A stretch of 64,000 nt of DNA from Candidatus Dormiibacterota bacterium (GCA_003162415.1 PMOL01000011.1:408853-472852); one strand, 5' to 3'. Positions 1 to 64,000 are shown, counted from the stretch's first letter. Notes: generated by a model not told the origin, from the letters alone. Translations and numbers: made by a program.

Positions 1-492
1 GAAGTGGGCCGGGGTGCTCTCGCCGGGCGGTGACACCGCCTCCGCGACACCGCGGACGCGTGTCCCACCGACCTCGATGAACACGGCCTGCTCGATGCCC
101 TCGAGTTGCGCCGCCGCGGCGGCGAGGTCGGCCGGGTCGGCCACCTCGAGGAAAAGGAGCGCGGCGACCTGGCCGGGTTCGGGCACGACCGCATTGAAGG
201 CGGCAAGTTCGCCCGCGACGCGATCCGGGTCGTCGATGCGTTCGGTGCGCAGCGCCTCCTCGAGGGTGGAGCGGATCGTCTCGCGGTTCTCGAAGACCAG
301 AGCGAGCATGTCGCTGAGGTGAATTCGCCGGGATCGCTTCAGCTCCGCGATGCGATGGCGCTCATCGCCGCGAGCGAGCTCGTAGGCGGCGCCGACGCGG
401 ACGTCGCCGAGGTCGAACCGGGCGGATCCTTCCGGGGTCACGAACACCTCCATCAATTCGAGGCCGAGCGACGCGACTCTGGCACTTCGCAC
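1..492 (-). CDS. DUF3501-family protein, 3' end runs off the window (absent from the ORF track)
   Basis: My manual translation of the minus strand is open from 492 (GTG) or 453 (ATG) to base 1: MEVFVTPEG...AYELARGDERHRIAELKRSRRIHLSDMLALVFENRETIRSTLEEALRTERIDDPDRVAGELAAFNAVVPEPGQVAALLFLEV. This resembles the DUF3501 pattern (RR+xLxxxxxLxFENxxT+xxxxxExLxxE+I). Start uncertain. Confidence 0.62.
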   Translation of the reverse strand, partial: MRSARVASLGLELMEVFVTPEGSARFDLGDVRVGAAYELARGDERHRIAELKRSRRIHLSDMLALVFENRETIRSTLEEALRTERIDDPDRVAGELAAFNAVVPEPGQVAALLFLEVADPADLAAAAAQLEGIEQAVFIEVGGTRVRGVAEAVSPPGESTPAHF

Positions 493-546
493 CCGCGGTG
501 GGGCGCCCCGTGTAATACCTGACCTACGGGGTATGATTTCACGGTC

Positions 547-1008
547 ATGGCAGTCGTTCCCTTCGACCGCAGCGTTCTCAAGGTCAACCAGGCGATCCTG
601 ATGAGCGTCATCGTGGTGGCCTACGTCGTGGGCCTGGCGTATCAGCCGATCGCCTGGGTGCTGCCTGTGCTCGCGGTGATGATGCTGGCGGCGGTGGCGT
701 CCCCGTCACTCAACGTGCCCCGCCTCCTCTACCGGCGCTGGCTCAAGCCGGCGGGCATCGTGAAGCCGCGGGTCGTCCAGGAGGACCCGGCGCCGCATCG
801 GTTCGCGCAGCTGCTCGGCGGGGTGTTCCTTGCGGCGGCGAGCGTGTTCGTCATCACCGGCGTCCTGCTGGTTGCCTGGGTGCTCGCATGGATCGTGGCC
901 GCGCTCGCGTTCCTCAACTTCGCATTCAACATCTGCGTCGGCTGCATCATGTATGCCCAGCTGGTGCGGGCCGGCCTGCTGCCCCTCTCACGCCAACCGG
1001 CGCGATGA
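547..1008 (+). CDS. DUF4395-family membrane protein
   Basis: Four hydrophobic segments, EDPAPHRFAQLLG and C-terminal AFNICVGCIMY (CxGC) motifs typical of DUF4395; TATGAT box at 532-537. Confidence 0.75.
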   Translation: MAVVPFDRSVLKVNQAILMSVIVVAYVVGLAYQPIAWVLPVLAVMMLAAVASPSLNVPRLLYRRWLKPAGIVKPRVVQEDPAPHRFAQLLGGVFLAAASVFVITGVLLVAWVLAWIVAALAFLNFAFNICVGCIMYAQLVRAGLLPLSRQPAR

Positions 1009-1421
1009 TCCTTCTGCTCGCACCGCTGATCGCGATCGCCGCAATCGGCGGGGTGGCGCTCCTGCTCCGCCTCCAGAAGGGCGGTCAGCGCGAGCTTGTC
1101 GGCAGTGTCGTCGAGACAGCCGGCCGCGGCGGTGAGCTGCCGTCGATCCTGTACTTCACCGGCGAGTCATGCACGATCTGCCACACCGCGCAGCGGCCGG
1201 CGCTGCGCGCTCTCGCCGCCGGGATCGACCCGGGCATTGCGATCCGCGAGATCGACATCGCGGTCGAGCCCGAGCTGGCGCGTCGCTACCGGGTCATGTC
1301 CCTCCCGACCACGATCGTGCTGGACTCGTCGGGCCAGGTGACCGACATCAACGTCGGCTTCGCGAATGGCGAGGTGCTGCGCCGCCAGCTGGTCGATGCC
1401 GGCATGACGGTCGCCGCGTAG
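1005..1421 (+). CDS. Membrane-anchored thioredoxin-family protein
   Basis: ATGA overlap with the upstream stop; N-terminal TM helix, YFTGESCTIC (CxxC), VMSLPTTIVLD cis-Pro loop. Confidence 0.8.
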   Translation: MILLLAPLIAIAAIGGVALLLRLQKGGQRELVGSVVETAGRGGELPSILYFTGESCTICHTAQRPALRALAAGIDPGIAIREIDIAVEPELARRYRVMSLPTTIVLDSSGQVTDINVGFANGEVLRRQLVDAGMTVAA

Positions 1422-1442
1422 TCAACCGGGTACTCTGAGCGC

Positions 1443-2636
1443 ATGGCCGTCACCGAGCGCGCTCCGCGAACTCGCGCCCTGGCCCCGTCCGATCTCTTCG
1501 CCGTCGACGACCTCCTCGGCGACGACGACCGACTCATCCGCGACACCGTGCGCGCCTTCGTGCGCGAGCGCGCGCTGCCGGTCATCCCCGAACACTTCGA
1601 GGCCGGCACCTTCCCGCGCGAGCTGATCCCGGAGGTCGCCGGCCTCGGCCTGCTGGGCATGCACCTGCAAGGCTACGGATGCGCCGGCACATCGGCGATC
1701 GCCTACGGGGTCGCGTCGGAGGAACTCGAGGCCGGCGACAGCGGGTTGCGCTCGTTTGTCTCGGTGCAGGGCTCGCTCGCCATGTTCCCGATCTGGAAGT
1801 TCGGCAGCGAGGAGCAGAAGGCTCGCTGGCTTCCTGAGATGGCTGCGGGACGCGCTATCGGTTGCTTCGGTCTCACCGAGCCCGACGCAGGCTCGGATCC
1901 CTCGTCGATGCGGACGTCCGCGCGGCGCGACGGCGGTGACTGGATTCTGGACGGCACCAAGATGTGGATCACCAACGGCTCGATGGCCGATATCGCGGTG
2001 GTGTGGGCGACGACCGACGCGGGTGTTCGCGGATTCCTGGTCGAGCGAGGGACGCGCGGCTTCACCACATCGGATGTGCACAACAAGCTGTCGCTCCGCG
2101 CGTCGGTGACCTCGGAGCTGTCGTTCGACTCGGTGCGCCTCCCTGAGAGCGCCGTCCTTCCCGGCGTCACCGGGATGCGCGGACCCCTGTCATGCCTGAA
2201 CGAGGCCCGCTTTGGAATCGGCTGGGGAGCGATGGGCGCCGCGCGGGCCTGCTTCGAGTCGGCGCTCGAATACAGCAAGACCCGACGCGCATTTGGCAAA
2301 CCGATCGGCGCGATGCAGCTGACCCAGCAGAAGCTCGCCAACATGGCGACCTCGATCGTTCAGGGCCGCCTGCTCGCCCACCGCCTTGGGACACTCAAGG
2401 ACGAGGGCCGGCTGCACCCGGTGCAGGTCTCGATCGCCAAGCGGGCCAACGTGCGCGCCGCGCTCGACATCGCGCGCAGCGCACGCACGATTCTCGGGGC
2501 CAACGGCATCACCCTCGAGTACCCGGTGTCGCGGCACATGGCCAACCTCGAATCAGTGCTGACCTACGAGGGCACCGAGGAGGTGCATACGCTCATCATC
2601 GGCAAGGAGCTGACCGGCGAGAACGCGTTCGGCTGA
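1443..2636 (+). CDS. Acyl-CoA dehydrogenase (glutaryl-CoA dehydrogenase-like)
   Basis: GCFGLTEPDAGSDP, GTKMWITNG, GANGITLEYPVSRHMANLESVLTYEGT motifs. Confidence 0.9.
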   Translation: MAVTERAPRTRALAPSDLFAVDDLLGDDDRLIRDTVRAFVRERALPVIPEHFEAGTFPRELIPEVAGLGLLGMHLQGYGCAGTSAIAYGVASEELEAGDSGLRSFVSVQGSLAMFPIWKFGSEEQKARWLPEMAAGRAIGCFGLTEPDAGSDPSSMRTSARRDGGDWILDGTKMWITNGSMADIAVVWATTDAGVRGFLVERGTRGFTTSDVHNKLSLRASVTSELSFDSVRLPESAVLPGVTGMRGPLSCLNEARFGIGWGAMGAARACFESALEYSKTRRAFGKPIGAMQLTQQKLANMATSIVQGRLLAHRLGTLKDEGRLHPVQVSIAKRANVRAALDIARSARTILGANGITLEYPVSRHMANLESVLTYEGTEEVHTLIIGKELTGENAFG

Positions 2637-2639
2637 CGC

Positions 2640-3263
2640 TCAGGCCGCCTCGTCCCAGCTCTCGGTCTCTCTGAACGAGTGATGGCCCCGCCGGGCGACG
2701 ATCAGGTGATCGAGCACCGGCACGCCGAGCAGCGAACCGGCACTGCGGAGTGCGGCAGTGACCACTCGATCCGCGCGGCTCGGCGCCGGGTCGCCACTCG
2801 GATGGTTGTGGCCGATGATGACCGCAACCGCGTCGCTTCGCAGCGCCGGACCGAAGACGTCGCGGGGCTGGAGCCGCGACGCGTTGATGGTGCCGACCGC
2901 GACCGTCTCGAGCTTGATGGGCCGGTGACGTGCGTCGAGAAGGAGCACGACCACCTGCTCACGCCGCGCGTTGCGCAGCCCGTCGAGCATGAGCAGAGCG
3001 TCGCGCGGTGACCCGATGGCCGGGCGGTCGTCGTCGGTCCAGCGCTCGGCCAGCTCCCACATCGCGGCGAGCCGCTCCGCCCGTTCGCGCGGCACCCCGT
3101 GCTCGCGCGTCAGACCTGCCGCATCGAGCGCCCGACGCTCCCACCAGGGAATCCTCGCGACGCGATTGGCCACGGCGCTCAGGTCGGCCGCGGGGCATGA
3201 ACCGCCGAGCGCGCGGGCCAGGAGTTCCGCCTCACCAGTTGCGCGCTCGGGTTCGGTCTGCAC
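2640..3263 (-). CDS. radC: RadC-family JAB/MPN domain protein
   Basis: EQVVVLLLD...GTINAS...PRDVF...HNHPSGDPAPSRAD...LLGVPVLDHLIV, an intact MPN+ metal motif. Confidence 0.85.
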   Translation of the reverse strand: MQTEPERATGEAELLARALGGSCPAADLSAVANRVARIPWWERRALDAAGLTREHGVPRERAERLAAMWELAERWTDDDRPAIGSPRDALLMLDGLRNARREQVVVLLLDARHRPIKLETVAVGTINASRLQPRDVFGPALRSDAVAVIIGHNHPSGDPAPSRADRVVTAALRSAGSLLGVPVLDHLIVARRGHHSFRETESWDEAA

Positions 3264-3305
3264 CCCCCGAGAGTATCACAAATCTGTGTAACTGTCGACG
3301 CCTGG

Positions 3306-3590
3306 TCAGGAACGGGTCAGCAGCATCCCCACGATGAAGATGAGCACGATCACCACCCCGGCAACGGCCACGGGGATCCATCCGCCGCCGGCCGCCAGCA
3401 GCGAGGGGGAGCGCGCGATCGTCGGCGGCAGCGCTGCCGGGGCGTCGACGATGTCGGCCGGCGCTTCGACGGTGATCAATTTCACCCGTCCGGGTGCATC
3501 CTCCGGCAGCTCTGCCGGGTCGAGCAGGGCTGGGGCGACCGCGACGCTTCGACGGCGACGCGTTGAGCGGACCTCAGACACCTCGCTCAC
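3306..3590 (-). CDS. Small protein with basic N-terminus and C-terminal TM helix (ParA-linked)
   Basis: Overlaps the ParA stop by 17 nt; RSTRRRR N-terminus, Pro/Ala linker, hydrophobic tail WIPVAVAGVVIVLIFIVGMLL. Confidence 0.55.
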   Translation of the reverse strand: MSEVSEVRSTRRRRSVAVAPALLDPAELPEDAPGRVKLITVEAPADIVDAPAALPPTIARSPSLLAAGGGWIPVAVAGVVIVLIFIVGMLLTRS

Positions 3591-4362
3591 CCTCGGCGAT
3601 GAGCGCGGCCAGCACCTCGTCGGCGAACGAGCGATACGCCGCGGCCGCCTCCGACGACGGCGCCATGATGGTCACGGGTTCGCCCGCGAGCGCCGACTCC
3701 TGCAGGCGCACGGTCACCTTGATGACCGTGTTGAAGACGCGAAGGTTCGGGATCGCGCGCAATCCCTCGAGCAGGTCGCGAGAGAAGCGCGTGCGCATCA
3801 CCACGAAGGTCGGCAGCAACCCGAGCACGCGCAGGTCCGGGTTCAACTCCTGACGCACGTGGTGCACGGAACGCAGCGTCTCCTTGAGCCCCTTCACCGC
3901 ATAGCCCGACATCTGCATCGGGATGAGGACGTAATCCGTGGCCGCGAGCACGCTGATGGTGTGGAACGCAAAGCTCGGTGGCGTGTCGAAGAGGATGAAG
4001 TCGTAGTCCCGGCAATCGCGATCCAGCGCGCGACGAAGGCGCGTCTCGGCATCGAGCGTGGTCGGCAGGCCTGCCTCGACAGCGCTCAGGTCGGGATTGG
4101 CGGGCAGCAGATGCAGACCGGGCCATTTGGTGCGGACGATGAGCTCGTCGACGGACTGGTCGGGCTCGAGAATCGCGTCGGCGACGGTGTGCGTGAGCGA
4201 GTACGGGTTGAACCCGAGTCCGGAGGTGAGATTGGACTGCGGATCCATGTCGACGGCAAGCACGCGCCGTCCACGCTCGGCGAACACAGCCGCCAGCGAG
4301 GCGCAGGTGGTCGTTTTCCCCACCCCGCCCTTGCCGGAAATACAGGCGATCGAAACAGCCAC
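3574..4362 (-). CDS. ParA/Soj-family ATPase (no adjacent ParB)
   Basis: Deviant Walker A KGGVGKTT, VDMDPQSN, Walker B ILFDTPP, VRLQESALAGEP. Confidence 0.9.
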   Translation of the reverse strand: MAVSIACISGKGGVGKTTTCASLAAVFAERGRRVLAVDMDPQSNLTSGLGFNPYSLTHTVADAILEPDQSVDELIVRTKWPGLHLLPANPDLSAVEAGLPTTLDAETRLRRALDRDCRDYDFILFDTPPSFAFHTISVLAATDYVLIPMQMSGYAVKGLKETLRSVHHVRQELNPDLRVLGLLPTFVVMRTRFSRDLLEGLRAIPNLRVFNTVIKVTVRLQESALAGEPVTIMAPSSEAAAAYRSFADEVLAALIAEGERGV

Positions 4363-4433
4363 CGCGACCGGTTAGTCTAGTGCAGCCCGTCGCAACCGGC
4401 ACACCAGAGCGGGCGGGGCGGCGGCGGAGACGG

Positions 4434-5303
4434 TCAGCTCGGAGCCACCCGCACTGTCGGGCGCACCGCAGGTGCCGCCGCCATGTCGTCCTCCCAGGCG
4501 CGGTTGAGACGTCGCTGGATGATTGCCATGAGAATCAAGCCGCCCGCAATCGGCAGCAGCATCCAGAAGATTGCGCGCGTCGGGCGTAGCTGCACGTCGG
4601 TGGTGCGCAGCATCCGATCCTCCACGATGCGCACGCGCTCCAGGGTCATCACCATCGCGACCGCGCTGAAGGGCAGGAGCAGCTCGAGGTACGGAATCAC
4701 CGCGAATCCGCCGAGCAGCCCGTAGGCCTGCAGGACGGTGAAATGCGGGTCGAACGGGAGCGTGACGTTGGCAACCGCAAGCACGATGCGGACCGCACCG
4801 GCGATGCTCACCAGCCAGCCGAGCGCCCATGGGATTGCGACCGCGATCGTCGAGCGTCCCGGGATCACGTGCATGCGGGGATCGAAGTTGCCAACCTCGC
4901 GGTTGACGCGGTGGTGCCAGATGAGGCTGTACACGCCGAGCGTGACGATCGAGAGCAGGACGATCGCCATCGTCGAACGCCGCTTTCCTGGTGGCCCGAA
5001 CGAGCTGACCTTGGGCAGCGCCTTCTCGGGCGTGGTGATCGCCGCGACCACCGTGACCTCGGTGGGATCCGGCTCGAGCGCTTCGACCGGCGGAGGGGTT
5101 GGGCTCCCGCCGATGTCGCGCTCCTCTTCGCCGGCGCGGTGCTCCACCTCGCTGTCGCGCGGATGCGACGTCGGCACCGACAGGGGCCACGCCCAGGTCG
5201 GGGGTGTCGGAGTCGAATCGGTCAGGGCAACGCCCTCCGCGTCGGGCGCGGTCAGGGTCGTGGCAGCGGGCGTGGTGCCCGGCCGCGATGCGGTCTCGGT
5301 CAT
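4434..5303 (-). CDS. DUF4234-like membrane protein with Pro/Thr-rich N-terminus
   Basis: KRRSTMAIVLLSIVTLGVYSLIWHHRVNREV and C-terminal ILMAIIQRRLN match the DUF4234 pattern; several TM helices. Confidence 0.62.
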   Translation of the reverse strand: MTETASRPGTTPAATTLTAPDAEGVALTDSTPTPPTWAWPLSVPTSHPRDSEVEHRAGEEERDIGGSPTPPPVEALEPDPTEVTVVAAITTPEKALPKVSSFGPPGKRRSTMAIVLLSIVTLGVYSLIWHHRVNREVGNFDPRMHVIPGRSTIAVAIPWALGWLVSIAGAVRIVLAVANVTLPFDPHFTVLQAYGLLGGFAVIPYLELLLPFSAVAMVMTLERVRIVEDRMLRTTDVQLRPTRAIFWMLLPIAGGLILMAIIQRRLNRAWEDDMAAAPAVRPTVRVAPS

Positions 5304-5367
5304 CCCGTGTTCCTCGTGTACGGCTCCGCCTCGGGCGATGCCGCGTGCTGCTAGTGGGACGTCGACG

Positions 5368-5439
5368 CTCCGGGTACTGGATTCGAACCAGTGGCCTTGC
5401 GGTTAACAGCCGCCTGCTCTACCGCTGAGCTAACCCGGA
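5368..5439 (-). tRNA. tRNA-Asn (GTT), CCA not encoded
   Basis: Reverse complement TCCGGGTTAGCTCAGCGGTAGAGCAGGCGGCTGTTAACCGCAAGGCCACTGGTTCGAATCCAGTACCCGGAG folds as a cloverleaf with anticodon loop CTGTTAA. Confidence 0.97.
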
Positions 5440-5520
5440 TCATGACTCAAGTCTACCTGCCGTGACGCACCGTGCCCTCAGGAACACGATTCGTCACCAC
5501 CGGCGACCGAACCGCTCCGT

Positions 5521-6651
5521 CTACTCGAGGTAGTCCTTGAGCTTCTTGGATCGCGACGGATGGCGCAGCTTGCGCAGCGCTTTCGCCTCGATCTGGCGGA
5601 TGCGTTCGCGGGTGACGCCGAAACGCTTGCCCACCTCTTCGAGGGTGCGCTGATGGCCGTCGATGAGGCCGAATCGAAGCTGGAGCACGCGACGTTCACG
5701 CGGGGTGAGCGTGTCGAGAATGTCCTCGACCTCGGTGCGCAACATGGTCAATGACGCAGCGTCGGATGGCGCCGTCGCCTCTTTGTCCTCGACGAAGTCC
5801 CCGAGGTGCGAATCCTCTTCCTCGCCGATCGGTGTCTCCAGCGAGACCGGGTCCTGCGAAACCTTGGTGATCTCGCGAACCTTCTCCGGCGTGATCCCCA
5901 TCTCCTCGGCGATCTCCTCATCGTTGGGCTCGCGGCCCAACTCCTGGAGCAGCCGCCGCGAAACCCGGACGAGCTTGTTGATGGTCTCGACCATGTGCAC
6001 CGGGATGCGGATCGTCCGTGCCTGGTCGGCGATCGCACGCGTGATCGCCTGACGGATCCACCAGGTCGCGTACGTCGAGAACTTGTAGCCCTTGTGGTAG
6101 TCGAACTTCTCGACGGCGCGAATCAGCCCCATGTTGCCTTCCTGGATCAGGTCGAGGAAGGACATGCCGCGGCCGATGTACTTCTTGGCAATGCTGACCA
6201 CAAGACGCAGGTTCGCTTCGGTGAGCTGGTTCTTCGCCTCTTCGTCGCCCTGCTCGATCAGCTTTGCGTAGTGGACCTCCTGCTCGGCCTTGAGGAGTGC
6301 GACACGGCCGATCTCCTTGAGGTACATGCGGACCGGGTCGTCGAGGGAGACGGAATCGATCGCCTCGGCTTTGGCGATGAGCTCCTCGTCGATCTCGTCG
6401 ACGGTCTCGAAGTCCTTGTCCCCATCGCTGACCTCGATTCCCATCTCGCGGAAGACGTGGAAGATCCGCTCCAGGTGATCCGGCTCGACATCGATCTCCG
6501 GAAAGGCGGCGAGGATGTCATCGGGAGTGAGGTACCCGTGGTCCTTGCCCTTGATGATCAGCGCCTCGGCGGCGGAGACCAGCAAATCAGCGCCGGAAGG
6601 CGGCAGCAGGGCGGCTGCTCTGGATCGGGCGGTGCTGGTGGCTGTGCTCAT
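5521..6651 (-). CDS. rpoD: Primary sigma factor RpoD/SigA
   Basis: [72 protein letters not shown], region 4 [22 protein letters not shown]. Confidence 0.98.
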
Positions 6652-6867
6652 CTCAACTCAGTCTCATGCGGCGCAGGCTGACGCCCGCTTTGCGAGGTCC
6701 GCCGGACGATCGGTACAACGACAGTGCTCACAATAATTGTGGAAGCCGTCTGCGTGTTCCAATTCGGGCGATCGGACAGTGAAAGGATCCACGCGGGCAC
6801 GAGCAAGATGGTGGCTCGGGAACCCCCGGATCAAACATGCGCGGCCGCTCGCGCGCACGGAGCCCGA

Positions 6868-8706
6868 TCAGCGGACCGCCAGGGTGCGACGAAGATGGGG
6901 CGCATCGGCCGCGAGGCGGCTCAGCTTGGCTGCGAGCGCGTCGGCGTCCTCGGTGCGACCCTCGTCTCTCGCACGGTGCATCTCGGTCGAGATGCTGACG
7001 AGGGCCCGCCGCACGCTTTCCTCGTGGATGAGGCGGACGCAGTCGGCCATCAGCTGCTTGATCGCCTGTGGCTCGGCCTCGTCGGCGAATTCGGGCACCT
7101 CCCGAACGAGCAGGCCGGCCGCGCGGCGCTGGTCTCCCCCGCTGAGGCGCCGCAGCGTAAAACCTCCGGGGTCGCTCGACGCTGCGTCGTAAATACGTCT
7201 GGCGGTCGGATTGGTGAACTCGTCAGGCCCAAGCCCGCTCTCCGATCGCAGCGCTGCCGCCATCTCGGGCCGGATCAGCACCACACGCGCCAGCTGCGCC
7301 TCCCAGGGCGGCATCGGCTCGTCCGCCTCGACCGCCTCCGATTCATCCGCGGTGTCCGGCGTGGTGTCCGCAGGGGCGGCAACCACGATCCTGCCGGGCC
7401 GGCGGGTTCCATCACGCATCGAGTGGGCCAGATCGGTGCTCAGCGATCGCGCCCCGATGTCCAGGCGCCGGGCCGCCTGCTGCAGGTACAGCTCGCGTGT
7501 CGTCGCCTCGGGGATGCGGGCAAGCACTGAGACGGCACGTTCCGCCGCCGCCCGCCTTGCGTCGACGCTGCCGCCCTCGCCGGCGCCCAGCGCCGCGTCG
7601 AGGAGCACCTGCCACGCGGGGGGCGCCTCCTCGATCGCCTGGGCGAACGCCGCAGGGTCGCTGCGGACCAGCTCGTCGGGGTCCTTGAAGGCGGCCGGAA
7701 GCCGGCAGATCCGGGCCTGGATGCTCTCGACGGCGATGACATCCACGGCCCGAGTGGCCGCGACCCGGCCGGCCTCGTCGCCGTCGAAGCAGAGGATGAG
7801 CGTCTCGGCAATCCGCCCAAGGCTGTGCACCTGCTCGCGGGTGAGCGCGGTGCCGCTGCTGGCGACGGTGTGCTCAACGCCTGCCGCGTGGGCGGCGATG
7901 ACGTCGAAATACCCCTCCACGATCACTGCTGCGTGCTTCGCCACGATCGCCGTCCTGGCGAGGTCGATGCCGAAGATCGCCGAAGACTTGTGATATGCGG
8001 CGGAGTCCGGGCTGTTCAGGTATTTCGGCCTGGCATCGCCGAGGGCTCGCGCGCCGAAACCGAGCACCTCGCCACGGTCGTCGCGGATCGGAAACACGAG
8101 GCGATCCCGGAAGCGATCACGGGTCCTGCCTCGCCCGGGCGGGTGGGCGAGACCGGCTTCGACCACCTCATCAACGCCGGCACCCGCCTTGCCGGTGAGG
8201 TACCGGGTCAACGCATCCTCGCCGGCGCCGCCCGCGGGGGCGAACCCGACGCCGAATCGACGCGCCAGGGCCTCGTCGATCCGGCGATCGATAAGCAGGG
8301 CTCGCCCGCGTTCGCCCGCGTCGGTCGCCCAGAGCACGTGCTGGTAGTACGCCTGGGCCTTGGCGTTGAGCTCGATCGACCGTCTGCGCTTCCGCCCAGC
8401 GCCGCGGTCCGACCGCGGCCCGCTCTCCAGCTCGACGCCGGCACGGTCGGCGAGCATCTCCAGCGCCTCGCGGAAATCGATTCGCTCGATCTGCTGGATG
8501 AAATGGAAGAGGTCGCCGCCCTTCCCGCAGCCATGGCAGAACCACACCTGACGCTCGGGATTGACGGCGAATGACGGGGTCTTCTCGGCGTGGAACGGGC
8601 AGAGCCCGGTCAGCTCCCGGCCTGCTCGATGCAGGGTGACGTAGCCCCCGATGACCTCAACGAGATCAAGCCGCGACTTGACCTCCGCGACAGCATCCCC
8701 AGCCAT
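6868..8706 (-). CDS. dnaG: DNA primase DnaG
   Basis: CHC2 zinc finger CPFHAEKTPSF...CHGC, PKYLNSP, TOPRIM VEGYFD and CFDGDEAG, KDPDE. Confidence 0.97.
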   Translation of the reverse strand: MAGDAVAEVKSRLDLVEVIGGYVTLHRAGRELTGLCPFHAEKTPSFAVNPERQVWFCHGCGKGGDLFHFIQQIERIDFREALEMLADRAGVELESGPRSDRGAGRKRRRSIELNAKAQAYYQHVLWATDAGERGRALLIDRRIDEALARRFGVGFAPAGGAGEDALTRYLTGKAGAGVDEVVEAGLAHPPGRGRTRDRFRDRLVFPIRDDRGEVLGFGARALGDARPKYLNSPDSAAYHKSSAIFGIDLARTAIVAKHAAVIVEGYFDVIAAHAAGVEHTVASSGTALTREQVHSLGRIAETLILCFDGDEAGRVAATRAVDVIAVESIQARICRLPAAFKDPDELVRSDPAAFAQAIEEAPPAWQVLLDAALGAGEGGSVDARRAAAERAVSVLARIPEATTRELYLQQAARRLDIGARSLSTDLAHSMRDGTRRPGRIVVAAPADTTPDTADESEAVEADEPMPPWEAQLARVVLIRPEMAAALRSESGLGPDEFTNPTARRIYDAASSDPGGFTLRRLSGGDQRRAAGLLVREVPEFADEAEPQAIKQLMADCVRLIHEESVRRALVSISTEMHRARDEGRTEDADALAAKLSRLAADAPHLRRTLAVR

Positions 8707-8729
8707 GGCCCGCCAGCCTCGACCGCTCG

Positions 8730-9494
8730 CTAGCGGCTGAAGAACCAGCGGCGGCGCCTGCCCGCGACGTCCTGCGCGTCGGGCGAGCCGGCTTCGAGAT
8801 CGCTGATGCGACGATCGCGGTCGGCGAGGCGGCGATCCTTCTCGGCCTGGGCAGCCGCATGTTCGGCGCGAGCGGTCTGCAACTCCAGCTGGAGTTGCTT
8901 GACGAGGTTCTGACGGGAGTTCAGCTCCGCCTCGAACCGTTGCCGCTGCTCGGAATAGATGCGTTGCTCGAGGGTCCGCTCCCAGCGGTCGAGGAGACCG
9001 GCGACGAGCTCGCGCGGATCGAGCGAGGTCATCGAGGCCACATCGCGACGCGGCTCGTTCGAGCCGATCTCGATCATCGCTCCGCCCCGACCATGGGCGG
9101 TCGGCGCCTCGGCGGCGAGCTCCTCAGCAGGTGACGGAACGACCTTGTCGGGCCACGACGAGGGCTGTGCGGTGCCGACCACGTCGACGCTGGAGGAAAG
9201 GCCAACCGGTCCCTCGTCATCGAGCGCGGGTGGCGGGGGCGGGGCCGGGGCAGCGGCAGCATTCGTCATCGGGCTCTCGATGCCGAGGTCGCCGAGGCGG
9301 ACCAGGTACCGAACGCCGTCCGGACCTTCCTCGCGTCGCGAGGGGACGTCGCCCGCTTCGACACGCCGAAGCAGGATACCGAGCGGGAGATCCAACCTTT
9401 GCGCCACTTCCTCCACGGGAAGGTATGGCTCGGCACCCGGCACGGTAGTGGTGGCTGCGGGCATGGGTGTCTGCGGCCAGGACATCGCCATCAA
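8730..9494 (-). CDS. HTH-like N-terminus + Pro-rich linker + coiled coil, ending RRRRWFFSR
   Basis: YLPVEEVAQRLDLPLGILLRRVEAGDVPSRR resembles a MerR/excisionase-type HTH; C-terminal heptad-rich EQRQRFEAELNSRQNLVKQLQLELQTARAEH. Confidence 0.6.
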   Translation of the reverse strand: MMAMSWPQTPMPAATTTVPGAEPYLPVEEVAQRLDLPLGILLRRVEAGDVPSRREEGPDGVRYLVRLGDLGIESPMTNAAAAPAPPPPPALDDEGPVGLSSSVDVVGTAQPSSWPDKVVPSPAEELAAEAPTAHGRGGAMIEIGSNEPRRDVASMTSLDPRELVAGLLDRWERTLEQRIYSEQRQRFEAELNSRQNLVKQLQLELQTARAEHAAAQAEKDRRLADRDRRISDLEAGSPDAQDVAGRRRRWFFSR

Positions 9495-9552
9495 GAGTAG
9501 GCGAAACGGTATATGCCGTGGGGAATCGCCGGCGATCCGTTACCCGGTGAGG

Positions 9553-9819
9553 CTAGCGTCCAACGACCTCGATCGCGTACTTCGAGTTGTCGGTGAGCAA
9601 CACGATGCCACCGAGTTGCTCGGTGATCACCGCGCGAACCGGTGATGTTGCGAACACCTCCGGTGCGTCCGCATGTTCGGTCACGGTGCGACGCACCGCA
9701 TAGGGCATTCCGGGTGTTGGCGGCGATAGCTCATCGCCTTCGACGACGTGACCGTCGTCGAGCATCTCGGGACGGCCGTTCCGCGTCGCGATCTTGCGGA
9801 TCCGAACGTGCTCGGTCAA
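9553..9819 (-). CDS. Small hypothetical beta-rich protein
   Basis: 88-aa ORF with TTG start about 10 nt after GGAGG; co-oriented with its neighbours; no family recognised. Confidence 0.5.
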   Translation of the reverse strand: MTEHVRIRKIATRNGRPEMLDDGHVVEGDELSPPTPGMPYAVRRTVTEHADAPEVFATSPVRAVITEQLGGIVLLTDNSKYAIEVVGR

Positions 9820-9936
9820 CCGGGTATCGCCTCCATATCAGTGGAGCGTAGCGATACGCACGGGTTGAAGGTCATTCGGGCGGCGTGGTGTACCCATAGA
9901 ACAGGGGTTCGCCAGGAAAGGCGCGCGCCGGGTCGC

Positions 9937-12687
9937 TCAGCGGTCTCGCTCCACCTGTGCCAGACGCGCATGCGCTGCCGCCATGCGCGCGGCGGGAACG
10001 CGGAACGGCGAGCAGGAGACGTAATCGAGTCCCAGCTCCTCGCAGAGTGCGATGGAGTCGGCGTCGCCGCCGTGCTCGCCACAGATGCCTACGCTCAAGG
10101 ATGGCCGCACGGCTCGGCCCTCGTCGACGGCAAACTTCATGAGCCGTCCGATCCCATCTCGATCAAGGGTCTCGAAGGGATTGCGCGGCAGGATCTTCTC
10201 CTCCACGTAGCGCAGGAGGAACTTGCCCTCCGCGTCGTCACGCGAGACCCCGAAGGTCATCTGCGTCAGGTCGTTGGTGCCGAAGGAGAAGAAGTCGGCG
10301 GACTGCGCGATCTGTCCGGCGGTCAGCGCAGCGCGCGGTACCTCGATCATGGTGCCGACCAGGTACGACACTTTCGTCTTGGTCTCCTTGAAGACCTCCT
10401 GCGCGACCCGGTCGATCACCTCGCGAGTCCTGCGCAACTCCTCGAGCGTTCCGACCAGCGGCACCATGATTTCCGGGCGCACGTCGATGCGCTCCTTCTT
10501 GAGGCTGACCGCGGCCTCGATGATCGCGCGCGTCTGCATCTCGATGATTTCGGGAAAAAGAAGACCGAGCCGGCAACCGCGGAGTCCGAGCATCGGGTTC
10601 TGCTCGTGCAGGCTCTGCACCTCGGCGAGCAGCCTCACCTTGTCGCGGTACGACTTTTCCGGCTTGCCGAGCGCCTGGGCGCGCGTCACCTCGACGAGGA
10701 GCTCCTCGAGGGATGGCAGGAATTCGTGCAACGGCGGATCGATGAGCCGGATGATCACCGGCAATCCGTGCATCGCCTTGAGGATTCCGTGGAAGTCATC
10801 GCGTTGCATCGGGAGCAGCTTCGCCAGCTCGACGCGGCGTTCCTTCTCGTTGGGCGCAAGGATCATCTTCTGCACGATGGGAAGCCGTTCCTGCTGCATG
10901 AACATGTGCTCGGTGCGGCAGAGCCCGATGCCCTGCGCGCCGAACTCGCGCGCACGCACCGCGTCGTGCGGGTAGTCGCCGTTCGCCCACACCTGCAGGC
11001 GCCGGAAGGTATCCGCCCAGCGCAGGATCTCCTCGAGCTCGCCCGAGATTTCGGCGTCGAGCATGGGAACCTGCCCCTGGATGACGTTGCCCGTGGAGCC
11101 GTCGATCGTGAAGGGCTCTCCCTCCTTGATCTTCGTCCCGCCGGCGGTGAACTGGCGCTTGACCAGGTCGACCTGCACCGTCTCGGCGCCGGCGACGCAG
11201 GGCTTTCCCATGCCTCTCGCCACCACTGCGGCGTGCGAGGTCCGGCCGCCCCGTGAGGTGAGCACTCCTTCTGCGGCGATCATGCCGTGCACGTCGTCCG
11301 GGTTGGTCTCGATGCGCACGAGGATGACCTTCTCGCCCTTCTTGGCCATCGTCTCGGCGCGGTCCGCGTCGAACACCGCCTTGCCATAGGCAGCACCCGG
11401 GGACGCGGCGAGTCCGGTTGCGAGCACATGGATCTTCGCCTTCGGATCGATGCGTCGATGCAGGAGTTGATCGACCTGTCCCGGCTCGACGCGGAGCACC
11501 GCCTCGCGCTTGGTGATGAGCCGCTCGCGCACCATGTCGACGGCGATCTTCACCGCGGCCTCGGCGGTGCGCTTCCCACTGCGCGTCTGCAGCATGTACA
11601 GCTTGCCGCGCTCGATGGTGAACTCCATGTCCTGCACATCGCGATAGTGCTTCTCGAGCTTGCGCGCGATCTGCTCGAATTGCTTGTACGCCTTGGGAAG
11701 ATCGGTTGCCATCGCGGCGATCGGCTTCGGCGTGCGGATGCCTGCGACCACATCCTCACCCTGCGCGTTGGTGAGGTACTCGCCGTACAGCTTCTTCTCG
11801 CCGGTCGAAGGATCGCGCGTGAAGGCGACACCGGTCCCAGAGTCGTCACCCATGTTCCCGAAGACCATCGACTGGACGTTAACCGCGGTGCCGAGATCGT
11901 GGGGAATGCGGTTGTAGTTGCGATAGTCGGTTGCGCGCTTGTTGTTCCACGACTCGAACACAGCCCCGATCGCGGCCCGCAACTGGGCCATCGGATCCTC
12001 GGGAAACCCCGTACGTGAATGTCGCTTGACGATCGAGCGGTACTCGACGATCAGCTCCTCGAGCGCCGGTGCGGTGAGATCCGCGTCGGTCTTCGCCTTC
12101 TTGCGCTTCTTGATCCCGTCGAGCGCTTCCTCGAAGAGCTGACCGTCAATGCCAAGCACGATCTTGCTGAACAGCTGGATGAAGCGTCGGTGCGCGTCGA
12201 GCGCGAAACGCCGGTCCTTGGTGAGCGCCGCCAGTCCCTCGAGCGTCGCCGAGTTGAGACCGAGGTTGAGCACCGTGTCCATCATCCCGGGCATCGAGAA
12301 TTTCGCGCCGCTGCGAACGCTGACGAGGAGCGGATTGCGCGGGTCGCCAAAACCCTTGCCGGTGGCTTTCTCGACCACCTTGAGCGACTTCTCGACCTGC
12401 TCCCAGAGTCCCTCCGGGAACTTCGCGCCGCGCGCATAGAAGGCGTTGCACGCCTCGGTGGTGATCGTGAAGCCGGGAGGGACCGGGAGCCCCGCGCGCG
12501 TCATCTCGGCAACACCGGCGCCCTTGCCACCGAGCAGATCGCGCATCGAGGCACTGCCTTCGTCGAAGCGATACACCCACTTGTGGGCGCGAGGCCGCAC
12601 GGCGACGCTCCGCTTCGACCCGCCGCGAGCGGCGGTGGTGCGCGACCACGTTTTCGACGACTTCGTGCCCCGGGTGCTTACCGCCAT
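9937..12687 (-). CDS. ppdK: Pyruvate, phosphate dikinase
   Basis: LLGGKGAG, PVPPGFTITT, VSVRSGAKFSMPGMMDTVLNLG, GGRTSHAAVVARG (phospho-His), GIGLCRTEHMF, FFSFGTNDLTQ. Start set at ATG 12687. Confidence 0.98.
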   Translation of the reverse strand: MAVSTRGTKSSKTWSRTTAARGGSKRSVAVRPRAHKWVYRFDEGSASMRDLLGGKGAGVAEMTRAGLPVPPGFTITTEACNAFYARGAKFPEGLWEQVEKSLKVVEKATGKGFGDPRNPLLVSVRSGAKFSMPGMMDTVLNLGLNSATLEGLAALTKDRRFALDAHRRFIQLFSKIVLGIDGQLFEEALDGIKKRKKAKTDADLTAPALEELIVEYRSIVKRHSRTGFPEDPMAQLRAAIGAVFESWNNKRATDYRNYNRIPHDLGTAVNVQSMVFGNMGDDSGTGVAFTRDPSTGEKKLYGEYLTNAQGEDVVAGIRTPKPIAAMATDLPKAYKQFEQIARKLEKHYRDVQDMEFTIERGKLYMLQTRSGKRTAEAAVKIAVDMVRERLITKREAVLRVEPGQVDQLLHRRIDPKAKIHVLATGLAASPGAAYGKAVFDADRAETMAKKGEKVILVRIETNPDDVHGMIAAEGVLTSRGGRTSHAAVVARGMGKPCVAGAETVQVDLVKRQFTAGGTKIKEGEPFTIDGSTGNVIQGQVPMLDAEISGELEEILRWADTFRRLQVWANGDYPHDAVRAREFGAQGIGLCRTEHMFMQQERLPIVQKMILAPNEKERRVELAKLLPMQRDDFHGILKAMHGLPVIIRLIDPPLHEFLPSLEELLVEVTRAQALGKPEKSYRDKVRLLAEVQSLHEQNPMLGLRGCRLGLLFPEIIEMQTRAIIEAAVSLKKERIDVRPEIMVPLVGTLEELRRTREVIDRVAQEVFKETKTKVSYLVGTMIEVPRAALTAGQIAQSADFFSFGTNDLTQMTFGVSRDDAEGKFLLRYVEEKILPRNPFETLDRDGIGRLMKFAVDEGRAVRPSLSVGICGEHGGDADSIALCEELGLDYVSCSPFRVPAARMAAAHARLAQVERDR

Positions 12688-12813
12688 TCGCCAGACCTCA
12701 TCGTTGTAGTGGATGCGCGCGAGAATGCGCCACGCAAGGCGTGAGCGTAGCATCGGGCCGCCACAACGCCGAACGGCCGCGAGCGCTGCCGCACCCGGGG
12801 CGGACGAACCCGG

Positions 12814-13134
12814 TTACTTGGCCTTCGCGGAGGGCTTCTTCGGGGAGTGGTGTGCCTTGAGCTTGTGCCACTCGGCGCGCTTCGGCGGCTTGGTGACTCC
12901 CGCTTTGTGGAGCGCCGGACCCAGGCGCGACTTCATGAAATCGTCCTGGTCGTCCTGGGTCTCCCAGACCTCGACAACGATCCAGTTGCCGCCACTCGAA
13001 CCGGCCGTGTGGGTGTGGAGTCCCGCCGGCCAATCGCCTTCGCCAGTCTCGCCGTTGACGCCCAGATCCGCGTTGACGGCGTCGTAGTCCGCGGCTGTGA
13101 GTCCCTCGAACTCGAGGATCAACAGTTCAGCCAT
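12814..13134 (-). CDS. Small dimeric alpha-beta-barrel (ABM-like) hypothetical protein
   Basis: GLHTHTAG...WIVVEVWETQDDQDDFM pattern typical of ABM/YciI-type ferredoxin folds; GGGAGAG SD upstream. Confidence 0.65.
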   Translation of the reverse strand: MAELLILEFEGLTAADYDAVNADLGVNGETGEGDWPAGLHTHTAGSSGGNWIVVEVWETQDDQDDFMKSRLGPALHKAGVTKPPKRAEWHKLKAHHSPKKPSAKAK

Positions 13135-13203
13135 CTCTCTCTCCCGTGGGGGGTGTGGGCCCAGCGTGTGGGCCCGCGGATCATGCCAGATGCGCCTGGG
13201 CGC

Positions 13204-14214
13204 TTACAGGATGAGCATGGCGTCCCCGAACTCGTGCCAGAGGTAGCGGCGCTCGCGCACCTCGGCATAGGCGCGTTCCAGCAACCTCGTGTCGAGCAGG
13301 GCGCCAAGCATGTCGAGATGCGTTGCGGGGGGCTCGTGCAGCCCGGTGAGCAGTGCGTCGACAACGTGAAGACGCGTCTGCGGCGTGATGACCAGCCGGG
13401 TCCAGCCGTTCACGGGCTGCACATGACCGTTGCCGTCAACCGCGGTCTCCAGCGTGCGGATGACGCTGGTGCCGACGGCGATCACCCGAGACGCTCGGTT
13501 GATGCACTCGGCGGCGTCCTCACGGACCGCGAAGCGCTCTTCGATGAGTGGCTTGTCCATGTCGACGTCGTCGTCCTGGAACGAGCTCAGCCCGCAGTGA
13601 AGGACGATGTCGGTCACGTCGACCCCGTGGCGGCGCAGTTCGCTGAGCAGCTCCCAGGTCAGGTGGCGCCCGGCCGACGGAGTCTCGACGGAGCCGGGAG
13701 CACCCGCATAGACAGTCTGGTAGTGCTCGAGTGGAACCGGGTCGGGCACGTACGAGTAGCGGATCGGCTCGCCGTCACTGAGCAGCGTCTGCACCGGGTC
13801 GCCGCTTTCGACGGCCATGCGCCAGAGCAGTGGCGCGTCTGCACGTGGTTCGAGGACGCGGAAGCTGAGCCCACCCGGGGCGCGCAGCGTCTCGCCGCGC
13901 TCGAGCGGGACGTTGCGATGCGGCGGCGCGGTTTCCACCGCGAGCGCGTCCCACTCGCCGTTGCGGAGCGCGCCAGGGCGGAGTTGCACAGGCTCGGCGC
14001 CCTCTCGATCGACCCGCAGCGCCGCGGGCAGTGTCCGGCTTGAATTGACGACGAGCAGATCGCCGGATGCGAGGTACTCGCCGAGGTGAGCGACCGACGT
14101 GTGGGTGATCCGACCCGTTTCCCGTTCCACGACGCAGAGCCGCGCACCGTCGCGACGCATGCCCCGCAGCTCGGCGGGAAGCGACGCGCGCAGTTCGCGG
14201 GGCGGGGAGATCAC
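13204..14214 (-). CDS. QueA-like protein (S-adenosylmethionine:tRNA ribosyltransferase-isomerase family, divergent paralog)
   Basis: GDLLVVNSSRTLPA, YQTVYA, VIAVGTSVIRTLE, LLTGLHEP, GDAMLI are QueA-family motifs, but several canonical active-site motifs are altered (see findings). Confidence 0.85.
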   Translation of the reverse strand: MISPPRELRASLPAELRGMRRDGARLCVVERETGRITHTSVAHLGEYLASGDLLVVNSSRTLPAALRVDREGAEPVQLRPGALRNGEWDALAVETAPPHRNVPLERGETLRAPGGLSFRVLEPRADAPLLWRMAVESGDPVQTLLSDGEPIRYSYVPDPVPLEHYQTVYAGAPGSVETPSAGRHLTWELLSELRRHGVDVTDIVLHCGLSSFQDDDVDMDKPLIEERFAVREDAAECINRASRVIAVGTSVIRTLETAVDGNGHVQPVNGWTRLVITPQTRLHVVDALLTGLHEPPATHLDMLGALLDTRLLERAYAEVRERRYLWHEFGDAMLIL

Positions 14215-14927
14215 GCGAGGCTCGCCGCTTCGATCCGATCGGCTGTAGGAAGACGCCCCACCAGCAGCGTGAGCAGCCGCTCGGCCACATCCTCAGGACG
14301 GAGCAGGTCCGCGGGGTTGGCCTCCGGGTCCGCGGCCATGTGCATTGCCGTGTGCATGTCGCCGGGGTCGACACTGATCACGCGCACCTGGGTGCGTTGC
14401 AACTCCGCCGACCAGCTCCGGGTCAGGGCGTCGAGCGCCGCCTTGGAGGCGCTGTAGAGGCCGAGGCCCTCGAACCCGATCAGCGCCGCGTCGGTGCTGA
14501 TGTTGACGACGAGCCCGTGGTTGCGCAGGAGCATCCCGCCGATGACCGCCTGGGTGAGGCGCAGGGGTCCGAGGACATTGGCCTGCAGGACGTGCTCCAG
14601 GGCGCTCGACGGCGCATCGGTGAGCTGCGGCAACGGCAGTGGGCCGAGCTCCGCAGCGTTGTTCACAAGAACGTCGACGCCCCCGAAGCGCTCCAGCGCG
14701 GTGGCCGCGAACCGCTCGACGTCGGTTGCGTCGGCGAGGTCGGCGAGCACCGCAAGCACCTCGACGTTGAGCCCGCGACATTCTTCCGCGACGGCTTCGA
14801 GCGCCTCTCCTCCGCGTGCGCAGACCGCGAGCGTCGCGCCCTCGCGGGCTGCGGCTCGAGCGAGCGCCCGCCCCAGGCCTCGTGAGGCACCGGTGATCAT
14901 CACCGTTGTTCCGGACAGTGTTCCCAT
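14211..14927 (-). CDS. Short-chain dehydrogenase/reductase
   Basis: TGASRGLG, DVLVNNA, YSASK catalytic motif; 4-nt overlap with the QueA-like start. Confidence 0.92.
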   Translation of the reverse strand: MGTLSGTTVMITGASRGLGRALARAAAREGATLAVCARGGEALEAVAEECRGLNVEVLAVLADLADATDVERFAATALERFGGVDVLVNNAAELGPLPLPQLTDAPSSALEHVLQANVLGPLRLTQAVIGGMLLRNHGLVVNISTDAALIGFEGLGLYSASKAALDALTRSWSAELQRTQVRVISVDPGDMHTAMHMAADPEANPADLLRPEDVAERLLTLLVGRLPTADRIEAASLA

Positions 14928-15006
14928 GGGCTCAATCCTGCGCGCGCCGCGGGCCGAGCGCATCCGCCGGACGCCGCAGTCGCGGGTCCGTCATTCGGCG
15001 GACCCC

Positions 15007-15642
15007 TTAGTCCACCAGGCCCTCGCGGATGGCGAGGACGGCGGCCTGGGTCCGGTCCTCCACGCCCAGCTTGGCGAGAACGCGGCTCACGTGGGTCTTG
15101 ATCGTCTTCTCGCCGATGCCGAGCCGCTGGGCGATCTGCTTGTTGGCCAGCCCTTCGACCACCAGGGCGAGGACGTCGCGCTCGCGGGCGGTGAGATCGC
15201 TGTGGGTGGGGCGCTGCGAGCCGCCTCGGCGCATCAGCCGCGCCGCGACCGAGGGATCGAGTGCTGGACGCCCGGCATGCACGTCCCGAATCCCGTCGGC
15301 GAGAGCCTGCGGGTCGACGTCCTTGAGCAGGTATCCGGCCGCGCCGGCCGCCATCGCCGCGAAGATCTGCGCGTCGTCCGCGAAGCTGGTGAGCACGAGC
15401 ACACGCACGCCGGGAGCGACTTCGAGCAACCGGCGGACGGCCCCGATCCCGTCACCCCGGGGCATCACCAGGTCGAGGAGGATCACATCGGGCGCCGACG
15501 TGCTCGCGACCGTGATGGCTTCATCCGCACCGGCAGCCTCGCCGACCACCTCGATGCCGTCCTGAAGGCGCAGAAACGCCCGGAGGCCCTCGCGAACCAC
15601 CGAGTGGTCGTCGACGATGAGCAAGCGGATGGGTGCACTCAT
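15007..15642 (-). CDS. NarL/LuxR-family response regulator
   Basis: LIVDDH, DVILLDLVMP (phospho-Asp), VLTSF, GYLLKD, LTARERDVL...NKQIA...TIKTHVSRVLAKL. Confidence 0.93.
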   Translation of the reverse strand: MSAPIRLLIVDDHSVVREGLRAFLRLQDGIEVVGEAAGADEAITVASTSAPDVILLDLVMPRGDGIGAVRRLLEVAPGVRVLVLTSFADDAQIFAAMAAGAAGYLLKDVDPQALADGIRDVHAGRPALDPSVAARLMRRGGSQRPTHSDLTARERDVLALVVEGLANKQIAQRLGIGEKTIKTHVSRVLAKLGVEDRTQAAVLAIREGLVD

Positions 15643-15646
15643 CGCC

Positions 15647-16768
15647 TCATTCTCTCGGCAGGCTCGCGGTGACGGTGGTCCCGCGGCCTGGACCGGTGCG
15701 GATGTCGAGGCGAGCGCCGATCTCCTGTGCGCGTTCGCGCATGGACACGAGCCCCATCCCGCGCCGGGTGCGCGGCAACGCCTGCAGGTCGAAACCCGGA
15801 CCGTCGTCGCGTATGCGCAGACTCACGGTCTTCGCGCCGGCGCGCAGGGTCACGCGCACTGACGATTCCGGAGCGTGACGCATCGCGTTGTTAAGCGCTT
15901 CCTGTGCGATTCGCAGCAGCGCGTGTTCGGTCTCCAGCGGGAGATGGATGCCCTCCGACGCGTCGACGACGACGCGCGCACCGCTGCTGCGCAACGCCTC
16001 GGCGTGGTCGGCGAGGGTTGCGGCAAGGCCGTCGCGCTCGAGGCTCTTGGGGCGGAGCGCATGCACCAGTCCGCGCAGCTCCTGCAATGCGGATGTGGTT
16101 CGCCGCTCGAATCCCAGGATGGTGTTGCGCGCCTCCTCGTCGCGGGTCGAGAGCGCCGCCGCCCTGGCGGCGAGCACCAGGCTGAACAGCGTCTGCGTCG
16201 CGGCATCGTGCAGCTCGCGCGCGACCCGGTTGCGCTCCTCGATGACCGCAAGCCGTTGCGATTGCGCGTAGAGCTCGGCGTTTGCGATCGCGACACCCGC
16301 ATATGCTGCAAGAGTTTCCAGCCGGCGCGCGTCCGTCATCGTGAAGTGGCCGGAATGGTGTCCGCTGACGAAGAGGTTGCCGCGGACCGCACCCCGGTGC
16401 TTGATCGGCACTCCGAGGAAGTCGGTGAGCGTCGGGTGGTGAGCAGGGTAGTACGAGAAGCGAGGGTGCTCCCGGATGTCGTCGAGCAGGATCGGGCCTT
16501 CTTCGAGCAGGGCGCCGAGCACGCCGTGCGTGCGTGGCAACTCTCCGATGGTGGCCGCCACCCGCTCACTGATCCCCGAGGTCACGAAGCGCGCGAAGCC
16601 GCCGCGACCGTCTGGCACCCCGATGGCGCCATATCGGGCCGAGACCTGGCGGCGCGCGGCTCGGACGATCCGCTCGAGCACCGTGTCGAGGTCCGGTGCG
16701 TCACCGAGGGCGAGCAGGTCGAGCACACCGGCAGCCACCGCATCGGTGTCGCTGCGAGCACTCACCAC
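15647..16768 (-). CDS. Soluble GAF-domain sensor histidine kinase (HisKA_3)
   Basis: GAF with HP...HHP...FLGVPI, ERNRVARELHDAATQ (phospho-His), QEALNNAMRHA, DDGPGFD, GMGLVSMRER; no TM segment. Confidence 0.9.
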   Translation of the reverse strand: MVSARSDTDAVAAGVLDLLALGDAPDLDTVLERIVRAARRQVSARYGAIGVPDGRGGFARFVTSGISERVAATIGELPRTHGVLGALLEEGPILLDDIREHPRFSYYPAHHPTLTDFLGVPIKHRGAVRGNLFVSGHHSGHFTMTDARRLETLAAYAGVAIANAELYAQSQRLAVIEERNRVARELHDAATQTLFSLVLAARAAALSTRDEEARNTILGFERRTTSALQELRGLVHALRPKSLERDGLAATLADHAEALRSSGARVVVDASEGIHLPLETEHALLRIAQEALNNAMRHAPESSVRVTLRAGAKTVSLRIRDDGPGFDLQALPRTRRGMGLVSMRERAQEIGARLDIRTGPGRGTTVTASLPRE

Positions 16769-16774
16769 GTCGTG

Positions 16775-18190
16775 CTACCCGTCGTGCCCGCCGTTGGCAC
16801 GCTCACGCGCTCGCTGGCGGCCCGCTTCGAGCTGATCGTGCAGCGCAGCATGGAGTCCGTCGATCGGCACGCGTACCTGGGTCATGCCGTCGCGCTCGCG
16901 GATGGTCACCGAGTGGTCGTTCAGCGAGTCGAAGTCGAAGGTGATCGCCAGCGGCGTGCCGATCTCGTCCTGACGGCGATAGCGACGGCCGATCGCCTGG
17001 GTCTCGTCGTAGATGGTCGAGAATTGGGAGCGCAGGTCGTGCTCGATGCGACGCGCCGGTTCGATGAGCTCCGCCTTCTTGGACAGGGGCAACACCGCGA
17101 CCTGCACCGGTGCCACGTCCGGGTGGAGATGCAGCACCACACGCTTCTCACCGCGCACCTCCTCCTCGTCATACGCATCGACCAGGAGCGTGATGAAGAT
17201 GCGGTCGGTGCTCACCGCGGGCTCGATGACGTAGGGGATGTACCGCTCGTTGGTCTCGGGGTCGAAGTATGAGAGGTCGCGTCCGCTGTGCTCCATATGA
17301 GTCTTCAGGTCGAAGTCGGTGCGATCCGCGACTCCTTCGAGCTCGCCCCACCCGAACGGATATCGATACTCGATGTCGCTGGTTGCGGTGCTGTAGTGGG
17401 ACAGCTCCTCCTTCGCATGCGGGCGGAGGCGGAGATTCTCCTTAAGCACGCCCATGGTCTCGACATGCCAGTTGAACCGCTCCGCGCACCAGTACTCATG
17501 CAGCTCCAGGTCGCTCCCCGGCTTGCAGAAGTACTCCATCTCCATCAGCTCGAACTCGCGCAGGCGAAAGACGAAGTTACCCGGGGAGATCTCGTTGCGA
17601 AATCCCTTGCCCTGCTGTGCGATACCGAAGGGCAGGCGGCGGCGTGTCGAGTTGACCACGTTGGCAAAGTTGACGAACATGCCCTGTGCCGTCTCCGGGC
17701 GGAGCCAGATCTGCGCGGCGTCCTCCTCGACCGGACCGATGAACGTCTTGAACATGAGGTTGAACTGCCGGGCGGGGGTGAGCTCGCCGCCGCATTCCGG
17801 ACAGCCCGACGCATCAGGCGGCTTGCCGCGGGCGCGCCGCTCGTCGGCAAGGTGGTCTGCGCGCCAGCGCTTCTTGCACGGCCCGAGGCAATCGACCAGT
17901 GGATCGGTGAAGCCTGCAACGTGACCGCTGGCGACCCACACCTCGGGGTTCATGAGGATCGCGCTTTCGATGCCCTCGACGTCATCACGCAGCTCGACCA
18001 TCGACGCCCACCAGCGCTCCCGGATGTTGCGGCGCAGCCGCACTCCCAGGGGCCCGAAGTCGTAGACGGCGTTGAGGCCACCGTAGATCTCGCTCGACGG
18101 GTAGACGAACCCGCGCTGCTTGCACAGCGAGACGAGCTTCTCGATGACGTCCGATTGCGCCCGGTCCTGCTGTGTCTGCTCCTGGGCCAT
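16775..18190 (-). CDS. glyS: Glycine--tRNA ligase, homodimeric (alpha2) type
   Basis: SSEIYGG...YDFGPLG, LRPETAQG, FRNEISP, FRLREFE, YRRQDEIGTP anticodon-binding domain. Confidence 0.96.
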   Translation of the reverse strand: MAQEQTQQDRAQSDVIEKLVSLCKQRGFVYPSSEIYGGLNAVYDFGPLGVRLRRNIRERWWASMVELRDDVEGIESAILMNPEVWVASGHVAGFTDPLVDCLGPCKKRWRADHLADERRARGKPPDASGCPECGGELTPARQFNLMFKTFIGPVEEDAAQIWLRPETAQGMFVNFANVVNSTRRRLPFGIAQQGKGFRNEISPGNFVFRLREFELMEMEYFCKPGSDLELHEYWCAERFNWHVETMGVLKENLRLRPHAKEELSHYSTATSDIEYRYPFGWGELEGVADRTDFDLKTHMEHSGRDLSYFDPETNERYIPYVIEPAVSTDRIFITLLVDAYDEEEVRGEKRVVLHLHPDVAPVQVAVLPLSKKAELIEPARRIEHDLRSQFSTIYDETQAIGRRYRRQDEIGTPLAITFDFDSLNDHSVTIRERDGMTQVRVPIDGLHAALHDQLEAGRQRARERANGGHDG

Positions 18191-18196
18191 GGCCGG

Positions 18197-18973
18197 TCAG
18201 TCTACCGGCACCCTCACGGCACCCCGCCCTTCGATCGCCCGAAGCACGTCGATCGATCGCAGCCGTCGATCGAGGTGATGAGCCAGCTCGGACTCCACGA
18301 TGCGCTCGAGTGTCTGGAGCGTGGCGGTGTCGAGCCGCAGGTGGAGCCAGAGCTCCTCATCGCCGTCCGCGGCGGCGCGCAGCACCTTGATAACACGCAC
18401 CGCGCACTCCACCCCTTCGGGATCGCCGGGGGCGCAGCGCGCGCAGAGGAGACCGCCACCCGGGGCACTGAACCAGGCCATCTCCTCGGGGAGGCGCCGC
18501 TCGCAGCTCGCGCAGTCGATGAGCTGTGGTGCATAGCCGAGCCGGTCCACCATCCGGCGAGCGAACCACACGATCGCGGCGCGCGGATCCCGTTCCGGGT
18601 CGGCGCATGCCGTCAGCGCGCTCGCCACGAGCGCGTAGATCTCCGGGTCAGCATGGTGGCTCTCGAGAACGCGGTCGGTCAGCTCGGCGCACAACGAGGC
18701 GCACGCCGCACGCCGTGCGTCACTCCGCAGCGGGGTTGCTGCGACCGTCTCCGCCTGGGTGAGCACATCGAGCTCGCCGCGCCCGCGCGCGAGCTGCATG
18801 CGGCTGCGCGTGAACAGGTCAGTGCGCGACGCGAGCCGGCTCTGACTTTTGCGCACGCCACGTGCGATGACCCCGATCTTGCCGTGCTCGAGCGTCAGCA
18901 CGGTGAGAATGCGGTCCGCCTCGCCGTAGTCGATGCGTCGCAGCACGATTCCCTCGTCGCTGTAGGTCGGCAT
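18197..18973 (-). CDS. recO: DNA repair protein RecO
   Basis: Start MPTYSDEGIVLRRIDYGEADRILTVLTLEHGKIGVIARGVRKS, Zn-finger CASC...LLCARC, ELAHHLDRRLRS. Confidence 0.93.
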   Translation of the reverse strand: MPTYSDEGIVLRRIDYGEADRILTVLTLEHGKIGVIARGVRKSQSRLASRTDLFTRSRMQLARGRGELDVLTQAETVAATPLRSDARRAACASLCAELTDRVLESHHADPEIYALVASALTACADPERDPRAAIVWFARRMVDRLGYAPQLIDCASCERRLPEEMAWFSAPGGGLLCARCAPGDPEGVECAVRVIKVLRAAADGDEELWLHLRLDTATLQTLERIVESELAHHLDRRLRSIDVLRAIEGRGAVRVPVD

Positions 18974-18989
18974 CCGACCATCATGCGCA

Positions 18990-20333
18990 CTACTGGTGGC
19001 GAGCGTGCGCCGGCGACTCCTCCTGGGTGTCCCGGGCCTCCTGCTGACCCTCGTGGTCGGTGGCGCGAACCGCGCGGTCTCGTACCAGCGGGACCGGGCT
19101 GGTGATGCGCACGGATTGGATCCCCTGGCGCCGGATCGACTCGACGGTGAGCGTCGCGTCCCCGAGCTGGATGGTCGCACCGACCTTGGGAATCTCGCCG
19201 AGCAACTCGTAGACCAGTCCGCCGACGGTATCGGCTTCGACGGTGGGAACCGGGAGATCGAGCTCCTCCTTGAGGTCATCCACCGGGAACCGGGCGCTGA
19301 CCACCACCTCGTGGTCCGAGATGATCTGCAGCTCCTCGACCTCGCGCATGTCGTACTCGTCGCGGATCGGCCCGACGATCTCCTCGATGAGGTCCTCGAA
19401 GGTGACGATGCCGGCGGTCCCACCGTGCTCATCGACGACCACCGCGATGTGCACCTTGCGCTCCTTCATCTCGCGCAGCAGCTCGCCAACTCGCTTCGCC
19501 TCAGGCGTGTAGTACGGCTCGCGCGCGATCGCCTTGAGCGGGCGCTGATCGTCACCAACCACGCCGTGGCGCAACAGGTCCTTCGCGTACACGACACCGA
19601 CGATGTTGTCGACGTTGTCCTCGTAGATGGGGATGCGCGAGAACCCGAACTCGATGATCACCTTGATCACGTCGGCGATCGAGTCGGTCGCCTCGACCGC
19701 GACGATGTCGACGCGCGGGACCATGACCTCGCGGACCAGCTTGTCGGTCATCTCGAGGATGCCGTGGATCATCTCGCGCTCCTCCTGCTCGACGATCCCC
19801 TCCTGTTCGCCGACGTAGAGGAGCAGCTTCAACTCCTCCTCGGTGACGAACGGGCCGCGCACGGTATGGCCCCGGGTGGCAGCGCGCACGATCAGGCGCG
19901 ACATCGCGCTCAGCCCGCCGATCAGCGGGCGAAGCACTCGGGTGAGGAACTGGACCGGGCCCGCGAGCACCAGGGCGAATCGCTCGTTGAATCGGAGCGC
20001 GAGCGATTTCGGCGCGATCTCGCAAAAGATCAGGACCAGGATAGAGAGGACGATGGTGCCGACGGCCTGCGGGATTTTCGTGAGATAGCCGGTGATCAAC
20101 AACGCCGTGGCCGTCGAGACCACGATGACCGCGACCGTGTTCAGGGTGAGGATGGTCGACAGATAGGCGTTCGGGTCCGCGTGCAGGCGCGTCACCGTTC
20201 GGGCGCGCTTGTTGCCGTCTTCTGCCAGGCTCCGCATCCGTATTCTGCTGACGCTCGTCAGCGAGGTCTCCGCCGCCGCCGCAAACGCGGCAATGACGAG
20301 GCCGAGGACGATGACGATGATGAGAGGGGTCAT
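18990..20333 (-). CDS. Hemolysin-family CNNM (DUF21)-CBS-CorC membrane protein
   Basis: AAAETSLTS, FCEIAPKSLA, VREVMVPRVD, FSRIPIYE...DNIVGVVYAKD, VVDEHGGTAGIVTFEDLIEEIVGPIRDEYD. Confidence 0.92.
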   Translation of the reverse strand: MTPLIIVIVLGLVIAAFAAAAETSLTSVSRIRMRSLAEDGNKRARTVTRLHADPNAYLSTILTLNTVAVIVVSTATALLITGYLTKIPQAVGTIVLSILVLIFCEIAPKSLALRFNERFALVLAGPVQFLTRVLRPLIGGLSAMSRLIVRAATRGHTVRGPFVTEEELKLLLYVGEQEGIVEQEEREMIHGILEMTDKLVREVMVPRVDIVAVEATDSIADVIKVIIEFGFSRIPIYEDNVDNIVGVVYAKDLLRHGVVGDDQRPLKAIAREPYYTPEAKRVGELLREMKERKVHIAVVVDEHGGTAGIVTFEDLIEEIVGPIRDEYDMREVEELQIISDHEVVVSARFPVDDLKEELDLPVPTVEADTVGGLVYELLGEIPKVGATIQLGDATLTVESIRRQGIQSVRITSPVPLVRDRAVRATDHEGQQEARDTQEESPAHARHQ

Positions 20334-20364
20334 CGGCTCTGGGACTGTGGAGGGTCTGAGCCGC

Positions 20365-21330
20365 TCACCGGAAGAGTTCGCTGACGCTCCGCCCCTCGTG
20401 GACACGCACGATCGCCTCGGCGATCAGTGGCGCAACCGAGAGGATGCGAAGCTTGGGCGCGTCGTCGAAACTGTGACTGCCGTTGTGATACGGGATGGTG
20501 TCGGTGATGCAGATCTCATCGATGGGAGCCGCATGCAGGCGCGCCACCGCGCCGTCACTGAGAACGCCGTGAGTCGCGACCACGTCGACGGACTTCGCGC
20601 CACTCGCGAGCAACGCGACGGCGGCATTGATGAGCGTGCCGCCGGTCGAGATGAGGTCGTCGACGATCACGCAGACCGCGCCTTCCACATCACCGATGAC
20701 GTTGACGACCTCGACGGTGTCGTCGCGCGGACGCCGCTTGTCGATGACCGCGATCGGCGCGTCGAGGATGCGCGCGAGGTTTCGAGCGCGGTGCACACCG
20801 CCGGTGTCCGGTGACACGACCACGACATCGTGCCCGTGGCGCTCGCGCACCCGGCGGGCGAGGATCTTGGTGGCGATGAGCGCGTCCACCGGGATGTCGA
20901 AGAAACCCTGGATCGCCTCGGCATGGAGGTCGACGCAGATGACCCGGTTGGCGCCGGCCAGTTCGATGATGTTCGCCATCAGCTTGGCGCTGATCGGGTC
21001 GCGGGCCTGGGTCTTCTTCTCCTTGCGCTGATACCCGTAGTACGGGATCACCGCGGTGATGCGCGACGCCGAGGCGCGACGGAGCGCGTCGAGGATGATG
21101 AACAGCTCGATCAGGTTGTCGCTGACCGGGTGGCACGTCGGCTGCACCAGGAAGACATCGTGACCGCGCACCGACTCGCGGATCTTGACGTCGAACTCAC
21201 CGTCCGCGAAGCGCGTGATCTCGCATTCGGCAAGCTTGACGCCGATCTCACGGGCGATCCGCTCGCTCAGCTCGGGATTCCCGCTTCCCGAGAGGAGCAG
21301 CAGCTCGCCATAGGGGTTGGAGTCGGTCAC
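20365..21330 (-). CDS. prs: Ribose-phosphate pyrophosphokinase
   Basis: FADGE, VIPYYGYQRKEKK, VDLHA, VVSPDTGG, IVDDLISTGGT; GTGA overlap with the glmU stop. Confidence 0.96.
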   Translation of the reverse strand: MTDSNPYGELLLLSGSGNPELSERIAREIGVKLAECEITRFADGEFDVKIRESVRGHDVFLVQPTCHPVSDNLIELFIILDALRRASASRITAVIPYYGYQRKEKKTQARDPISAKLMANIIELAGANRVICVDLHAEAIQGFFDIPVDALIATKILARRVRERHGHDVVVVSPDTGGVHRARNLARILDAPIAVIDKRRPRDDTVEVVNVIGDVEGAVCVIVDDLISTGGTLINAAVALLASGAKSVDVVATHGVLSDGAVARLHAAPIDEICITDTIPYHNGSHSFDDAPKLRILSVAPLIAEAIVRVHEGRSVSELFR

Positions 21331-22691
21331 GACTGCACCGGCCGGCGGGCCGCCCATCCCTCGACGTTGCGCTGCCGGCTCCGGCCGACAGCGAGCGCCC
21401 CGGCTGGCACGTCATGGTCGATGAACGAGCCGGCGCCGATGTAGCAGCCATCACCCAGGCGAACCGGCGCCACCAGGGTCGAGTTCGTCCCGACGAAGAC
21501 TCGGTTGCCGATGACGGTGCGGTACTTGGCCGAGCCGTCGTAGTTGCAGGTGACCGTGCCGGCGCCGATGTTCACCCCCTCACCCACGTCGCTGTCGAGC
21601 ACGCAGGAGAAGTGGCTGATACGAGTCCCGGCGCCAACGGTGCTGTTCTTGACCTCGGCATGCGTCCCCAACTCTACCCCGGACGCGAGCACGGTATTCG
21701 GACGGACCCGGCAGTAGGCCCCGATGCGCACATCGTCGCCGAGCTCGCACCCCTCCAGGCGTGACTCGCCGATCACCACTCGCTGCCCGGCCCGAACGTC
21801 GTGCAGGACGGCCATCGGCCCGATCTCGCATCCTGACCCGAGCGAGGTGGACCCGGCGAGCGTGGTCATGGGGTGAATGACGCTGTCCGGGCCAACCTGG
21901 ACCCCCGGCGCCACGTACGTCGTGGCAGGGTCCTCCACGGTCACGCCGGAGAGCATGAGCGCATCCAGGGTCCGGCGCCGGAGCGCGGCTTCGGCAGCCG
22001 CCAGCTGGCGCCGATCGTTGATGAAGATGAACTCGTCGGGATCGGGAGCCACGAGCGCCTCGACCGGTCCGGTGAGGAGCTCGATGACGTCGGTGAGGTA
22101 GTACTCGCCCTGAGCGTTGGCGCTGGTCAGGCGGTCGAGCGCGGGCCAGAGCTGCGAGCCGTCGAAGACGTAGATGCCCCCATTGCATTCCATCGGCACC
22201 GGCTCGCCCGGAGACAGATCCCGCTCCTCGACGATGCGCACGACGTGGCCGGCGTCGTCGCGCACGGCTCGGCCCAAGCCGGACGGATCAGCGGGGACCC
22301 CGAGCAGCAGGGTGCAGGCGCGTGGCGATGTGGCATGTGCCGCCAGGAGGCGGACCAGGGTCTCGGATCTGATCAGCGGAGCGTCGCCGACCATGACCAG
22401 GACGGGACCCTCACCGCGCCGGGATTGAGGAACGCTCCGAAGTGCGTGGCCCGTGCCGAGCGGCGCCTCCTGTTCGACGCAGATCGCGGCATCGCCGAGC
22501 ACGTCGCGAAGACGGGAGTCACCTGCCGCGGTCACCACGATGGGTGGACTGCCCGTCGCGGCGCGAGCAGCCTCGACGACGTAGAGGATGAATGGGCGAC
22601 CGCCGAGCGGATGAAGGACTTTGGGGAGAGCGCTCCGCATCCGTTTGCCCTGCCCGGCGGCGAGGATCACCGCGTGGGGCCCGTCACCCAT
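21327..22691 (-). CDS. glmU: Bifunctional UDP-GlcNAc pyrophosphorylase / GlcN-1-P acetyltransferase
   Basis: LAAGQGKRMRSALPKVLH, EQEAPLGTGHA, NAQGEYYLTD, hexapeptide repeats, GAGTVTCNYDG. Confidence 0.96.
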   Translation of the reverse strand: MGDGPHAVILAAGQGKRMRSALPKVLHPLGGRPFILYVVEAARAATGSPPIVVTAAGDSRLRDVLGDAAICVEQEAPLGTGHALRSVPQSRRGEGPVLVMVGDAPLIRSETLVRLLAAHATSPRACTLLLGVPADPSGLGRAVRDDAGHVVRIVEERDLSPGEPVPMECNGGIYVFDGSQLWPALDRLTSANAQGEYYLTDVIELLTGPVEALVAPDPDEFIFINDRRQLAAAEAALRRRTLDALMLSGVTVEDPATTYVAPGVQVGPDSVIHPMTTLAGSTSLGSGCEIGPMAVLHDVRAGQRVVIGESRLEGCELGDDVRIGAYCRVRPNTVLASGVELGTHAEVKNSTVGAGTRISHFSCVLDSDVGEGVNIGAGTVTCNYDGSAKYRTVIGNRVFVGTNSTLVAPVRLGDGCYIGAGSFIDHDVPAGALAVGRSRQRNVEGWAARRPVQS

Positions 22692-22754
22692 GTGCTCGCG
22701 AGTATACGGGCTCGCCGGAGCCGGGCTTCAGGCCCCCGTCCGTACGATGAACTC

Positions 22755-23681
22755 GTGCAGAGCTCGATGCTCGATATCGACGGCCCTGTCTACGTCGCCG
22801 ATTTCGGTGGCGACGGTCCCGTGATGCTGCTCGTGCACGGTCTCGGCGGGGCGCACCTCAACTGGATGGCCGTGGCACCCCAGCTCGCCGTCCGCAACCG
22901 CGTCTACGCGCTCGACCTCCCCGGCTTCGGACGCTCCCCGCTCGCCGGGCGGCGTTCCACGATCGCCGCCAATGTCGACCTCCTGACGCGTGCGATCACC
23001 CGGCTTTCGCGCGAACCGATCGTCCTGATGGGAAACTCGATGGGCGGCCTGCTCGCAATCGGGGTGGCCGCGCGGCACCCGAATCTCGTCGATGCCCTGG
23101 TGCTGGTGGATCCCGCGGTGCCGGCGCCGGGTGGCGGGTTCCCGCCGCGCCTCGACCGCGTGTCGCGAACCTTCATCGCCACCGCCTTCATGCCGCGATG
23201 GGGGGCTCGGCGGCTGAGCCGCGCCGTCGCGGCTCTCGGGCCCGACAGCCTGGTCCGCGAGACCATGCGGCTGGTGAGCGGTGACCCGACCCGGATCGAG
23301 CCGACAGTGATCGACGCCCACATCGCACTCGAAGCCGAGCGGCTTGCCGAGTCGAGCTGGCATGAGTCCTTCTATGCAGCCACACGCTCGCTGGTCGCGG
23401 CACTCGCGCTGAAGCGAAAGGTGCTCCGCTGGATGGAGGAGGTGGTTGCACCGACCCTGCTGCTCCAGGGCGATCTCGATCGCCTTGTCCCCGTCGCCTC
23501 GGCGCGAGCCATCGCATCGCTCCGTCCCGACTGGGAGTACCACGAGTTCGCCGGCGCGGGCCACGTACCCATGCTCGAGGTGCCTGGCGAGTTCGTGGAG
23601 GTCGTCAGTGACTGGCTGAGCCGTCAGGGTGCCGCCGCCTCACATGGCCTCGCATCAGAGGGCGCCGGGGTCCCCGCCTGA
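22755..23681 (+). CDS. Alpha/beta hydrolase
   Basis: LLVHGLGG, DLPGFGRS, GNSMGG nucleophile elbow, GDLDRLVP, GHVPMLE; TACGAT box 6 nt before GTG 22755. Confidence 0.9.
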   Translation: MQSSMLDIDGPVYVADFGGDGPVMLLVHGLGGAHLNWMAVAPQLAVRNRVYALDLPGFGRSPLAGRRSTIAANVDLLTRAITRLSREPIVLMGNSMGGLLAIGVAARHPNLVDALVLVDPAVPAPGGGFPPRLDRVSRTFIATAFMPRWGARRLSRAVAALGPDSLVRETMRLVSGDPTRIEPTVIDAHIALEAERLAESSWHESFYAATRSLVAALALKRKVLRWMEEVVAPTLLLQGDLDRLVPVASARAIASLRPDWEYHEFAGAGHVPMLEVPGEFVEVVSDWLSRQGAAASHGLASEGAGVPA

Positions 23682-23727
23682 CGAACCCGGCGGTTCGGAC
23701 GGTCCCCGGGTAGGATCGACGTGCCAC

Positions 23728-23799
23728 TGGGGAGTCGCCAAGTGGTAAGGCAGCGGACTTTGGATCCGCCATCCGAAGGTTCGAATCCTTCCTCCCCAG
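23728..23799 (+). tRNA. tRNA-Gln (TTG), CCA not encoded
   Basis: TGGGGAGTCGCCAAGTGGTAAGGCAGCGGACTTTGGATCCGCCATCCGAAGGTTCGAATCCTTCCTCCCCAG forms a cloverleaf with anticodon loop CTTTGGA. Confidence 0.97.
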
Positions 23800-23887
23800 C
23801 AAATTTCGTGTATGCCTCCGGTTGATGCTAGCGCCGGCGACCTTCCTAACTCCACGCCCATCGACTGATCGCTAAGCTCCCTTCGGC

Positions 23888-26038
23888 GTGCCCCTGCAAG
23901 ACCTCGCGCAATCGATTCCCGGCGTGGCGATTGGCGCGCTGTTGACGGGTTTCGCCCTCGCTACCCTGCTCAGTCCGCGATGGCACTGGTGGGCCCGGCT
24001 TGCCATGTCGCCGGGACTGTCTGCGGGGTTCATCGGCGTCTCCGGGATGGCTATGCACGATGTCCACATCCCGTTTGAGCCGGTCACCGTGCTGCCACTT
24101 GTCGCCGTCCTCGGCGCTGCGGCGTTGGTCCGCTGGCAGCGTGCCAGCCCCGGTCAGCGCGGCGATCCACCTCCGTGGTGGATACCCATTCCGGGGCTGC
24201 TTGTCGGTTTGGTCGGTGCGGCGGTCTTCGTCTGGGCGCTGCGCGGACAGGTGCTGCCCCCGGACTGGGACGCACCGACTCACGGCGGCCTCGCCGCGAC
24301 GATCGCCCGAACACACGACGTGCTTCCGCTGATTCCGATACCACTCGAATCGACCGAGTTCGTGCGCGTGCGTCCGGGGTTTGAGGCGATGGCCGCAGTC
24401 GTATCGTGGCTTGGAGGGCCATCGCCGGTGGCGTCGATGGCCCCGGTGATTGCGGCAACGATCGTGCTGATGCCGCTCTCGCTCACGCTTCTGGCTCTCG
24501 AGGCGACCGGCTCGGTAGCGCTGGCGGCGGTCGTCCCGTTCTTCACGCTCGGCCTGGCGTTTCCTTCGTATCAGGCGATCCTTGGACGGTTTCCGGAAAT
24601 GGTCGACTCGACGCTCATCGTGCCTCTCGTGGTAGCGACGCTCCGCGTCATGCGAGGCATGTTCACGCGCGACCACCTGCTGCTGCTCCCGGCGATCACG
24701 GCGTCCATCTGGGTGATCCACGGCCTCGAGCTGTTCACCGCGATCGTGGTTGCGTGTGGACTGCTGGCGGCGGCTGCCTTTCGGGCGATCAGGGCATCTC
24801 CCCAGCTCGCGCTCCAGCGCATCGGGGCGGCGGTTGGGGCGGTGCTCGTGGGCGCGGCCCTGGTGACGATCCTGACGCGCATGCCGCACGTTCCTCCAGC
24901 GAATCCCGCCGAGCCCTCGTCGGTCGTGCTTCCCAGCACGAGCTCACCGGTGCAACTGCACCAGATCGCGGCAGCCATCGCCCAGACCGACCTCATCAGC
25001 CCGGTGACGCTCGTGCTCTACGTCATTGGCGTGGTCACGATGCTGATCCGCCGCCGCATGCTCTGGGTGCTCGTCGCCCAGATCCTGCTCGTGCTCCTGA
25101 TGGTTGACGACCTCTACCTGCACAAGCTTGACAAGCTCTGGCGGCTCATCTACCCGTGGGGAGACCCGGATCGAATCGTCGGGGTGCAGTACTGGTTGAT
25201 CCCGCTGGTTCTGGGCACCGGGTTTCTCGCCCTCGTGAGCCTGGTGCGATCGCTGTCCCGCACGCGGCAGCTGCAAATTCGGGTCGGGGTCGCGGCGGCG
25301 GTCGTTCTCGCGGTTGCAGTGGCGTTGCGTCATCCGCTGGGTCACCTCTGGACGGACCTGATCGGCCGGTATCCGCTCAACGTGTACCCGCTCGGCGTCA
25401 TCGATCCGTTATCCGCGTTGCGCCCCTGGCTCCTCGTCGTCGGGATTTCCGCATTGGCAGTGGTTGCCGCGTGGCTCGCGATGGGCCTAGGTCTCGGCGC
25501 GCCACGCATCGTTCGAGATTGGTTGGGTTCCGCGGCGCAGGGCCTCGACGGCGCAGGGATGGTGCTCGGGGTTGTCGCCGTGGTCTGCGTCGTCGTCGGC
25601 GCATCCGTCGAGCTTGGGGTGTATCAGCACGAAGTCGCGACTCGATCGCTGGTCTCGCCGGCAGACGTGACCGTCCTGAATCGCATGAGCGAGGTTCTCC
25701 CCAAGGGCGCCATCGTGATGAACGACGGTGGTGACGACGCGGGCGAGTGGCTGGCTGCGCTGACCGACTTCACCCCGTTGACTCCGAATGGCTTTGCGTG
25801 GAGAACGCTGGACACACCGCTTGACGTCGACCTCGAAAACGCGTGTGCCGATCCCGCTGCCGCCGAGTCCGCTATTCAGCGAGCCCATACCGACGCGATC
25901 TTCATGGGCTCGCTGGACATCGTGCCCTCGCAGTACCCATGGGACTTCAACTGCATCTCGCGGCTGGCGAACCTGCGACTCATCGTCTCGGTGCCGGGAA
26001 ACGGGACGGTCTCAGCTGCTTTTGCCGTGATCAAGTAA
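23888..26038 (+). CDS. Large polytopic membrane protein (DUF6541-like / GT-C-like glycosyltransferase candidate)
   Basis: About 14-16 hydrophobic helices, acidic loop PPDWDAPTH after the first TM bundle, soluble C-terminal domain with NDGGDDAGEW. Confidence 0.6.
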   Translation: MPLQDLAQSIPGVAIGALLTGFALATLLSPRWHWWARLAMSPGLSAGFIGVSGMAMHDVHIPFEPVTVLPLVAVLGAAALVRWQRASPGQRGDPPPWWIPIPGLLVGLVGAAVFVWALRGQVLPPDWDAPTHGGLAATIARTHDVLPLIPIPLESTEFVRVRPGFEAMAAVVSWLGGPSPVASMAPVIAATIVLMPLSLTLLALEATGSVALAAVVPFFTLGLAFPSYQAILGRFPEMVDSTLIVPLVVATLRVMRGMFTRDHLLLLPAITASIWVIHGLELFTAIVVACGLLAAAAFRAIRASPQLALQRIGAAVGAVLVGAALVTILTRMPHVPPANPAEPSSVVLPSTSSPVQLHQIAAAIAQTDLISPVTLVLYVIGVVTMLIRRRMLWVLVAQILLVLLMVDDLYLHKLDKLWRLIYPWGDPDRIVGVQYWLIPLVLGTGFLALVSLVRSLSRTRQLQIRVGVAAAVVLAVAVALRHPLGHLWTDLIGRYPLNVYPLGVIDPLSALRPWLLVVGISALAVVAAWLAMGLGLGAPRIVRDWLGSAAQGLDGAGMVLGVVAVVCVVVGASVELGVYQHEVATRSLVSPADVTVLNRMSEVLPKGAIVMNDGGDDAGEWLAALTDFTPLTPNGFAWRTLDTPLDVDLENACADPAAAESAIQRAHTDAIFMGSLDIVPSQYPWDFNCISRLANLRLIVSVPGNGTVSAAFAVIK

Positions 26039-26057
26039 CCGCCGCCGGGCCGGACGA

Positions 26058-26978
26058 TCAGTTCTTGGTGGGATAGTCTCGGCGCGGTTTGCGACAGACG
26101 GCAGCGAGGCCGACCGCGCGGTTCATGTTGACTGAGGGGTCATCGGCAGGGGCCCAGACGATGTCCGATGCGAACCATTCTCGTGGTGCCGGCGCAGACA
26201 CCGGTGCTCGTGCAGGCGCGGGCTCAGGCGACTCGACGGCCCGCTTGATCCGCTCGACGGCCCCCGGGGACACTTTCCGGACGAGTCCCGCGGCGAAACG
26301 AATCAGCTGCGGGCGCGGGGGCCGATCCGGCGTTGACCCGACGCCAATCGATGGATCTCCGTCGCTTGGTGGAGGAACGTCGAATGGCATCGACCCCTCC
26401 GGAAAGACGCGCACCATGAGGCTGACCTCATCGAACGCGGTGCCGAGCAGCACGCTCAGCGCAGGGGGCGTGAACTCCATGAGGTGGGACGGAGAAAGAA
26501 GGTGTCCACCGGGCGCGTGCTCGAATGACCAGAGGCGGTTCGGGGTGCCGACAAAGCAGACCCCGGCATCGTTGACAGACTCCGCCATTGCTCGGACGAA
26601 CGCGAATGGATCGACGACGTGTTCAAGGACCTCGGAACTGGCGACGAGGTCAAATGACCTGGGGGTGAACGGCTCCGGCAGAGGCCTCATCAGGTCGGCG
26701 ACCGTGAATCGAACGTTCGCCCCTCCGTAGTTCGCCGTTGCATAGGTGATGGCGGCTGGAGAGCTGTCGACGCCGTCGACATTGGCGCCGGCCCTGGCCA
26801 GGAGCGCGGCACCGTACCCGGTGCCGCACCCGAAGTCCAGCACCCGCTTCCCTGCAGTGACCAGGTGCTCGGCGACCCACTCATACGTGCCTTCATGGCC
26901 TGCCGAGGTGATGTCGCGCGTCGCGCTGGGGACGTACCTGTCCTGGCCGTCCGCGGTCGCAAGATCAACTTCGGTCAT
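26058..26978 (-). CDS. Class I SAM-dependent methyltransferase
   Basis: VLDFGCGTGYG, GVDSS, FDLVASSEVLEHVVDP, GTPN; similar to glycan-associated methyltransferases. Confidence 0.87.
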   Translation of the reverse strand: MTEVDLATADGQDRYVPSATRDITSAGHEGTYEWVAEHLVTAGKRVLDFGCGTGYGAALLARAGANVDGVDSSPAAITYATANYGGANVRFTVADLMRPLPEPFTPRSFDLVASSEVLEHVVDPFAFVRAMAESVNDAGVCFVGTPNRLWSFEHAPGGHLLSPSHLMEFTPPALSVLLGTAFDEVSLMVRVFPEGSMPFDVPPPSDGDPSIGVGSTPDRPPRPQLIRFAAGLVRKVSPGAVERIKRAVESPEPAPARAPVSAPAPREWFASDIVWAPADDPSVNMNRAVGLAAVCRKPRRDYPTKN

Positions 26979-27037
26979 CGGTGCGGAAGCTTACTCCCGG
27001 TTCCTGACGCTTGATCGGATGCGTAGCCTGTCTCGTC

Positions 27038-27985
27038 ATGACTGAAGACGCTGCGACGATGGGCGTGACGCTGACCAACCTTGACGAGCCGCTGTTTGAC
27101 GCCGCGGGGGCAACCAAGCGAGACCTCGTCGATTATCTCGACAGCGTTGCCGGCCGGATCATCCCGGAGCTGGAGGACCGGCCGCTCTCGGTGATCCGTG
27201 TTCACCGCGGTCAGGAAGCCTTCATGCAGAAGAACCTGCCCTCGTACACGCCTTCCTGGGTGCAGCGGGTGACGATGTGGGCCGAGTCGTCGAAGCGAGA
27301 GGTGAGCTATGCGCTCTGCAATGACCTCCGGACCCTACTGTGGTTCGCGAACCAGCGCGCCGTCGAGTATCACCCGGCGCTGGCGCGCGTCGACAGTCCC
27401 GATCACATGACTCATCTGGTGCTCGACATCGATCCTCCACACGCCGACGCCTTTCCCGCCGCTGTGCGGGCTGCGCAGGTTGTCCGGCGCGTCCTCCTGG
27501 ATGAAGGGCTGGATGCCGTCATCAAGACGAGCGGAGCGAAGGGCCTGCACATCTTCGTTCCGATCGACACCAGCCTGTCCATGGATGCGGCCGCAGCAGC
27601 CACCCGGGCGATCGCTGCACGAGCCGAACGACTGGATCCCGGCACGGTCACCACCGCCTTCATGAAGGAGGACCGCGAAGGCAAGGTGTTCGTCGATGCG
27701 ACCCGCGTGGGCGGGGCGACGGTCGTCGCCGCGTACAGCCCGCGTGTGCGCCCGGGCGCACCAGTGTCGTTCCCCGTGGACTGGGACGAGCTCGATGATA
27801 TTTCGCCCGCTGACTTCACGATACTCACCGCTGTGCGTCAACTCGGGGAAGACGACCGGTGGGCCGCCCGAATGCCGCCGCCGCAGCGGCTCAGCACCGA
27901 ACTGCTCGACGAGGGCAGAGCCATCCCGGTCGCTCGTGTCCAAGCGATGCACGAGGGCAAACGCCGGGCACGGGGAAACAGGTAA
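27038..27985 (+). CDS. LigD-type primase-polymerase domain, stand-alone
   Basis: VTLTNLDEPLF...TKRDLVDY, LVLDIDP, KTSGAKGLHI, REGKVFVD, YSPRVRPGAPVSFPVDWDEL. Confidence 0.88.
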   Translation: MTEDAATMGVTLTNLDEPLFDAAGATKRDLVDYLDSVAGRIIPELEDRPLSVIRVHRGQEAFMQKNLPSYTPSWVQRVTMWAESSKREVSYALCNDLRTLLWFANQRAVEYHPALARVDSPDHMTHLVLDIDPPHADAFPAAVRAAQVVRRVLLDEGLDAVIKTSGAKGLHIFVPIDTSLSMDAAAAATRAIAARAERLDPGTVTTAFMKEDREGKVFVDATRVGGATVVAAYSPRVRPGAPVSFPVDWDELDDISPADFTILTAVRQLGEDDRWAARMPPPQRLSTELLDEGRAIPVARVQAMHEGKRRARGNR

Positions 27986-28062
27986 CAACGGTCAGCCATC
28001 CCGGATCCGGCGGCTGCCATCACCCGGCCGTGCTCCGCTTGAGTAACGTCACACTGCTGACC

Positions 28063-28869
28063 GTGGACGCCGCCGGCCTGTATCGAGGACCGCTCGAGGA
28101 TTTCGTCGCGCGGCGTAGCGCTCTCGTGCGAGAACTGCGGCCCATAGACCTAAAGGCGGCTGATGCCGTCGGCAAGCTCCGCAAGCCTTCCGCAAGCGTC
28201 TGGGCAATCGACCAGGTCGCGGCCGAAACCCCGGCACTGATAGCGGAGCTTCTGGCCGCCGGTGCCGATGCCCGAGAGGCTCAGGGGAACGTCGCCGCGG
28301 GGACAGCGAGCCGTGAGGATCTCCGCACAGCCACAGGAAGGCTTCGCGATGCGGTCGAGGCTGCGAGGCGGGCCGCCGTCGACGTGCTGAACGGCGCCGG
28401 CCACACCGCAACCGAAGACACCACACGAAGAATCCGCACCACCCTTCAGGCAGCCGCGACAGGCGGCGCAGCAGACCGGCAGGCGCTCTGGAGCGGCGCG
28501 CTCGATCGCGACCTCGATGTCGCGGGTTTTGGATCGGTCAGTGAACCCGAGGATGACCGGACAGAACTTGCTGGAGTCCTCGCACCGCTCCGTCGGCGGA
28601 GCGAATCGGCGACCCCACAATCGGCGCCAGAACCGGCCGCCGCAGGCTCGAAGGGGCTGGAGCGGCGACAGGCGGAGCGCGACGAGGCGAAACTGCGCGC
28701 GGCTGCCGAACGAGCACGTGAGACTGCGGATGCGAAGCGGCGTCAGGCTGATCGCCTTTCGGACGAAGCCCGCACTGCCGCCGACGAGGCGATGGCCGCC
28801 GCGCATGCTGCTGATGCTGCGGAAGAGGCCGCACGGGCAGCACGCGCGGCGCTCGATCAGCGCGTCTGA
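28063..28869 (+). CDS. Alanine-rich helical hypothetical protein
   Basis: LYRGPLEDFVARRSALVRELR...LRKPSASVWAIDQ resembles a conserved actinobacterial hypothetical family; C-terminal coiled coil. Start uncertain. Confidence 0.6.
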   Translation: MDAAGLYRGPLEDFVARRSALVRELRPIDLKAADAVGKLRKPSASVWAIDQVAAETPALIAELLAAGADAREAQGNVAAGTASREDLRTATGRLRDAVEAARRAAVDVLNGAGHTATEDTTRRIRTTLQAAATGGAADRQALWSGALDRDLDVAGFGSVSEPEDDRTELAGVLAPLRRRSESATPQSAPEPAAAGSKGLERRQAERDEAKLRAAAERARETADAKRRQADRLSDEARTAADEAMAAAHAADAAEEAARAARAALDQRV

Positions 28870-29813
28870 GCCACGACCGTCGGGTGCGCTCGCGGCACGG
28901 GGCTCGCTCCAGGCGGCGTCGACCTGACATCGGCACGGCTGTGGTCACTCTTGTGAACGCCAACCCCAAGCATCACCAATCCGATGCCAATGAGATCTGA
29001 CACTGACGGGATCTGGCGCAGCACGATGACACCCATGATCGTTGCAGTCGCGGGGAGCAGTGCCAGGAAGAGCGCATAGGTCGATCGCGGAAGCCGGGCC
29101 ATGGCGAGTTGATCGAGCACGTAAGGAATCACCGACGACGCCACGCCGACTCCGATGCCCGCCGCGATGGCGACGGGATCGCTGAAGGCACGAACCGCAC
29201 CGGCGAACCCGATCGGAGTCACGAAGATGAGCGCGAACAGCATCGCAGCTGCGAGTCCGTCGATATCGCCCACCGCCGAGCGCCGTGAGACGCGGTGCGC
29301 AAGGATGATGTACAGCGCAAAGAGCGCCGCATTCGCAAAGGCGAACGCGACCCCAAGCGGATCGCCGACGGCGCGGGCGTGTGTCAGCAGAAGGACCCCG
29401 GCAGCAGCTGCGACGACCGCCGCGACGTTGCGCGGGACCCGCGCGGCGATCACGGCAAGCGTGATCGGCCCGACGAACTCGATGGCTCCGACCGTCGCGA
29501 GTGGCAGCCGATCGATCGAGATGTAGAAGCAGACATTCATCAGCGCGAGAACGGCGCCGAGCGCAACGATCAAGCTCCGGCCACGACGGTCGATCGCCAG
29601 GAAGCCTCGCCACGGGCGCCGCCAGACCGCAAAGACCAGTGCGGCCGACGCGATACGGAGCCAGGCAACCCCGAGGACGTCGATGCGGGCGAAAAGGAGG
29701 ACCGCGAACGCGGGTCCGAGGTTGTGGAAGATCGCGCTCACAACGAAGTACACATGCGGCGGCACGCTGGTGACCCGTCCCCTGGAGACCTGCCTGATCT
29801 GAATCAACGCCAT
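28857..29813 (-). CDS. EamA/RhtA-like DMT transporter
   Basis: WLRIASAA, FYISIDRLPLATVGAIEFVGP, SSVIPYVLDQLAMARLP...ALLPATA; about 10 TM helices. Confidence 0.9.
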   Translation of the reverse strand: MALIQIRQVSRGRVTSVPPHVYFVVSAIFHNLGPAFAVLLFARIDVLGVAWLRIASAALVFAVWRRPWRGFLAIDRRGRSLIVALGAVLALMNVCFYISIDRLPLATVGAIEFVGPITLAVIAARVPRNVAAVVAAAAGVLLLTHARAVGDPLGVAFAFANAALFALYIILAHRVSRRSAVGDIDGLAAAMLFALIFVTPIGFAGAVRAFSDPVAIAAGIGVGVASSVIPYVLDQLAMARLPRSTYALFLALLPATATIMGVIVLRQIPSVSDLIGIGLVMLGVGVHKSDHSRADVRSTPPGASPVPRAHPTVVAQTR

Positions 29814-29882
29814 GCGAATACGGTAGCCCAGAGGCGAAAGATTTGACATACGCGATCAACGGCATTACGCTCTGTTCGCCTT

Positions 29883-30371
29883 ATGAAGAACGGCAGAATC
29901 GCGTCGAACCCAACGGTTCCAGCACATCTGGATCAAATCGACCGCCGAATCATCGGAGTGCTTGGGACGGAAGGCCGCATCTCGCTCGCCGAGCTTGGAC
30001 GTCGAGTGAATCTGTCGTCACCGGCGGTCGCGGAGCGCGTGCAGCGTCTCGAGCATGCCGGGGTCATCACCGGCTACCGGGCGGTCATCAACCCGCGCGT
30101 CCTCGGGTATCAGTTCACCGCGATCGTGAGAGTCAAGCCCGCGCCCGGGCAGCTCCACCGGATCCCCGAACTCGCCCTCCAGATCCCCGAGGTCGGTGAA
30201 TGCCATCGGATCACGGGCGAGGACTGCTACTTCCTGAAGATGCATCTGCAATCGATCGAGGAGCTCACCACCATCCTCGACCGCTTCCTTGCCTACGGGG
30301 AGACCACGACCTCGATCGTCAATGCCTCACCGATCCCCCACCGTGATCCGCCGATTCCGGACGACCTCTAG
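29883..30371 (+). CDS. Lrp/AsnC-family transcriptional regulator
   Basis: LDQIDRRII...GRISLAELGRRVNLSSPAVAERVQRLE, ECHRITGEDCY; divergent from EamA. Confidence 0.93.
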   Translation: MKNGRIASNPTVPAHLDQIDRRIIGVLGTEGRISLAELGRRVNLSSPAVAERVQRLEHAGVITGYRAVINPRVLGYQFTAIVRVKPAPGQLHRIPELALQIPEVGECHRITGEDCYFLKMHLQSIEELTTILDRFLAYGETTTSIVNASPIPHRDPPIPDDL

Positions 30372-30422
30372 GTCCGTCCGCGTGCCGGGCCCGGGCTGAG
30401 GTCGAACGGCCGAGCATCCGCG

Positions 30423-31382
30423 TCAGGTGACGACCGTCAGGACGACATTGCCGACCTTCTGGTGCAGCTCGACGTACTTCGTCGCCTCGACCACCTGCTC
30501 GAGCGAATAGCGGCGATCGATGACTGCCCGATATTTGCCCGCTTCCATGAGCCCCTTGAGAAAGAGCACATCCTTCTTCGTGAACTTGGGTGGAAGGTCG
30601 AACACCACCTTGCGGTCGCCGATCCGCGACGTCCACGCGGCAAGGGCGAGGTTGCGCAACCCATCGGTCGGCAGGTAGACGCCGCCGTGCTTGAGCGAAG
30701 CCTTGCAACCGGCGAACGACTGCTTCCCCACGGCATCGAAGATAACGTCGTACGTCCTGCGATTCTTGGTGAAATCCTCCTGCGTGTAGTCGATGACCTC
30801 ATCGGCGCCGAGGGACCGCACCAGGTCGAAATTCCTTGTGGTGCATACGGCTGTGACGTGGGCGCCGAAGGCCGCAGCCAGCTGCACGCCGGCGGTGCCC
30901 ATGGATCCCGATGCGCCATAGACGAGGACCGACTGTCCGGTTCGCACTTTTCCTGGCCTCAGGCAATTCAGTGCGAGGATCGCCCCGTCGCAGACGGCGA
31001 CCGCCTCTTCGAACGTACTGCCCTCAGGCATGCGTGCAAGCGGACCGCTCCCCTGCACGGCGATGAACTCAGCGTGCGCCCCGAATTTCCACGGCTTCAT
31101 GCCGAAGACTCTGTCCCCGATATTGAACTCGGTGACACTCGGTCCCGCGACCTCCACAACGCCCGCGAACTCGCTGCCGAGGATCCCTTGCCTCGGGCGG
31201 CGCATCCCGGTCAGGAACCGCGAGAAGAATGGTTCAGCCGCCCGCAGGGCGCAGTCCGATCGATTGACGGTCGTTGCGTGAATCCGGATCAGAACCTCAT
31301 CGTCCTTCGGAATCGGGCGCTCCACCTCCTCGATGTGCAGGACCTCGGGTGGACCGTACCGGTCGTGGACCACGGCTCTCAT
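30423..31382 (-). CDS. NAD(P)-dependent MDR-family oxidoreductase (quinone reductase-like)
   Basis: RYGPPEVL, GSEFAGVVE, GAHAEF, VLVYGASGSMG, GADEVIDYT, YDVIFDAVG. Confidence 0.88.
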   Translation of the reverse strand: MRAVVHDRYGPPEVLHIEEVERPIPKDDEVLIRIHATTVNRSDCALRAAEPFFSRFLTGMRRPRQGILGSEFAGVVEVAGPSVTEFNIGDRVFGMKPWKFGAHAEFIAVQGSGPLARMPEGSTFEEAVAVCDGAILALNCLRPGKVRTGQSVLVYGASGSMGTAGVQLAAAFGAHVTAVCTTRNFDLVRSLGADEVIDYTQEDFTKNRRTYDVIFDAVGKQSFAGCKASLKHGGVYLPTDGLRNLALAAWTSRIGDRKVVFDLPPKFTKKDVLFLKGLMEAGKYRAVIDRRYSLEQVVEATKYVELHQKVGNVVLTVVT

Positions 31383-31408
31383 GGAACTCCAACCTTCGCA
31401 CGTGCGTC
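31383..31408 (+). promoter_or_regulatory. Candidate ECF-sigma promoter GGAAC-N17-CGTC upstream of the ECF gene
   Basis: GGAAC 31383-31387 and CGTC 31405-31408 match the generic ECF -35/-10 pattern; the motifs are short, so a chance match is possible. Confidence 0.35.
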
Positions 31409-31464
31409 CATTTCCCGAGTCCACGCGTCTCATCAGCATGCGAACTGCCTCAATAGCAGGCGTC

Positions 31465-31983
31465 ATGCCTGACTATGCGGCCCGCCCTGCCAGCGCAGAT
31501 GACGAACGTCGATTCGAGCTTCTCATCGAACCCCACCTCGGGGAAGCGTTTACGCTGGCTCAGGCGCTCTCAACAGACCGGAGCTTGGCTCAGGACGCGG
31601 TGCAGAGCGCGGCATTCAAGGCGTGGCGGAGGATGCGCCAGCTTCGCGGCGACGGCAGCGCCCGAGCCTGGTTCCTCGCGATCGTCGTCAACGAGTGCAG
31701 GAGCACGTGGCGTAAACGGATGGCTCAGCCTTCCGAGGCTGTGCCGGACGTCGAGGTCATCAGCTGGCCGCAGGCAATCGACCAGCGGCTCGACGTGCGG
31801 TCCGCGATGCGGCGGCTGAAGCGCGACGACCGTGCGGTTCTCTCCCTGCGCTTTCTCATGGACATGAGCGTCGAGGAGTCGGCGGGGGTTCTGGGGATAT
31901 CGGTGTCGGCGGTGAAGGCGCGAACAGCCCGCGCAGCCTTCAGGTTTCGAGAGCTGATGAATCAACCTGAGGCGGCGGAATAG
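31465..31983 (+). CDS. ECF (sigma-70 group 4) sigma factor
   Basis: AQDAVQSAAFKAWR, RAWFLAIVVNECRS, region 4 LKRDDRAVLSLRF...VEESAGVLGISVSAVKARTARA. Confidence 0.88.
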   Translation: MPDYAARPASADDERRFELLIEPHLGEAFTLAQALSTDRSLAQDAVQSAAFKAWRRMRQLRGDGSARAWFLAIVVNECRSTWRKRMAQPSEAVPDVEVISWPQAIDQRLDVRSAMRRLKRDDRAVLSLRFLMDMSVEESAGVLGISVSAVKARTARAAFRFRELMNQPEAAE

Positions 31984-33303
31984 ATGGAAGACGACGACAT
32001 CCGGCAACTGCTCCACGCAACCTACCGTGCGGAAGGAGCCGCGCCGGTCATGTACCCGGGAGCGTTAGAGCACCAAGCGCGGGGGCCACGGTCGCGCCTG
32101 GTGACATCCCTTCTCGCCCTTGTCGCGGCTCTCGTGGTGGCCGTGCCGGTCGGCGTCGGCGTGCTCCTGCGCTCCGGCGCCGGCGTTGGTTCCGGTGGGC
32201 CGGCCACGTCGATCCAGGATCTCCACATGTACGACGCCAACAACGGATGGGCGTGGCCTGGAGGGGACGAGATCCTGCACACCACGTCTGGAGTCCAAAA
32301 CTGGACGATCACGCGCGCCCCGATTGCCGGCCGGCTGATCGTCGGGGTGGCGTGGGTCAATGCCGAATCGGCGCGAATCCTGACAACGACCCCCGCCGCC
32401 TACGACCAGCTCGAAAAGCCTTACACGCTCACACCGTGGCTGACCGACGACGGTGGGGCGACCTGGTCGGTGGGGCAGCCGTTCAGGGTGCTGCTCGAGA
32501 CGGGCGCGGATCCGAGCAGTGGGACCGTCTACCCAAACTTCGCGTTCGTCGATCCGGTCCACGGGTGGTTCTTCGACAGTCAAGGCCTTGGGGTCGGTGC
32601 TCCGACGTTCATCTATCGGACCGTGGATGGCGGACTGCACTGGTCACAGGTGGAGATGACACCTGCGACCGGCAAGGCCGCCCGTGATGCGCTCCCGGTC
32701 GGATGCGCCGCTTACGGCATGTCGTTCGCCAATCCAACCACCGGCTGGGTCACCGGCTCGTGCGGCATCGCAACGCTCTTCGACGTGACGCACGACGGTG
32801 GTGTGACGTGGGCGCCGCAGCGGTTCCCCTGTATCAACTGTGCGCTCTATGCGCCACAGTTCACCTCGCCACTCGTCGGCTCGCTGTTCGCGGGCACCGG
32901 AACGGGCGGACTCTTCGTGACCAACGACGGCGGGCGAACCTGGAGTGCCCGGTCGTCGCCGCCCGGAAACTGGCCGGATTTCGTCGATGCCAATCACGGC
33001 TTCACGATGGGCCTCACAGGGAACAACAACCCGTCGACCGTCCTGTGGACGACCACGGACGGCGGGATGACCTGGGGTCAGGCGCCAAATGGAGCGATTC
33101 ACGGCAACGGACCGTTCGAGACTTCGCAGCTCGACTTCATCAGTCCTCGGATTGGTTGGGTGGTCTCCGTTGACATCGTCGTCGGAGGCATAGTGGGACC
33201 AGGACAGACCCCCTACCCGACGGTGCCGCCTGCGCTGTGGCAAACAACCGATGCAGGGTCAACCTGGACGCTGATCACGCCGACCTTCACGACCTCAGGG
33301 TGA
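31984..33303 (+). CDS. Single-TM protein with extracytoplasmic BNR/Asp-box (YCF48-like) propeller; candidate anti-sigma factor
   Basis: Starts directly after the ECF stop; short N-terminus, TM LVTSLLALVAALVVAVPVGVGVLL, six TxDGGxxW Asp boxes. Confidence 0.75.
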   Translation: MEDDDIRQLLHATYRAEGAAPVMYPGALEHQARGPRSRLVTSLLALVAALVVAVPVGVGVLLRSGAGVGSGGPATSIQDLHMYDANNGWAWPGGDEILHTTSGVQNWTITRAPIAGRLIVGVAWVNAESARILTTTPAAYDQLEKPYTLTPWLTDDGGATWSVGQPFRVLLETGADPSSGTVYPNFAFVDPVHGWFFDSQGLGVGAPTFIYRTVDGGLHWSQVEMTPATGKAARDALPVGCAAYGMSFANPTTGWVTGSCGIATLFDVTHDGGVTWAPQRFPCINCALYAPQFTSPLVGSLFAGTGTGGLFVTNDGGRTWSARSSPPGNWPDFVDANHGFTMGLTGNNNPSTVLWTTTDGGMTWGQAPNGAIHGNGPFETSQLDFISPRIGWVVSVDIVVGGIVGPGQTPYPTVPPALWQTTDAGSTWTLITPTFTTSG

Positions 33304-33529
33304 CGACGGCGGCGCGCCCGGAATCGGTCTGAGGTCCGGCGCGACCCATGGCGCGCGTGCGCGAGGACTCGCGAGCAGGTCGGGAGAGTAGTGGTTGAGA
33401 AGCAGGTGCTTGTCGAGAAGTTGCGGGCTGTGGTCGAGAAATCGGGTGAAGCTCGACCGCGGCGAATGCTCGATCCCGGCCGCGACGACGTACACCCAGG
33501 CTCGGGTGAGCGTGTCGTGATACAGCCCC
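33295..33529 (-). pseudogene. 3' remnant of a conserved hypothetical gene
   Basis: GLYHDTLTRAWV...FLDHSPQLLDKHLLLNHYSPDLLASPRARAPWVAPDLRPIP looks like the C-terminal half of a widespread YHET-type family; upstream the frame runs into antisense MarR sequence. Confidence 0.5.
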
Positions 33530-33715
33530 TCGACGCTCAGTGGACTTCTCGATCGACTCGAACATCGCGGTCTGATCCGCCGAGCACTCAACGAAGCGGA
33601 TCGCCGCTCCTTTCTCATCAGCCTGACGCGAAGCGGTCGCGTCGCAGCGCGGGCCGTCGTGGAGGCGTTGCGTGTGATCGAGCGCGAGGCGCTTGGCGGG
33701 GGTCTCCGCTCGTGA
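33521..33715 (+). pseudogene. 5'-truncated MarR-family regulator remnant
   Basis: My translation PSTLSGLLDRLEHRGLIRRALNEADRRSFLISLTRSGRVAARAVVEALRVIEREALGGGLRS* is the recognition helix and wing of MarR; an in-frame TGA (33518-33520) lies immediately upstream and there is no start codon. Confidence 0.72.
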
Positions 33716-33812
33716 CCGCGCGGGAATCGTCACAGTCGCCCGCGCGTTCGAGAGCTGACCTCGCCGCCCGCTCGACTTCAGGTGAGCCCGAGAGACCGGT
33801 CGGTCGAGCTCT

Positions 33813-34208
33813 CTACCCGCCCTGGGGGACTTGCTGCGGTGCCCACTCGGGGAGTTGCTGCAGTGACCAGGCGTTGCCGTCGGGATCGCTGAAGGTCACG
33901 AACGAACCCCACGGCTGGACGTCGATCTCGCTTGCCGCCACGCCATGGCTGACCAGCTGCTCGCGAGCCGCCGCCACGTCCGCAACGACCATCTGGACGC
34001 CACGCTGCGACCCGGGCGGCATTTCGGTGATGCCAGTGCCCATGACGATGGAGCACGCAGAGCCAGGCGGCGTGAGCTGCACGAAGCGCAGCGTCTCGGT
34101 GACCTGGTAGTCGTGGTCGGCGTTGAAGCCGACCTGGTCGACGTAGAAGGCCTTCGCGCGATCGACGTCGGTGACCGGTATGGCGACGAGTTCAATCTTC
34201 CAATCCAT
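33813..34208 (-). CDS. VOC/glyoxalase-family protein
   Basis: IPVTDVDRAKAFY, FVQLTPPGSACSI, FVTFSDPDGNAWSLQQ; TAGACT box 6 nt before ATG. Confidence 0.9.
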   Translation of the reverse strand: MDWKIELVAIPVTDVDRAKAFYVDQVGFNADHDYQVTETLRFVQLTPPGSACSIVMGTGITEMPPGSQRGVQMVVADVAAAREQLVSHGVAASEIDVQPWGSFVTFSDPDGNAWSLQQLPEWAPQQVPQGG

Positions 34209-34243
34209 GCGCGTAGTCTATCGAGACGACATAAGGAGCTCCT

Positions 34244-34558
34244 ATGCACAAGCGGTTGGTGACGCGCTACGCGACAAAGTCCAAAGAGGCGGCGGACGAG
34301 AATCAGCGACGGGTCGAGGGAGTGTTCGCCGAGCTCGAGGCCAACAAGCCCGGCAACGTGAGCTACATCGTGCTGCGACTCGAGGACGGCTCGTTCGTCC
34401 ACGTCTCATTCCACGATCATGGTGATGACGAGGTGAATCCGATCTCGTCGACCGCCGCGTTCGCGCACTTCCAGGACGCGCACGAGGATCGGCGCGAGGG
34501 CGCTGTCAACCAGCAGAAGGCGACGCTGGTCGGCTCGTACATCACCAGGATCGAGTAG
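34244..34558 (+). CDS. Small conserved hypothetical (dimeric alpha-beta-barrel-like)
   Basis: AAGGAG SD; VTRYATK...ADENQRRVEGVFAEL...YIVLRLEDGSFVH pattern. Confidence 0.68.
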   Translation: MHKRLVTRYATKSKEAADENQRRVEGVFAELEANKPGNVSYIVLRLEDGSFVHVSFHDHGDDEVNPISSTAAFAHFQDAHEDRREGAVNQQKATLVGSYITRIE

Positions 34559-34577
34559 CCTCGCCCCGGCTGCAACG

Positions 34578-34985
34578 CTAGATCGCGCGCATCCGGTTGT
34601 TGCGCGGGTTGTGCTCGACCTCGGCGAGCCCGAGAGCCTCCATCAGGGGTGGCACGTACATGCCGAAACGTCCGCGCAACCCCTTCTTCATCCCGTACCA
34701 GCCGCCGACCGGGTTGTCGGTCGAGCGGCCCCAGGCCTCAACCGTCCCCTCGGCGGCCGGCTTCTGCTCGTCTGCGCTGCCAAGAGGGACCCAGTCACCG
34801 CGCTCTTTGAGCATCTGGTGGAGGTCGTCAAGGCAGCGCAGCTGATACCGGAGCTGGGTGCTCCCGACCGTGCAGACCAGCGCCGGCGGATCCACCGTCT
34901 CGTCCCGGTACATCTCGTAGTTGGACGTCCCACTCGGGGTGGTCAGCTTCCAGGGGTTCTCGCGGGTCCCACTTCCGTTTGCCAT
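34578..34985 (-). CDS. DUF6855-family protein
   Basis: GTRENPWKLTTPSG...EMYRDE...EGTVEAWGRSTDNPVGGWYGMKKGLRGRFGMYVPPLMEALGLAEVEHNPRNNRMRA. Confidence 0.75.
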   Translation of the reverse strand: MANGSGTRENPWKLTTPSGTSNYEMYRDETVDPPALVCTVGSTQLRYQLRCLDDLHQMLKERGDWVPLGSADEQKPAAEGTVEAWGRSTDNPVGGWYGMKKGLRGRFGMYVPPLMEALGLAEVEHNPRNNRMRAI

Positions 34986-35031
34986 CCTCGCGCCTCCATC
35001 GACCGGGTAACCGCCCACAGTCTAGAGAGCG

Positions 35032-35499
35032 TCAACGCCGCGACTCCTCCACCGCGCGCCGGATCTGGTCGGCGTGGTCATGGCAATGTGCGGCATAGAT
35101 CTCCAACCAGTCGTCGACCGAGTACGGACCGCTTTCGCTGTGCGTTCCAGTCCGGCTCCAATCGTCCTCAGTCAGGAAGTTCAGGATCGACGCCGACGTC
35201 TCGCGTGCCGCGCGCACGGCGACCAGAGATTGGCCGATTGGTCGCTGGCGGTAGTGAAGCCGGCGCGAGAACTCCATCTCGTCGTATCCCTGGATTTGAG
35301 CGTCCTTTTCGGACAGCAGCTTTCGGAGGCGGATAGCTGAGGTCAACTCGCTATCCGCTGTGTGATGGACGACCTCGCGCGGGGACCATCCTCCGTCTCG
35401 CGGCAGGTAATCGAGCTCCGCGTCGGAGAGCCCACGGGCGGCCGCCTCGAGCTGGTCAGCGCACTCGCGATAGCGCTTCAGGAGAGCGTCTCGATCCAT
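35032..35499 (-). CDS. DinB-family protein
   Basis: WSPREVVHHTADSE and HCHDHADQI metal-binding His pattern. Confidence 0.85.
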   Translation of the reverse strand: MDRDALLKRYRECADQLEAAARGLSDAELDYLPRDGGWSPREVVHHTADSELTSAIRLRKLLSEKDAQIQGYDEMEFSRRLHYRQRPIGQSLVAVRAARETSASILNFLTEDDWSRTGTHSESGPYSVDDWLEIYAAHCHDHADQIRRAVEESRR

Positions 35500-35543
35500 G
35501 ACCAGACGTAGGGTAGCGAGACGGCCGCCGTGAGGAGGAGCGG

Positions 35544-35921
35544 TCAGTCGCGCTGCACCATGCGGAACTGGTTTCCGTCCGGGTCACGGAACGTGAACAT
35601 CGGCGGCACGTAGTCCCCCATGCGAATCACCTCGGCATCTGCATCGACGCCGCGAGCAACCAGGGTCGCATGGTCATCGTCGGCGTTCTCGGTCGCCAGG
35701 CTCACCACGACGCCCGGCGTCGCCGCCTCGGGAGCCTCGACGAGGGCGATCGTCGTGGCCGCCCCAACCGGTGCCACCTCGATCCAGCGACCGCCGGCGA
35801 ACGGCGCATCCATGCGCTTCTCGAATCCGAGCGTCTCGACGTAGAAGGAGAGCGCTCGCTCCTGGTCCTTGACCGGAACGATCACGGAGCCGATCCGGGT
35901 GACGCGTGGGCTGTTTGTCAT
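35544..35921 (-). CDS. VOC/glyoxalase-family protein
   Basis: IVPVKDQERALSFYVETLGFE, RWIEVAP, FTFRDPDGNQF; GGAGG SD. Confidence 0.88.
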   Translation of the reverse strand: MTNSPRVTRIGSVIVPVKDQERALSFYVETLGFEKRMDAPFAGGRWIEVAPVGAATTIALVEAPEAATPGVVVSLATENADDDHATLVARGVDADAEVIRMGDYVPPMFTFRDPDGNQFRMVQRD

Positions 35922-35983
35922 CACGATCCTCCTTGCGGGATAGTGGTCGGGTGCGGCGTCTCGGCGGACGCTCTCACAGAACA

Positions 35984-36011
35984 TGTCGAAGTCGGCCGGC
36001 CGGAATCGACA
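35984..36011. promoter_or_regulatory. Palindromic bidirectional ECF42-type promoter (TGTCGA-N17-CGAC on both strands)
   Basis: TGTCGAAGTCGGCCGGCCGGAATCGACA reads TGTCGA-N17-CGAC on each strand; lies between the divergent VOC and yciI-ECF genes. Confidence 0.65.
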
Positions 36012-36056
36012 TCCCGGTGAGACCAATTTCCCGCACATCGCGGAGGAGGACACCGA

Positions 36057-36428
36057 ATGAAGTACCTGATCCTGATCTACAGCAACCCGCAGTCGAGGGA
36101 GATCTGGAACAGCTTCTCGCGCGACCAGCGCGCCGCGGGGCTGCGCGACTATGCGGCGCTCCACGAAAGCATGGTTGCCTCGGGCGAGCTGATCGTCTCG
36201 GAGGCACTCGCCGATCCGTCGCTCGCCAAGCGGGTGACCTCGCACGAGGGCCAGGCGCTGGTCACCGACGGTCCCTATGCAGAGGTGAAGGAGTACCTGG
36301 CCGGCTTCTTCCTTCTTGAGTGCCCCAGCATGGAGCGGGCCATCGAGCAAGCCGCGCGGATTCCCGAGGCAGCGTTCGGGTTGGTTGAGGTACGCGCCAT
36401 CATGGCCCTGGACGGGTGGGACATCTGA
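36057..36428 (+). CDS. YciI/DGPF-family protein
   Basis: MKYLILIY, VTDGPYAEVKEYLAGFFLLEC, VEVRAI; GGAGGA SD. Confidence 0.9.
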   Translation: MKYLILIYSNPQSREIWNSFSRDQRAAGLRDYAALHESMVASGELIVSEALADPSLAKRVTSHEGQALVTDGPYAEVKEYLAGFFLLECPSMERAIEQAARIPEAAFGLVEVRAIMALDGWDI

Positions 36429-37657
36429 GCGCTCCCAACGACATCGAGGACCTGTTGCGGACCCTGTCACCGCAGGTTCTCGGGGCCCTGGTGCGACGCT
36501 TCGACGACTTCGACATCTGCGAGGACGCGGTGCAGGAGGCGCTGCTCGCGGCCGCGACGCAGTGGCCGCGGGAGGGCGTGCCGGCCAACCCGCGAGGGTG
36601 GTTGACGGTTGTCGCATCTCGGCGGCGCACGGAGATGTGGCGGAGCGAATCGGCGCGGCGTCGACGCGAGGAGGCCGCGTTCGCCTCAGCGCCGGCGGAC
36701 ATCGAGCTGGGTGCTGTGTTGGACGACTCGCTCGAGTTGCTCCTGCTCTGCTGCCATCCCTCCTTGACACCCGTATCGCAGGTCGCACTGACCCTGCGGG
36801 CAGTGGGCGGCCTGACCACTGCCGAGATCGCGAGAGCGCTGCTGGTCCCAGAGGCGACCGTCGCCCAGCGCATCAGCCGCGCCAAGCAGCGGATCAAAGC
36901 CAGCGGAGCGCGGTTCCGCCTGCCACCCGAGGCAGAACGCTCGGAATGCCTTGCAGCAGTGCTCCATGTGCTCTACCTCGTCTTCAACGAGGGCTCCACG
37001 GCGAGCTCGGGTGCCACCCTGCACCGGGTCGATCTCATCGCCGAGGCGATCCGCCTCATGCGTCAGCTGCACGACCGGCTTCCGGAGGACGGCGAGGTCA
37101 GCGGTCTGCTCGCGCTGATGCTGCTCACCGACGCTCGGCGCCCCGCGCGCGTCAGCGACGATGGAGCGCTCGTGCCCCTTGCCGAGCAGGACCGCGGCCT
37201 CTGGGACGCTCAGACGATCGCCGAAGGGGCGGCGCTGATCACGCACACCCTTGCGACGGCCCCAGTCGGGCCGTATCAGCTGCAGGCCGCCCTCGCAGCG
37301 GTACATGACGAGGCACCACGTGCGGAGGACACGGACTGGCAGCAGATCCTTGGTCTCTACGAGCTGGTGCGCACCATAGCGCCGGGTCCGATGGTCACCC
37401 TCAACCGAATCGTCGCGGTCGCAATGGTCCGTGGACCGGACGCCGGTCTCCGCGAGCTCGCCACGGCCGAGCGCGATCCGGCGCTCACCGGCAACCACCG
37501 CGTCGATGCGGTTCGTGCTCATCTGCTCGAGATGTCGGGCGACCTGCCAGCGGCCCGCGATCACTACCGTCTTGCCGCTCAACGGACCCTCAGCATCCCC
37601 GAGCAGCGATACCTCGCGGCGCGCGCCACGCGTCTCGCTCCGGACGATCACGCGTAG
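36416..37657 (+). CDS. ECF42-type sigma factor with long C-terminal (DUF6596/TPR-like) extension
   Basis: EDAVQEALLAA...WP...GVPANPRGWL, LLLLCCHPSL...VALTLR...GGLTTAEIARALLV, LYLVFNEG, GPYQLQAA...H...TDWQQILGLY; linked to a DGPF protein. Confidence 0.88.
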   Translation: MGHLSAPNDIEDLLRTLSPQVLGALVRRFDDFDICEDAVQEALLAAATQWPREGVPANPRGWLTVVASRRRTEMWRSESARRRREEAAFASAPADIELGAVLDDSLELLLLCCHPSLTPVSQVALTLRAVGGLTTAEIARALLVPEATVAQRISRAKQRIKASGARFRLPPEAERSECLAAVLHVLYLVFNEGSTASSGATLHRVDLIAEAIRLMRQLHDRLPEDGEVSGLLALMLLTDARRPARVSDDGALVPLAEQDRGLWDAQTIAEGAALITHTLATAPVGPYQLQAALAAVHDEAPRAEDTDWQQILGLYELVRTIAPGPMVTLNRIVAVAMVRGPDAGLRELATAERDPALTGNHRVDAVRAHLLEMSGDLPAARDHYRLAAQRTLSIPEQRYLAARATRLAPDDHA

Positions 37658-37673
37658 GCGCATCGTCGGACCC

Positions 37674-37700
37674 TGTCGATATCCGTGGTCGCTGTTCGTC
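37674..37700 (+). promoter_or_regulatory. Second ECF42-type promoter TGTCGA-N17-CGTC
   Basis: TGTCGA 37674-37679 and CGTC 37697-37700, same spacing as the 35984 element, upstream of the gene starting at 37736. Confidence 0.6.
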
Positions 37701-37735
37701 GTGTGAGTAGGTCCACAGACAACAGGAGAACGGAA

Positions 37736-38428
37736 ATGACCGACACGACATATCCCGCCGACGCCGGCGCCGCGACGTATCTGCTCACGGTGCGCGGCAC
37801 GACAGTGCCGTCCACGCTCGACGAGACACGGGACATTCACAACTTGACAGCTGGGGCGCCACAGAGTGCCGCAGGCGCTCGTTCGCTCGGGGATCTGAGT
37901 CACAACGTGTACGCACCGATCGGCAAGGACCGCGACGGTCAGTTGCTGTTCATCGACCTCTGGAACAGCGTCTCGGGCCTGGGCACCTTCTTCGCCAACC
38001 CGCAGGTGCAGGCGGCGGCCGGCGAACTGTTCGCACAGCGAGACGGCATCGTGTGGGCGGCCCTCGACGCCTTCGGTGCCTTTCACCTGGCGCTCCCCAA
38101 CGGCCGCTCGATCGGCGCCGTGGGCCTGATTCAGGTGCCGGTCACATCCATCGAGCAGGCGGCCGGTGCTTTCACGGCATACGCATCGGCGACGCTCAAC
38201 CGAGCGCGCAGCTACGGCATCGTGAGTCACAGCATCTGGCTCCGCGTCCCGAATCCGGGCGAAGCGCAAACACAGGAAGTGATCGGCGTCGATTTCTGGA
38301 TGGACGCCGACCGCATGAACGAGTACTACGAGCTCTCACTGGGCTTCGAGCATTTCGGGCCGGTCTTCGCCGGAGCACCCGACACCTCCGTCTGGCAGTC
38401 GGCCCCCGGGAATTGGGTGGAGTGGTAG
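37736..38428 (+). CDS. Hypothetical protein with two tandem alpha-beta-barrel-like halves
   Basis: AGGAG SD; the halves echo each other (SHNVY...LFIDLWNS...FF versus SHSIW...IGVDFWMD...YY). Confidence 0.7.
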   Translation: MTDTTYPADAGAATYLLTVRGTTVPSTLDETRDIHNLTAGAPQSAAGARSLGDLSHNVYAPIGKDRDGQLLFIDLWNSVSGLGTFFANPQVQAAAGELFAQRDGIVWAALDAFGAFHLALPNGRSIGAVGLIQVPVTSIEQAAGAFTAYASATLNRARSYGIVSHSIWLRVPNPGEAQTQEVIGVDFWMDADRMNEYYELSLGFEHFGPVFAGAPDTSVWQSAPGNWVEW

Positions 38429-38441
38429 CGGGCAGTTGACC

Positions 38442-38481
38442 CCCCGGCGTCTCGAGCGGCGATCCGCTCGGGACGCCGGGG
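38442..38481. terminator. 18-bp GC-rich hairpin (terminator-like, no U-tract)
   Basis: CCCCGGCGTCTCGAGCGG-CGAT-CCGCTCGGGACGCCGGGG, one G-U pair, right after the 38428 stop. Confidence 0.5.
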
Positions 38482-38499
38482 TTCGGCGATGATGCATGG

Positions 38500-39654
38500 A
38501 TGACGGTCATCGCATGGATCGGTGGCGCGCTGGGCCTGCTGGTCCTCCTTTCGACGCTGATGAGCGTCGTGACCTCGCTGGTCCTGCCCCGGCTCGGGTC
38601 GTCGAGAATTCAGAAGTACGCGGGTAGAGGCACCATCAAGGTGTTCTCTGAAATCTCTCATCGCTTCGAGACCTACGAGGAGCGCGACCGGTTTCTGGCG
38701 CTCCAGGCGCCGATCTATCTCATCGTCATCCTGGCGATCTGGCTGGCCGCACTCCTCATCGGTTTCGCGCTGATGCTGTGGCCGTTCATGAAGACCGGCG
38801 GGTTCGTCCACGCCCTCACGGTGAGCGGCTCCTCCCTCTTCACCCTCGGGTTCGCCACCGAAGGGGGTGCCGCGCCCCGGCTGCTGGTATTCGCAGCAGC
38901 GGCGGCGGGGCTGTGGATCGTCGCCCTGCAGATCGCCTATCTCCCAGTCCTCTACGGTGCCTTCAACCGCCGAGAGGTGCTGGTCACCATGCTGGACAGC
39001 CGGGCGGGATCACCTGCCTGGGGCCCTGAACTGCTGGCCCGCAGCGAATTGGTCGATAACGTCCAAAACCTGGCGAGCCTCTATCAGCGCTGGGAGGAGT
39101 GGGCTGCGGACGTGGCCGAGACCCATGCTTCCTACCCGGTGCTGCTCTGGTTCCGCTCGCCGCATCCCTACCGGTCGTGGGTCATCGGGCTGCTCGCGGT
39201 GATGGATGCGGCCGCGATGCAACTGGCCACCCAACCGCTGGTGGCGCCGTCCGAGGCTCGCGCCTTCCTTCGCATGGGTTACATGTGCCTGCGGGATCTT
39301 GCGACCGTGATCGGTGTCACCTACGACCCGGACCCGAAACCCGGCGATCCGATTCAGCTGACCGAGGACAACTACAACGACGCCATCCACCACCTCGAGC
39401 ATGTGGGCTGGAAGATGCAGCGCAGCGCCGCCGAATCGTGGGTTCACTTCCGGGGCTGGCGCGTGAACTACGAGTCCCTCGCATACCGCATCGCGGATGC
39501 GGTCAACGCACCGCCGGCACTGTGGGCCGGCCCTCGTAGGAACCTTCCCCCGCGGCTGCAGCCACCCGAGCGCCCGCCCCATCGTGAGCCGTCCGCGGAG
39601 ATGCAGCGGATCCGCAAGCTCACCGAGAAACGTCGATCCGCTCGCGAACCCTGA
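38500..39654 (+). CDS. Potassium-channel-like membrane protein (TM-pore-TM core plus cytoplasmic domain)
   Basis: TM helices flanking SGSSLFTLGFA (degenerate pore loop), QIAYLPVLYGAFNRRE, THASYPVLLWFRS. Confidence 0.68.
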   Translation: MTVIAWIGGALGLLVLLSTLMSVVTSLVLPRLGSSRIQKYAGRGTIKVFSEISHRFETYEERDRFLALQAPIYLIVILAIWLAALLIGFALMLWPFMKTGGFVHALTVSGSSLFTLGFATEGGAAPRLLVFAAAAAGLWIVALQIAYLPVLYGAFNRREVLVTMLDSRAGSPAWGPELLARSELVDNVQNLASLYQRWEEWAADVAETHASYPVLLWFRSPHPYRSWVIGLLAVMDAAAMQLATQPLVAPSEARAFLRMGYMCLRDLATVIGVTYDPDPKPGDPIQLTEDNYNDAIHHLEHVGWKMQRSAAESWVHFRGWRVNYESLAYRIADAVNAPPALWAGPRRNLPPRLQPPERPPHREPSAEMQRIRKLTEKRRSAREP

Positions 39655-39681
39655 GGTAACCGTTCGTTACAGGCTTGCCAT

Positions 39682-40650
39682 ATGCGACGTCACACGATGC
39701 CTAGCATGGATCGACACCGAGTAAAACCGCTCGATCAAACGCAGGTCAAGAAAATGCTCAGGTGGCGAACAGGGACGGCCGAGCAACGATCGGCTCCCAG
39801 TCGGCACGACACCACGCGGCGTCCTGAGACCGTGGCCGGGAATCAGCCGTGCTCGGCACTCCGCTGTTCATCGCTGGCAGGGATGCCCTGCGGCTACGTC
39901 GACCGTCGCGGACGCCGCTGCAAGACAGCCTGGTGCCCCGCTGATCGGAGGGTCGTCGACGGCAAGATCTACTGCGCGCTCCACGCTCATGCCATGCAGG
40001 CACTCGAATGGGAATTCGGCGCCGCGTCACACCCCGATATCGACAGTCGGACCGTACCCGTCTTGCAGTGGATCTCGTCAGCGGCGGCCGACGAGGTGAT
40101 CGCGACGCTGAACGTCTTCTGTGCGCTGAACGGCGAGATGCTCGTGGCCGAGCCGGTCCGCCGGCGCTTCAACCCGGTGTCGCACAGCAGGGTCTGGGAG
40201 AAGCAGTGGAAGACGCTCTCGCCGACGAGCGTGACCATCCGTGTCTCGATCAGCTCCGACGAGGACCGGCCGACCGAGATCCACATCTCGGTGAATGGCC
40301 ACGATGTGAACGTCGTTCCCCCGCCGTTCAACCGTGAGCTGAGCGCTCCCACCGAAGCCGACATGCGCTGGCTCGACCAGGAGGTCCTGTCCCCCATCAG
40401 CGTGGCAGTGGCGCGGTGGATGATGCAGGCGGCGGAGGCCAGGGACCTCGGCTATATCCCGGTCGGGGGCGGCCACGATGACGCCGATGCTCGACTCACG
40501 GCGCGACCGGCGACGCAGAGTTCCCCGGCCGCTCCCGCGTCGAGAAACAGCGTCGACGACGCCGCCCTCGATGAGGTGCGGCGCGCGCACTTCCTCTATG
40601 GACTCGAGGAGATCCAGGCGGTTGCCGATCGCACCGCGCAGAGCGGGTAG
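39682..40650 (+). CDS. Hypothetical protein with N-terminal Cys/His-rich putative zinc-binding domain
   Basis: CSALRC-x7-CGYVDRRGRRC-x4-C-x12-CALH. Start uncertain (39682, 39697 or 39706). Confidence 0.6.
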   Translation: MRRHTMPSMDRHRVKPLDQTQVKKMLRWRTGTAEQRSAPSRHDTTRRPETVAGNQPCSALRCSSLAGMPCGYVDRRGRRCKTAWCPADRRVVDGKIYCALHAHAMQALEWEFGAASHPDIDSRTVPVLQWISSAAADEVIATLNVFCALNGEMLVAEPVRRRFNPVSHSRVWEKQWKTLSPTSVTIRVSISSDEDRPTEIHISVNGHDVNVVPPPFNRELSAPTEADMRWLDQEVLSPISVAVARWMMQAAEARDLGYIPVGGGHDDADARLTARPATQSSPAAPASRNSVDDAALDEVRRAHFLYGLEEIQAVADRTAQSG

Positions 40651-40693
40651 CCGCCTCCTTCACGCGCGACCTTCTCCCGGCTAGGCTCGACAC

Positions 40694-41215
40694 GTGACCG
40701 GTGGACCGCTGACGGAGTTCGACCTTCGCATTGCCTCCTCGACCGATACGGAGCCCAGTGCGAGGATCATCGAGGAGGTTGCCGTCTGGGGGGAATCGAC
40801 GGGAATGCCGAGCTGGACTCCCGGCTCTTTCACCGGCCCGGAGAGCGTCGGCGTCTTACGGCTGCGCGGCGACATCGCGATCGGTGGGCTCTATCTCATC
40901 TGGCGAGATGAGCGCCCGGTAGGGACATTCTCACTGCTCGACAGCGATCCCATGTTCTGGCCCGACGCCGGCGACGCAGCGATGTACCTGCACCGGTTCG
41001 CCATCAGCCGCGCCGCCGCCGGCGCGGGACGTCATGCGGTGGGATGGTGTCTGCGCGAGACACAGCGTCGTGGTCGATCCCACGTCCGGCTCGATTGCCT
41101 CGCGGACAACCCGGGCATCCGCCGGTACTACGAGCGCTTCGGGTTCACCGTCGTGGGCGAGAAGGTGATCAACGGCACTCGGTACAGTCTCTATGAGGTC
41201 CCGGTCACGCCATAG
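40694..41215 (+). CDS. GNAT-family N-acetyltransferase
   Basis: YLHRFAISR, VRLDCLADNPGIRRYYERFGF; TAGGCT box 6 nt before GTG. Confidence 0.85.
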   Translation: MTGGPLTEFDLRIASSTDTEPSARIIEEVAVWGESTGMPSWTPGSFTGPESVGVLRLRGDIAIGGLYLIWRDERPVGTFSLLDSDPMFWPDAGDAAMYLHRFAISRAAAGAGRHAVGWCLRETQRRGRSHVRLDCLADNPGIRRYYERFGFTVVGEKVINGTRYSLYEVPVTP

Positions 41216-41258
41216 CGGTGACGATCACGCGGTCCCGGCGCGAGCGATGATCGCCTCG

Positions 41259-42002
41259 TCAGAATCGGACATTGTCGGCCCAAACTTGCAGAAGGCTGTC
41301 GTCGCCGGACACGACGATTCCATCGGTCCCGCGCCGGTTCATCGACCAGAGGTACAGGTCCGATGCGGTGCCATGCAGCTCACAATGGCCACGGCCACGG
41401 TCGCTGGTGACCTCGACCTTCTCGCCGATGATCAGGCTCCAGGTGCTGACGGCATCCGTGGCGACGAGGCGGAGGATGCGGCCGCCGCCGTCGGGAGCCC
41501 GTGCTCGCCGCACAGCGAGGCCGAACCACTCGTCGATGGCATCGACCGCATCGGCAGTACTGAGTGGCGTGATCGAGCCGTGTGCAGACTCGGCGTCGCA
41601 CCGGTGCACGGCGGTCTCGTTGGCCTGCCGGCGTGCCCAGAAGGCAAGCGCGTTGGGTGCCGGCCCCCAGAACCAGAAGGTGTCATCGAGAGAAGCCGCC
41701 TGCAGCGTCTCGATGAGTGCCGCACAACCATCCCGATACCACTCGAGCAGCGCATCACGCCCCCCCGGACCCTCGAAATCACGCTGGAGCCGCTCTGGGC
41801 GCCGCTCTCGGACAATCGTCGTCGCCCACCGATGAACCTCGCCGAGGTGCCGGAGCAGCATGTCGGCGTCCCAGCCTGGGCACCCGGGCACGGGTGCATC
41901 GAGGGGCCCAGACTCCGCGGCCTGTGCAAGCGCCTCGCCCTCGGCGCGAATCCGCTCGACCTGACTGTCGATGTCCATGACGCGGAGTCTCGCATCAGCC
42001 AC
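41259..42002 (-). CDS. Mycothiol-dependent maleylpyruvate isomerase-family (MDMPI/DinB-like) protein
   Basis: VPGCPGW...LLRHLGEVHRWA, FWARRQANETAVHRCDAE, GTASDLYLW. Confidence 0.86.
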   Translation of the reverse strand: MADARLRVMDIDSQVERIRAEGEALAQAAESGPLDAPVPGCPGWDADMLLRHLGEVHRWATTIVRERRPERLQRDFEGPGGRDALLEWYRDGCAALIETLQAASLDDTFWFWGPAPNALAFWARRQANETAVHRCDAESAHGSITPLSTADAVDAIDEWFGLAVRRARAPDGGGRILRLVATDAVSTWSLIIGEKVEVTSDRGRGHCELHGTASDLYLWSMNRRGTDGIVVSGDDSLLQVWADNVRF

Positions 42003-42071
42003 CCACGGTCAGATGATCGGGCCGCCTGACGGGACCCGAGGTCGTCCCGAGCGGGCCACCTTTCCCCAGAG

Positions 42072-42137
42072 GGGTGTGGATAAGTGGCGAGATCGTCGCT
42101 CCACTCAGAGACGCGGCCCTCGTCAGGGTGTGGATAA
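42072..42137. repeat. Two direct copies of GGGTGTGGATAA, each containing a perfect DnaA box (TGTGGATAA)
   Basis: Copies at 42072-42083 and 42126-42137, 54 bp apart, in the intergenic region between malic enzyme and MDMPI. Confidence 0.6.
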
Positions 42138-42150
42138 CTTCCCCGGTCGA

Positions 42151-43620
42151 TCAGGTCGCGAGTTCGCGACTCGAACGGTCCACGTGAAGGGGATCGATCA
42201 GGTCGGAGTACTCACGAGCAAGTCCGCTGCTCCGTGCCTCGGTACTCACCGCCGCGGCCACCGCTGGAGCCACGTCCCGGTTGAAGACCGACGGGATGAT
42301 GTATTCCGGATTGAGGCCGTCACCGACCTCGCCGGCGATGGCGTGCGCCGCGGCGAGCTTCATGCCGTCGGTGATCTGCGCGGCGCCGCTGTCGAGCAGG
42401 CCGCGGAAGAATCCGGGGAAGCAGAGGACGTTGTTGATCTGGTTCGGGTAGTCGCTCCTGCCGGTCGCAATCACGGCGGCCACCCCCTCGATTGCCTCGG
42501 GCTGCACTTCGGGTTCCGGGTTCGCGAGCGCGAACACCACGGGATTCGGGGCCATCAGGCGCACGAGCTCGGCGTCGAGCGCGCCGCCGACACTCGTGCC
42601 GATGAAGACGTCCGCTCCGGCCATCGCCTCACGGAGGCCGCCGGTGACCCGCAGTCGATTGGTCGCAGCGGCGTAGATCACCTGCGTCGGGCTGAGGTCG
42701 GATCCACCCTCGCTGATGATCCCTGCTCGATCGACGCCGATCACGCTCCCGGCACCGGCCGCGAGGAGCAGGCGGGTGACCGCCGTGCCCGCGGCTCCGA
42801 CACCGAGGCAGACCACCCGGACATCCTGGATGCGCTTGCCGACGATCTTGAGCGCATTGATGAGCGCGGCCGTGACCACGATCGCGGTGCCGTGCTGGTC
42901 GTCGTGGAACACGGGAATGTCGAGCAGTCCGGTGAGGCGCCGTTCGACCTCGAAGCATCGGGGCGCCGCGATGTCCTCGAGGTTGATGCCGCCGAAGATC
43001 GGCGCGATGTTCACGACCGTTTCGACGATTTCGTCGACATCCTGCGTGGCCAGGCAGATCGGGAAGGCATCGACGCTGCCGAACTCCTTGAAGAGCATCG
43101 ACTTTCCCTCCATGACCGGGATCGCAGCCTCAGGCCCGATGTTGCCGAGACCAAGCACCGCGCTGCCGTCGGTGACGATGGCAACCGCGTTGCGCTTGAT
43201 GGTGAGGTTGCGCACCCGGCGCGGATCCTCGGCGATGGCCATGCAGATCCTCGCCACCCCAGGCGTGTACACCATCGACAGGTCATCGCGCGTCCGGATC
43301 GCATGTCGCGGCGTCACCTCGATCTTGCCGCCGAGGTGCGCCAGAAACGTGCGATCCGAGTATTCGAGCACCTCGACGCCGGGCACGCTCGACATCCGCT
43401 GGATGAGCTTCTGGGCGTGGTCGGCGTCGGCGGCGAGCACGGTGATGTCACGGACGATCCCGTTGCCCTCGACACGAACGATGTCGAGCGCGCGGATGTC
43501 GCCGCCGAGGCTGCCGATCGCCGAGGTGAGCTGGCCCAACATCCCCGGCCGGTTCACGATGCGGCAGCGCGCGGTGAAGGCGAAGCTCGCGGACGGATGC
43601 TGGATCACGGCGCGGCCCAT
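42151..43620 (-). CDS. NAD(P)-dependent malic enzyme with N-terminal ACT domain
   Basis: ACT-like NRPGMLGQL, YTPGVA, VTDGSAVLGLGNIG, PVMEGK, NLEDIAAP, FHDDQHGTA, TGRSDYPNQINN. Confidence 0.94.
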   Translation of the reverse strand: MGRAVIQHPSASFAFTARCRIVNRPGMLGQLTSAIGSLGGDIRALDIVRVEGNGIVRDITVLAADADHAQKLIQRMSSVPGVEVLEYSDRTFLAHLGGKIEVTPRHAIRTRDDLSMVYTPGVARICMAIAEDPRRVRNLTIKRNAVAIVTDGSAVLGLGNIGPEAAIPVMEGKSMLFKEFGSVDAFPICLATQDVDEIVETVVNIAPIFGGINLEDIAAPRCFEVERRLTGLLDIPVFHDDQHGTAIVVTAALINALKIVGKRIQDVRVVCLGVGAAGTAVTRLLLAAGAGSVIGVDRAGIISEGGSDLSPTQVIYAAATNRLRVTGGLREAMAGADVFIGTSVGGALDAELVRLMAPNPVVFALANPEPEVQPEAIEGVAAVIATGRSDYPNQINNVLCFPGFFRGLLDSGAAQITDGMKLAAAHAIAGEVGDGLNPEYIIPSVFNRDVAPAVAAAVSTEARSSGLAREYSDLIDPLHVDRSSRELAT

Positions 43621-43660
43621 CTTGACGCGAGGGGCCGCCCGTTCAGCGTGTCGCGATCGC

Positions 43661-44011
43661 TCAGCCCTTGGTCAAACCGACGATGTTGCCCGCCGGGTCG
43701 GAGAACAGCGCCAGCCATGGGCCGCCGGGAATCTCGGTCGGGGGCATGAGCACGGTGCCTCCCATCGCAACCGCCTTGTCGAGGGTCGCCTGGAGGTCCG
43801 GAACCTGCGCGTAGACCGACGAGCGCGGCTGGCCGTCGTCCGACTGACCGATGCCCCCTGGGATGCCGCTCGAGCCTTCCTCGATGAGCCCGTAGTTGCC
43901 CATGTCGAGCATCAGCTCACCAATCTTCCAGTCGAACAGCTGCATGTAGAAGTCCCTGAGTTTGGCGGCGTCCTTGCCGATGAGCTCGAAGTGAACGATC
44001 GGGCTTCCCAT
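43661..44011 (-). CDS. VOC-family protein
   Basis: MGSPIVHFELIG...FYMQLFDW, GGTVLMPPTEIPG...ALFSDPAGNIVGL. Confidence 0.88.
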   Translation of the reverse strand: MGSPIVHFELIGKDAAKLRDFYMQLFDWKIGELMLDMGNYGLIEEGSSGIPGGIGQSDDGQPRSSVYAQVPDLQATLDKAVAMGGTVLMPPTEIPGGPWLALFSDPAGNIVGLTKG

Positions 44012-44137
44012 GATTGGTTGCCTCCCGCACCGGCGCCTCGATCGTCTCGCGAAGCCGCCTGTTTTGACGAGAGACTTATACCCCGATCCGTCGCGACGGC
44101 GTCGGAGCGTGGCCGTCCGCCGGCAGGGCTGGCAAAT

Positions 44138-44155
44138 ATACTTCATGTGATGTAT
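44138..44155. promoter_or_regulatory. Imperfect inverted repeat overlapping the marR -10 box (candidate MarR operator)
   Basis: ATACTTCATGTGATGTAT, 14 of 18 positions self-complementary, AT-rich, overlapping TATTAT 44153-44158. Confidence 0.45.
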
Positions 44156-44165
44156 TATCTGCGAC

Positions 44166-44648
44166 ATGAAGGACCGCTCCCTCCTCCTCGAACGGCTCAT
44201 GACCGCCCAGGGGGATCTGCGCCGCCGATTCATCGAGGTGGCATCGCCGACACTGCAGGCCGAGTTCGCCGAGGTGGGCGGCACGACCCTCCATCAGATG
44301 GAGGTGGTCCGGCGCCTGCTGCTCGGCGATGGGATGAGCATGCGCGAGGTCGCCGAGGCGCAGGGGATCGGCCTCAGCGGCGCAACGCAGCTGATCGACC
44401 GCCTCGAGCGGCGTGGACTGGTCACCCGGGTACGTGACGTGCGCGATCGGAGGGTGCAACACGTTGTACCGACCGAGCGCGCGAGGGATCTTGCGGCACG
44501 TTTCAAGGCCGGCATGCGCCGAGCATCGGCGGAGGTGTTCACCGCCCTCGACGACAGCGAGCTGCAAACATATGTCGACCTGACCGAGCGGATCGCCGCA
44601 ACGGTCCATGATGACGCCGGCGAGCATCTCCGCAGGGCCACGGCATGA
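44166..44648 (+). CDS. MarR-family regulator
   Basis: [37 protein letters not shown]. Confidence 0.92.
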
Positions 44649-46231
44649 CGCAGCGCCAGATCTACGCGGTGCTCGGCGCGCTGATGCTCGGGATGCTCCT
44701 GGCAGCCCTCGATCAGACCATCGTGGCAACCTCGCTGCCGACCATCGTCGGCGACCTCGGGGGCCTCAACCAGCTGTCCTGGGTGGTGACCTCCTACCTC
44801 CTTGCGTCGACGGTCTCCACCCCGCTCTACGGAAAGCTCGGCGATCTCTACGGGCGCAAATTCCTGTTCCAGGCCGCGATCGTCATCTTCATCGTGGGTT
44901 CGATGCTCGCCGGCCTCTCCCAGAACATGCTCGAGCTCATCGGCTTCCGCGCCATCCAGGGGATCGGCGCCGGCGGCCTCATGGTCGGAGCCCAGGCGAT
45001 CATCGGCGACGTCGTCCCTCCTCGTGAGCGCGGCAAGTACCAGGGATGGATGGGAGGCGTGTTCGCGCTCTCCAGCGTCGCCGGGCCGCTCATCGGCGGC
45101 TTTCTCACCGACGACGTGTCCTGGCGCTGGATCTTCTACATCAACGTCCCGATCGCCGCCATCGCGCTGTTCGTGACCGCGACGGTCCTGAAGACGCCGG
45201 TCCGGCGCATCTCGCACAGCATCGACTGGCTCGGCGCCTTCTTCCTGGCGGCCGGTGCCTCCTCGCTGATCCTGATGACCACGTGGGGTGGCACGCAGTA
45301 CGCATGGGCATCGCTGCCCATCTTCGCGCTCGGCATCCTCGGCGTGGTGATGCTTGCCGCCTTCGTGGTGGTCGAGCGGCGGGTCACGGAGCCCATCCTT
45401 CCCTTCCGGCTCTTTCGCATCCAGGTGTTCAACGTCGCGAGCGGCGTCGGGTTCGTCATCGGGTTCGCGATGTTCGGCGCCATCACGTTCCTGCCGGTGT
45501 TCCTCCAACTGGTGGACGGCGCGAGTGCCACGAGCTCGGGGCTCAACATCCTGCCGCTCATGGCGGGGCTGTTGGTGGCATCGATCTCGAGCGGTCAGAT
45601 CATCAGCCGGATGGGCAGGTACAAGATCTTCCCGGTCATCGGCACGGCGCTGGCGGCGATCGGCGTGTACCTGCTGTCGACCATCGACCCGCAGACGCCG
45701 CGGGTACTCCTATCGATCTACATGGTGGTCCTCGGCCTCGGCCTCGGCTGCGTCATGCAGGTTTTGGTCATCGCCGTCCAGAACGCGGTGGAGCAGCGTG
45801 ACCTCGGCGTGGGCACGAGCTCGGCCACGTTCCTGCGTTCGATGGGCGCGTCCTTCGGCGTGGCCATCTTCGGGGCAATCTTCAGCAACCAGCTGGCCTC
45901 GAATCTCCTGAAGAACCTGCCGGCGAGCGCCTTGCATTCGGGAATCAACCCCGCCTCGCTCGAGGGAAATCCCGCGCAGCTCGCCAGCCTGCCGCCGGCG
46001 ATTCACACCGGGCTGGTGAACGCGGTGTCGGAGTCCCTCCATGTCGTCTTTCTCACCGCGGTGCCGATCCTCGTGGTCGCGTTCTTCCTGACCCTGCTGA
46101 TCAAGGAGGTTCCGCTGCGCACCAAGGCGCACGGCATCCCAGGCGCCGAGGAAAGCGTCGGGATCGAGATGGCGACCGACCTCGGCGGGGCCAAGCCGGT
46201 CGAGGCCGGGGTGGGATCAGAGCGGCCCTAA
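44645..46231 (+). CDS. MFS multidrug efflux transporter (DHA2, EmrB/QacA type)
   Basis: [40 protein letters not shown]; 14 TM; ATGA overlap with marR. Confidence 0.94.
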
Positions 46232-46261
46232 CCCCTCGCACCCTCGGGCTAGACTGACGTC

Positions 46262-46825
46262 ATGACCGCGGAGCGCAGACGGCGGATCGTGATCGCGGCC
46301 GGCCTCGGCTTGCTTGCGACGGTGACCGCGACGCGCGTCCTCGCGCTGCGCCGCGAGCTGGCCGGCGACGCGGATGAGGAGGACGCAGGCGCGGGCGCCG
46401 TGCTCTCGCGCTCGAGCGTGGCCGTGGCCGGCAGTGCCCTCACCACCGAGAGCGCGGCGGTCGCGGGGAGCGTCGCCACTCGCCGCTCCACGGCGGTGGC
46501 GGGATCCGCGGCGACCTCCTACTCGTCAGCGGTCGCGGGATCGGCCCTCACACGCGCGTCGGCCGCTGTCGCCGGGAGCGCCGCGACCGCGCTGAGCGCA
46601 GCCGTGGTCAGGAGCGCAGTGACCGTCGGCAGCGCAGCGGTCGCCGGCAGCGTGCTCACCTTCTTCGGTGCCGCAATCCGGCGCTGCGTGCTCACCGTCG
46701 CGTGTCTCCGCTGCACCCGCTGCATCGTCTGCCTCGCGTGTTCGGATTGCATCGACTGCACCGGGTGTGTCGGCTGTCGCGGATTGCGCGGCGCGGTCGG
46801 GAAGATCGGGGTCAGCGCCCCGTGA
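46262..46825 (+). CDS. Exported or anchored 12-residue-repeat protein with Cys-x-x ladder
   Basis: TAGACT box 6 nt before ATG; RRRR plus hydrophobic N-terminus; seven xSxAVAGSxxTx repeats; 10 Cys, nine of them spaced every third residue. Confidence 0.7.
46412..46663 (+). repeat. Seven degenerate 36-bp (12-aa) tandem repeats
   Basis: [84 protein letters not shown]. Confidence 0.85.
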
Positions 46826-48491
46826 CCGCCCCGAAGCTCGCGGACGACACGGTGGCCGCGTATTTGGCGAACACGCCGGTCGCATAACGAGGCTCGGGCC
46901 GCTTCCAGTCGGCGAGTCGCGCCGTGATCTCCGCGTCATCCAGCTCGACATCGATACGACGCGACGTCACGTCGATGTTGATCATGTCGCCGTCGCGCAC
47001 CGCGGCGATGGCGCCGCCGAGCGCCGCCTCCGGCGCGATATGGGCAACCATGAAGCCGTGCGTCGCCCCTGAGAACCGGCCGTCGGTGATCAGCGCCACC
47101 GAGTCGCTGAGGTCGGCACCGACGATCGCACCGGTCACCCCGAGCATCTCGCGCATGCCGGGACCGCCGACGGGTCCTTCGTAGCGGATCACGACCACGT
47201 CACCGGGGTTGACGGCACCCTCGCGAACCGACGCGAACGCCTCCTCCTCCGAATCGAAGACCCGGGCGGGCCCGCGGTGCGAGTCGCGATCGTTGCCCGC
47301 CAGCTTGACCACGCATCCCTCGGCAGCAAGATTCCCGCGCAGCACCGCGATCCCCCCGTGCTTGCGAAGGGGCGCATTCGCGGGGCGGATCACCTGCTGA
47401 CCGGGTGTCTCGCTCGCCGCAGCGGCGACGTCGGCGAGGGTGCGCCCGTCGACGGTCCTCGCATCGCCGTGCAGCAGGTCGAGCTCGAGCATCCGCTGCA
47501 TGAGGAGGCCGAGGCCGCCCGCGGCGTACAGATCGGTCGCAACGAAGCGGCCACCGGGCCGGAGGTCGGCGAGGATCGGCGTCCGAGCGCAGATGGCGTT
47601 GAAGTCGTCGATGTCGAGCGCGACCTCCGCCTCGGCGGCGATGGCGAGCAGATGGAGGACGGCATTGGTGGAGCCGCCCGTCGCCGAGAAGGATGCGATC
47701 GCGTTCTCGAGTGCAGCGCGGCTCACGATCGACCGGGAATTGATCCCCTCCTCCACGAGCCGTACCGCGAGGCGTCCAGCCGCCTCCGCGACCGCCGGCT
47801 TGTCGGGATGCGTCGCCGGGACGGCGTTGGCACCGGGAGGCGAGAGCCCGAGGAACTCGAGAGCCGTGCTCATGGTGTTGGCCGTGTACTGACCACCGCA
47901 CGCGCCGGCACCCGGGCAGGCGTGCTCCTCGACAGCGCGAAGCTCCTCGGCGTCGATGCGGCCCGCGTTGTACGCACCCACGGCTTCGAAGACATCCTGG
48001 ACGGTCAGGTCGCGGTCACGCAGACGTCCAGGTTGGATGGTCCCACCGTAGAGCACGAGGCCGGGGATGTCCATCCGCGCGAGCGCCATCGCGGCCGCGG
48101 GAATGGTCTTGTCGCAGCCGACGATGAGGACGAGGCCGTCAAAGCTGTGTCCACGCGTGACCAGCTCGATGGAGTCGGCGATCAGCTCGCGGGAGACGAG
48201 CGAGGCCTTCATCCCCTGCGTGCCCATGCTGACGCCGTCGCTCACCGCGATGGTGTTGAACTCCATCGGCGTGCCGCCAGCGGCGCGAACGCCCTCCTTC
48301 ACCTTCTCGGCGAGCGCGCGGTGATTCCAATTGCAGGGCATGGTCTCGATCCAGGAGTGACCAACGCCGATGATCGGGCGTTCGAGGTCCTCACGGCTGA
48401 AGCCGATGGCGCGAAGCATGGCCCGCGCGGGCGCGCGATCAGGACCGTGCAGCATCACCGAACTCGGGCGCGTCGACGCTGTTTCAGGCAT
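46812..48491 (-). CDS. ilvD: Dihydroxy-acid dehydratase
   Basis: [65 protein letters not shown]; TATGCT box 7 nt before ATG 48491. Confidence 0.97.
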
Positions 48492-48532
48492 GCGCGGAAG
48501 CATACGGTGCCGAGGCCGTCACAACTCCGTGT

Positions 48533-48562
48533 TTGACTGGAGCGACATCCAGGCCGTATCCT
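48533..48562 (+). promoter_or_regulatory. Sigma-70 promoter for the ilvB leader
   Basis: TTGACT (48533-48538), 18-nt spacer, TATCCT (48557-48562). Confidence 0.55.
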
Positions 48563-48572
48563 TCGCGGCGAG

Positions 48573-48665
48573 ATGTCGTACGGCTTCGCGCTGGTCCTGC
48601 TGGTAGGCCTGCTCCTGATTAGGAGCGGGGCTTTCATGCTTCAGGCCAGTCGCGTGCGCAGGTAG
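48573..48665 (+). CDS. ilv/leu operon leader peptide (30 aa)
   Basis: My translation MSYGFALVLLVGLLLIRSGAFMLQASRVRR*: 6 Leu, 2 Val and 1 Ile in codons 7-16, directly upstream of a terminator. Confidence 0.78.
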   Translation: MSYGFALVLLVGLLLIRSGAFMLQASRVRR

Positions 48666-48691
48666 GCACAAGACCCAAGCCGGAATCAAGC

Positions 48692-48723
48692 AAAAGGCCC
48701 CCTCCCAGGAGGGGGCCTTTTTT
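48692..48723 (+). terminator. Rho-independent attenuator terminator
   Basis: AAAAGGCCCCCTCC-CA-GGAGGGGGCCTTTTTT, a perfect inverted repeat followed by a T-tract. Confidence 0.92.
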
Positions 48724-48756
48724 CGTTCCCGGCACAAGCGATTTGGAGGAACACTC

Positions 48757-48954
48757 ATGGCAGGCCCCCGACAGGCACCCGCACCGTATGACGGCATGGG
48801 AACACCGACTCGCTGGGACGCGAGCACCCATGACGACGGCAACCAGGCCGAGCGTCTCGACTCCGCACGCGCGGATCGTTTCGCTCCCGGCACGCCCCGG
48901 CACGACGAGAGCGAAGAGTTCGTGCGCCGATCGCTCAACCGCTACTACCAATGA
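48757..48954 (+). CDS. Small (65-aa) protein between the attenuator and ilvB
   Basis: Strong SD GGAGGA at 48745-48750; its stop overlaps the ilvB start (ATGA), and ilvB lacks its own SD. Confidence 0.58.
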   Translation: MAGPRQAPAPYDGMGTPTRWDASTHDDGNQAERLDSARADRFAPGTPRHDESEEFVRRSLNRYYQ

Positions 48955-50714
48955 TCACCACCCGAACGGATCAACGCTCGAGCGCGGCTGCGTCGACAGC
49001 AGCACACCCCGACGGCCTGGCTGAGCCGCCTCGGATGCTCACCGGCGCGCAGATCGCCCTCGAATCGCTCATCCGCGAGGGTGTCGACACCATCTTCGGA
49101 TACCCCGGCGGGGCGAACCTCTGGCTCTACCGCCACCTCCCGTCCTACCCGGCGCTCCACCACGTCCTGGTCCGGCACGAGCAGGGGGGCGCCCATGCCG
49201 CCGACGGCTATGCGCGCAGCAAGCGCGGATCGGTCGGCGTCGTCTTCGCGACCAGCGGCCCCGGCGCGCTCAACCTCGTGACCGGGCTCGCGACCGCGTA
49301 CATGGACTCGGTTCCGGTGGTTGCGATCACCGGCCAGGTGCCCTCGACCGCAATCGGGACCGACAGCTTCCAGGAGTCCGATGTCATCGGCTCGACCATG
49401 TCGGTGGTGAAACATTCGTACCTGATCACCCGCGTCGAGGACATCGCCCCAACCATCAAGGAGGCGTTCCACATCGCCCGGAGCGGACGCCCCGGGCCGG
49501 TGCTCATCGACTTTCCCAAGGACCTCCAGGCCGCGGTCACCGCGTTCAATTACCCGGAGGCGCCGGTGCGCCGCCGTTCCTACCCGGCGCCCCCGCGGCC
49601 CGACCCCGCGAAGCTGCGTCAGATCGCCGAGCTCATCAAGGGTGCGAAGCGCCCGGTGATCCTGGCGGGTCGCGGCGTGCTCATCGCCGGCGCCGAGGAG
49701 GACCTCGCCGAGCTCGCGCACCAGGCGCACATCCCCGTCGGCTGGACGCTGCTCGGCACCGGCGCGTTCCCGGTGACCGACCCGATGGCGCTGCAGATGG
49801 TCGGATTCATGGGTGCCGGCTACACCAACAAAGCGGTCTGTGAGGCCGACGTGCTGATCATGGTCGGGATGCGTTGCGACGACCGGGTGACCACCCGGCT
49901 CGACTCGTTCGCGCCTCGCGTCGAGCATCTCGTGCACATCGACATCGACCCCGCTGAGATCGGCAAGAACGTCATCCCCCACGTGAGCGTCGTCGCCGAC
50001 GCGAAGGTCGCGCTTCGCGAGTTGAACCTGCTCGTCGAGCCCAAACGCGAGCACGCATGGCTCACCCAGATCGACCAGTGGAAGGAAGAGCATCCCGTTC
50101 GCTTCACGAATCACACCGGTCTGCTCCAGCCACAGCAGGTCCTCGAGGAGATGTACGCGCGCTGCGAGGACGAGGCGATCGTGCTCGCCGACGTCGGCCA
50201 GAATCAGATCTGGGCGGCGCTCTGGTTCAACTACCGCAAGCCCGGTCTGTTCCTCAACTCGGGCGGCACCGGGACCATGGGCTACGCGTTTCCGGCGTCC
50301 ATGGGTGCGAAGCTCGCCAACCCGCACAAGACCGTGTTCTGCGTGACCGGTGAGGGAGGCTTCGTCATGAACATGCAGGAGATGGCGACGATGGTGGAGA
50401 ACAACATCGACGTCAACATCGTCATCCTCAACAACTCCTCGCTCGGCATGGTTCGTCAATTCCAGGACGACTTCTACGACGGCGTGCGCTCCGCAGTCGA
50501 CCTGACCTTCACGCCCGACTTCGTGAAGCTCGGCGACGCCTTCGGCATGAAGGCGATGTCCACCGACCGTCTCGAGGACGTCGGACGCATGCTCGACGAC
50601 GCCATGGCGCACAAGGGACCGGTGCTGCTGAACTTCAACATCGATCCGAACGCGAACGTCTATCCCATAGTGCCCCTCGGCAAGGGCATGCTCGACTTCG
50701 TCGAGGCGAGCTGA
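48951..50714 (+). CDS. ilvB: Acetolactate synthase large subunit
   Basis: FGYPGGA, VRHEQG, TSGPGALN, TDSFQE, ADVGQNQIW, SGGTGTMG, TPP-binding GEGGFVMNMQE...NN. Confidence 0.97.
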   Translation: MITTRTDQRSSAAASTAAHPDGLAEPPRMLTGAQIALESLIREGVDTIFGYPGGANLWLYRHLPSYPALHHVLVRHEQGGAHAADGYARSKRGSVGVVFATSGPGALNLVTGLATAYMDSVPVVAITGQVPSTAIGTDSFQESDVIGSTMSVVKHSYLITRVEDIAPTIKEAFHIARSGRPGPVLIDFPKDLQAAVTAFNYPEAPVRRRSYPAPPRPDPAKLRQIAELIKGAKRPVILAGRGVLIAGAEEDLAELAHQAHIPVGWTLLGTGAFPVTDPMALQMVGFMGAGYTNKAVCEADVLIMVGMRCDDRVTTRLDSFAPRVEHLVHIDIDPAEIGKNVIPHVSVVADAKVALRELNLLVEPKREHAWLTQIDQWKEEHPVRFTNHTGLLQPQQVLEEMYARCEDEAIVLADVGQNQIWAALWFNYRKPGLFLNSGGTGTMGYAFPASMGAKLANPHKTVFCVTGEGGFVMNMQEMATMVENNIDVNIVILNNSSLGMVRQFQDDFYDGVRSAVDLTFTPDFVKLGDAFGMKAMSTDRLEDVGRMLDDAMAHKGPVLLNFNIDPNANVYPIVPLGKGMLDFVEAS

Positions 50715-51298
50715 TGACCCAGAGCCGGCTGCTCTCCGTGCTTGTCGACAACAAGCCCGGTGTTCTGCAGCGCGTCGCGTCGATGATCCGGCGGCGCGGG
50801 TTCAATATCGACTCGCTGTCGGTGGGCCCGACCGACGACGACACGATCTCGCGGATGACCATCACCGTCCACGTCGGACGTCAGCAGGCGGAACAGGCGA
50901 CCAAGCAGCTCGCCAAGCTCATCGATGTCATCACCATCGACGACATCACCGGGCTCCGCAACGTGGCGCATGAGCTGGTGCTGATGCGCATGCAGGCTCC
51001 TCCGGGCGAGCGCACCGAGCTGCTCAACCTGGTTGACATCTTCAGGGGCCGGATCGTCGACGTCGCCGCCAGCTCGGTGATCATCGAGGTGACTGGCAGC
51101 GTCGAGAAGATCGACAACTTCATCGAGCTGATGAGGCCGTTCGGCATCAAGGAGCTGGCGCGGAGCGGCGTCGTCGCCCTGGTGCGCGGTGATCAGGCGC
51201 GCATCCGTCTCATGGATTTCGCGATCGACGGCGATGAGCCACCGACAGAGCCGTCGCGCCTGCAGGGCGTGGCCGGCGACACCACCGGCACCGTATGA
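50714..51298 (+). CDS. ilvN: Acetolactate synthase small (regulatory) subunit
   Basis: [44 protein letters not shown]. Confidence 0.96.
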
Positions 51299-51323
51299 GC
51301 AAGCGCAGAGGAGGCAGCGATCA

Positions 51324-52379
51324 ATGACCGCTCGGATGTACTACGACGCAGACGCCGACCCGGAGGCTCTGTCCAAGCGCCCCATCGCGATCCTGGGCTA
51401 CGGCTCGCAGGGACACGCTCACGCCCTCAACCTGCGTGACTCGGGGCATGACGTGCGAGTCGGGCTCCCCGAGACCAGCGGGAGCCGTGCCGCCGCGGAG
51501 GCCGAGGGACTGCGCGTGCTGACCCCGGACAAGGCGTGCGAGGAGGCGGATGTGATCATGGTGCTCACGCCCGACACCGGTCAGCGCGCGCTGTATGACG
51601 AGGCGATCGCGCCGCATCTGCACGCCGACAAGATGCTGATGTTCGCCCACGGTTTCAACATCCGCTATGACCTCATCAACCCGCCCGTCGGCGTCGACGT
51701 GAGCATGGTGGCCCCCAAGGGCCCGGGCCACCTGGTGCGCAGCACCTTCGTCAACGGGCAGGGCGTGCCCTGCCTGTTCGCCGTGCACCAGGACGCGACC
51801 GGCCTGGCGAGGGAACGCACGCTGGCATATGCGCGCGGCATCGGCGGCACGCGTGCGGGCGTGCTCGAGACGACCTTCGCCGAGGAGACCGAGACCGACC
51901 TGTTCGGCGAGCAGGCGGTGCTCTGCGGCGGCATCACGTCGCTCGTGAAGGCAGGGTTCGACACGCTCACCGAGGCGGGCTACCAGCCGGAGCTCGCCTA
52001 TTTCGAGGTAATGCACGAGCTCAAGCTCATCGTCGACCTGATGTACCAGGGCGGCATGTCCTGGATGCGCTACTCGGTGAGCGAGACCGCCGAGTACGGC
52101 GACTACGTCAGCGGCCCCAAGGTGGTGGACGAGCGCACCCGCGCGACCATGCGCAAATTGCTGAGCGACATCCAGGACGGGAGCTTCGCGAAGCGGTGGA
52201 TCGAAGAGAACGAAGCCGGACGGCCGAACTTCGTCGAATATCGCGACGAGGAGCAGCACCTCCCCATCGAGCGCGTCGGCGCCGAGTTGCGCTCGAAGAT
52301 GGGCTGGCTCGACAGCAAGACGGCGCCCGGTATGGACAAGGTGCTGAACACGCCAGACCGCGAGGAGGCGCCGGTATGA
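51324..52379 (+). CDS. ilvC: Ketol-acid reductoisomerase
   Basis: [48 protein letters not shown]. Confidence 0.97.
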
Positions 52380-53983
52380 CCGAGCAGCTCACCATCCTCG
52401 ACACCACATTGCGGGACGGCGAGCAGTCGCCGGGGGTTGCGCTCAACCCGGCCGACAAGCTCCAGATCGCGCATCAGCTTGCGCGCCTCAAGGTCGACGT
52501 CATCGAAGCCGGCTTCCCGCACAGCTCCCCGGGTGATTTCGCCGCGGTGAACGCCATTGCCGAACAGGTCGACGGCGCGGTCATCGCCGGTCTGTCTCGA
52601 TGCTTCGAGGACGACGTGCGCGCGTGCGCCGCCGCGCTCGAGCCCGCGGCTCGCGCTCGGATCCACGTCTTCATCGGCACCTCGCCGATCCATCGCGAGG
52701 GCCAGTTGCGCATGACCCAGCGCGAGGTTTACGACCGAGCCGTCTCCATGACGGCGCTGGCGAAGACCTTCCGCGAGGACGTCGAGTTCTCACCGATGGA
52801 TGCGAGCCGCACCGAGCGCGACTACCTCGCCGAGGTGGTGAACAGCTGCATCGAGGCGGGAGCCACAACCATCAACCTCGCCGATACGGTGGGGTACGCG
52901 ACGCCGGACGAATGGCGCGGCTTGATCGGGTGGATGTACGAGCAGGTCCCCGCATTGCGCACCGTGGTGCTGTCCGTGCACTGCCACAATGACCTGGGCC
53001 TTGCCACCGCCAACTCGCTGGTCAGCGTGCTCGGCGGTGCGCGGCAGATCGAGACCTGCGTCAACGGTATCGGCGAGCGCGCCGGCAACGCGGCGCTCGA
53101 GGAGGTGGCCATGGCCACCTGGCTGCACCCGGAGGTGTACGGCGTTGCGACGCAGCTCGATCACTCGCAGCTATACCGCACCTCACGACTGGTCTCCCAG
53201 CTCACCGGCATGCTCGTGCAGCCCAACAAGGCGGTGGTCGGCGCCAATGCGTTCGCCCACCATTCGGGGATCCACCAGGACGGCATGCTCAAGGACCGCC
53301 GTACCTTCGAGATCATGGAGCCGGGCGAGGTCGGTGCCGGGTCCACGCTGGTGCTGGGCAAGTTGAGCGGACGTCATGCGCTCCGCGACCGTCTCGAGCA
53401 GCTGGGCTACCGCCTCGACGGCGAGGAGCTGAAGCGCGCCTTCGTCCGCTTCAAGGAGCTCGCCGACCGCAAGCGTGATGTCACCGACCGGGATCTCGAG
53501 GCGATCGTCGCCGACGAGCGCCAGGGTGGCGAGGAAACCTTCCGTCTCGAGCACCTCCAGGTCAGCTGCGGCACCAACCTGCGCGCCACCGCGACCGTGC
53601 GCATGCTGCTGAGCGATGGCGTGAGCCACGAAGCGGTGTCGATCGGCGACGGCCCGGTCGACGCGACCTATCGAGCCATCGACTCGCTGGTGCAGGTGAA
53701 GGCAGAGCTCGAGGAGTTCGCGATCCAGGCGATCACCGAGGGCATGGACGCCGTCGGCGAGGTGAGCGTGCGCCTGCGTCAGGACGGCGCGTTGACGTCC
53801 GGGCACGGTGCCGACACTGACATTCTGGTGGCTGCAGCCAAGGCCTACGTACATGCGTTGAACCGCCTGACCGCGCGGCTTGCGGCGGGGCCGCGGGTCC
53901 CACCGGAGCGCATGGCGGCGATGGGCGCGTCCATCGCGGCCACCCCCGCCCCGGCAACCTCTGGGGTGGCAGGAGCCGAATGA
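52376..53983 (+). CDS. leuA: 2-isopropylmalate synthase
   Basis: [47 protein letters not shown]-terminal regulatory domain GDGPVDA. Confidence 0.96.
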
Positions 53984-55401
53984 CCCCACGCACCCTGTTC
54001 GACAAGATCTGGGACGCGCACGTTGTCGCCGAACAGCCTGGGGAGCCGTCCCTCCTCTACGTCGACCTCCACCTCGTCCACGAGGTCACCTCGCCGCAGG
54101 CGTTCGAGGGCCTTCGCCTCGAGCACCGCCCGGTGCGCCGGCCTGGCCTGGTTGTGGCCACGATGGACCACAACGTGCCCACCGATGGCGACGGGGTGAG
54201 TGGCGCCGACGCCATGAGCACCGCGCAGATGGAGGCGCTGAGCAGGAATTGCGAGGAATCCGGGATCTCGTGCTTCGGTGCCGGGCATCGGTGGCAGGGA
54301 ATCGTCCACGTGATCGGCCCGGAGCTCGGGCTCACGCTCCCCGGGACGGTGATCGTCTGTGGCGATTCGCATACCGCGACGCATGGCGCCTTCGGGGCGT
54401 TCGCGCTCGGCATCGGCACCTCCGAGGTCGAGCATGTCCTCGCGACCCAATGTTTGCGTCAGTCCCGTCCGCGGACCATGGAGGTGCGCATCGAGGGCAC
54501 CCTGCCCGTCGGCGTCACCGCGAAGGATGCCGCGCTCGGCGTGCTCAACGCCATCGGCACCGCGGGTGCGGCCGGACACGTCGTCGAGTACACGGGCTCG
54601 GTGGTTCGCGGCTTCTCGATGGAACAGCGCATGACCCTCTGCAACCTCACCATTGAGGGCGGCGGACGCGCAGGGATGATCGCCCCGGATGCCACCACCT
54701 TCGCGTACATCAAGCGCCGCCCCTATGCACCCGCCGGCGAGCTCTGGGACCAGGCGGTCGTCGCCTGGAGCGAGCTGCACAGCGACGTCGGCGCCGAATA
54801 CGACAGCGTCGTCGTCATCGACGCGGCTAACCTCGAGCCGACGGTCACATGGGGCACGACGCCGGCGCAATCGGTGCCGGTCACCGGGCGTGTCCCCGAT
54901 CCGGAGTCGTTCGCGGATGCGGCAGAACGCGAATCGGCTGTGCGCGCCCTCGCCTACATGGGGCTCGAGCCGGGGACGGCGATCCAGGACATCAAGCTCG
55001 ACACCATCTTCATCGGCTCGTGCACCAACGGCCGTATCGAGGATCTGCGCGCTGCTGCGTCAATGCTCGACGGCCGGCGTGTCCACGACGGTCTCCGCGT
55101 CCTCGTGGTGCCGGGATCAGCGCAGGTGAAGGCGCAGGCTGAATCCGAGGGCCTCGACGCCATCTTCACGAGCGCCGGGGCCGAGTGGCGCAATCCCGGA
55201 TGCTCGATGTGCCTGGGGATGAACCCCGACATCCTCCAACCCGGCGAACGATGCGCGAGCACCAGCAACCGAAACTTCGAGGGCCGTCAGGGACGCGGCG
55301 GTCGAACGCATCTCGTCTCGCCGGCCATGGCGGCAGCAGCGGCCGTCGAAGGGCGGTTTGTCGACGTGCGCCGCATGCCGGTCGCGGCAGGGCGAGCGTG
55401 A
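53980..55401 (+). CDS. leuC: 3-isopropylmalate dehydratase large subunit
   Basis: [60 protein letters not shown]. Confidence 0.97.
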
Positions 55402-56021
55402 AGCCGTTTCGCCGCGAGGACGGCGTGCTCATCCCGCTCGACCGGTCCGATGTCGACACCGACCAGATCATCCCCAAGCAATTCCTCAAGCGCATCGAGC
55501 GGACCGGGTACGGCGAGTACCTCTTCAACGACTGGCGTCGCGACCCGTCGGGAGCCGAGCGACCCGATTTCGTCCTCAACCAGGACGAGTACGCAGCCGG
55601 AACCGTCATGGTGACGGGGCGAAACTTCGGGTGCGGCTCGTCGCGTGAGCATGCCGTGTGGGCCCTCGCCGACTACGGGATCCGCGCGGTCATCTCGGAG
55701 TCGTTCGCGGACATTTACCGGTCCAACGCGCTGGGCAGCGGATTGCTGCCGGTGAAGTTGCCGGACTACCAGGTTCGCGCCCTGATGGACCTCGCCATCG
55801 AGCAACCCGGGATCAGGGTCGCGGTCGACCTCGAAGCGCAGACAGTGACCTGCGGCGACCTGCGTTTCGCGTTCACCATGGACCCGTTCGAGCGCCGCCG
55901 GTTGCTCGAGGGCCTCGACGACATCGGGTTGACGCTCGAGCACGAAGCCGAGATCACCGACTTCGAGGCGCGACGGCCCGCATGGATGCCGGACCTGGCA
56001 CGCGCGGGAGCGGGCTCGTGA
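55398..56021 (+). CDS. leuD: 3-isopropylmalate dehydratase small subunit
   Basis: [35 protein letters not shown]; GTGA overlap with leuC. Confidence 0.96.
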
Positions 56022-57112
56022 AGGCAAACGTGGTCGTCCTCCCCGGAGACGGGGTTGGGCCCGAGGTCGTGAACGCCGCCCTGAGCGTGCTCGCCACCGT
56101 GTGCGACGCGGCAGACGCGCGCGTGAGCATCGACGTCCACCTGATCGGCGGGCGCGCGATCGACGAGTTCGGGATGCCCCTGCCCGAGGAGACCCTCGAG
56201 GCGTGCAAAGCTGCCGACGCCATCCTGCTCGGCGCCGTCGGTGGACCCGCGTGGGATCACCTGCGCGGGGAGCAGCGCTGCGAAGCCGGGCTGCTGCGAC
56301 TGCGCCGTGAGCTGGACGTGTTCGCCAACCTCCGTCCCGTCAAGGTGCATCCGCATCTCGCCGACCGCACGACGCTGCGCACCGAGGTCATCCGTGGGAC
56401 CGACCTCGTGATCGTGCGCGAGCTCACCGGCGGTGCCTACTTCGGGCAGCCCCGTGGGCGGACCGGCAGCGGACCGGACGAGATCGCCCGCGACAGCATC
56501 GTGTACAGCGCTTCGGAGATCGAGCGGGTCGCGCGGGTCGCGTTCAAACTCGCGCAGTCGCGGCGCGGGGAGCTCATCTCGATCGACAAGGCAAACGTGC
56601 TGATCACCAGCCAGCTCTGGCGTGAGGTCGTGAGCGGGCTGGCCGCCGACTACCCCGATGTCACGCTGACCCACGAGCTCGTCGACTCGTTCGCGATGCG
56701 CCTGGTGCGCGAGCCTGCAACCGTCGACGTCGTGGTCGCCGAGAACCTGTTCGGCGACATCCTCAGCGACGAGGCCGCAGTCCTCGCCGGTTCGCTCGGC
56801 CTGCTGCCGTCGGCGAGCCTTGGCGCCACCGACCAGGGGTTGTACGAACCGATTCACGGGAGCGCGCCGAGCCTCGCGGGGCGTGGGATCGCAAACCCCT
56901 ACGGCACCATCCTCTCGGTCGCGATGCTGCTCCGCCACTCGCTCCACCGCAGCGATCTTGCGGCTGCGATCGAATCCGCCGTCGATGTCTGCATCACCGA
57001 GGACGTGCTCACCTCCGACCTGGGCGGGACCGCGAGCACGGACGCCGTCGCCGGCGCGGTGGCACGCGAGGCGTTGCGCCACCTCGGCGTGCACAGCGGA
57101 GCAGCCTCGTGA
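56018..57112 (+). CDS. leuB: 3-isopropylmalate dehydrogenase
   Basis: LPGDGVGPEV, LGAVGGP, NLRP, RELTGGAYFG, DKANVL, ENLFGDILSDEA, YEPIHGSAP. Confidence 0.96.
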   Translation: MKANVVVLPGDGVGPEVVNAALSVLATVCDAADARVSIDVHLIGGRAIDEFGMPLPEETLEACKAADAILLGAVGGPAWDHLRGEQRCEAGLLRLRRELDVFANLRPVKVHPHLADRTTLRTEVIRGTDLVIVRELTGGAYFGQPRGRTGSGPDEIARDSIVYSASEIERVARVAFKLAQSRRGELISIDKANVLITSQLWREVVSGLAADYPDVTLTHELVDSFAMRLVREPATVDVVVAENLFGDILSDEAAVLAGSLGLLPSASLGATDQGLYEPIHGSAPSLAGRGIANPYGTILSVAMLLRHSLHRSDLAAAIESAVDVCITEDVLTSDLGGTASTDAVAGAVAREALRHLGVHSGAAS

Positions 57113-58704
57113 CCATTGAGATCTACGACACGACGCTGCGCGACGGTGCGCAGGGGGTCGGCATCAATTTCTCCGTGTCGGACAAGTTGCGAATCGCCGA
57201 GCATCTCGACACGCTCGGCGTGACCTTCATCGAAGGCGGTTGGCCCGGTGCCAATCCGACCGACACCGAGTTCTTCTCGGCGATGCAGACCCACCCGCTG
57301 CGCAACGCCACCCTGGCCGCATTCGGGGCCACCCGGCGGCCCGGCATGCAAGCGCAGGACGATCTGCAACTGCGCACGCTGCTCGACTCGATGGCACCGA
57401 TGATCACGCTGGTCGGCAAGGCGTGGGATCGCCAGGTCGTCGACGTGCTGCGAACCACGACCGACGAGAACCTCGCCATGATCGGCGACTCGGTTCGCTT
57501 GTTCGTCGACCATGGCCGGCGCGTGGTGTATGACGCCGAGCACTTCTTCGACGGGTACGAGAGCGATGCGGACTACGCGCTGCGCTGTCTCGACGCGGCC
57601 ATCAGCGCCGGTGCCGAGCGAATCACGCTCTGTGACACCAACGGCGGAACGCTTCCCGACCGAGTGGAGACCGTGGTCCGCGAGATCACCGCTCGATTCG
57701 GCCGCGTCGCGGGCATTCATTGCCACGACGACTCCGGGTGTGCGGTGGCGGCCACCCTCGCCGCAGTCCGGGCGGGTGCCGTCCAGGTGCAGGGATGCAT
57801 CAACGGCTACGGCGAGCGCACCGGCAACGCGAACCTCTGCACGCTCATCCCCAACCTGCAGCTCAAGATGGGCGTCCAGGTCATCGATGCGGCGCAGCTT
57901 GCACGTTTGACTGAGGTCGCACGCGACGTCGCGGAGATCGCCAACATCGCCCCTCCCCTCTCGGCACCCTACATCGGGCTGGCAGCGTTCACGCACAAGG
58001 GCGGACAGCACATCGACGCGATGAGCAAAGCCTCGTACGCGTACCAGCACATCGACCCCGCGCGCGTGGGCAACGAGCGCCACTCGGTGATCACCCAGCA
58101 GTCCGGGCGCGGCACCGTCCTCGAGAAGGCCGCGGCATTCGGTGTCGACCTCACCCAGGACCGCGCTCTTGCGCGACGCGTCGCCGACCAGGTGAAGGAG
58201 CTTGAATTCAGCGGGCACTCGTTCGAGGGCGCCGAGGCGTCATTCGAGCTGCTCGTCCATCGAGCGCGCGGCAATCCCGCCCCGTTCACGCTCATCGACT
58301 ACATCGCGCTCGTCGAGCAGCGCGAGGGACGTCAGCTCGTCTGCGAGGCGACCATCAAGATGCAGGTCGGCGATGAGTTGGTGCACACCGCTGCCGAGGG
58401 CAACGGACCGGTCAACGCGCTCGACGCCGCATTGCGCAAGGCGCTCACGCCGAGCTTTCCCGAGATCGGCGCGACGCAGCTGTTCGACTACAAGGTGCGC
58501 GTGCTCGACGGGCGCGACGGCACCGCAGCCGGCGTCCGCGTCCTCGTCGAGAGCGGCGACCACCACCGGCGCTGGAGCACGGTGGGTTGCAGCACCAACA
58601 TCATCGAGGCGTCGTGGAGCGCGCTCGCCGACGCTTTCGAGTACGCGATCATCGCGACCCGCGAGCGCTCAAGCCTTGCGGGCGAGCACCTGGAGGTAGT
58701 CTGA
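57109..58704 (+). CDS. cimA: Citramalate synthase (CimA-type LeuA paralog)
   Basis: YDTTLRDGAQG, IEGGWPGANP, YDAEHFFDGY, LCDTNGG, HCHDDSG, HKGGQH; these differ from LeuA in the way CimA does. Confidence 0.85.
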   Translation: MTIEIYDTTLRDGAQGVGINFSVSDKLRIAEHLDTLGVTFIEGGWPGANPTDTEFFSAMQTHPLRNATLAAFGATRRPGMQAQDDLQLRTLLDSMAPMITLVGKAWDRQVVDVLRTTTDENLAMIGDSVRLFVDHGRRVVYDAEHFFDGYESDADYALRCLDAAISAGAERITLCDTNGGTLPDRVETVVREITARFGRVAGIHCHDDSGCAVAATLAAVRAGAVQVQGCINGYGERTGNANLCTLIPNLQLKMGVQVIDAAQLARLTEVARDVAEIANIAPPLSAPYIGLAAFTHKGGQHIDAMSKASYAYQHIDPARVGNERHSVITQQSGRGTVLEKAAAFGVDLTQDRALARRVADQVKELEFSGHSFEGAEASFELLVHRARGNPAPFTLIDYIALVEQREGRQLVCEATIKMQVGDELVHTAAEGNGPVNALDAALRKALTPSFPEIGATQLFDYKVRVLDGRDGTAAGVRVLVESGDHHRRWSTVGCSTNIIEASWSALADAFEYAIIATRERSSLAGEHLEVV

Positions 58705-59475
58705 CTCCAGCGTCAGACCGCCGCCGGAAACCTGGTTGAGCTCGGCCATCAGCTTCTTGCAGTCCTCGGCGATCGATGCCGCCTGTTCGGCATCGACCAT
58801 GCTCAGCATCGCCCGCAGCGGCGGATTGGCGCGCTCCCAGAATTCCCACCCCGCATCCAGCGACTCGAACTCGAAGGTGAGTGCCTGCGGGTAGATCTCA
58901 ATCGACGAGGTGAGTCCCTTGAAACGGCGGTGCACCTCGTCGGTGACTCCCCATTCGAACGGGGAGTGCATTCCCGGTGGTGGTGCCGGACCGCGCTCCG
59001 CCAGCATCGCCGTGAACCGGCCGAGGAACCCCTTCGGCCCGTAGTTGGCCATCGCGACCAGGCCGCCGCGCTTGGTGACCCGGAAGAGCTCGCTCGCAAC
59101 CCGCTCCGGGTCCGGTGCGAACATCGCGCCAAAGACCGAGGCCACGACATCGAAGCGCTCGTCGGGAAAAGGGAGCTGCTCGGCATCGGCTTCGCGCCAC
59201 TCGATGGCAAGGCCCAGAGCGCCGGTCCGCGCGCGGCCGAGCTCCACCATCGACGGCGTCAGGTCGGTGGCCACCACGGTCGCCCCGAGGCCGGCGGCCG
59301 CAATAGCGAAGTTCCCGTTGCCGGCTGCGACGTCGAGGACCTCCGAGCCCGCCTGGAGGCGGCTCCGCTGGGCCAGCTCGATCGCATGGGGCTCGAGGTG
59401 ACTTGCGATCGCGCCGTAGTCTCCGAGCGACCACATCCATCGGATCGCGTCCTTCATGTTCGCGTTGTCCGCCAC
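58669..59475 (-). CDS. Class I SAM-dependent methyltransferase
   Basis: WSLGDY, VLDVAAGNGN, EADAEQLPFPDERFDVVASVFGAMFAPD; convergent 36-nt overlap with the cimA 3' end. Confidence 0.88.
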   Translation of the reverse strand: MADNANMKDAIRWMWSLGDYGAIASHLEPHAIELAQRSRLQAGSEVLDVAAGNGNFAIAAAGLGATVVATDLTPSMVELGRARTGALGLAIEWREADAEQLPFPDERFDVVASVFGAMFAPDPERVASELFRVTKRGGLVAMANYGPKGFLGRFTAMLAERGPAPPPGMHSPFEWGVTDEVHRRFKGLTSSIEIYPQALTFEFESLDAGWEFWERANPPLRAMLSMVDAEQAASIAEDCKKLMAELNQVSGGGLTLESDYLQVLARKA

Positions 59476-59486
59476 GAGAGAACCTC

Positions 59487-61106
59487 CTATGCGGCGACAT
59501 CCCGCCGCGCCAGCACGACGCCGGCGGATCCGAACCCCACAACCACGATCGCCAGCATGGCGATCAGCCCACCGACGAACACGGGCGTGATCAGGGGCGT
59601 GCCATACAGCTGAAACACTGACAGGTTGTCAGCCCATGCCGGCCATTTGAAGAGCGGCCCGAGCTCGAAGACGAAATACGAGATCGCCGTGATGGTCGAG
59701 AGCACCACCACCGCGGCTAGCGGTCGCCAGCCGGCGAGCAGCGCGCCGACCGCCGCGAAGGTGAGTCCGAAGGGGATGAGCAGCGCCGTCGCGGTGAGCA
59801 GCCGTCCCACGTCGAGGGGGATTGCCTCGGCAGGCGCCAGCGCAAGGATCACGGCCATGGCCACGAACGACATGACTGTCACGATCACGGTGAGCTCGGC
59901 GGCTCGCTCGCCGAGCACACCCCATCGCGGGATTGGCTCGGCGAGCTGCATCTCGAGCACGCCCGACGAGTCCTCGTTGGACCAGCGGGACACGAACGTG
60001 ATCGCGAAGATGGCCACGAGCGCCTGCGCGAAGCTGAGCCAGATCAACGCGAGCAGCACGGTGTGCACGCTCCCGGGCAGGCCACGCAGGTACGGACTCA
60101 GGCTCGGCGTCGAGGCGAAGAATGTTGCGGTGACGTTGACCAGGAGCACGACCGCTGCTGCCGCGACCGCCATGCCGGCGGTCCAGCCGAGCGCGCCGAT
60201 ACGGTGGATCCACAGTCCGCGTGCCACAGGAGTGCGCAGCAACGGATTCGACGACGGAACGTGAACGTCGGGTGCACGCCGGCGGCGCGTGCGGATGAGT
60301 CCGGCGCCGATGTCGCGCCGGACGAATGCCACCGACGCGACCACGGTCGCGGCGGCGGCCACGACGAACAGCGCGAGGGTTGCCGCGAGGTCGAAGGTGC
60401 CGCGCGGGGCAATGGCGTTGGACTGGTTGAACAGGTGGAAGACGGAGATGTCGGTGACCGGCGCTCGCTGAATGCTCGACCTGCCGATGCTGTCGAGGAG
60501 AAACATGAGCACGCCCACCAGGCTCGCGGCTGCCACCGCCGAGCGGAAGTCGGCCGCGAGCTGCGCAACCAGCAGCCCGATCCCGAACGATGCGAGGGTC
60601 AGGCCCCAGAGGGCCGCGCTCTCGCCAACCAGACCTGATACCTCGGCCGGGGTCCCGGCGATCACGCATCCCACCCAGCCCGCCGCGCCGGCCAGAAACA
60701 CGATCTCCGCACTCAGAATCGCGAAGAACACGCTCCGGCTGACGAGGAGCCGCAGGCGTGAGATCCCCGTCGCCAGCAACGACGCGACCAGGTCGTGGTC
60801 CTCGTCACGGCGCACCGCACCGCACGCGCTGATGAGACCCCAGGCGGCGAAGACGATGGCCAGGAAACCGTAGCCGCGCCATTGCAGATACCCCGCCGCG
60901 GTGTCTGCTCCCATCGGGAGCGGGAGGAGCCAGCTGAACGTGGCACCGAGCACGGTGATGGAATGCCCGAACGCCTCCTGCGACGCGCGAGTTTTCCCTG
61001 CGATGAGCGGAAACGCCGCGCTGTTGACGAGCACGTAGAAGATGCCGACATAGGCCATGGCGACCAGGCCGATGCGATGGAGGCGCAGCAGCAGGCGGGG
61101 AGGCAT
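59487..61106 (-). CDS. ABC-2 type exporter permease (duplicated membrane domain)
   Basis: Two repeats of about six TM helices; TGATG overlap with the ATPase stop. Confidence 0.82.
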   Translation of the reverse strand: MPPRLLLRLHRIGLVAMAYVGIFYVLVNSAAFPLIAGKTRASQEAFGHSITVLGATFSWLLPLPMGADTAAGYLQWRGYGFLAIVFAAWGLISACGAVRRDEDHDLVASLLATGISRLRLLVSRSVFFAILSAEIVFLAGAAGWVGCVIAGTPAEVSGLVGESAALWGLTLASFGIGLLVAQLAADFRSAVAAASLVGVLMFLLDSIGRSSIQRAPVTDISVFHLFNQSNAIAPRGTFDLAATLALFVVAAAATVVASVAFVRRDIGAGLIRTRRRRAPDVHVPSSNPLLRTPVARGLWIHRIGALGWTAGMAVAAAAVVLLVNVTATFFASTPSLSPYLRGLPGSVHTVLLALIWLSFAQALVAIFAITFVSRWSNEDSSGVLEMQLAEPIPRWGVLGERAAELTVIVTVMSFVAMAVILALAPAEAIPLDVGRLLTATALLIPFGLTFAAVGALLAGWRPLAAVVVLSTITAISYFVFELGPLFKWPAWADNLSVFQLYGTPLITPVFVGGLIAMLAIVVVGFGSAGVVLARRDVAA

Positions 61107-61990
61107 CACTTGCTGTAATAGCTGAGGAAGATCGACTCGAGGCTGGGTTCGCGGCTGATCATGTCGGCCACGGGGTGACCGCTGATCGCCGCGAGCAGAC
61201 CGTCGAACCCGCCGTGCACGGTGCACGTGAGCCGCCGTGCGTCCACCGCGACGTCTTCGACGCCCGCAGCGGCGCGAACCGCACCCTCCGGGACGTCGCC
61301 GCTGAAATCGATGACCACCTCGTGATACCGCAGCTCGTGCACCTTGTCCATGGTCATGTCGGAGACAAGGCGGCCGTCGCGAATGATCCCGACTCGCGAG
61401 CACGTCTCCTCGACCTCTGACAGCACATGCGATGACAGGAACACGGTGGCTCCGGCTGCGCTCACCTCGCCGACCATGTGATGGAACGTCTGCTGGTTGA
61501 GCGGATCGAGACCACTGGTTGGTTCATCGAGAATGAGCAGGCGGGGACGGTGCATGAACGCGAGCACCAGCCCCAGCTTCTGCTTGTTACCGCGCGAATA
61601 CTCGCGGAAGCGCCGCCCGAGGTCGAGCTCCAGGCGCTCGGCGATCTCGGTGACGCGCGCCCTGTCGATCGCTCCGCGCATGCCGCCGAGGTACGCGACG
61701 ACCTCGCTCCCACGCATGCCGCCGAACTGCGGCAGCTCACCGGGCAGGTAACCGACTTCGCGTTTCACCGCAACGGAATCGCGGTCGCAGTCGAGCCCGA
61801 AAACCGTCGCCGTCCCCGCCGACGCGTGGATGAGTCCCATAAGGAGCCGGATCGTGGTCGTCTTGCCCGCGCCGTTGGGTCCGAGAAAGCCGAACACCTC
61901 GCCTTCGGCGACTTCGAGGTCGAGGTCGAAGAGCCCATGCCCCGACCCGTAGTCCTTGCTGAGTCTGTGCATGACGATCGCGCTGGTCAT
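61106..61990 (-). CDS. ABC transporter ATP-binding protein
   Basis: GPNGAGKTT, YSRGNKQKL signature, LILDEPTSGLD, FLSSH. Confidence 0.95.
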   Translation of the reverse strand: MTSAIVMHRLSKDYGSGHGLFDLDLEVAEGEVFGFLGPNGAGKTTTIRLLMGLIHASAGTATVFGLDCDRDSVAVKREVGYLPGELPQFGGMRGSEVVAYLGGMRGAIDRARVTEIAERLELDLGRRFREYSRGNKQKLGLVLAFMHRPRLLILDEPTSGLDPLNQQTFHHMVGEVSAAGATVFLSSHVLSEVEETCSRVGIIRDGRLVSDMTMDKVHELRYHEVVIDFSGDVPEGAVRAAAGVEDVAVDARRLTCTVHGGFDGLLAAISGHPVADMISREPSLESIFLSYYSK

Positions 61991-62039
61991 TTGTCCCTCC
62001 GCTTCTCCAGGCGCCGTATCAGGAGGGGGTACTGATTGA

Positions 62040-63200
<1,161 letters not shown>

Positions 63201-63207
63201 TCCCGGC

Positions 63208-63687
63208 TCAGCGAGCACCAACCGGCATGCGGGCGGGGCGTTCGAGGTTGCGTGACACCCTGACGAGGAACGATCGGATGCTCCCTTCGGCGACCCGGTG
63301 GAGCAGCAGGACATCGGCGTGTCGCCCCACGAATCCCAGCGGCGGATCGTAGCTGCCCATCAGGGTGATCTGGCAGGCGTTCGACCCCAGTGGTGCGAAC
63401 TCGAGATCACCGTCGAGGTGCGGGAAGAAGCGGGTCGCGCCCGGCGCCCACCAGTGCATCGGGACGACGAGACGGTCGTCGCGCTCGTATGGGTCGGCCA
63501 GGTCGACTTCGATCGTCTTGCCGAGGCGTGGCATGCCCTGGAGCGGGGTCAGGCGAAGCGACAGCCGCTCGCCCTGACGGTACGCGGCTCCAGCGCTCGC
63601 CTCGATCAGCCGGCGGGGGTCTGCGCGCACTTGCGCCCTGACCTCGTCGTAGTCACGGTCGATCTGAACGAAATCCTGAATGAGCAT
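63208..63687 (-). CDS. Conserved hypothetical protein (START/SRPBCC-like fold suspected)
   Basis: FPHLDGDLEFAP...ITLMGSYDPPLGFVGRHADVLLLHRVAEGSIRSFL. Confidence 0.6.
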   Translation of the reverse strand: MLIQDFVQIDRDYDEVRAQVRADPRRLIEASAGAAYRQGERLSLRLTPLQGMPRLGKTIEVDLADPYERDDRLVVPMHWWAPGATRFFPHLDGDLEFAPLGSNACQITLMGSYDPPLGFVGRHADVLLLHRVAEGSIRSFLVRVSRNLERPARMPVGAR

Positions 63688-63748
63688 GTCACCAGCCAGC
63701 ATCGGATGATCGCCCGGCGGCGAACAGAGCATCTGGGCTTTGATCCGT

Positions 63749-63762
63749 GTGACCAAAGGCCC
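63749..63762. promoter_or_regulatory. Candidate DosR/DevR-like binding box
   Basis: GTGACCAAAGGCCC versus the core GGGACTWWAGTCCC (3 mismatches), between divergent genes and just upstream of TACACT 63766-63771. Confidence 0.42.
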
Positions 63763-63777
63763 GCCTACACTGGGACG

Positions 63778-64000
63778 ATGCCCGCCACCCGCGTTCGCGT
63801 CCTGCTCTGCGACGACCACGAGCTGGTGCGCCGCGGACTTCGCTCGCTGCTCGAAACCGACCTCACCGTCGAGGTGATCGGCGAGGCGAGCTCCGCTGAC
63901 GAGGCGGTGACGACGTCTGCCGAGACCGCACCCGACGTGGTGGTGATGGACGTGCGCATGCCGGGGCGCTCCGGCGTGGAGGCCTGCCGGGACATCCGAG
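63778..64000 (+). CDS. NarL/DosR-family response regulator, truncated by the window end (absent from the ORF track)
   Basis: My translation MPATRVRVLLCDDHELVRRGLRSLLETDLTVEVIGEASSADEAVTTSAETAPDVVVMDVRMPGRSGVEACRDIR... Confidence 0.92.
   Translation, partial: MPATRVRVLLCDDHELVRRGLRSLLETDLTVEVIGEASSADEAVTTSAETAPDVVVMDVRMPGRSGVEACRDIR

Follow-up and report, generated by a model that had tools for sequence, protein, structure and literature searches.

A divergent QueA paralog and its SDR partner form a conserved, queuosine-independent gene pair beside redox-sensor-type regulators

The window analyzed here, a stretch of 64,000 nucleotides from a Candidatus Dormiibacterota genome, contains five co-oriented genes at 12814-16768, all on the minus strand, as described in a first-pass annotation of the sequence. 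They encode a soluble sensor histidine kinase of 373 aa (15647-16768; Pfam GAF_2, HisKA_3 and HATPase_c), a NarL/LuxR-family response regulator of 211 aa (15007-15642; Response_reg and GerE) whose start lies 4 nt past the kinase stop codon, a classical NAD(P)-dependent SDR (14211-14927; adh_short), a divergent QueA-family protein of 336 aa with a GTG start (13204-14214; PF02547), and a 106-aa protein with a predicted ferredoxin-like (ABM) fold (12814-13134). The longest open reading frame of the SDR extends to 14963, but its true start is likely the ATG at 14927, which yields 238 aa; a conserved AGGA Shine-Dalgarno sequence and the ATGGGAAC start are found in every Dormibacteria locus, unlike the upstream ATG. 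The SDR stop codon and the GTG start of the QueA-like gene share the four nucleotides GTGA (...GCGTGATC...), confirming the overlap reported previously. On the same strand, a conserved hairpin, GGGTCCGCC-GAAT-GACGGACCC (14984-15005), directly follows the regulator stop codon.

The small protein at the end of this array had no significant match in Pfam or NCBIfam, with Pfam ABM remaining below its gathering score (14.9 bits, cut-off 23.1, E 0.032). Its AF2 model (pLDDT 91) displayed a beta-alpha-beta-beta-alpha-beta topology, and the top Foldseek matches belonged to the ABM family (4dn9, E 4e-5, TM 0.62), so that its earlier designation as ABM-like holds at the level of the fold only. The gene is linked to the others within Dormibacteria, whereas distant homologs with 50-60% identity were found in unrelated gene contexts. 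It is probably a Dormibacteria-only neighbor and not part of the core module.

QueA (EC 2.4.99.17), the tRNA preQ1(34) S-adenosylmethionine (SAM) ribosyltransferase-isomerase, converts preQ1-tRNA and SAM to epoxyqueuosine-tRNA, adenine and methionine. The QueA-like protein of the window matched PF02547 at full length (residues 5-335, 232.9 bits, cut-off 25) and is about 30% identical to QueA, but it fell below the cut-offs of both NCBIfam QueA equivalogs (NF001140, 182.1 vs 324; TIGR00113, 147.1 vs 267.45). The canonical queA of the same genome reached 361 bits on the Pfam model as against 232 for this copy. PF02547 scores were bimodal without overlap both in Chloroflexota (at least 351 vs at most 277 bits) and in Actinomycetota (at least 359 vs at most 269 bits). 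A tree of 160 sequences confined the 133 paralogs and the 22 canonical proteins each to one side of a branch, with support of 98% and 99%, and in it the QueA-like protein clustered apart from canonical QueA. All five canonical motifs examined (PLPPYI, AAPTAGLHF, LHVGxGTF, TNFHLPxSTLL and YRFYSFGD) are replaced by clade-specific versions: PIRYSYV stands for PLPPYI, GSVETPSAGRHL for GSxAAPTAGLHF, LHCGLSSF for LHVGLGTF, and YLWHEFGD for YRFYSFGD. The motif departures that had been pointed out for this single protein are real, and they are kept throughout the clade and are not products of random drift; the signature residues of the paralog are nearly invariant over four phyla.

The two clades have 35 positions in common, among them YQT, G174, P179-A181, AVGT..R.LE, H293 and GD. 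In comparison with the 22 canonical sequences, a small set mostly from Chloroflexota, 16 positions in the signature loops are fixed clade-specific switches, including A177E, L183R, N291G, L299H, S328E, F326W and the change from PLPP to PIRY, and the paralogs are acidic (median pI 6.2, net charge -5) whereas the canonical proteins are basic (8.7, +2). The protein of the window has a pI of 5.4 and a net charge of -13. Its AF2 model was of moderate confidence (pLDDT 73), lowest exactly at the signature loops, and in Foldseek it matched only the QueA structures 1VKY (E 9e-19), 1YY3 and 1WDI, with E-values from 1e-17 to 9e-19; the next match had E > 0.01. The QueA-like protein is thus predicted to share the fold of QueA, in which a beta-barrel inserted into an alpha/beta domain gives two domains. 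These results demonstrate that it is a member of a distinct, large and uncharacterized paralog clade, on which no paper was found in the literature.

The SDR scored 167.6 bits on adh_short (PF00106) and contains the motifs TGASRGLG, NNAA, NIST, S..YSASK and DPGDMHT. It resembles SDR ketoreductases such as actinorhodin ketoreductase (2RHR) and FabG in having TGxxxGxG, NNAx, the Ser-Tyr-Lys residues and the PG motif, with best PDB E-values of about 1e-28. All of its NCBIfam matches were below cut-off, so that no characterized subfamily was reached, and it belongs to its own orthologous group, which is 39-59% identical across phyla and travels with the QueA paralog. The SDR gene adjoins the QueA-like gene in all Dormibacteria loci, in 12 of 13 further Chloroflexota loci and in about 23 of 25 Actinomycetota loci, as well as on three Rhizobium plasmids, on archaeal contigs and in a third subclade. 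The overlap of 4 nt is seen repeatedly, and one SDR::QueA-like fusion protein of 589 aa was found. Apart from the pair itself, no conserved neighbor was detected in the Actinomycetota loci. The linkage of five genes proposed by the first-pass annotation therefore stands for the SDR across phyla, while the conserved unit consists of two genes, SDR and QueA-like. The best explanation of this arrangement is a translationally coupled two-enzyme cassette.

The absence of tgt noted for the window extends to its contig (C11), on which tgt, a second queA, queC and queF were looked for and none was found. This genome, from a soil bacterium, nevertheless possesses the queuosine genes: on contig C20, tgt comes immediately after canonical queA, and queA, tgt, queC and queF are distributed over contigs C20, C1 and C15. 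Since the canonical queA-tgt pair, queC and queF lie elsewhere, the gene in the window is a second QueA-family copy. In other genomes, the paralog is the only QueA-family gene. All 13 paralog-only genomes tested, including seven cultured isolates of Nocardioides, Blastococcus and Modestobacter, were without TGT, QueC and QueF, and in an Actinomycetota sample of 201 species, 39 of the 43 paralog-only genomes were without TGT. In addition, one paralog copy lies on an archaeal contig among exosome, proteasome and Rad50 genes. These results demonstrate that the paralog clade, which differs from QueA also in being paired with an SDR, works independently of Tgt, QueC and QueF. The core of the first-pass interpretation, a paralog separate from canonical QueA and linked to an SDR, passed all computational tests that its author had proposed, among them the phylogeny and the search for a separate canonical queA and tgt; the interpretation as a whole, which includes putative SAM-dependent ribosyl chemistry on another substrate, is partly supported.

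The kinase at this locus has a single GAF domain of the DosT/DevS type (residues 25-170), followed by HisKA_3 and HATPase_c. This domain shares about 45% identity with the GAF-A heme domains of Mycobacterium tuberculosis DosT (2vzw, E 4e-29) and DevS (2w3d, E 8e-28; 2y79). The proximal histidine is kept (AHHPTL vs LHHPPM and PYHPPM), whereas the position of the distal tyrosine is occupied by phenylalanine (GNLFVS vs GNLYLT). Heme binding by the kinase is plausible. The regulator, its presumed partner, has VraR (5hev, 1.5e-52) and DevR/DosR (3c3w, 1.3e-46) as its best solved relatives. The pair thus resembles the DevS(DosS)/DosT-DevR(DosR) system, which serves hypoxia, NO and CO sensing in M. 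tuberculosis, in its GAF-A domain with the proximal histidine, its HisKA_3 kinase core and its NarL-family partner, for which DevR is the second-best PDB match. It differs in having one GAF domain where that system has GAF-A and GAF-B, in the phenylalanine at the Tyr171 position, in a regulator slightly closer to VraR, and in its neighboring SDR and QueA-like genes, which are not known members of the DosR regulon. The first-pass annotation had proposed induction by a signal without naming one; the specifically DosT/DevS-like heme type of the GAF domain suggests that the signal is likely to be O2, NO, CO or redox state.

The same type of GAF domain is encoded next to the cassette in other loci of the class Dormibacteria, and in Limnocylindria it forms a fusion with a LuxR HTH; the linkage of the GAF kinase and NarL regulator to the cassette is conserved only in Chloroflexota. 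The hairpin lies at the head of the 79-nt spacer between regulator and SDR. Its core, TCCGCCGAATGRCGGA, is kept in about 40 Dormibacteria loci, and at one locus (L041) the same place is taken by a hairpin whose sequence differs and whose loop is GAAA, which favors a terminator-like RNA hairpin over a protein-binding site. No regulator-binding site was identified, and the hairpin parts the regulator from the SDR; we therefore infer a dedicated regulator from conserved adjacency. In metatranscriptomes, the expression signal was weak and consisted of short contigs from relatives, 96% identical.

In Actinomycetota and Rhizobium, the place of the two-component system is taken by SoxR. A divergent soxR gene, its product carrying the motif CIGCGCLSxxxC, was found upstream of the cassette in 10 Actinomycetota loci and on three Rhizobium plasmids, one of which, p42f of R. 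etli CFN42 with the cassette genes RHE_RS29350 and RHE_RS29345, encodes a SoxR-linked SDR with 39% identity to that of the window. In 13 loci, soxboxes such as TTGACCTCAAGTTCACTTGAGGT precede the SDR start by 30-60 nt; the background was 1.3%. In one metagenomic locus, an XRE-cupin regulator was found instead. The regulators vary by lineage, yet they are repeatedly of a redox-sensing type. SoxR regulons outside enterics comprise oxidoreductases, ABM monooxygenases and transporters for redox-active metabolites (PMC4146615). Like the regulons of Streptomyces coelicolor (six genes) and Pseudomonas aeruginosa (PMC4146615), the orthologous cassettes have the marks of SoxR control, namely a divergent soxR and a CCTCAAGTTNACTTGAGG-like soxbox in the SDR promoter, and the targets in those regulons likewise include oxidoreductases and ABM monooxygenases. 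QueA-family genes, by contrast, are not known as members of a SoxR regulon. The window itself has a two-component system and contained no match to the soxbox CCTCAAGN4CTTGAGG with up to two mismatches allowed; the SoxR link is therefore one of cassette homology and not of the window locus.

Taken as a whole, we consider it likely that the cassette is a queuosine-independent, SAM-using pair of enzymes that acts on a free substrate as part of a redox-response module. The paralog probably still uses SAM by QueA-type chemistry, since the QueA scaffold and the residues common to the whole family remain; the steps would be C5' deprotonation, loss of adenine, ribosyl transfer-isomerization and release of methionine. 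The three QueA structures in the PDB are all apo, and SAM-binding residues are thus not assignable from them (PMC10491745), so that what speaks for SAM chemistry in the paralog is family conservation. Because the acceptor site has presumably been rebuilt through the switches named above (A177E to PIRY) and the tRNA-compatible positive charge lost, the acceptor is probably a free, small, non-tRNA substrate. The SDR would carry out an NAD(P)(H)-dependent reduction or oxidation immediately before or after the step of the paralog.

A target other than a free small molecule deserves consideration, as the only known substrate of QueA is a nucleic acid. The paralog might modify an amine of some other RNA, of DNA or of a protein, distinct from Tgt-inserted preQ1-tRNA, and the SDR might tailor the attached carbocycle, a possibility also raised in the first-pass annotation. 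The cassette includes neither a transporter nor genes that would clearly mark a small-molecule pathway, and the archaeal copy lies among RNA-processing genes, possibly by coincidence. However, the acidity of the clade and of the window protein contrasts with the basic canonical QueA, neither a nucleic-acid-binding domain nor a modification gene is associated with the paralog, and its partners and regulators (SDR, SoxR, redoxin, glyoxalase and XRE-cupin) are typical of small-molecule redox metabolism, which makes a macromolecular target unlikely. Much less probable still, and the least probable of the readings weighed, is a second, condition-specific tRNA isozyme producing epoxyqueuosine under hypoxia or redox stress. 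Its family membership and overall fold are those of QueA, and tgt, queC and queF in its own genome make preQ1-tRNA available, but orthologs with the same signature are the sole QueA-family gene in genomes without Tgt, QueC and QueF, one ortholog lies on an archaeal contig, the scores are below the equivalog cut-offs, and the SDR has no role in queuosine synthesis.

SAM decays spontaneously in alkali through C5' deprotonation and loss of adenine. The first half-reaction of QueA is the same chemistry (mechanism summarized in PMC10491745), and the intermediate bears an aldehyde, a possible substrate for reduction by an SDR. The pair could accordingly remove a harmful sulfonium species by breakdown or recycling, with no external acceptor; candidates are inactive (R,S)-SAM, SAM analogues and S-ribosylmethionine. 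The SDR would reduce the sugar-derived carbonyl, and a sporadically distributed two-gene cassette would suit repair or detoxification. A redox sensor such as SoxR or a DosT-like kinase is not an obvious controller for such a role, however, and the conserved gained charges E177, R183, H299 and E328 suggest that a ligand site was newly formed and not that an acceptor was lost; we give this explanation a small chance, just below that of a macromolecular target. It is more doubtful still, though less so than the tRNA isozyme, that the paralog has left SAM chemistry altogether, either turning the QueA scaffold to another substrate or assisting the SDR with no catalytic activity of its own. Changes in several of the best-conserved canonical motifs speak for this, and no ligand-bound QueA structure shows which residues matter; against this, 35 positions are still conserved between the clades, and the near-invariance of the signature is typical of an active enzyme.

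In the favored reading, a SAM-using cassette with a free substrate, expression would be tied to redox sensing, through the DosT/DevS-like heme-GAF kinase and the NarL/DevR-type regulator at this locus and, in Actinomycetota and Rhizobium, through a divergently encoded SoxR that would act at the soxbox in the promoter. This redox-sensor control, as judged from the neighboring regulators, would further set the paralog apart from QueA, and the best interpretation of the cassette is accordingly a response module for redox stress or redox-active compounds. The SDR and QueA-like pair, so far unstudied, is present in many bacteria unable to make queuosine, and it therefore probably performs a new SAM reaction connected with redox stress.

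Open reading frame listing and Pfam/NCBIfam scans placed five co-oriented genes on the minus strand, as the first-pass annotation had described. They encode a kinase with GAF, HisKA_3, and HATPase domains (15647-16768), a response regulator of the NarL/GerE type (15007-15642), a classical SDR whose longest ORF spans 14211-14963, a QueA-like protein matching PF02547 at 232.9 bits (13204-14214), and a protein of 106 aa that matched no family significantly in these scans (12814-13134). The gene for glycyl-tRNA synthetase (16775-18190) borders the run on one side and that for pyruvate phosphate dikinase (9937-12753) on the other. The 4-nt overlap previously noted between the SDR and QueA-like genes was confirmed at the SDR stop codon and the GTG start of the QueA-like gene. 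A length of 238 aa is most likely for the SDR, because an alignment of about 40 related loci showed that an AGGA Shine-Dalgarno sequence and the ATGGGAAC start at 14927 are conserved, whereas the upstream ATG is not. Directly 3' of the regulator stop codon, a hairpin (GGGTCCGCC-GAAT-GACGGACCC; 14984-15005, minus strand) is kept in about 40 Dormibacteria loci, and an ACGCGC repeat pair downstream of it, ahead of the SDR ribosome-binding site, is likewise conserved; terminator, attenuator, and operator are candidate roles for the hairpin. Elsewhere in the window, a tRNA-Asn(GTT) gene (5367-5439), for one of the four queuosine-substrate tRNAs, is probably incidental. The AT skew across 24001-30000 swings strongly, being -0.256 in the 24-26 kb interval and +0.247 in the 28-30 kb interval, which suggests that long genes with an unusual composition lie there on opposite strands.

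The QueA-like gene is a second, clade-distinct member of the QueA family in its source genome, a Dormibacterota MAG of 3.69 Mb that is about 90% complete. Another contig of this genome carries a canonical queA (361 bits) followed directly by tgt, and queC and queF are also present. The window protein misses both NCBIfam cut-offs for QueA equivalogs by a wide margin (182 vs 324 and 147 vs 267). An exhaustive search of 1.84 billion representatives returned 9,656 family matches, the best 150 of which were mostly of the paralog type. In a tree of 160 sequences, 133 paralogs and 22 canonical QueAs occupied opposite sides of a branch with support of 98% and 99%, and the window protein lay outside the canonical side. 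The motif departures first described for this protein proved exact, and the switches fixed in the clade are PLPPYI to PIRYxYV, GSxAAPTAGLHFT to GSAEMPSAGRxFT, LHVGxGTF to LHxGxSS, TNFHLPxSTLL to TGxHEPxASHL, and YRFYSFGD to YLWHEFGD. In total, 16 residue switches are clade-specific and 35 positions are common to both clades. The paralogs have an acidic character, with a median pI of 6.2 and a net charge of -5 (pI 5.4 and charge -13 for the window protein), and the canonical QueA set is basic (pI 8.7, charge +2). Structural matches to an AF2 model of the window protein (pLDDT 73) were limited to three QueA crystal structures, and the confidence of the model was lowest at the loops carrying the clade-specific residues. 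Since all three structures are apo, the SAM-binding residues of QueA are not established (PMC10491745). A third, intermediate QueA branch was seen at locus L094 (1116-2976) and on one JGI contig, with the motifs TNFHGPRSSR and YQFYEFGD. Its gene is overlapped by that of a luciferase-like monooxygenase and adjoined by sulfotransferase and ATP-grasp genes, a neighborhood that looks like a small-molecule biosynthetic cluster.

The paralog is independent of the 7-deazaguanine/Tgt pathway. Thirteen genomes, comprising seven cultured Nocardioides/Blastococcus/Modestobacter isolates, several Actinomycetota MAGs, and two Limnocylindria, have the paralog as their sole PF02547 gene, and TGT, QueC, and QueF are absent from all of them. 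In an evenly drawn sample of 201 Actinomycetota species, PF02547 scores were bimodal, with canonical proteins at 359 bits or more and paralogs at 269 bits or less. The paralog was found in about a quarter of these genomes (~52 of 201). TGT was missing from 39 of the 43 paralog-only genomes in the sample, and canonical queA occurred with tgt alongside. A copy scoring 205-277 bits was present in a fifth of the sampled Chloroflexota genomes (24 of 121), and the paralog was also found on Rhizobium plasmids and on an archaeal contig. To our knowledge, descriptions of the QueA family usually confine it to bacteria. The SDR and paralog genes form a pair with a 4-nt overlap on the metagenomic contig L099 (5336-7020), as they do on contigs L100 and L101, and the flanks of all three hold an archaeal exosome (Rrp41/Rrp42/Rrp4)-SBDS-proteasome-Rad50/Mre11/HerA set. 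As a separate observation, 11 Actinomycetota genomes without canonical queA (G275, G288, G219, G307, G247, G205, G239, G261, G294, G181, and G173) carry a distinct class of TGT matches of ~360-425 bits, whereas TGT beside queA scores 440-553 bits. This class is similar to the Corynebacterium control and could represent a salvage-type Tgt or one specialized in another way.

Coupling of the QueA-like gene to the SDR is obligate: the SDR gene lies directly upstream in every lineage examined. The linkage, which the first-pass annotation had seen at a single locus, is kept in all Dormibacteria loci, in ~23 of 25 Actinomycetota loci, in 12 of 13 further Chloroflexota loci (the exception being cut by a contig end), in a third subclade, in archaeal contigs, and in three Rhizobium plasmids, and the 4-nt overlap often recurs. 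The SDRs of the window and of R. etli are 39% identical and have NNAxxLGPxPL, NISxDAA, YxASKAAL, and DPGDMxT in common; judged by sequence, the SDRs of the cassettes are orthologous. A 589-aa ORF adjoining a glyoxalase gene (L096:793-2562) fuses an SDR (residues 3-193) to a QueA paralog (residues 263-588), a fusion known from one metagenomic contig of one run that could be a sequencing error. An all-against-all ORF comparison in Actinomycetota found only the SDR and QueA-like genes conserved, with soxR in a subset, and further conserved neighbors were rejected. The first downstream ORFs had no Pfam family except for one cNMP-binding protein. The 106-aa protein, which has an ABM-type ferredoxin-like fold, had been placed in the candidate pathway. 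This membership did not hold: the protein is linked within Dormibacteria only and its distant homologs occur in unrelated contexts, which places it outside the module.

The cassette is repeatedly placed next to redox sensors. The GAF domain of the window kinase is ~45% identical to the heme-binding GAF-A domains of M. tuberculosis DosT and DevS (E 4e-29), with the proximal histidine kept and Phe at the distal Tyr position, and the closest solved relatives of the regulator are VraR and DevR. A heme-type GAF sensor adjoins the cassette in other Dormibacteria-class loci as well. In two Limnocylindria loci (L042:4183-5136 and L043:3591-5183), a DosT-like GAF domain, a remnant HisKA_3, and a GerE/LuxR HTH are fused directly upstream of the SDR gene, an arrangement whose domain content marks it as a one-component version of the two-component system in the window. 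Four other Chloroflexota loci (L080, L081, L085, and L090) carry a different GAF-HisKA_3 kinase, with a conserved TGxxCWC motif and without the heme histidine, together with a NarL regulator. We infer that the DosT-like system controls the cassette in the window genome. Two soil RNA runs yielded only short contigs of relatives (96% identity) with parts of the QueA-like and kinase genes, for which DNA carry-over is possible. Control of the cassette by an upstream riboswitch or another RNA element was rejected, since no Rfam family reached its gathering score in that region of 11 Actinomycetota loci and a Rfam scan of window positions 9000-20000 gave nothing credible.

At ten loci in Actinomycetota, the gene divergent from the SDR gene encodes a MerR-family protein bearing the SoxR [2Fe-2S] motif CIGCGCLSxxxCxLxNP, and the spacer carries a classic soxbox promoter, such as TTGACCTCAAGTTCACTTGAGGTCAGACGGTAGCCCCATG in Blastococcus. 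Thirteen Actinomycetota loci, some of them without an adjacent soxR, have soxbox-like sites 30-60 nt ahead of the SDR start, against a background of 1.3% of random 260-nt windows. An example of a predicted soxbox is TTGACCTCAAGTTCACTTGAGGT. No soxbox was found in the window. [quoted passage not shown] In R. etli CFN42 the cassette corresponds to the plasmid p42f genes RHE_RS29350 and RHE_RS29345. Non-enteric SoxR proteins govern small sets of oxidoreductases, ABM monooxygenases, and transporters handling redox-active metabolites (PMC4146615).

According to current reviews (to 2023), no enzyme other than QueA draws on SAM as a ribosyl donor, and both the mechanism of QueA and its binding of ligands await resolution (PMC10491745, PMC9092360). 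Our full-text search found no paper on the paralog clade, and the Pfam/COG mentions were incidental only. We infer that the paralog retains SAM-dependent ribosyl transfer-isomerization chemistry and acts on a free, non-tRNA substrate, with the SDR supplying an adjacent redox step. As a tentative proposal, which we hold to be possible rather than probable, the pair would catalyze an undescribed reaction in which a free small molecule receives the ribose of SAM, with carbocyclization, in conjunction with an NAD(P)H-dependent redox step; this would be only the second case known of SAM serving as ribosyl donor. The pair would be a response to redox stress or redox-active compounds that is widespread in Chloroflexota, Actinomycetota, Alphaproteobacteria, and some archaea and is controlled by SoxR or by DosT-like sensors. 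The proposal has two versions, both speculative. The acceptor could be a reduced redox-cycling compound, with the SDR acting first, as gene order and fusion order suggest, and conjugation following; or the pair could make a ribose-derived cyclopentane metabolite.

Against the reading of the paralog as a SAM-dependent enzyme with a free substrate stand four less likely explanations, and the charge, distribution, and context data speak against each of them. The paralog might modify another macromolecular target or serve as a stress isozyme of QueA; alternatively, the pair might act in SAM damage control, or the paralog might have lost its SAM chemistry altogether. A role in anti-phage defense was also considered and rejected, as PADLOC matched none of the three proteins (SDR, QueA-like, and 106-aa).

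The annotation 'S-adenosylmethionine:tRNA ribosyltransferase-isomerase' on paralogs falsely implies a capacity for queuosine where the genome has none. Cultured and tractable carriers exist in Rhizobium etli CFN42, Nocardioides, and Modestobacter. A large sister clade of QueA needs neither Tgt nor preQ1, is always coupled to a dehydrogenase, and is repeatedly linked to SoxR or DosT-like GAF kinases. It suggests SAM chemistry yet to be explored and a member of bacterial redox-stress regulons that has gone unrecognized.
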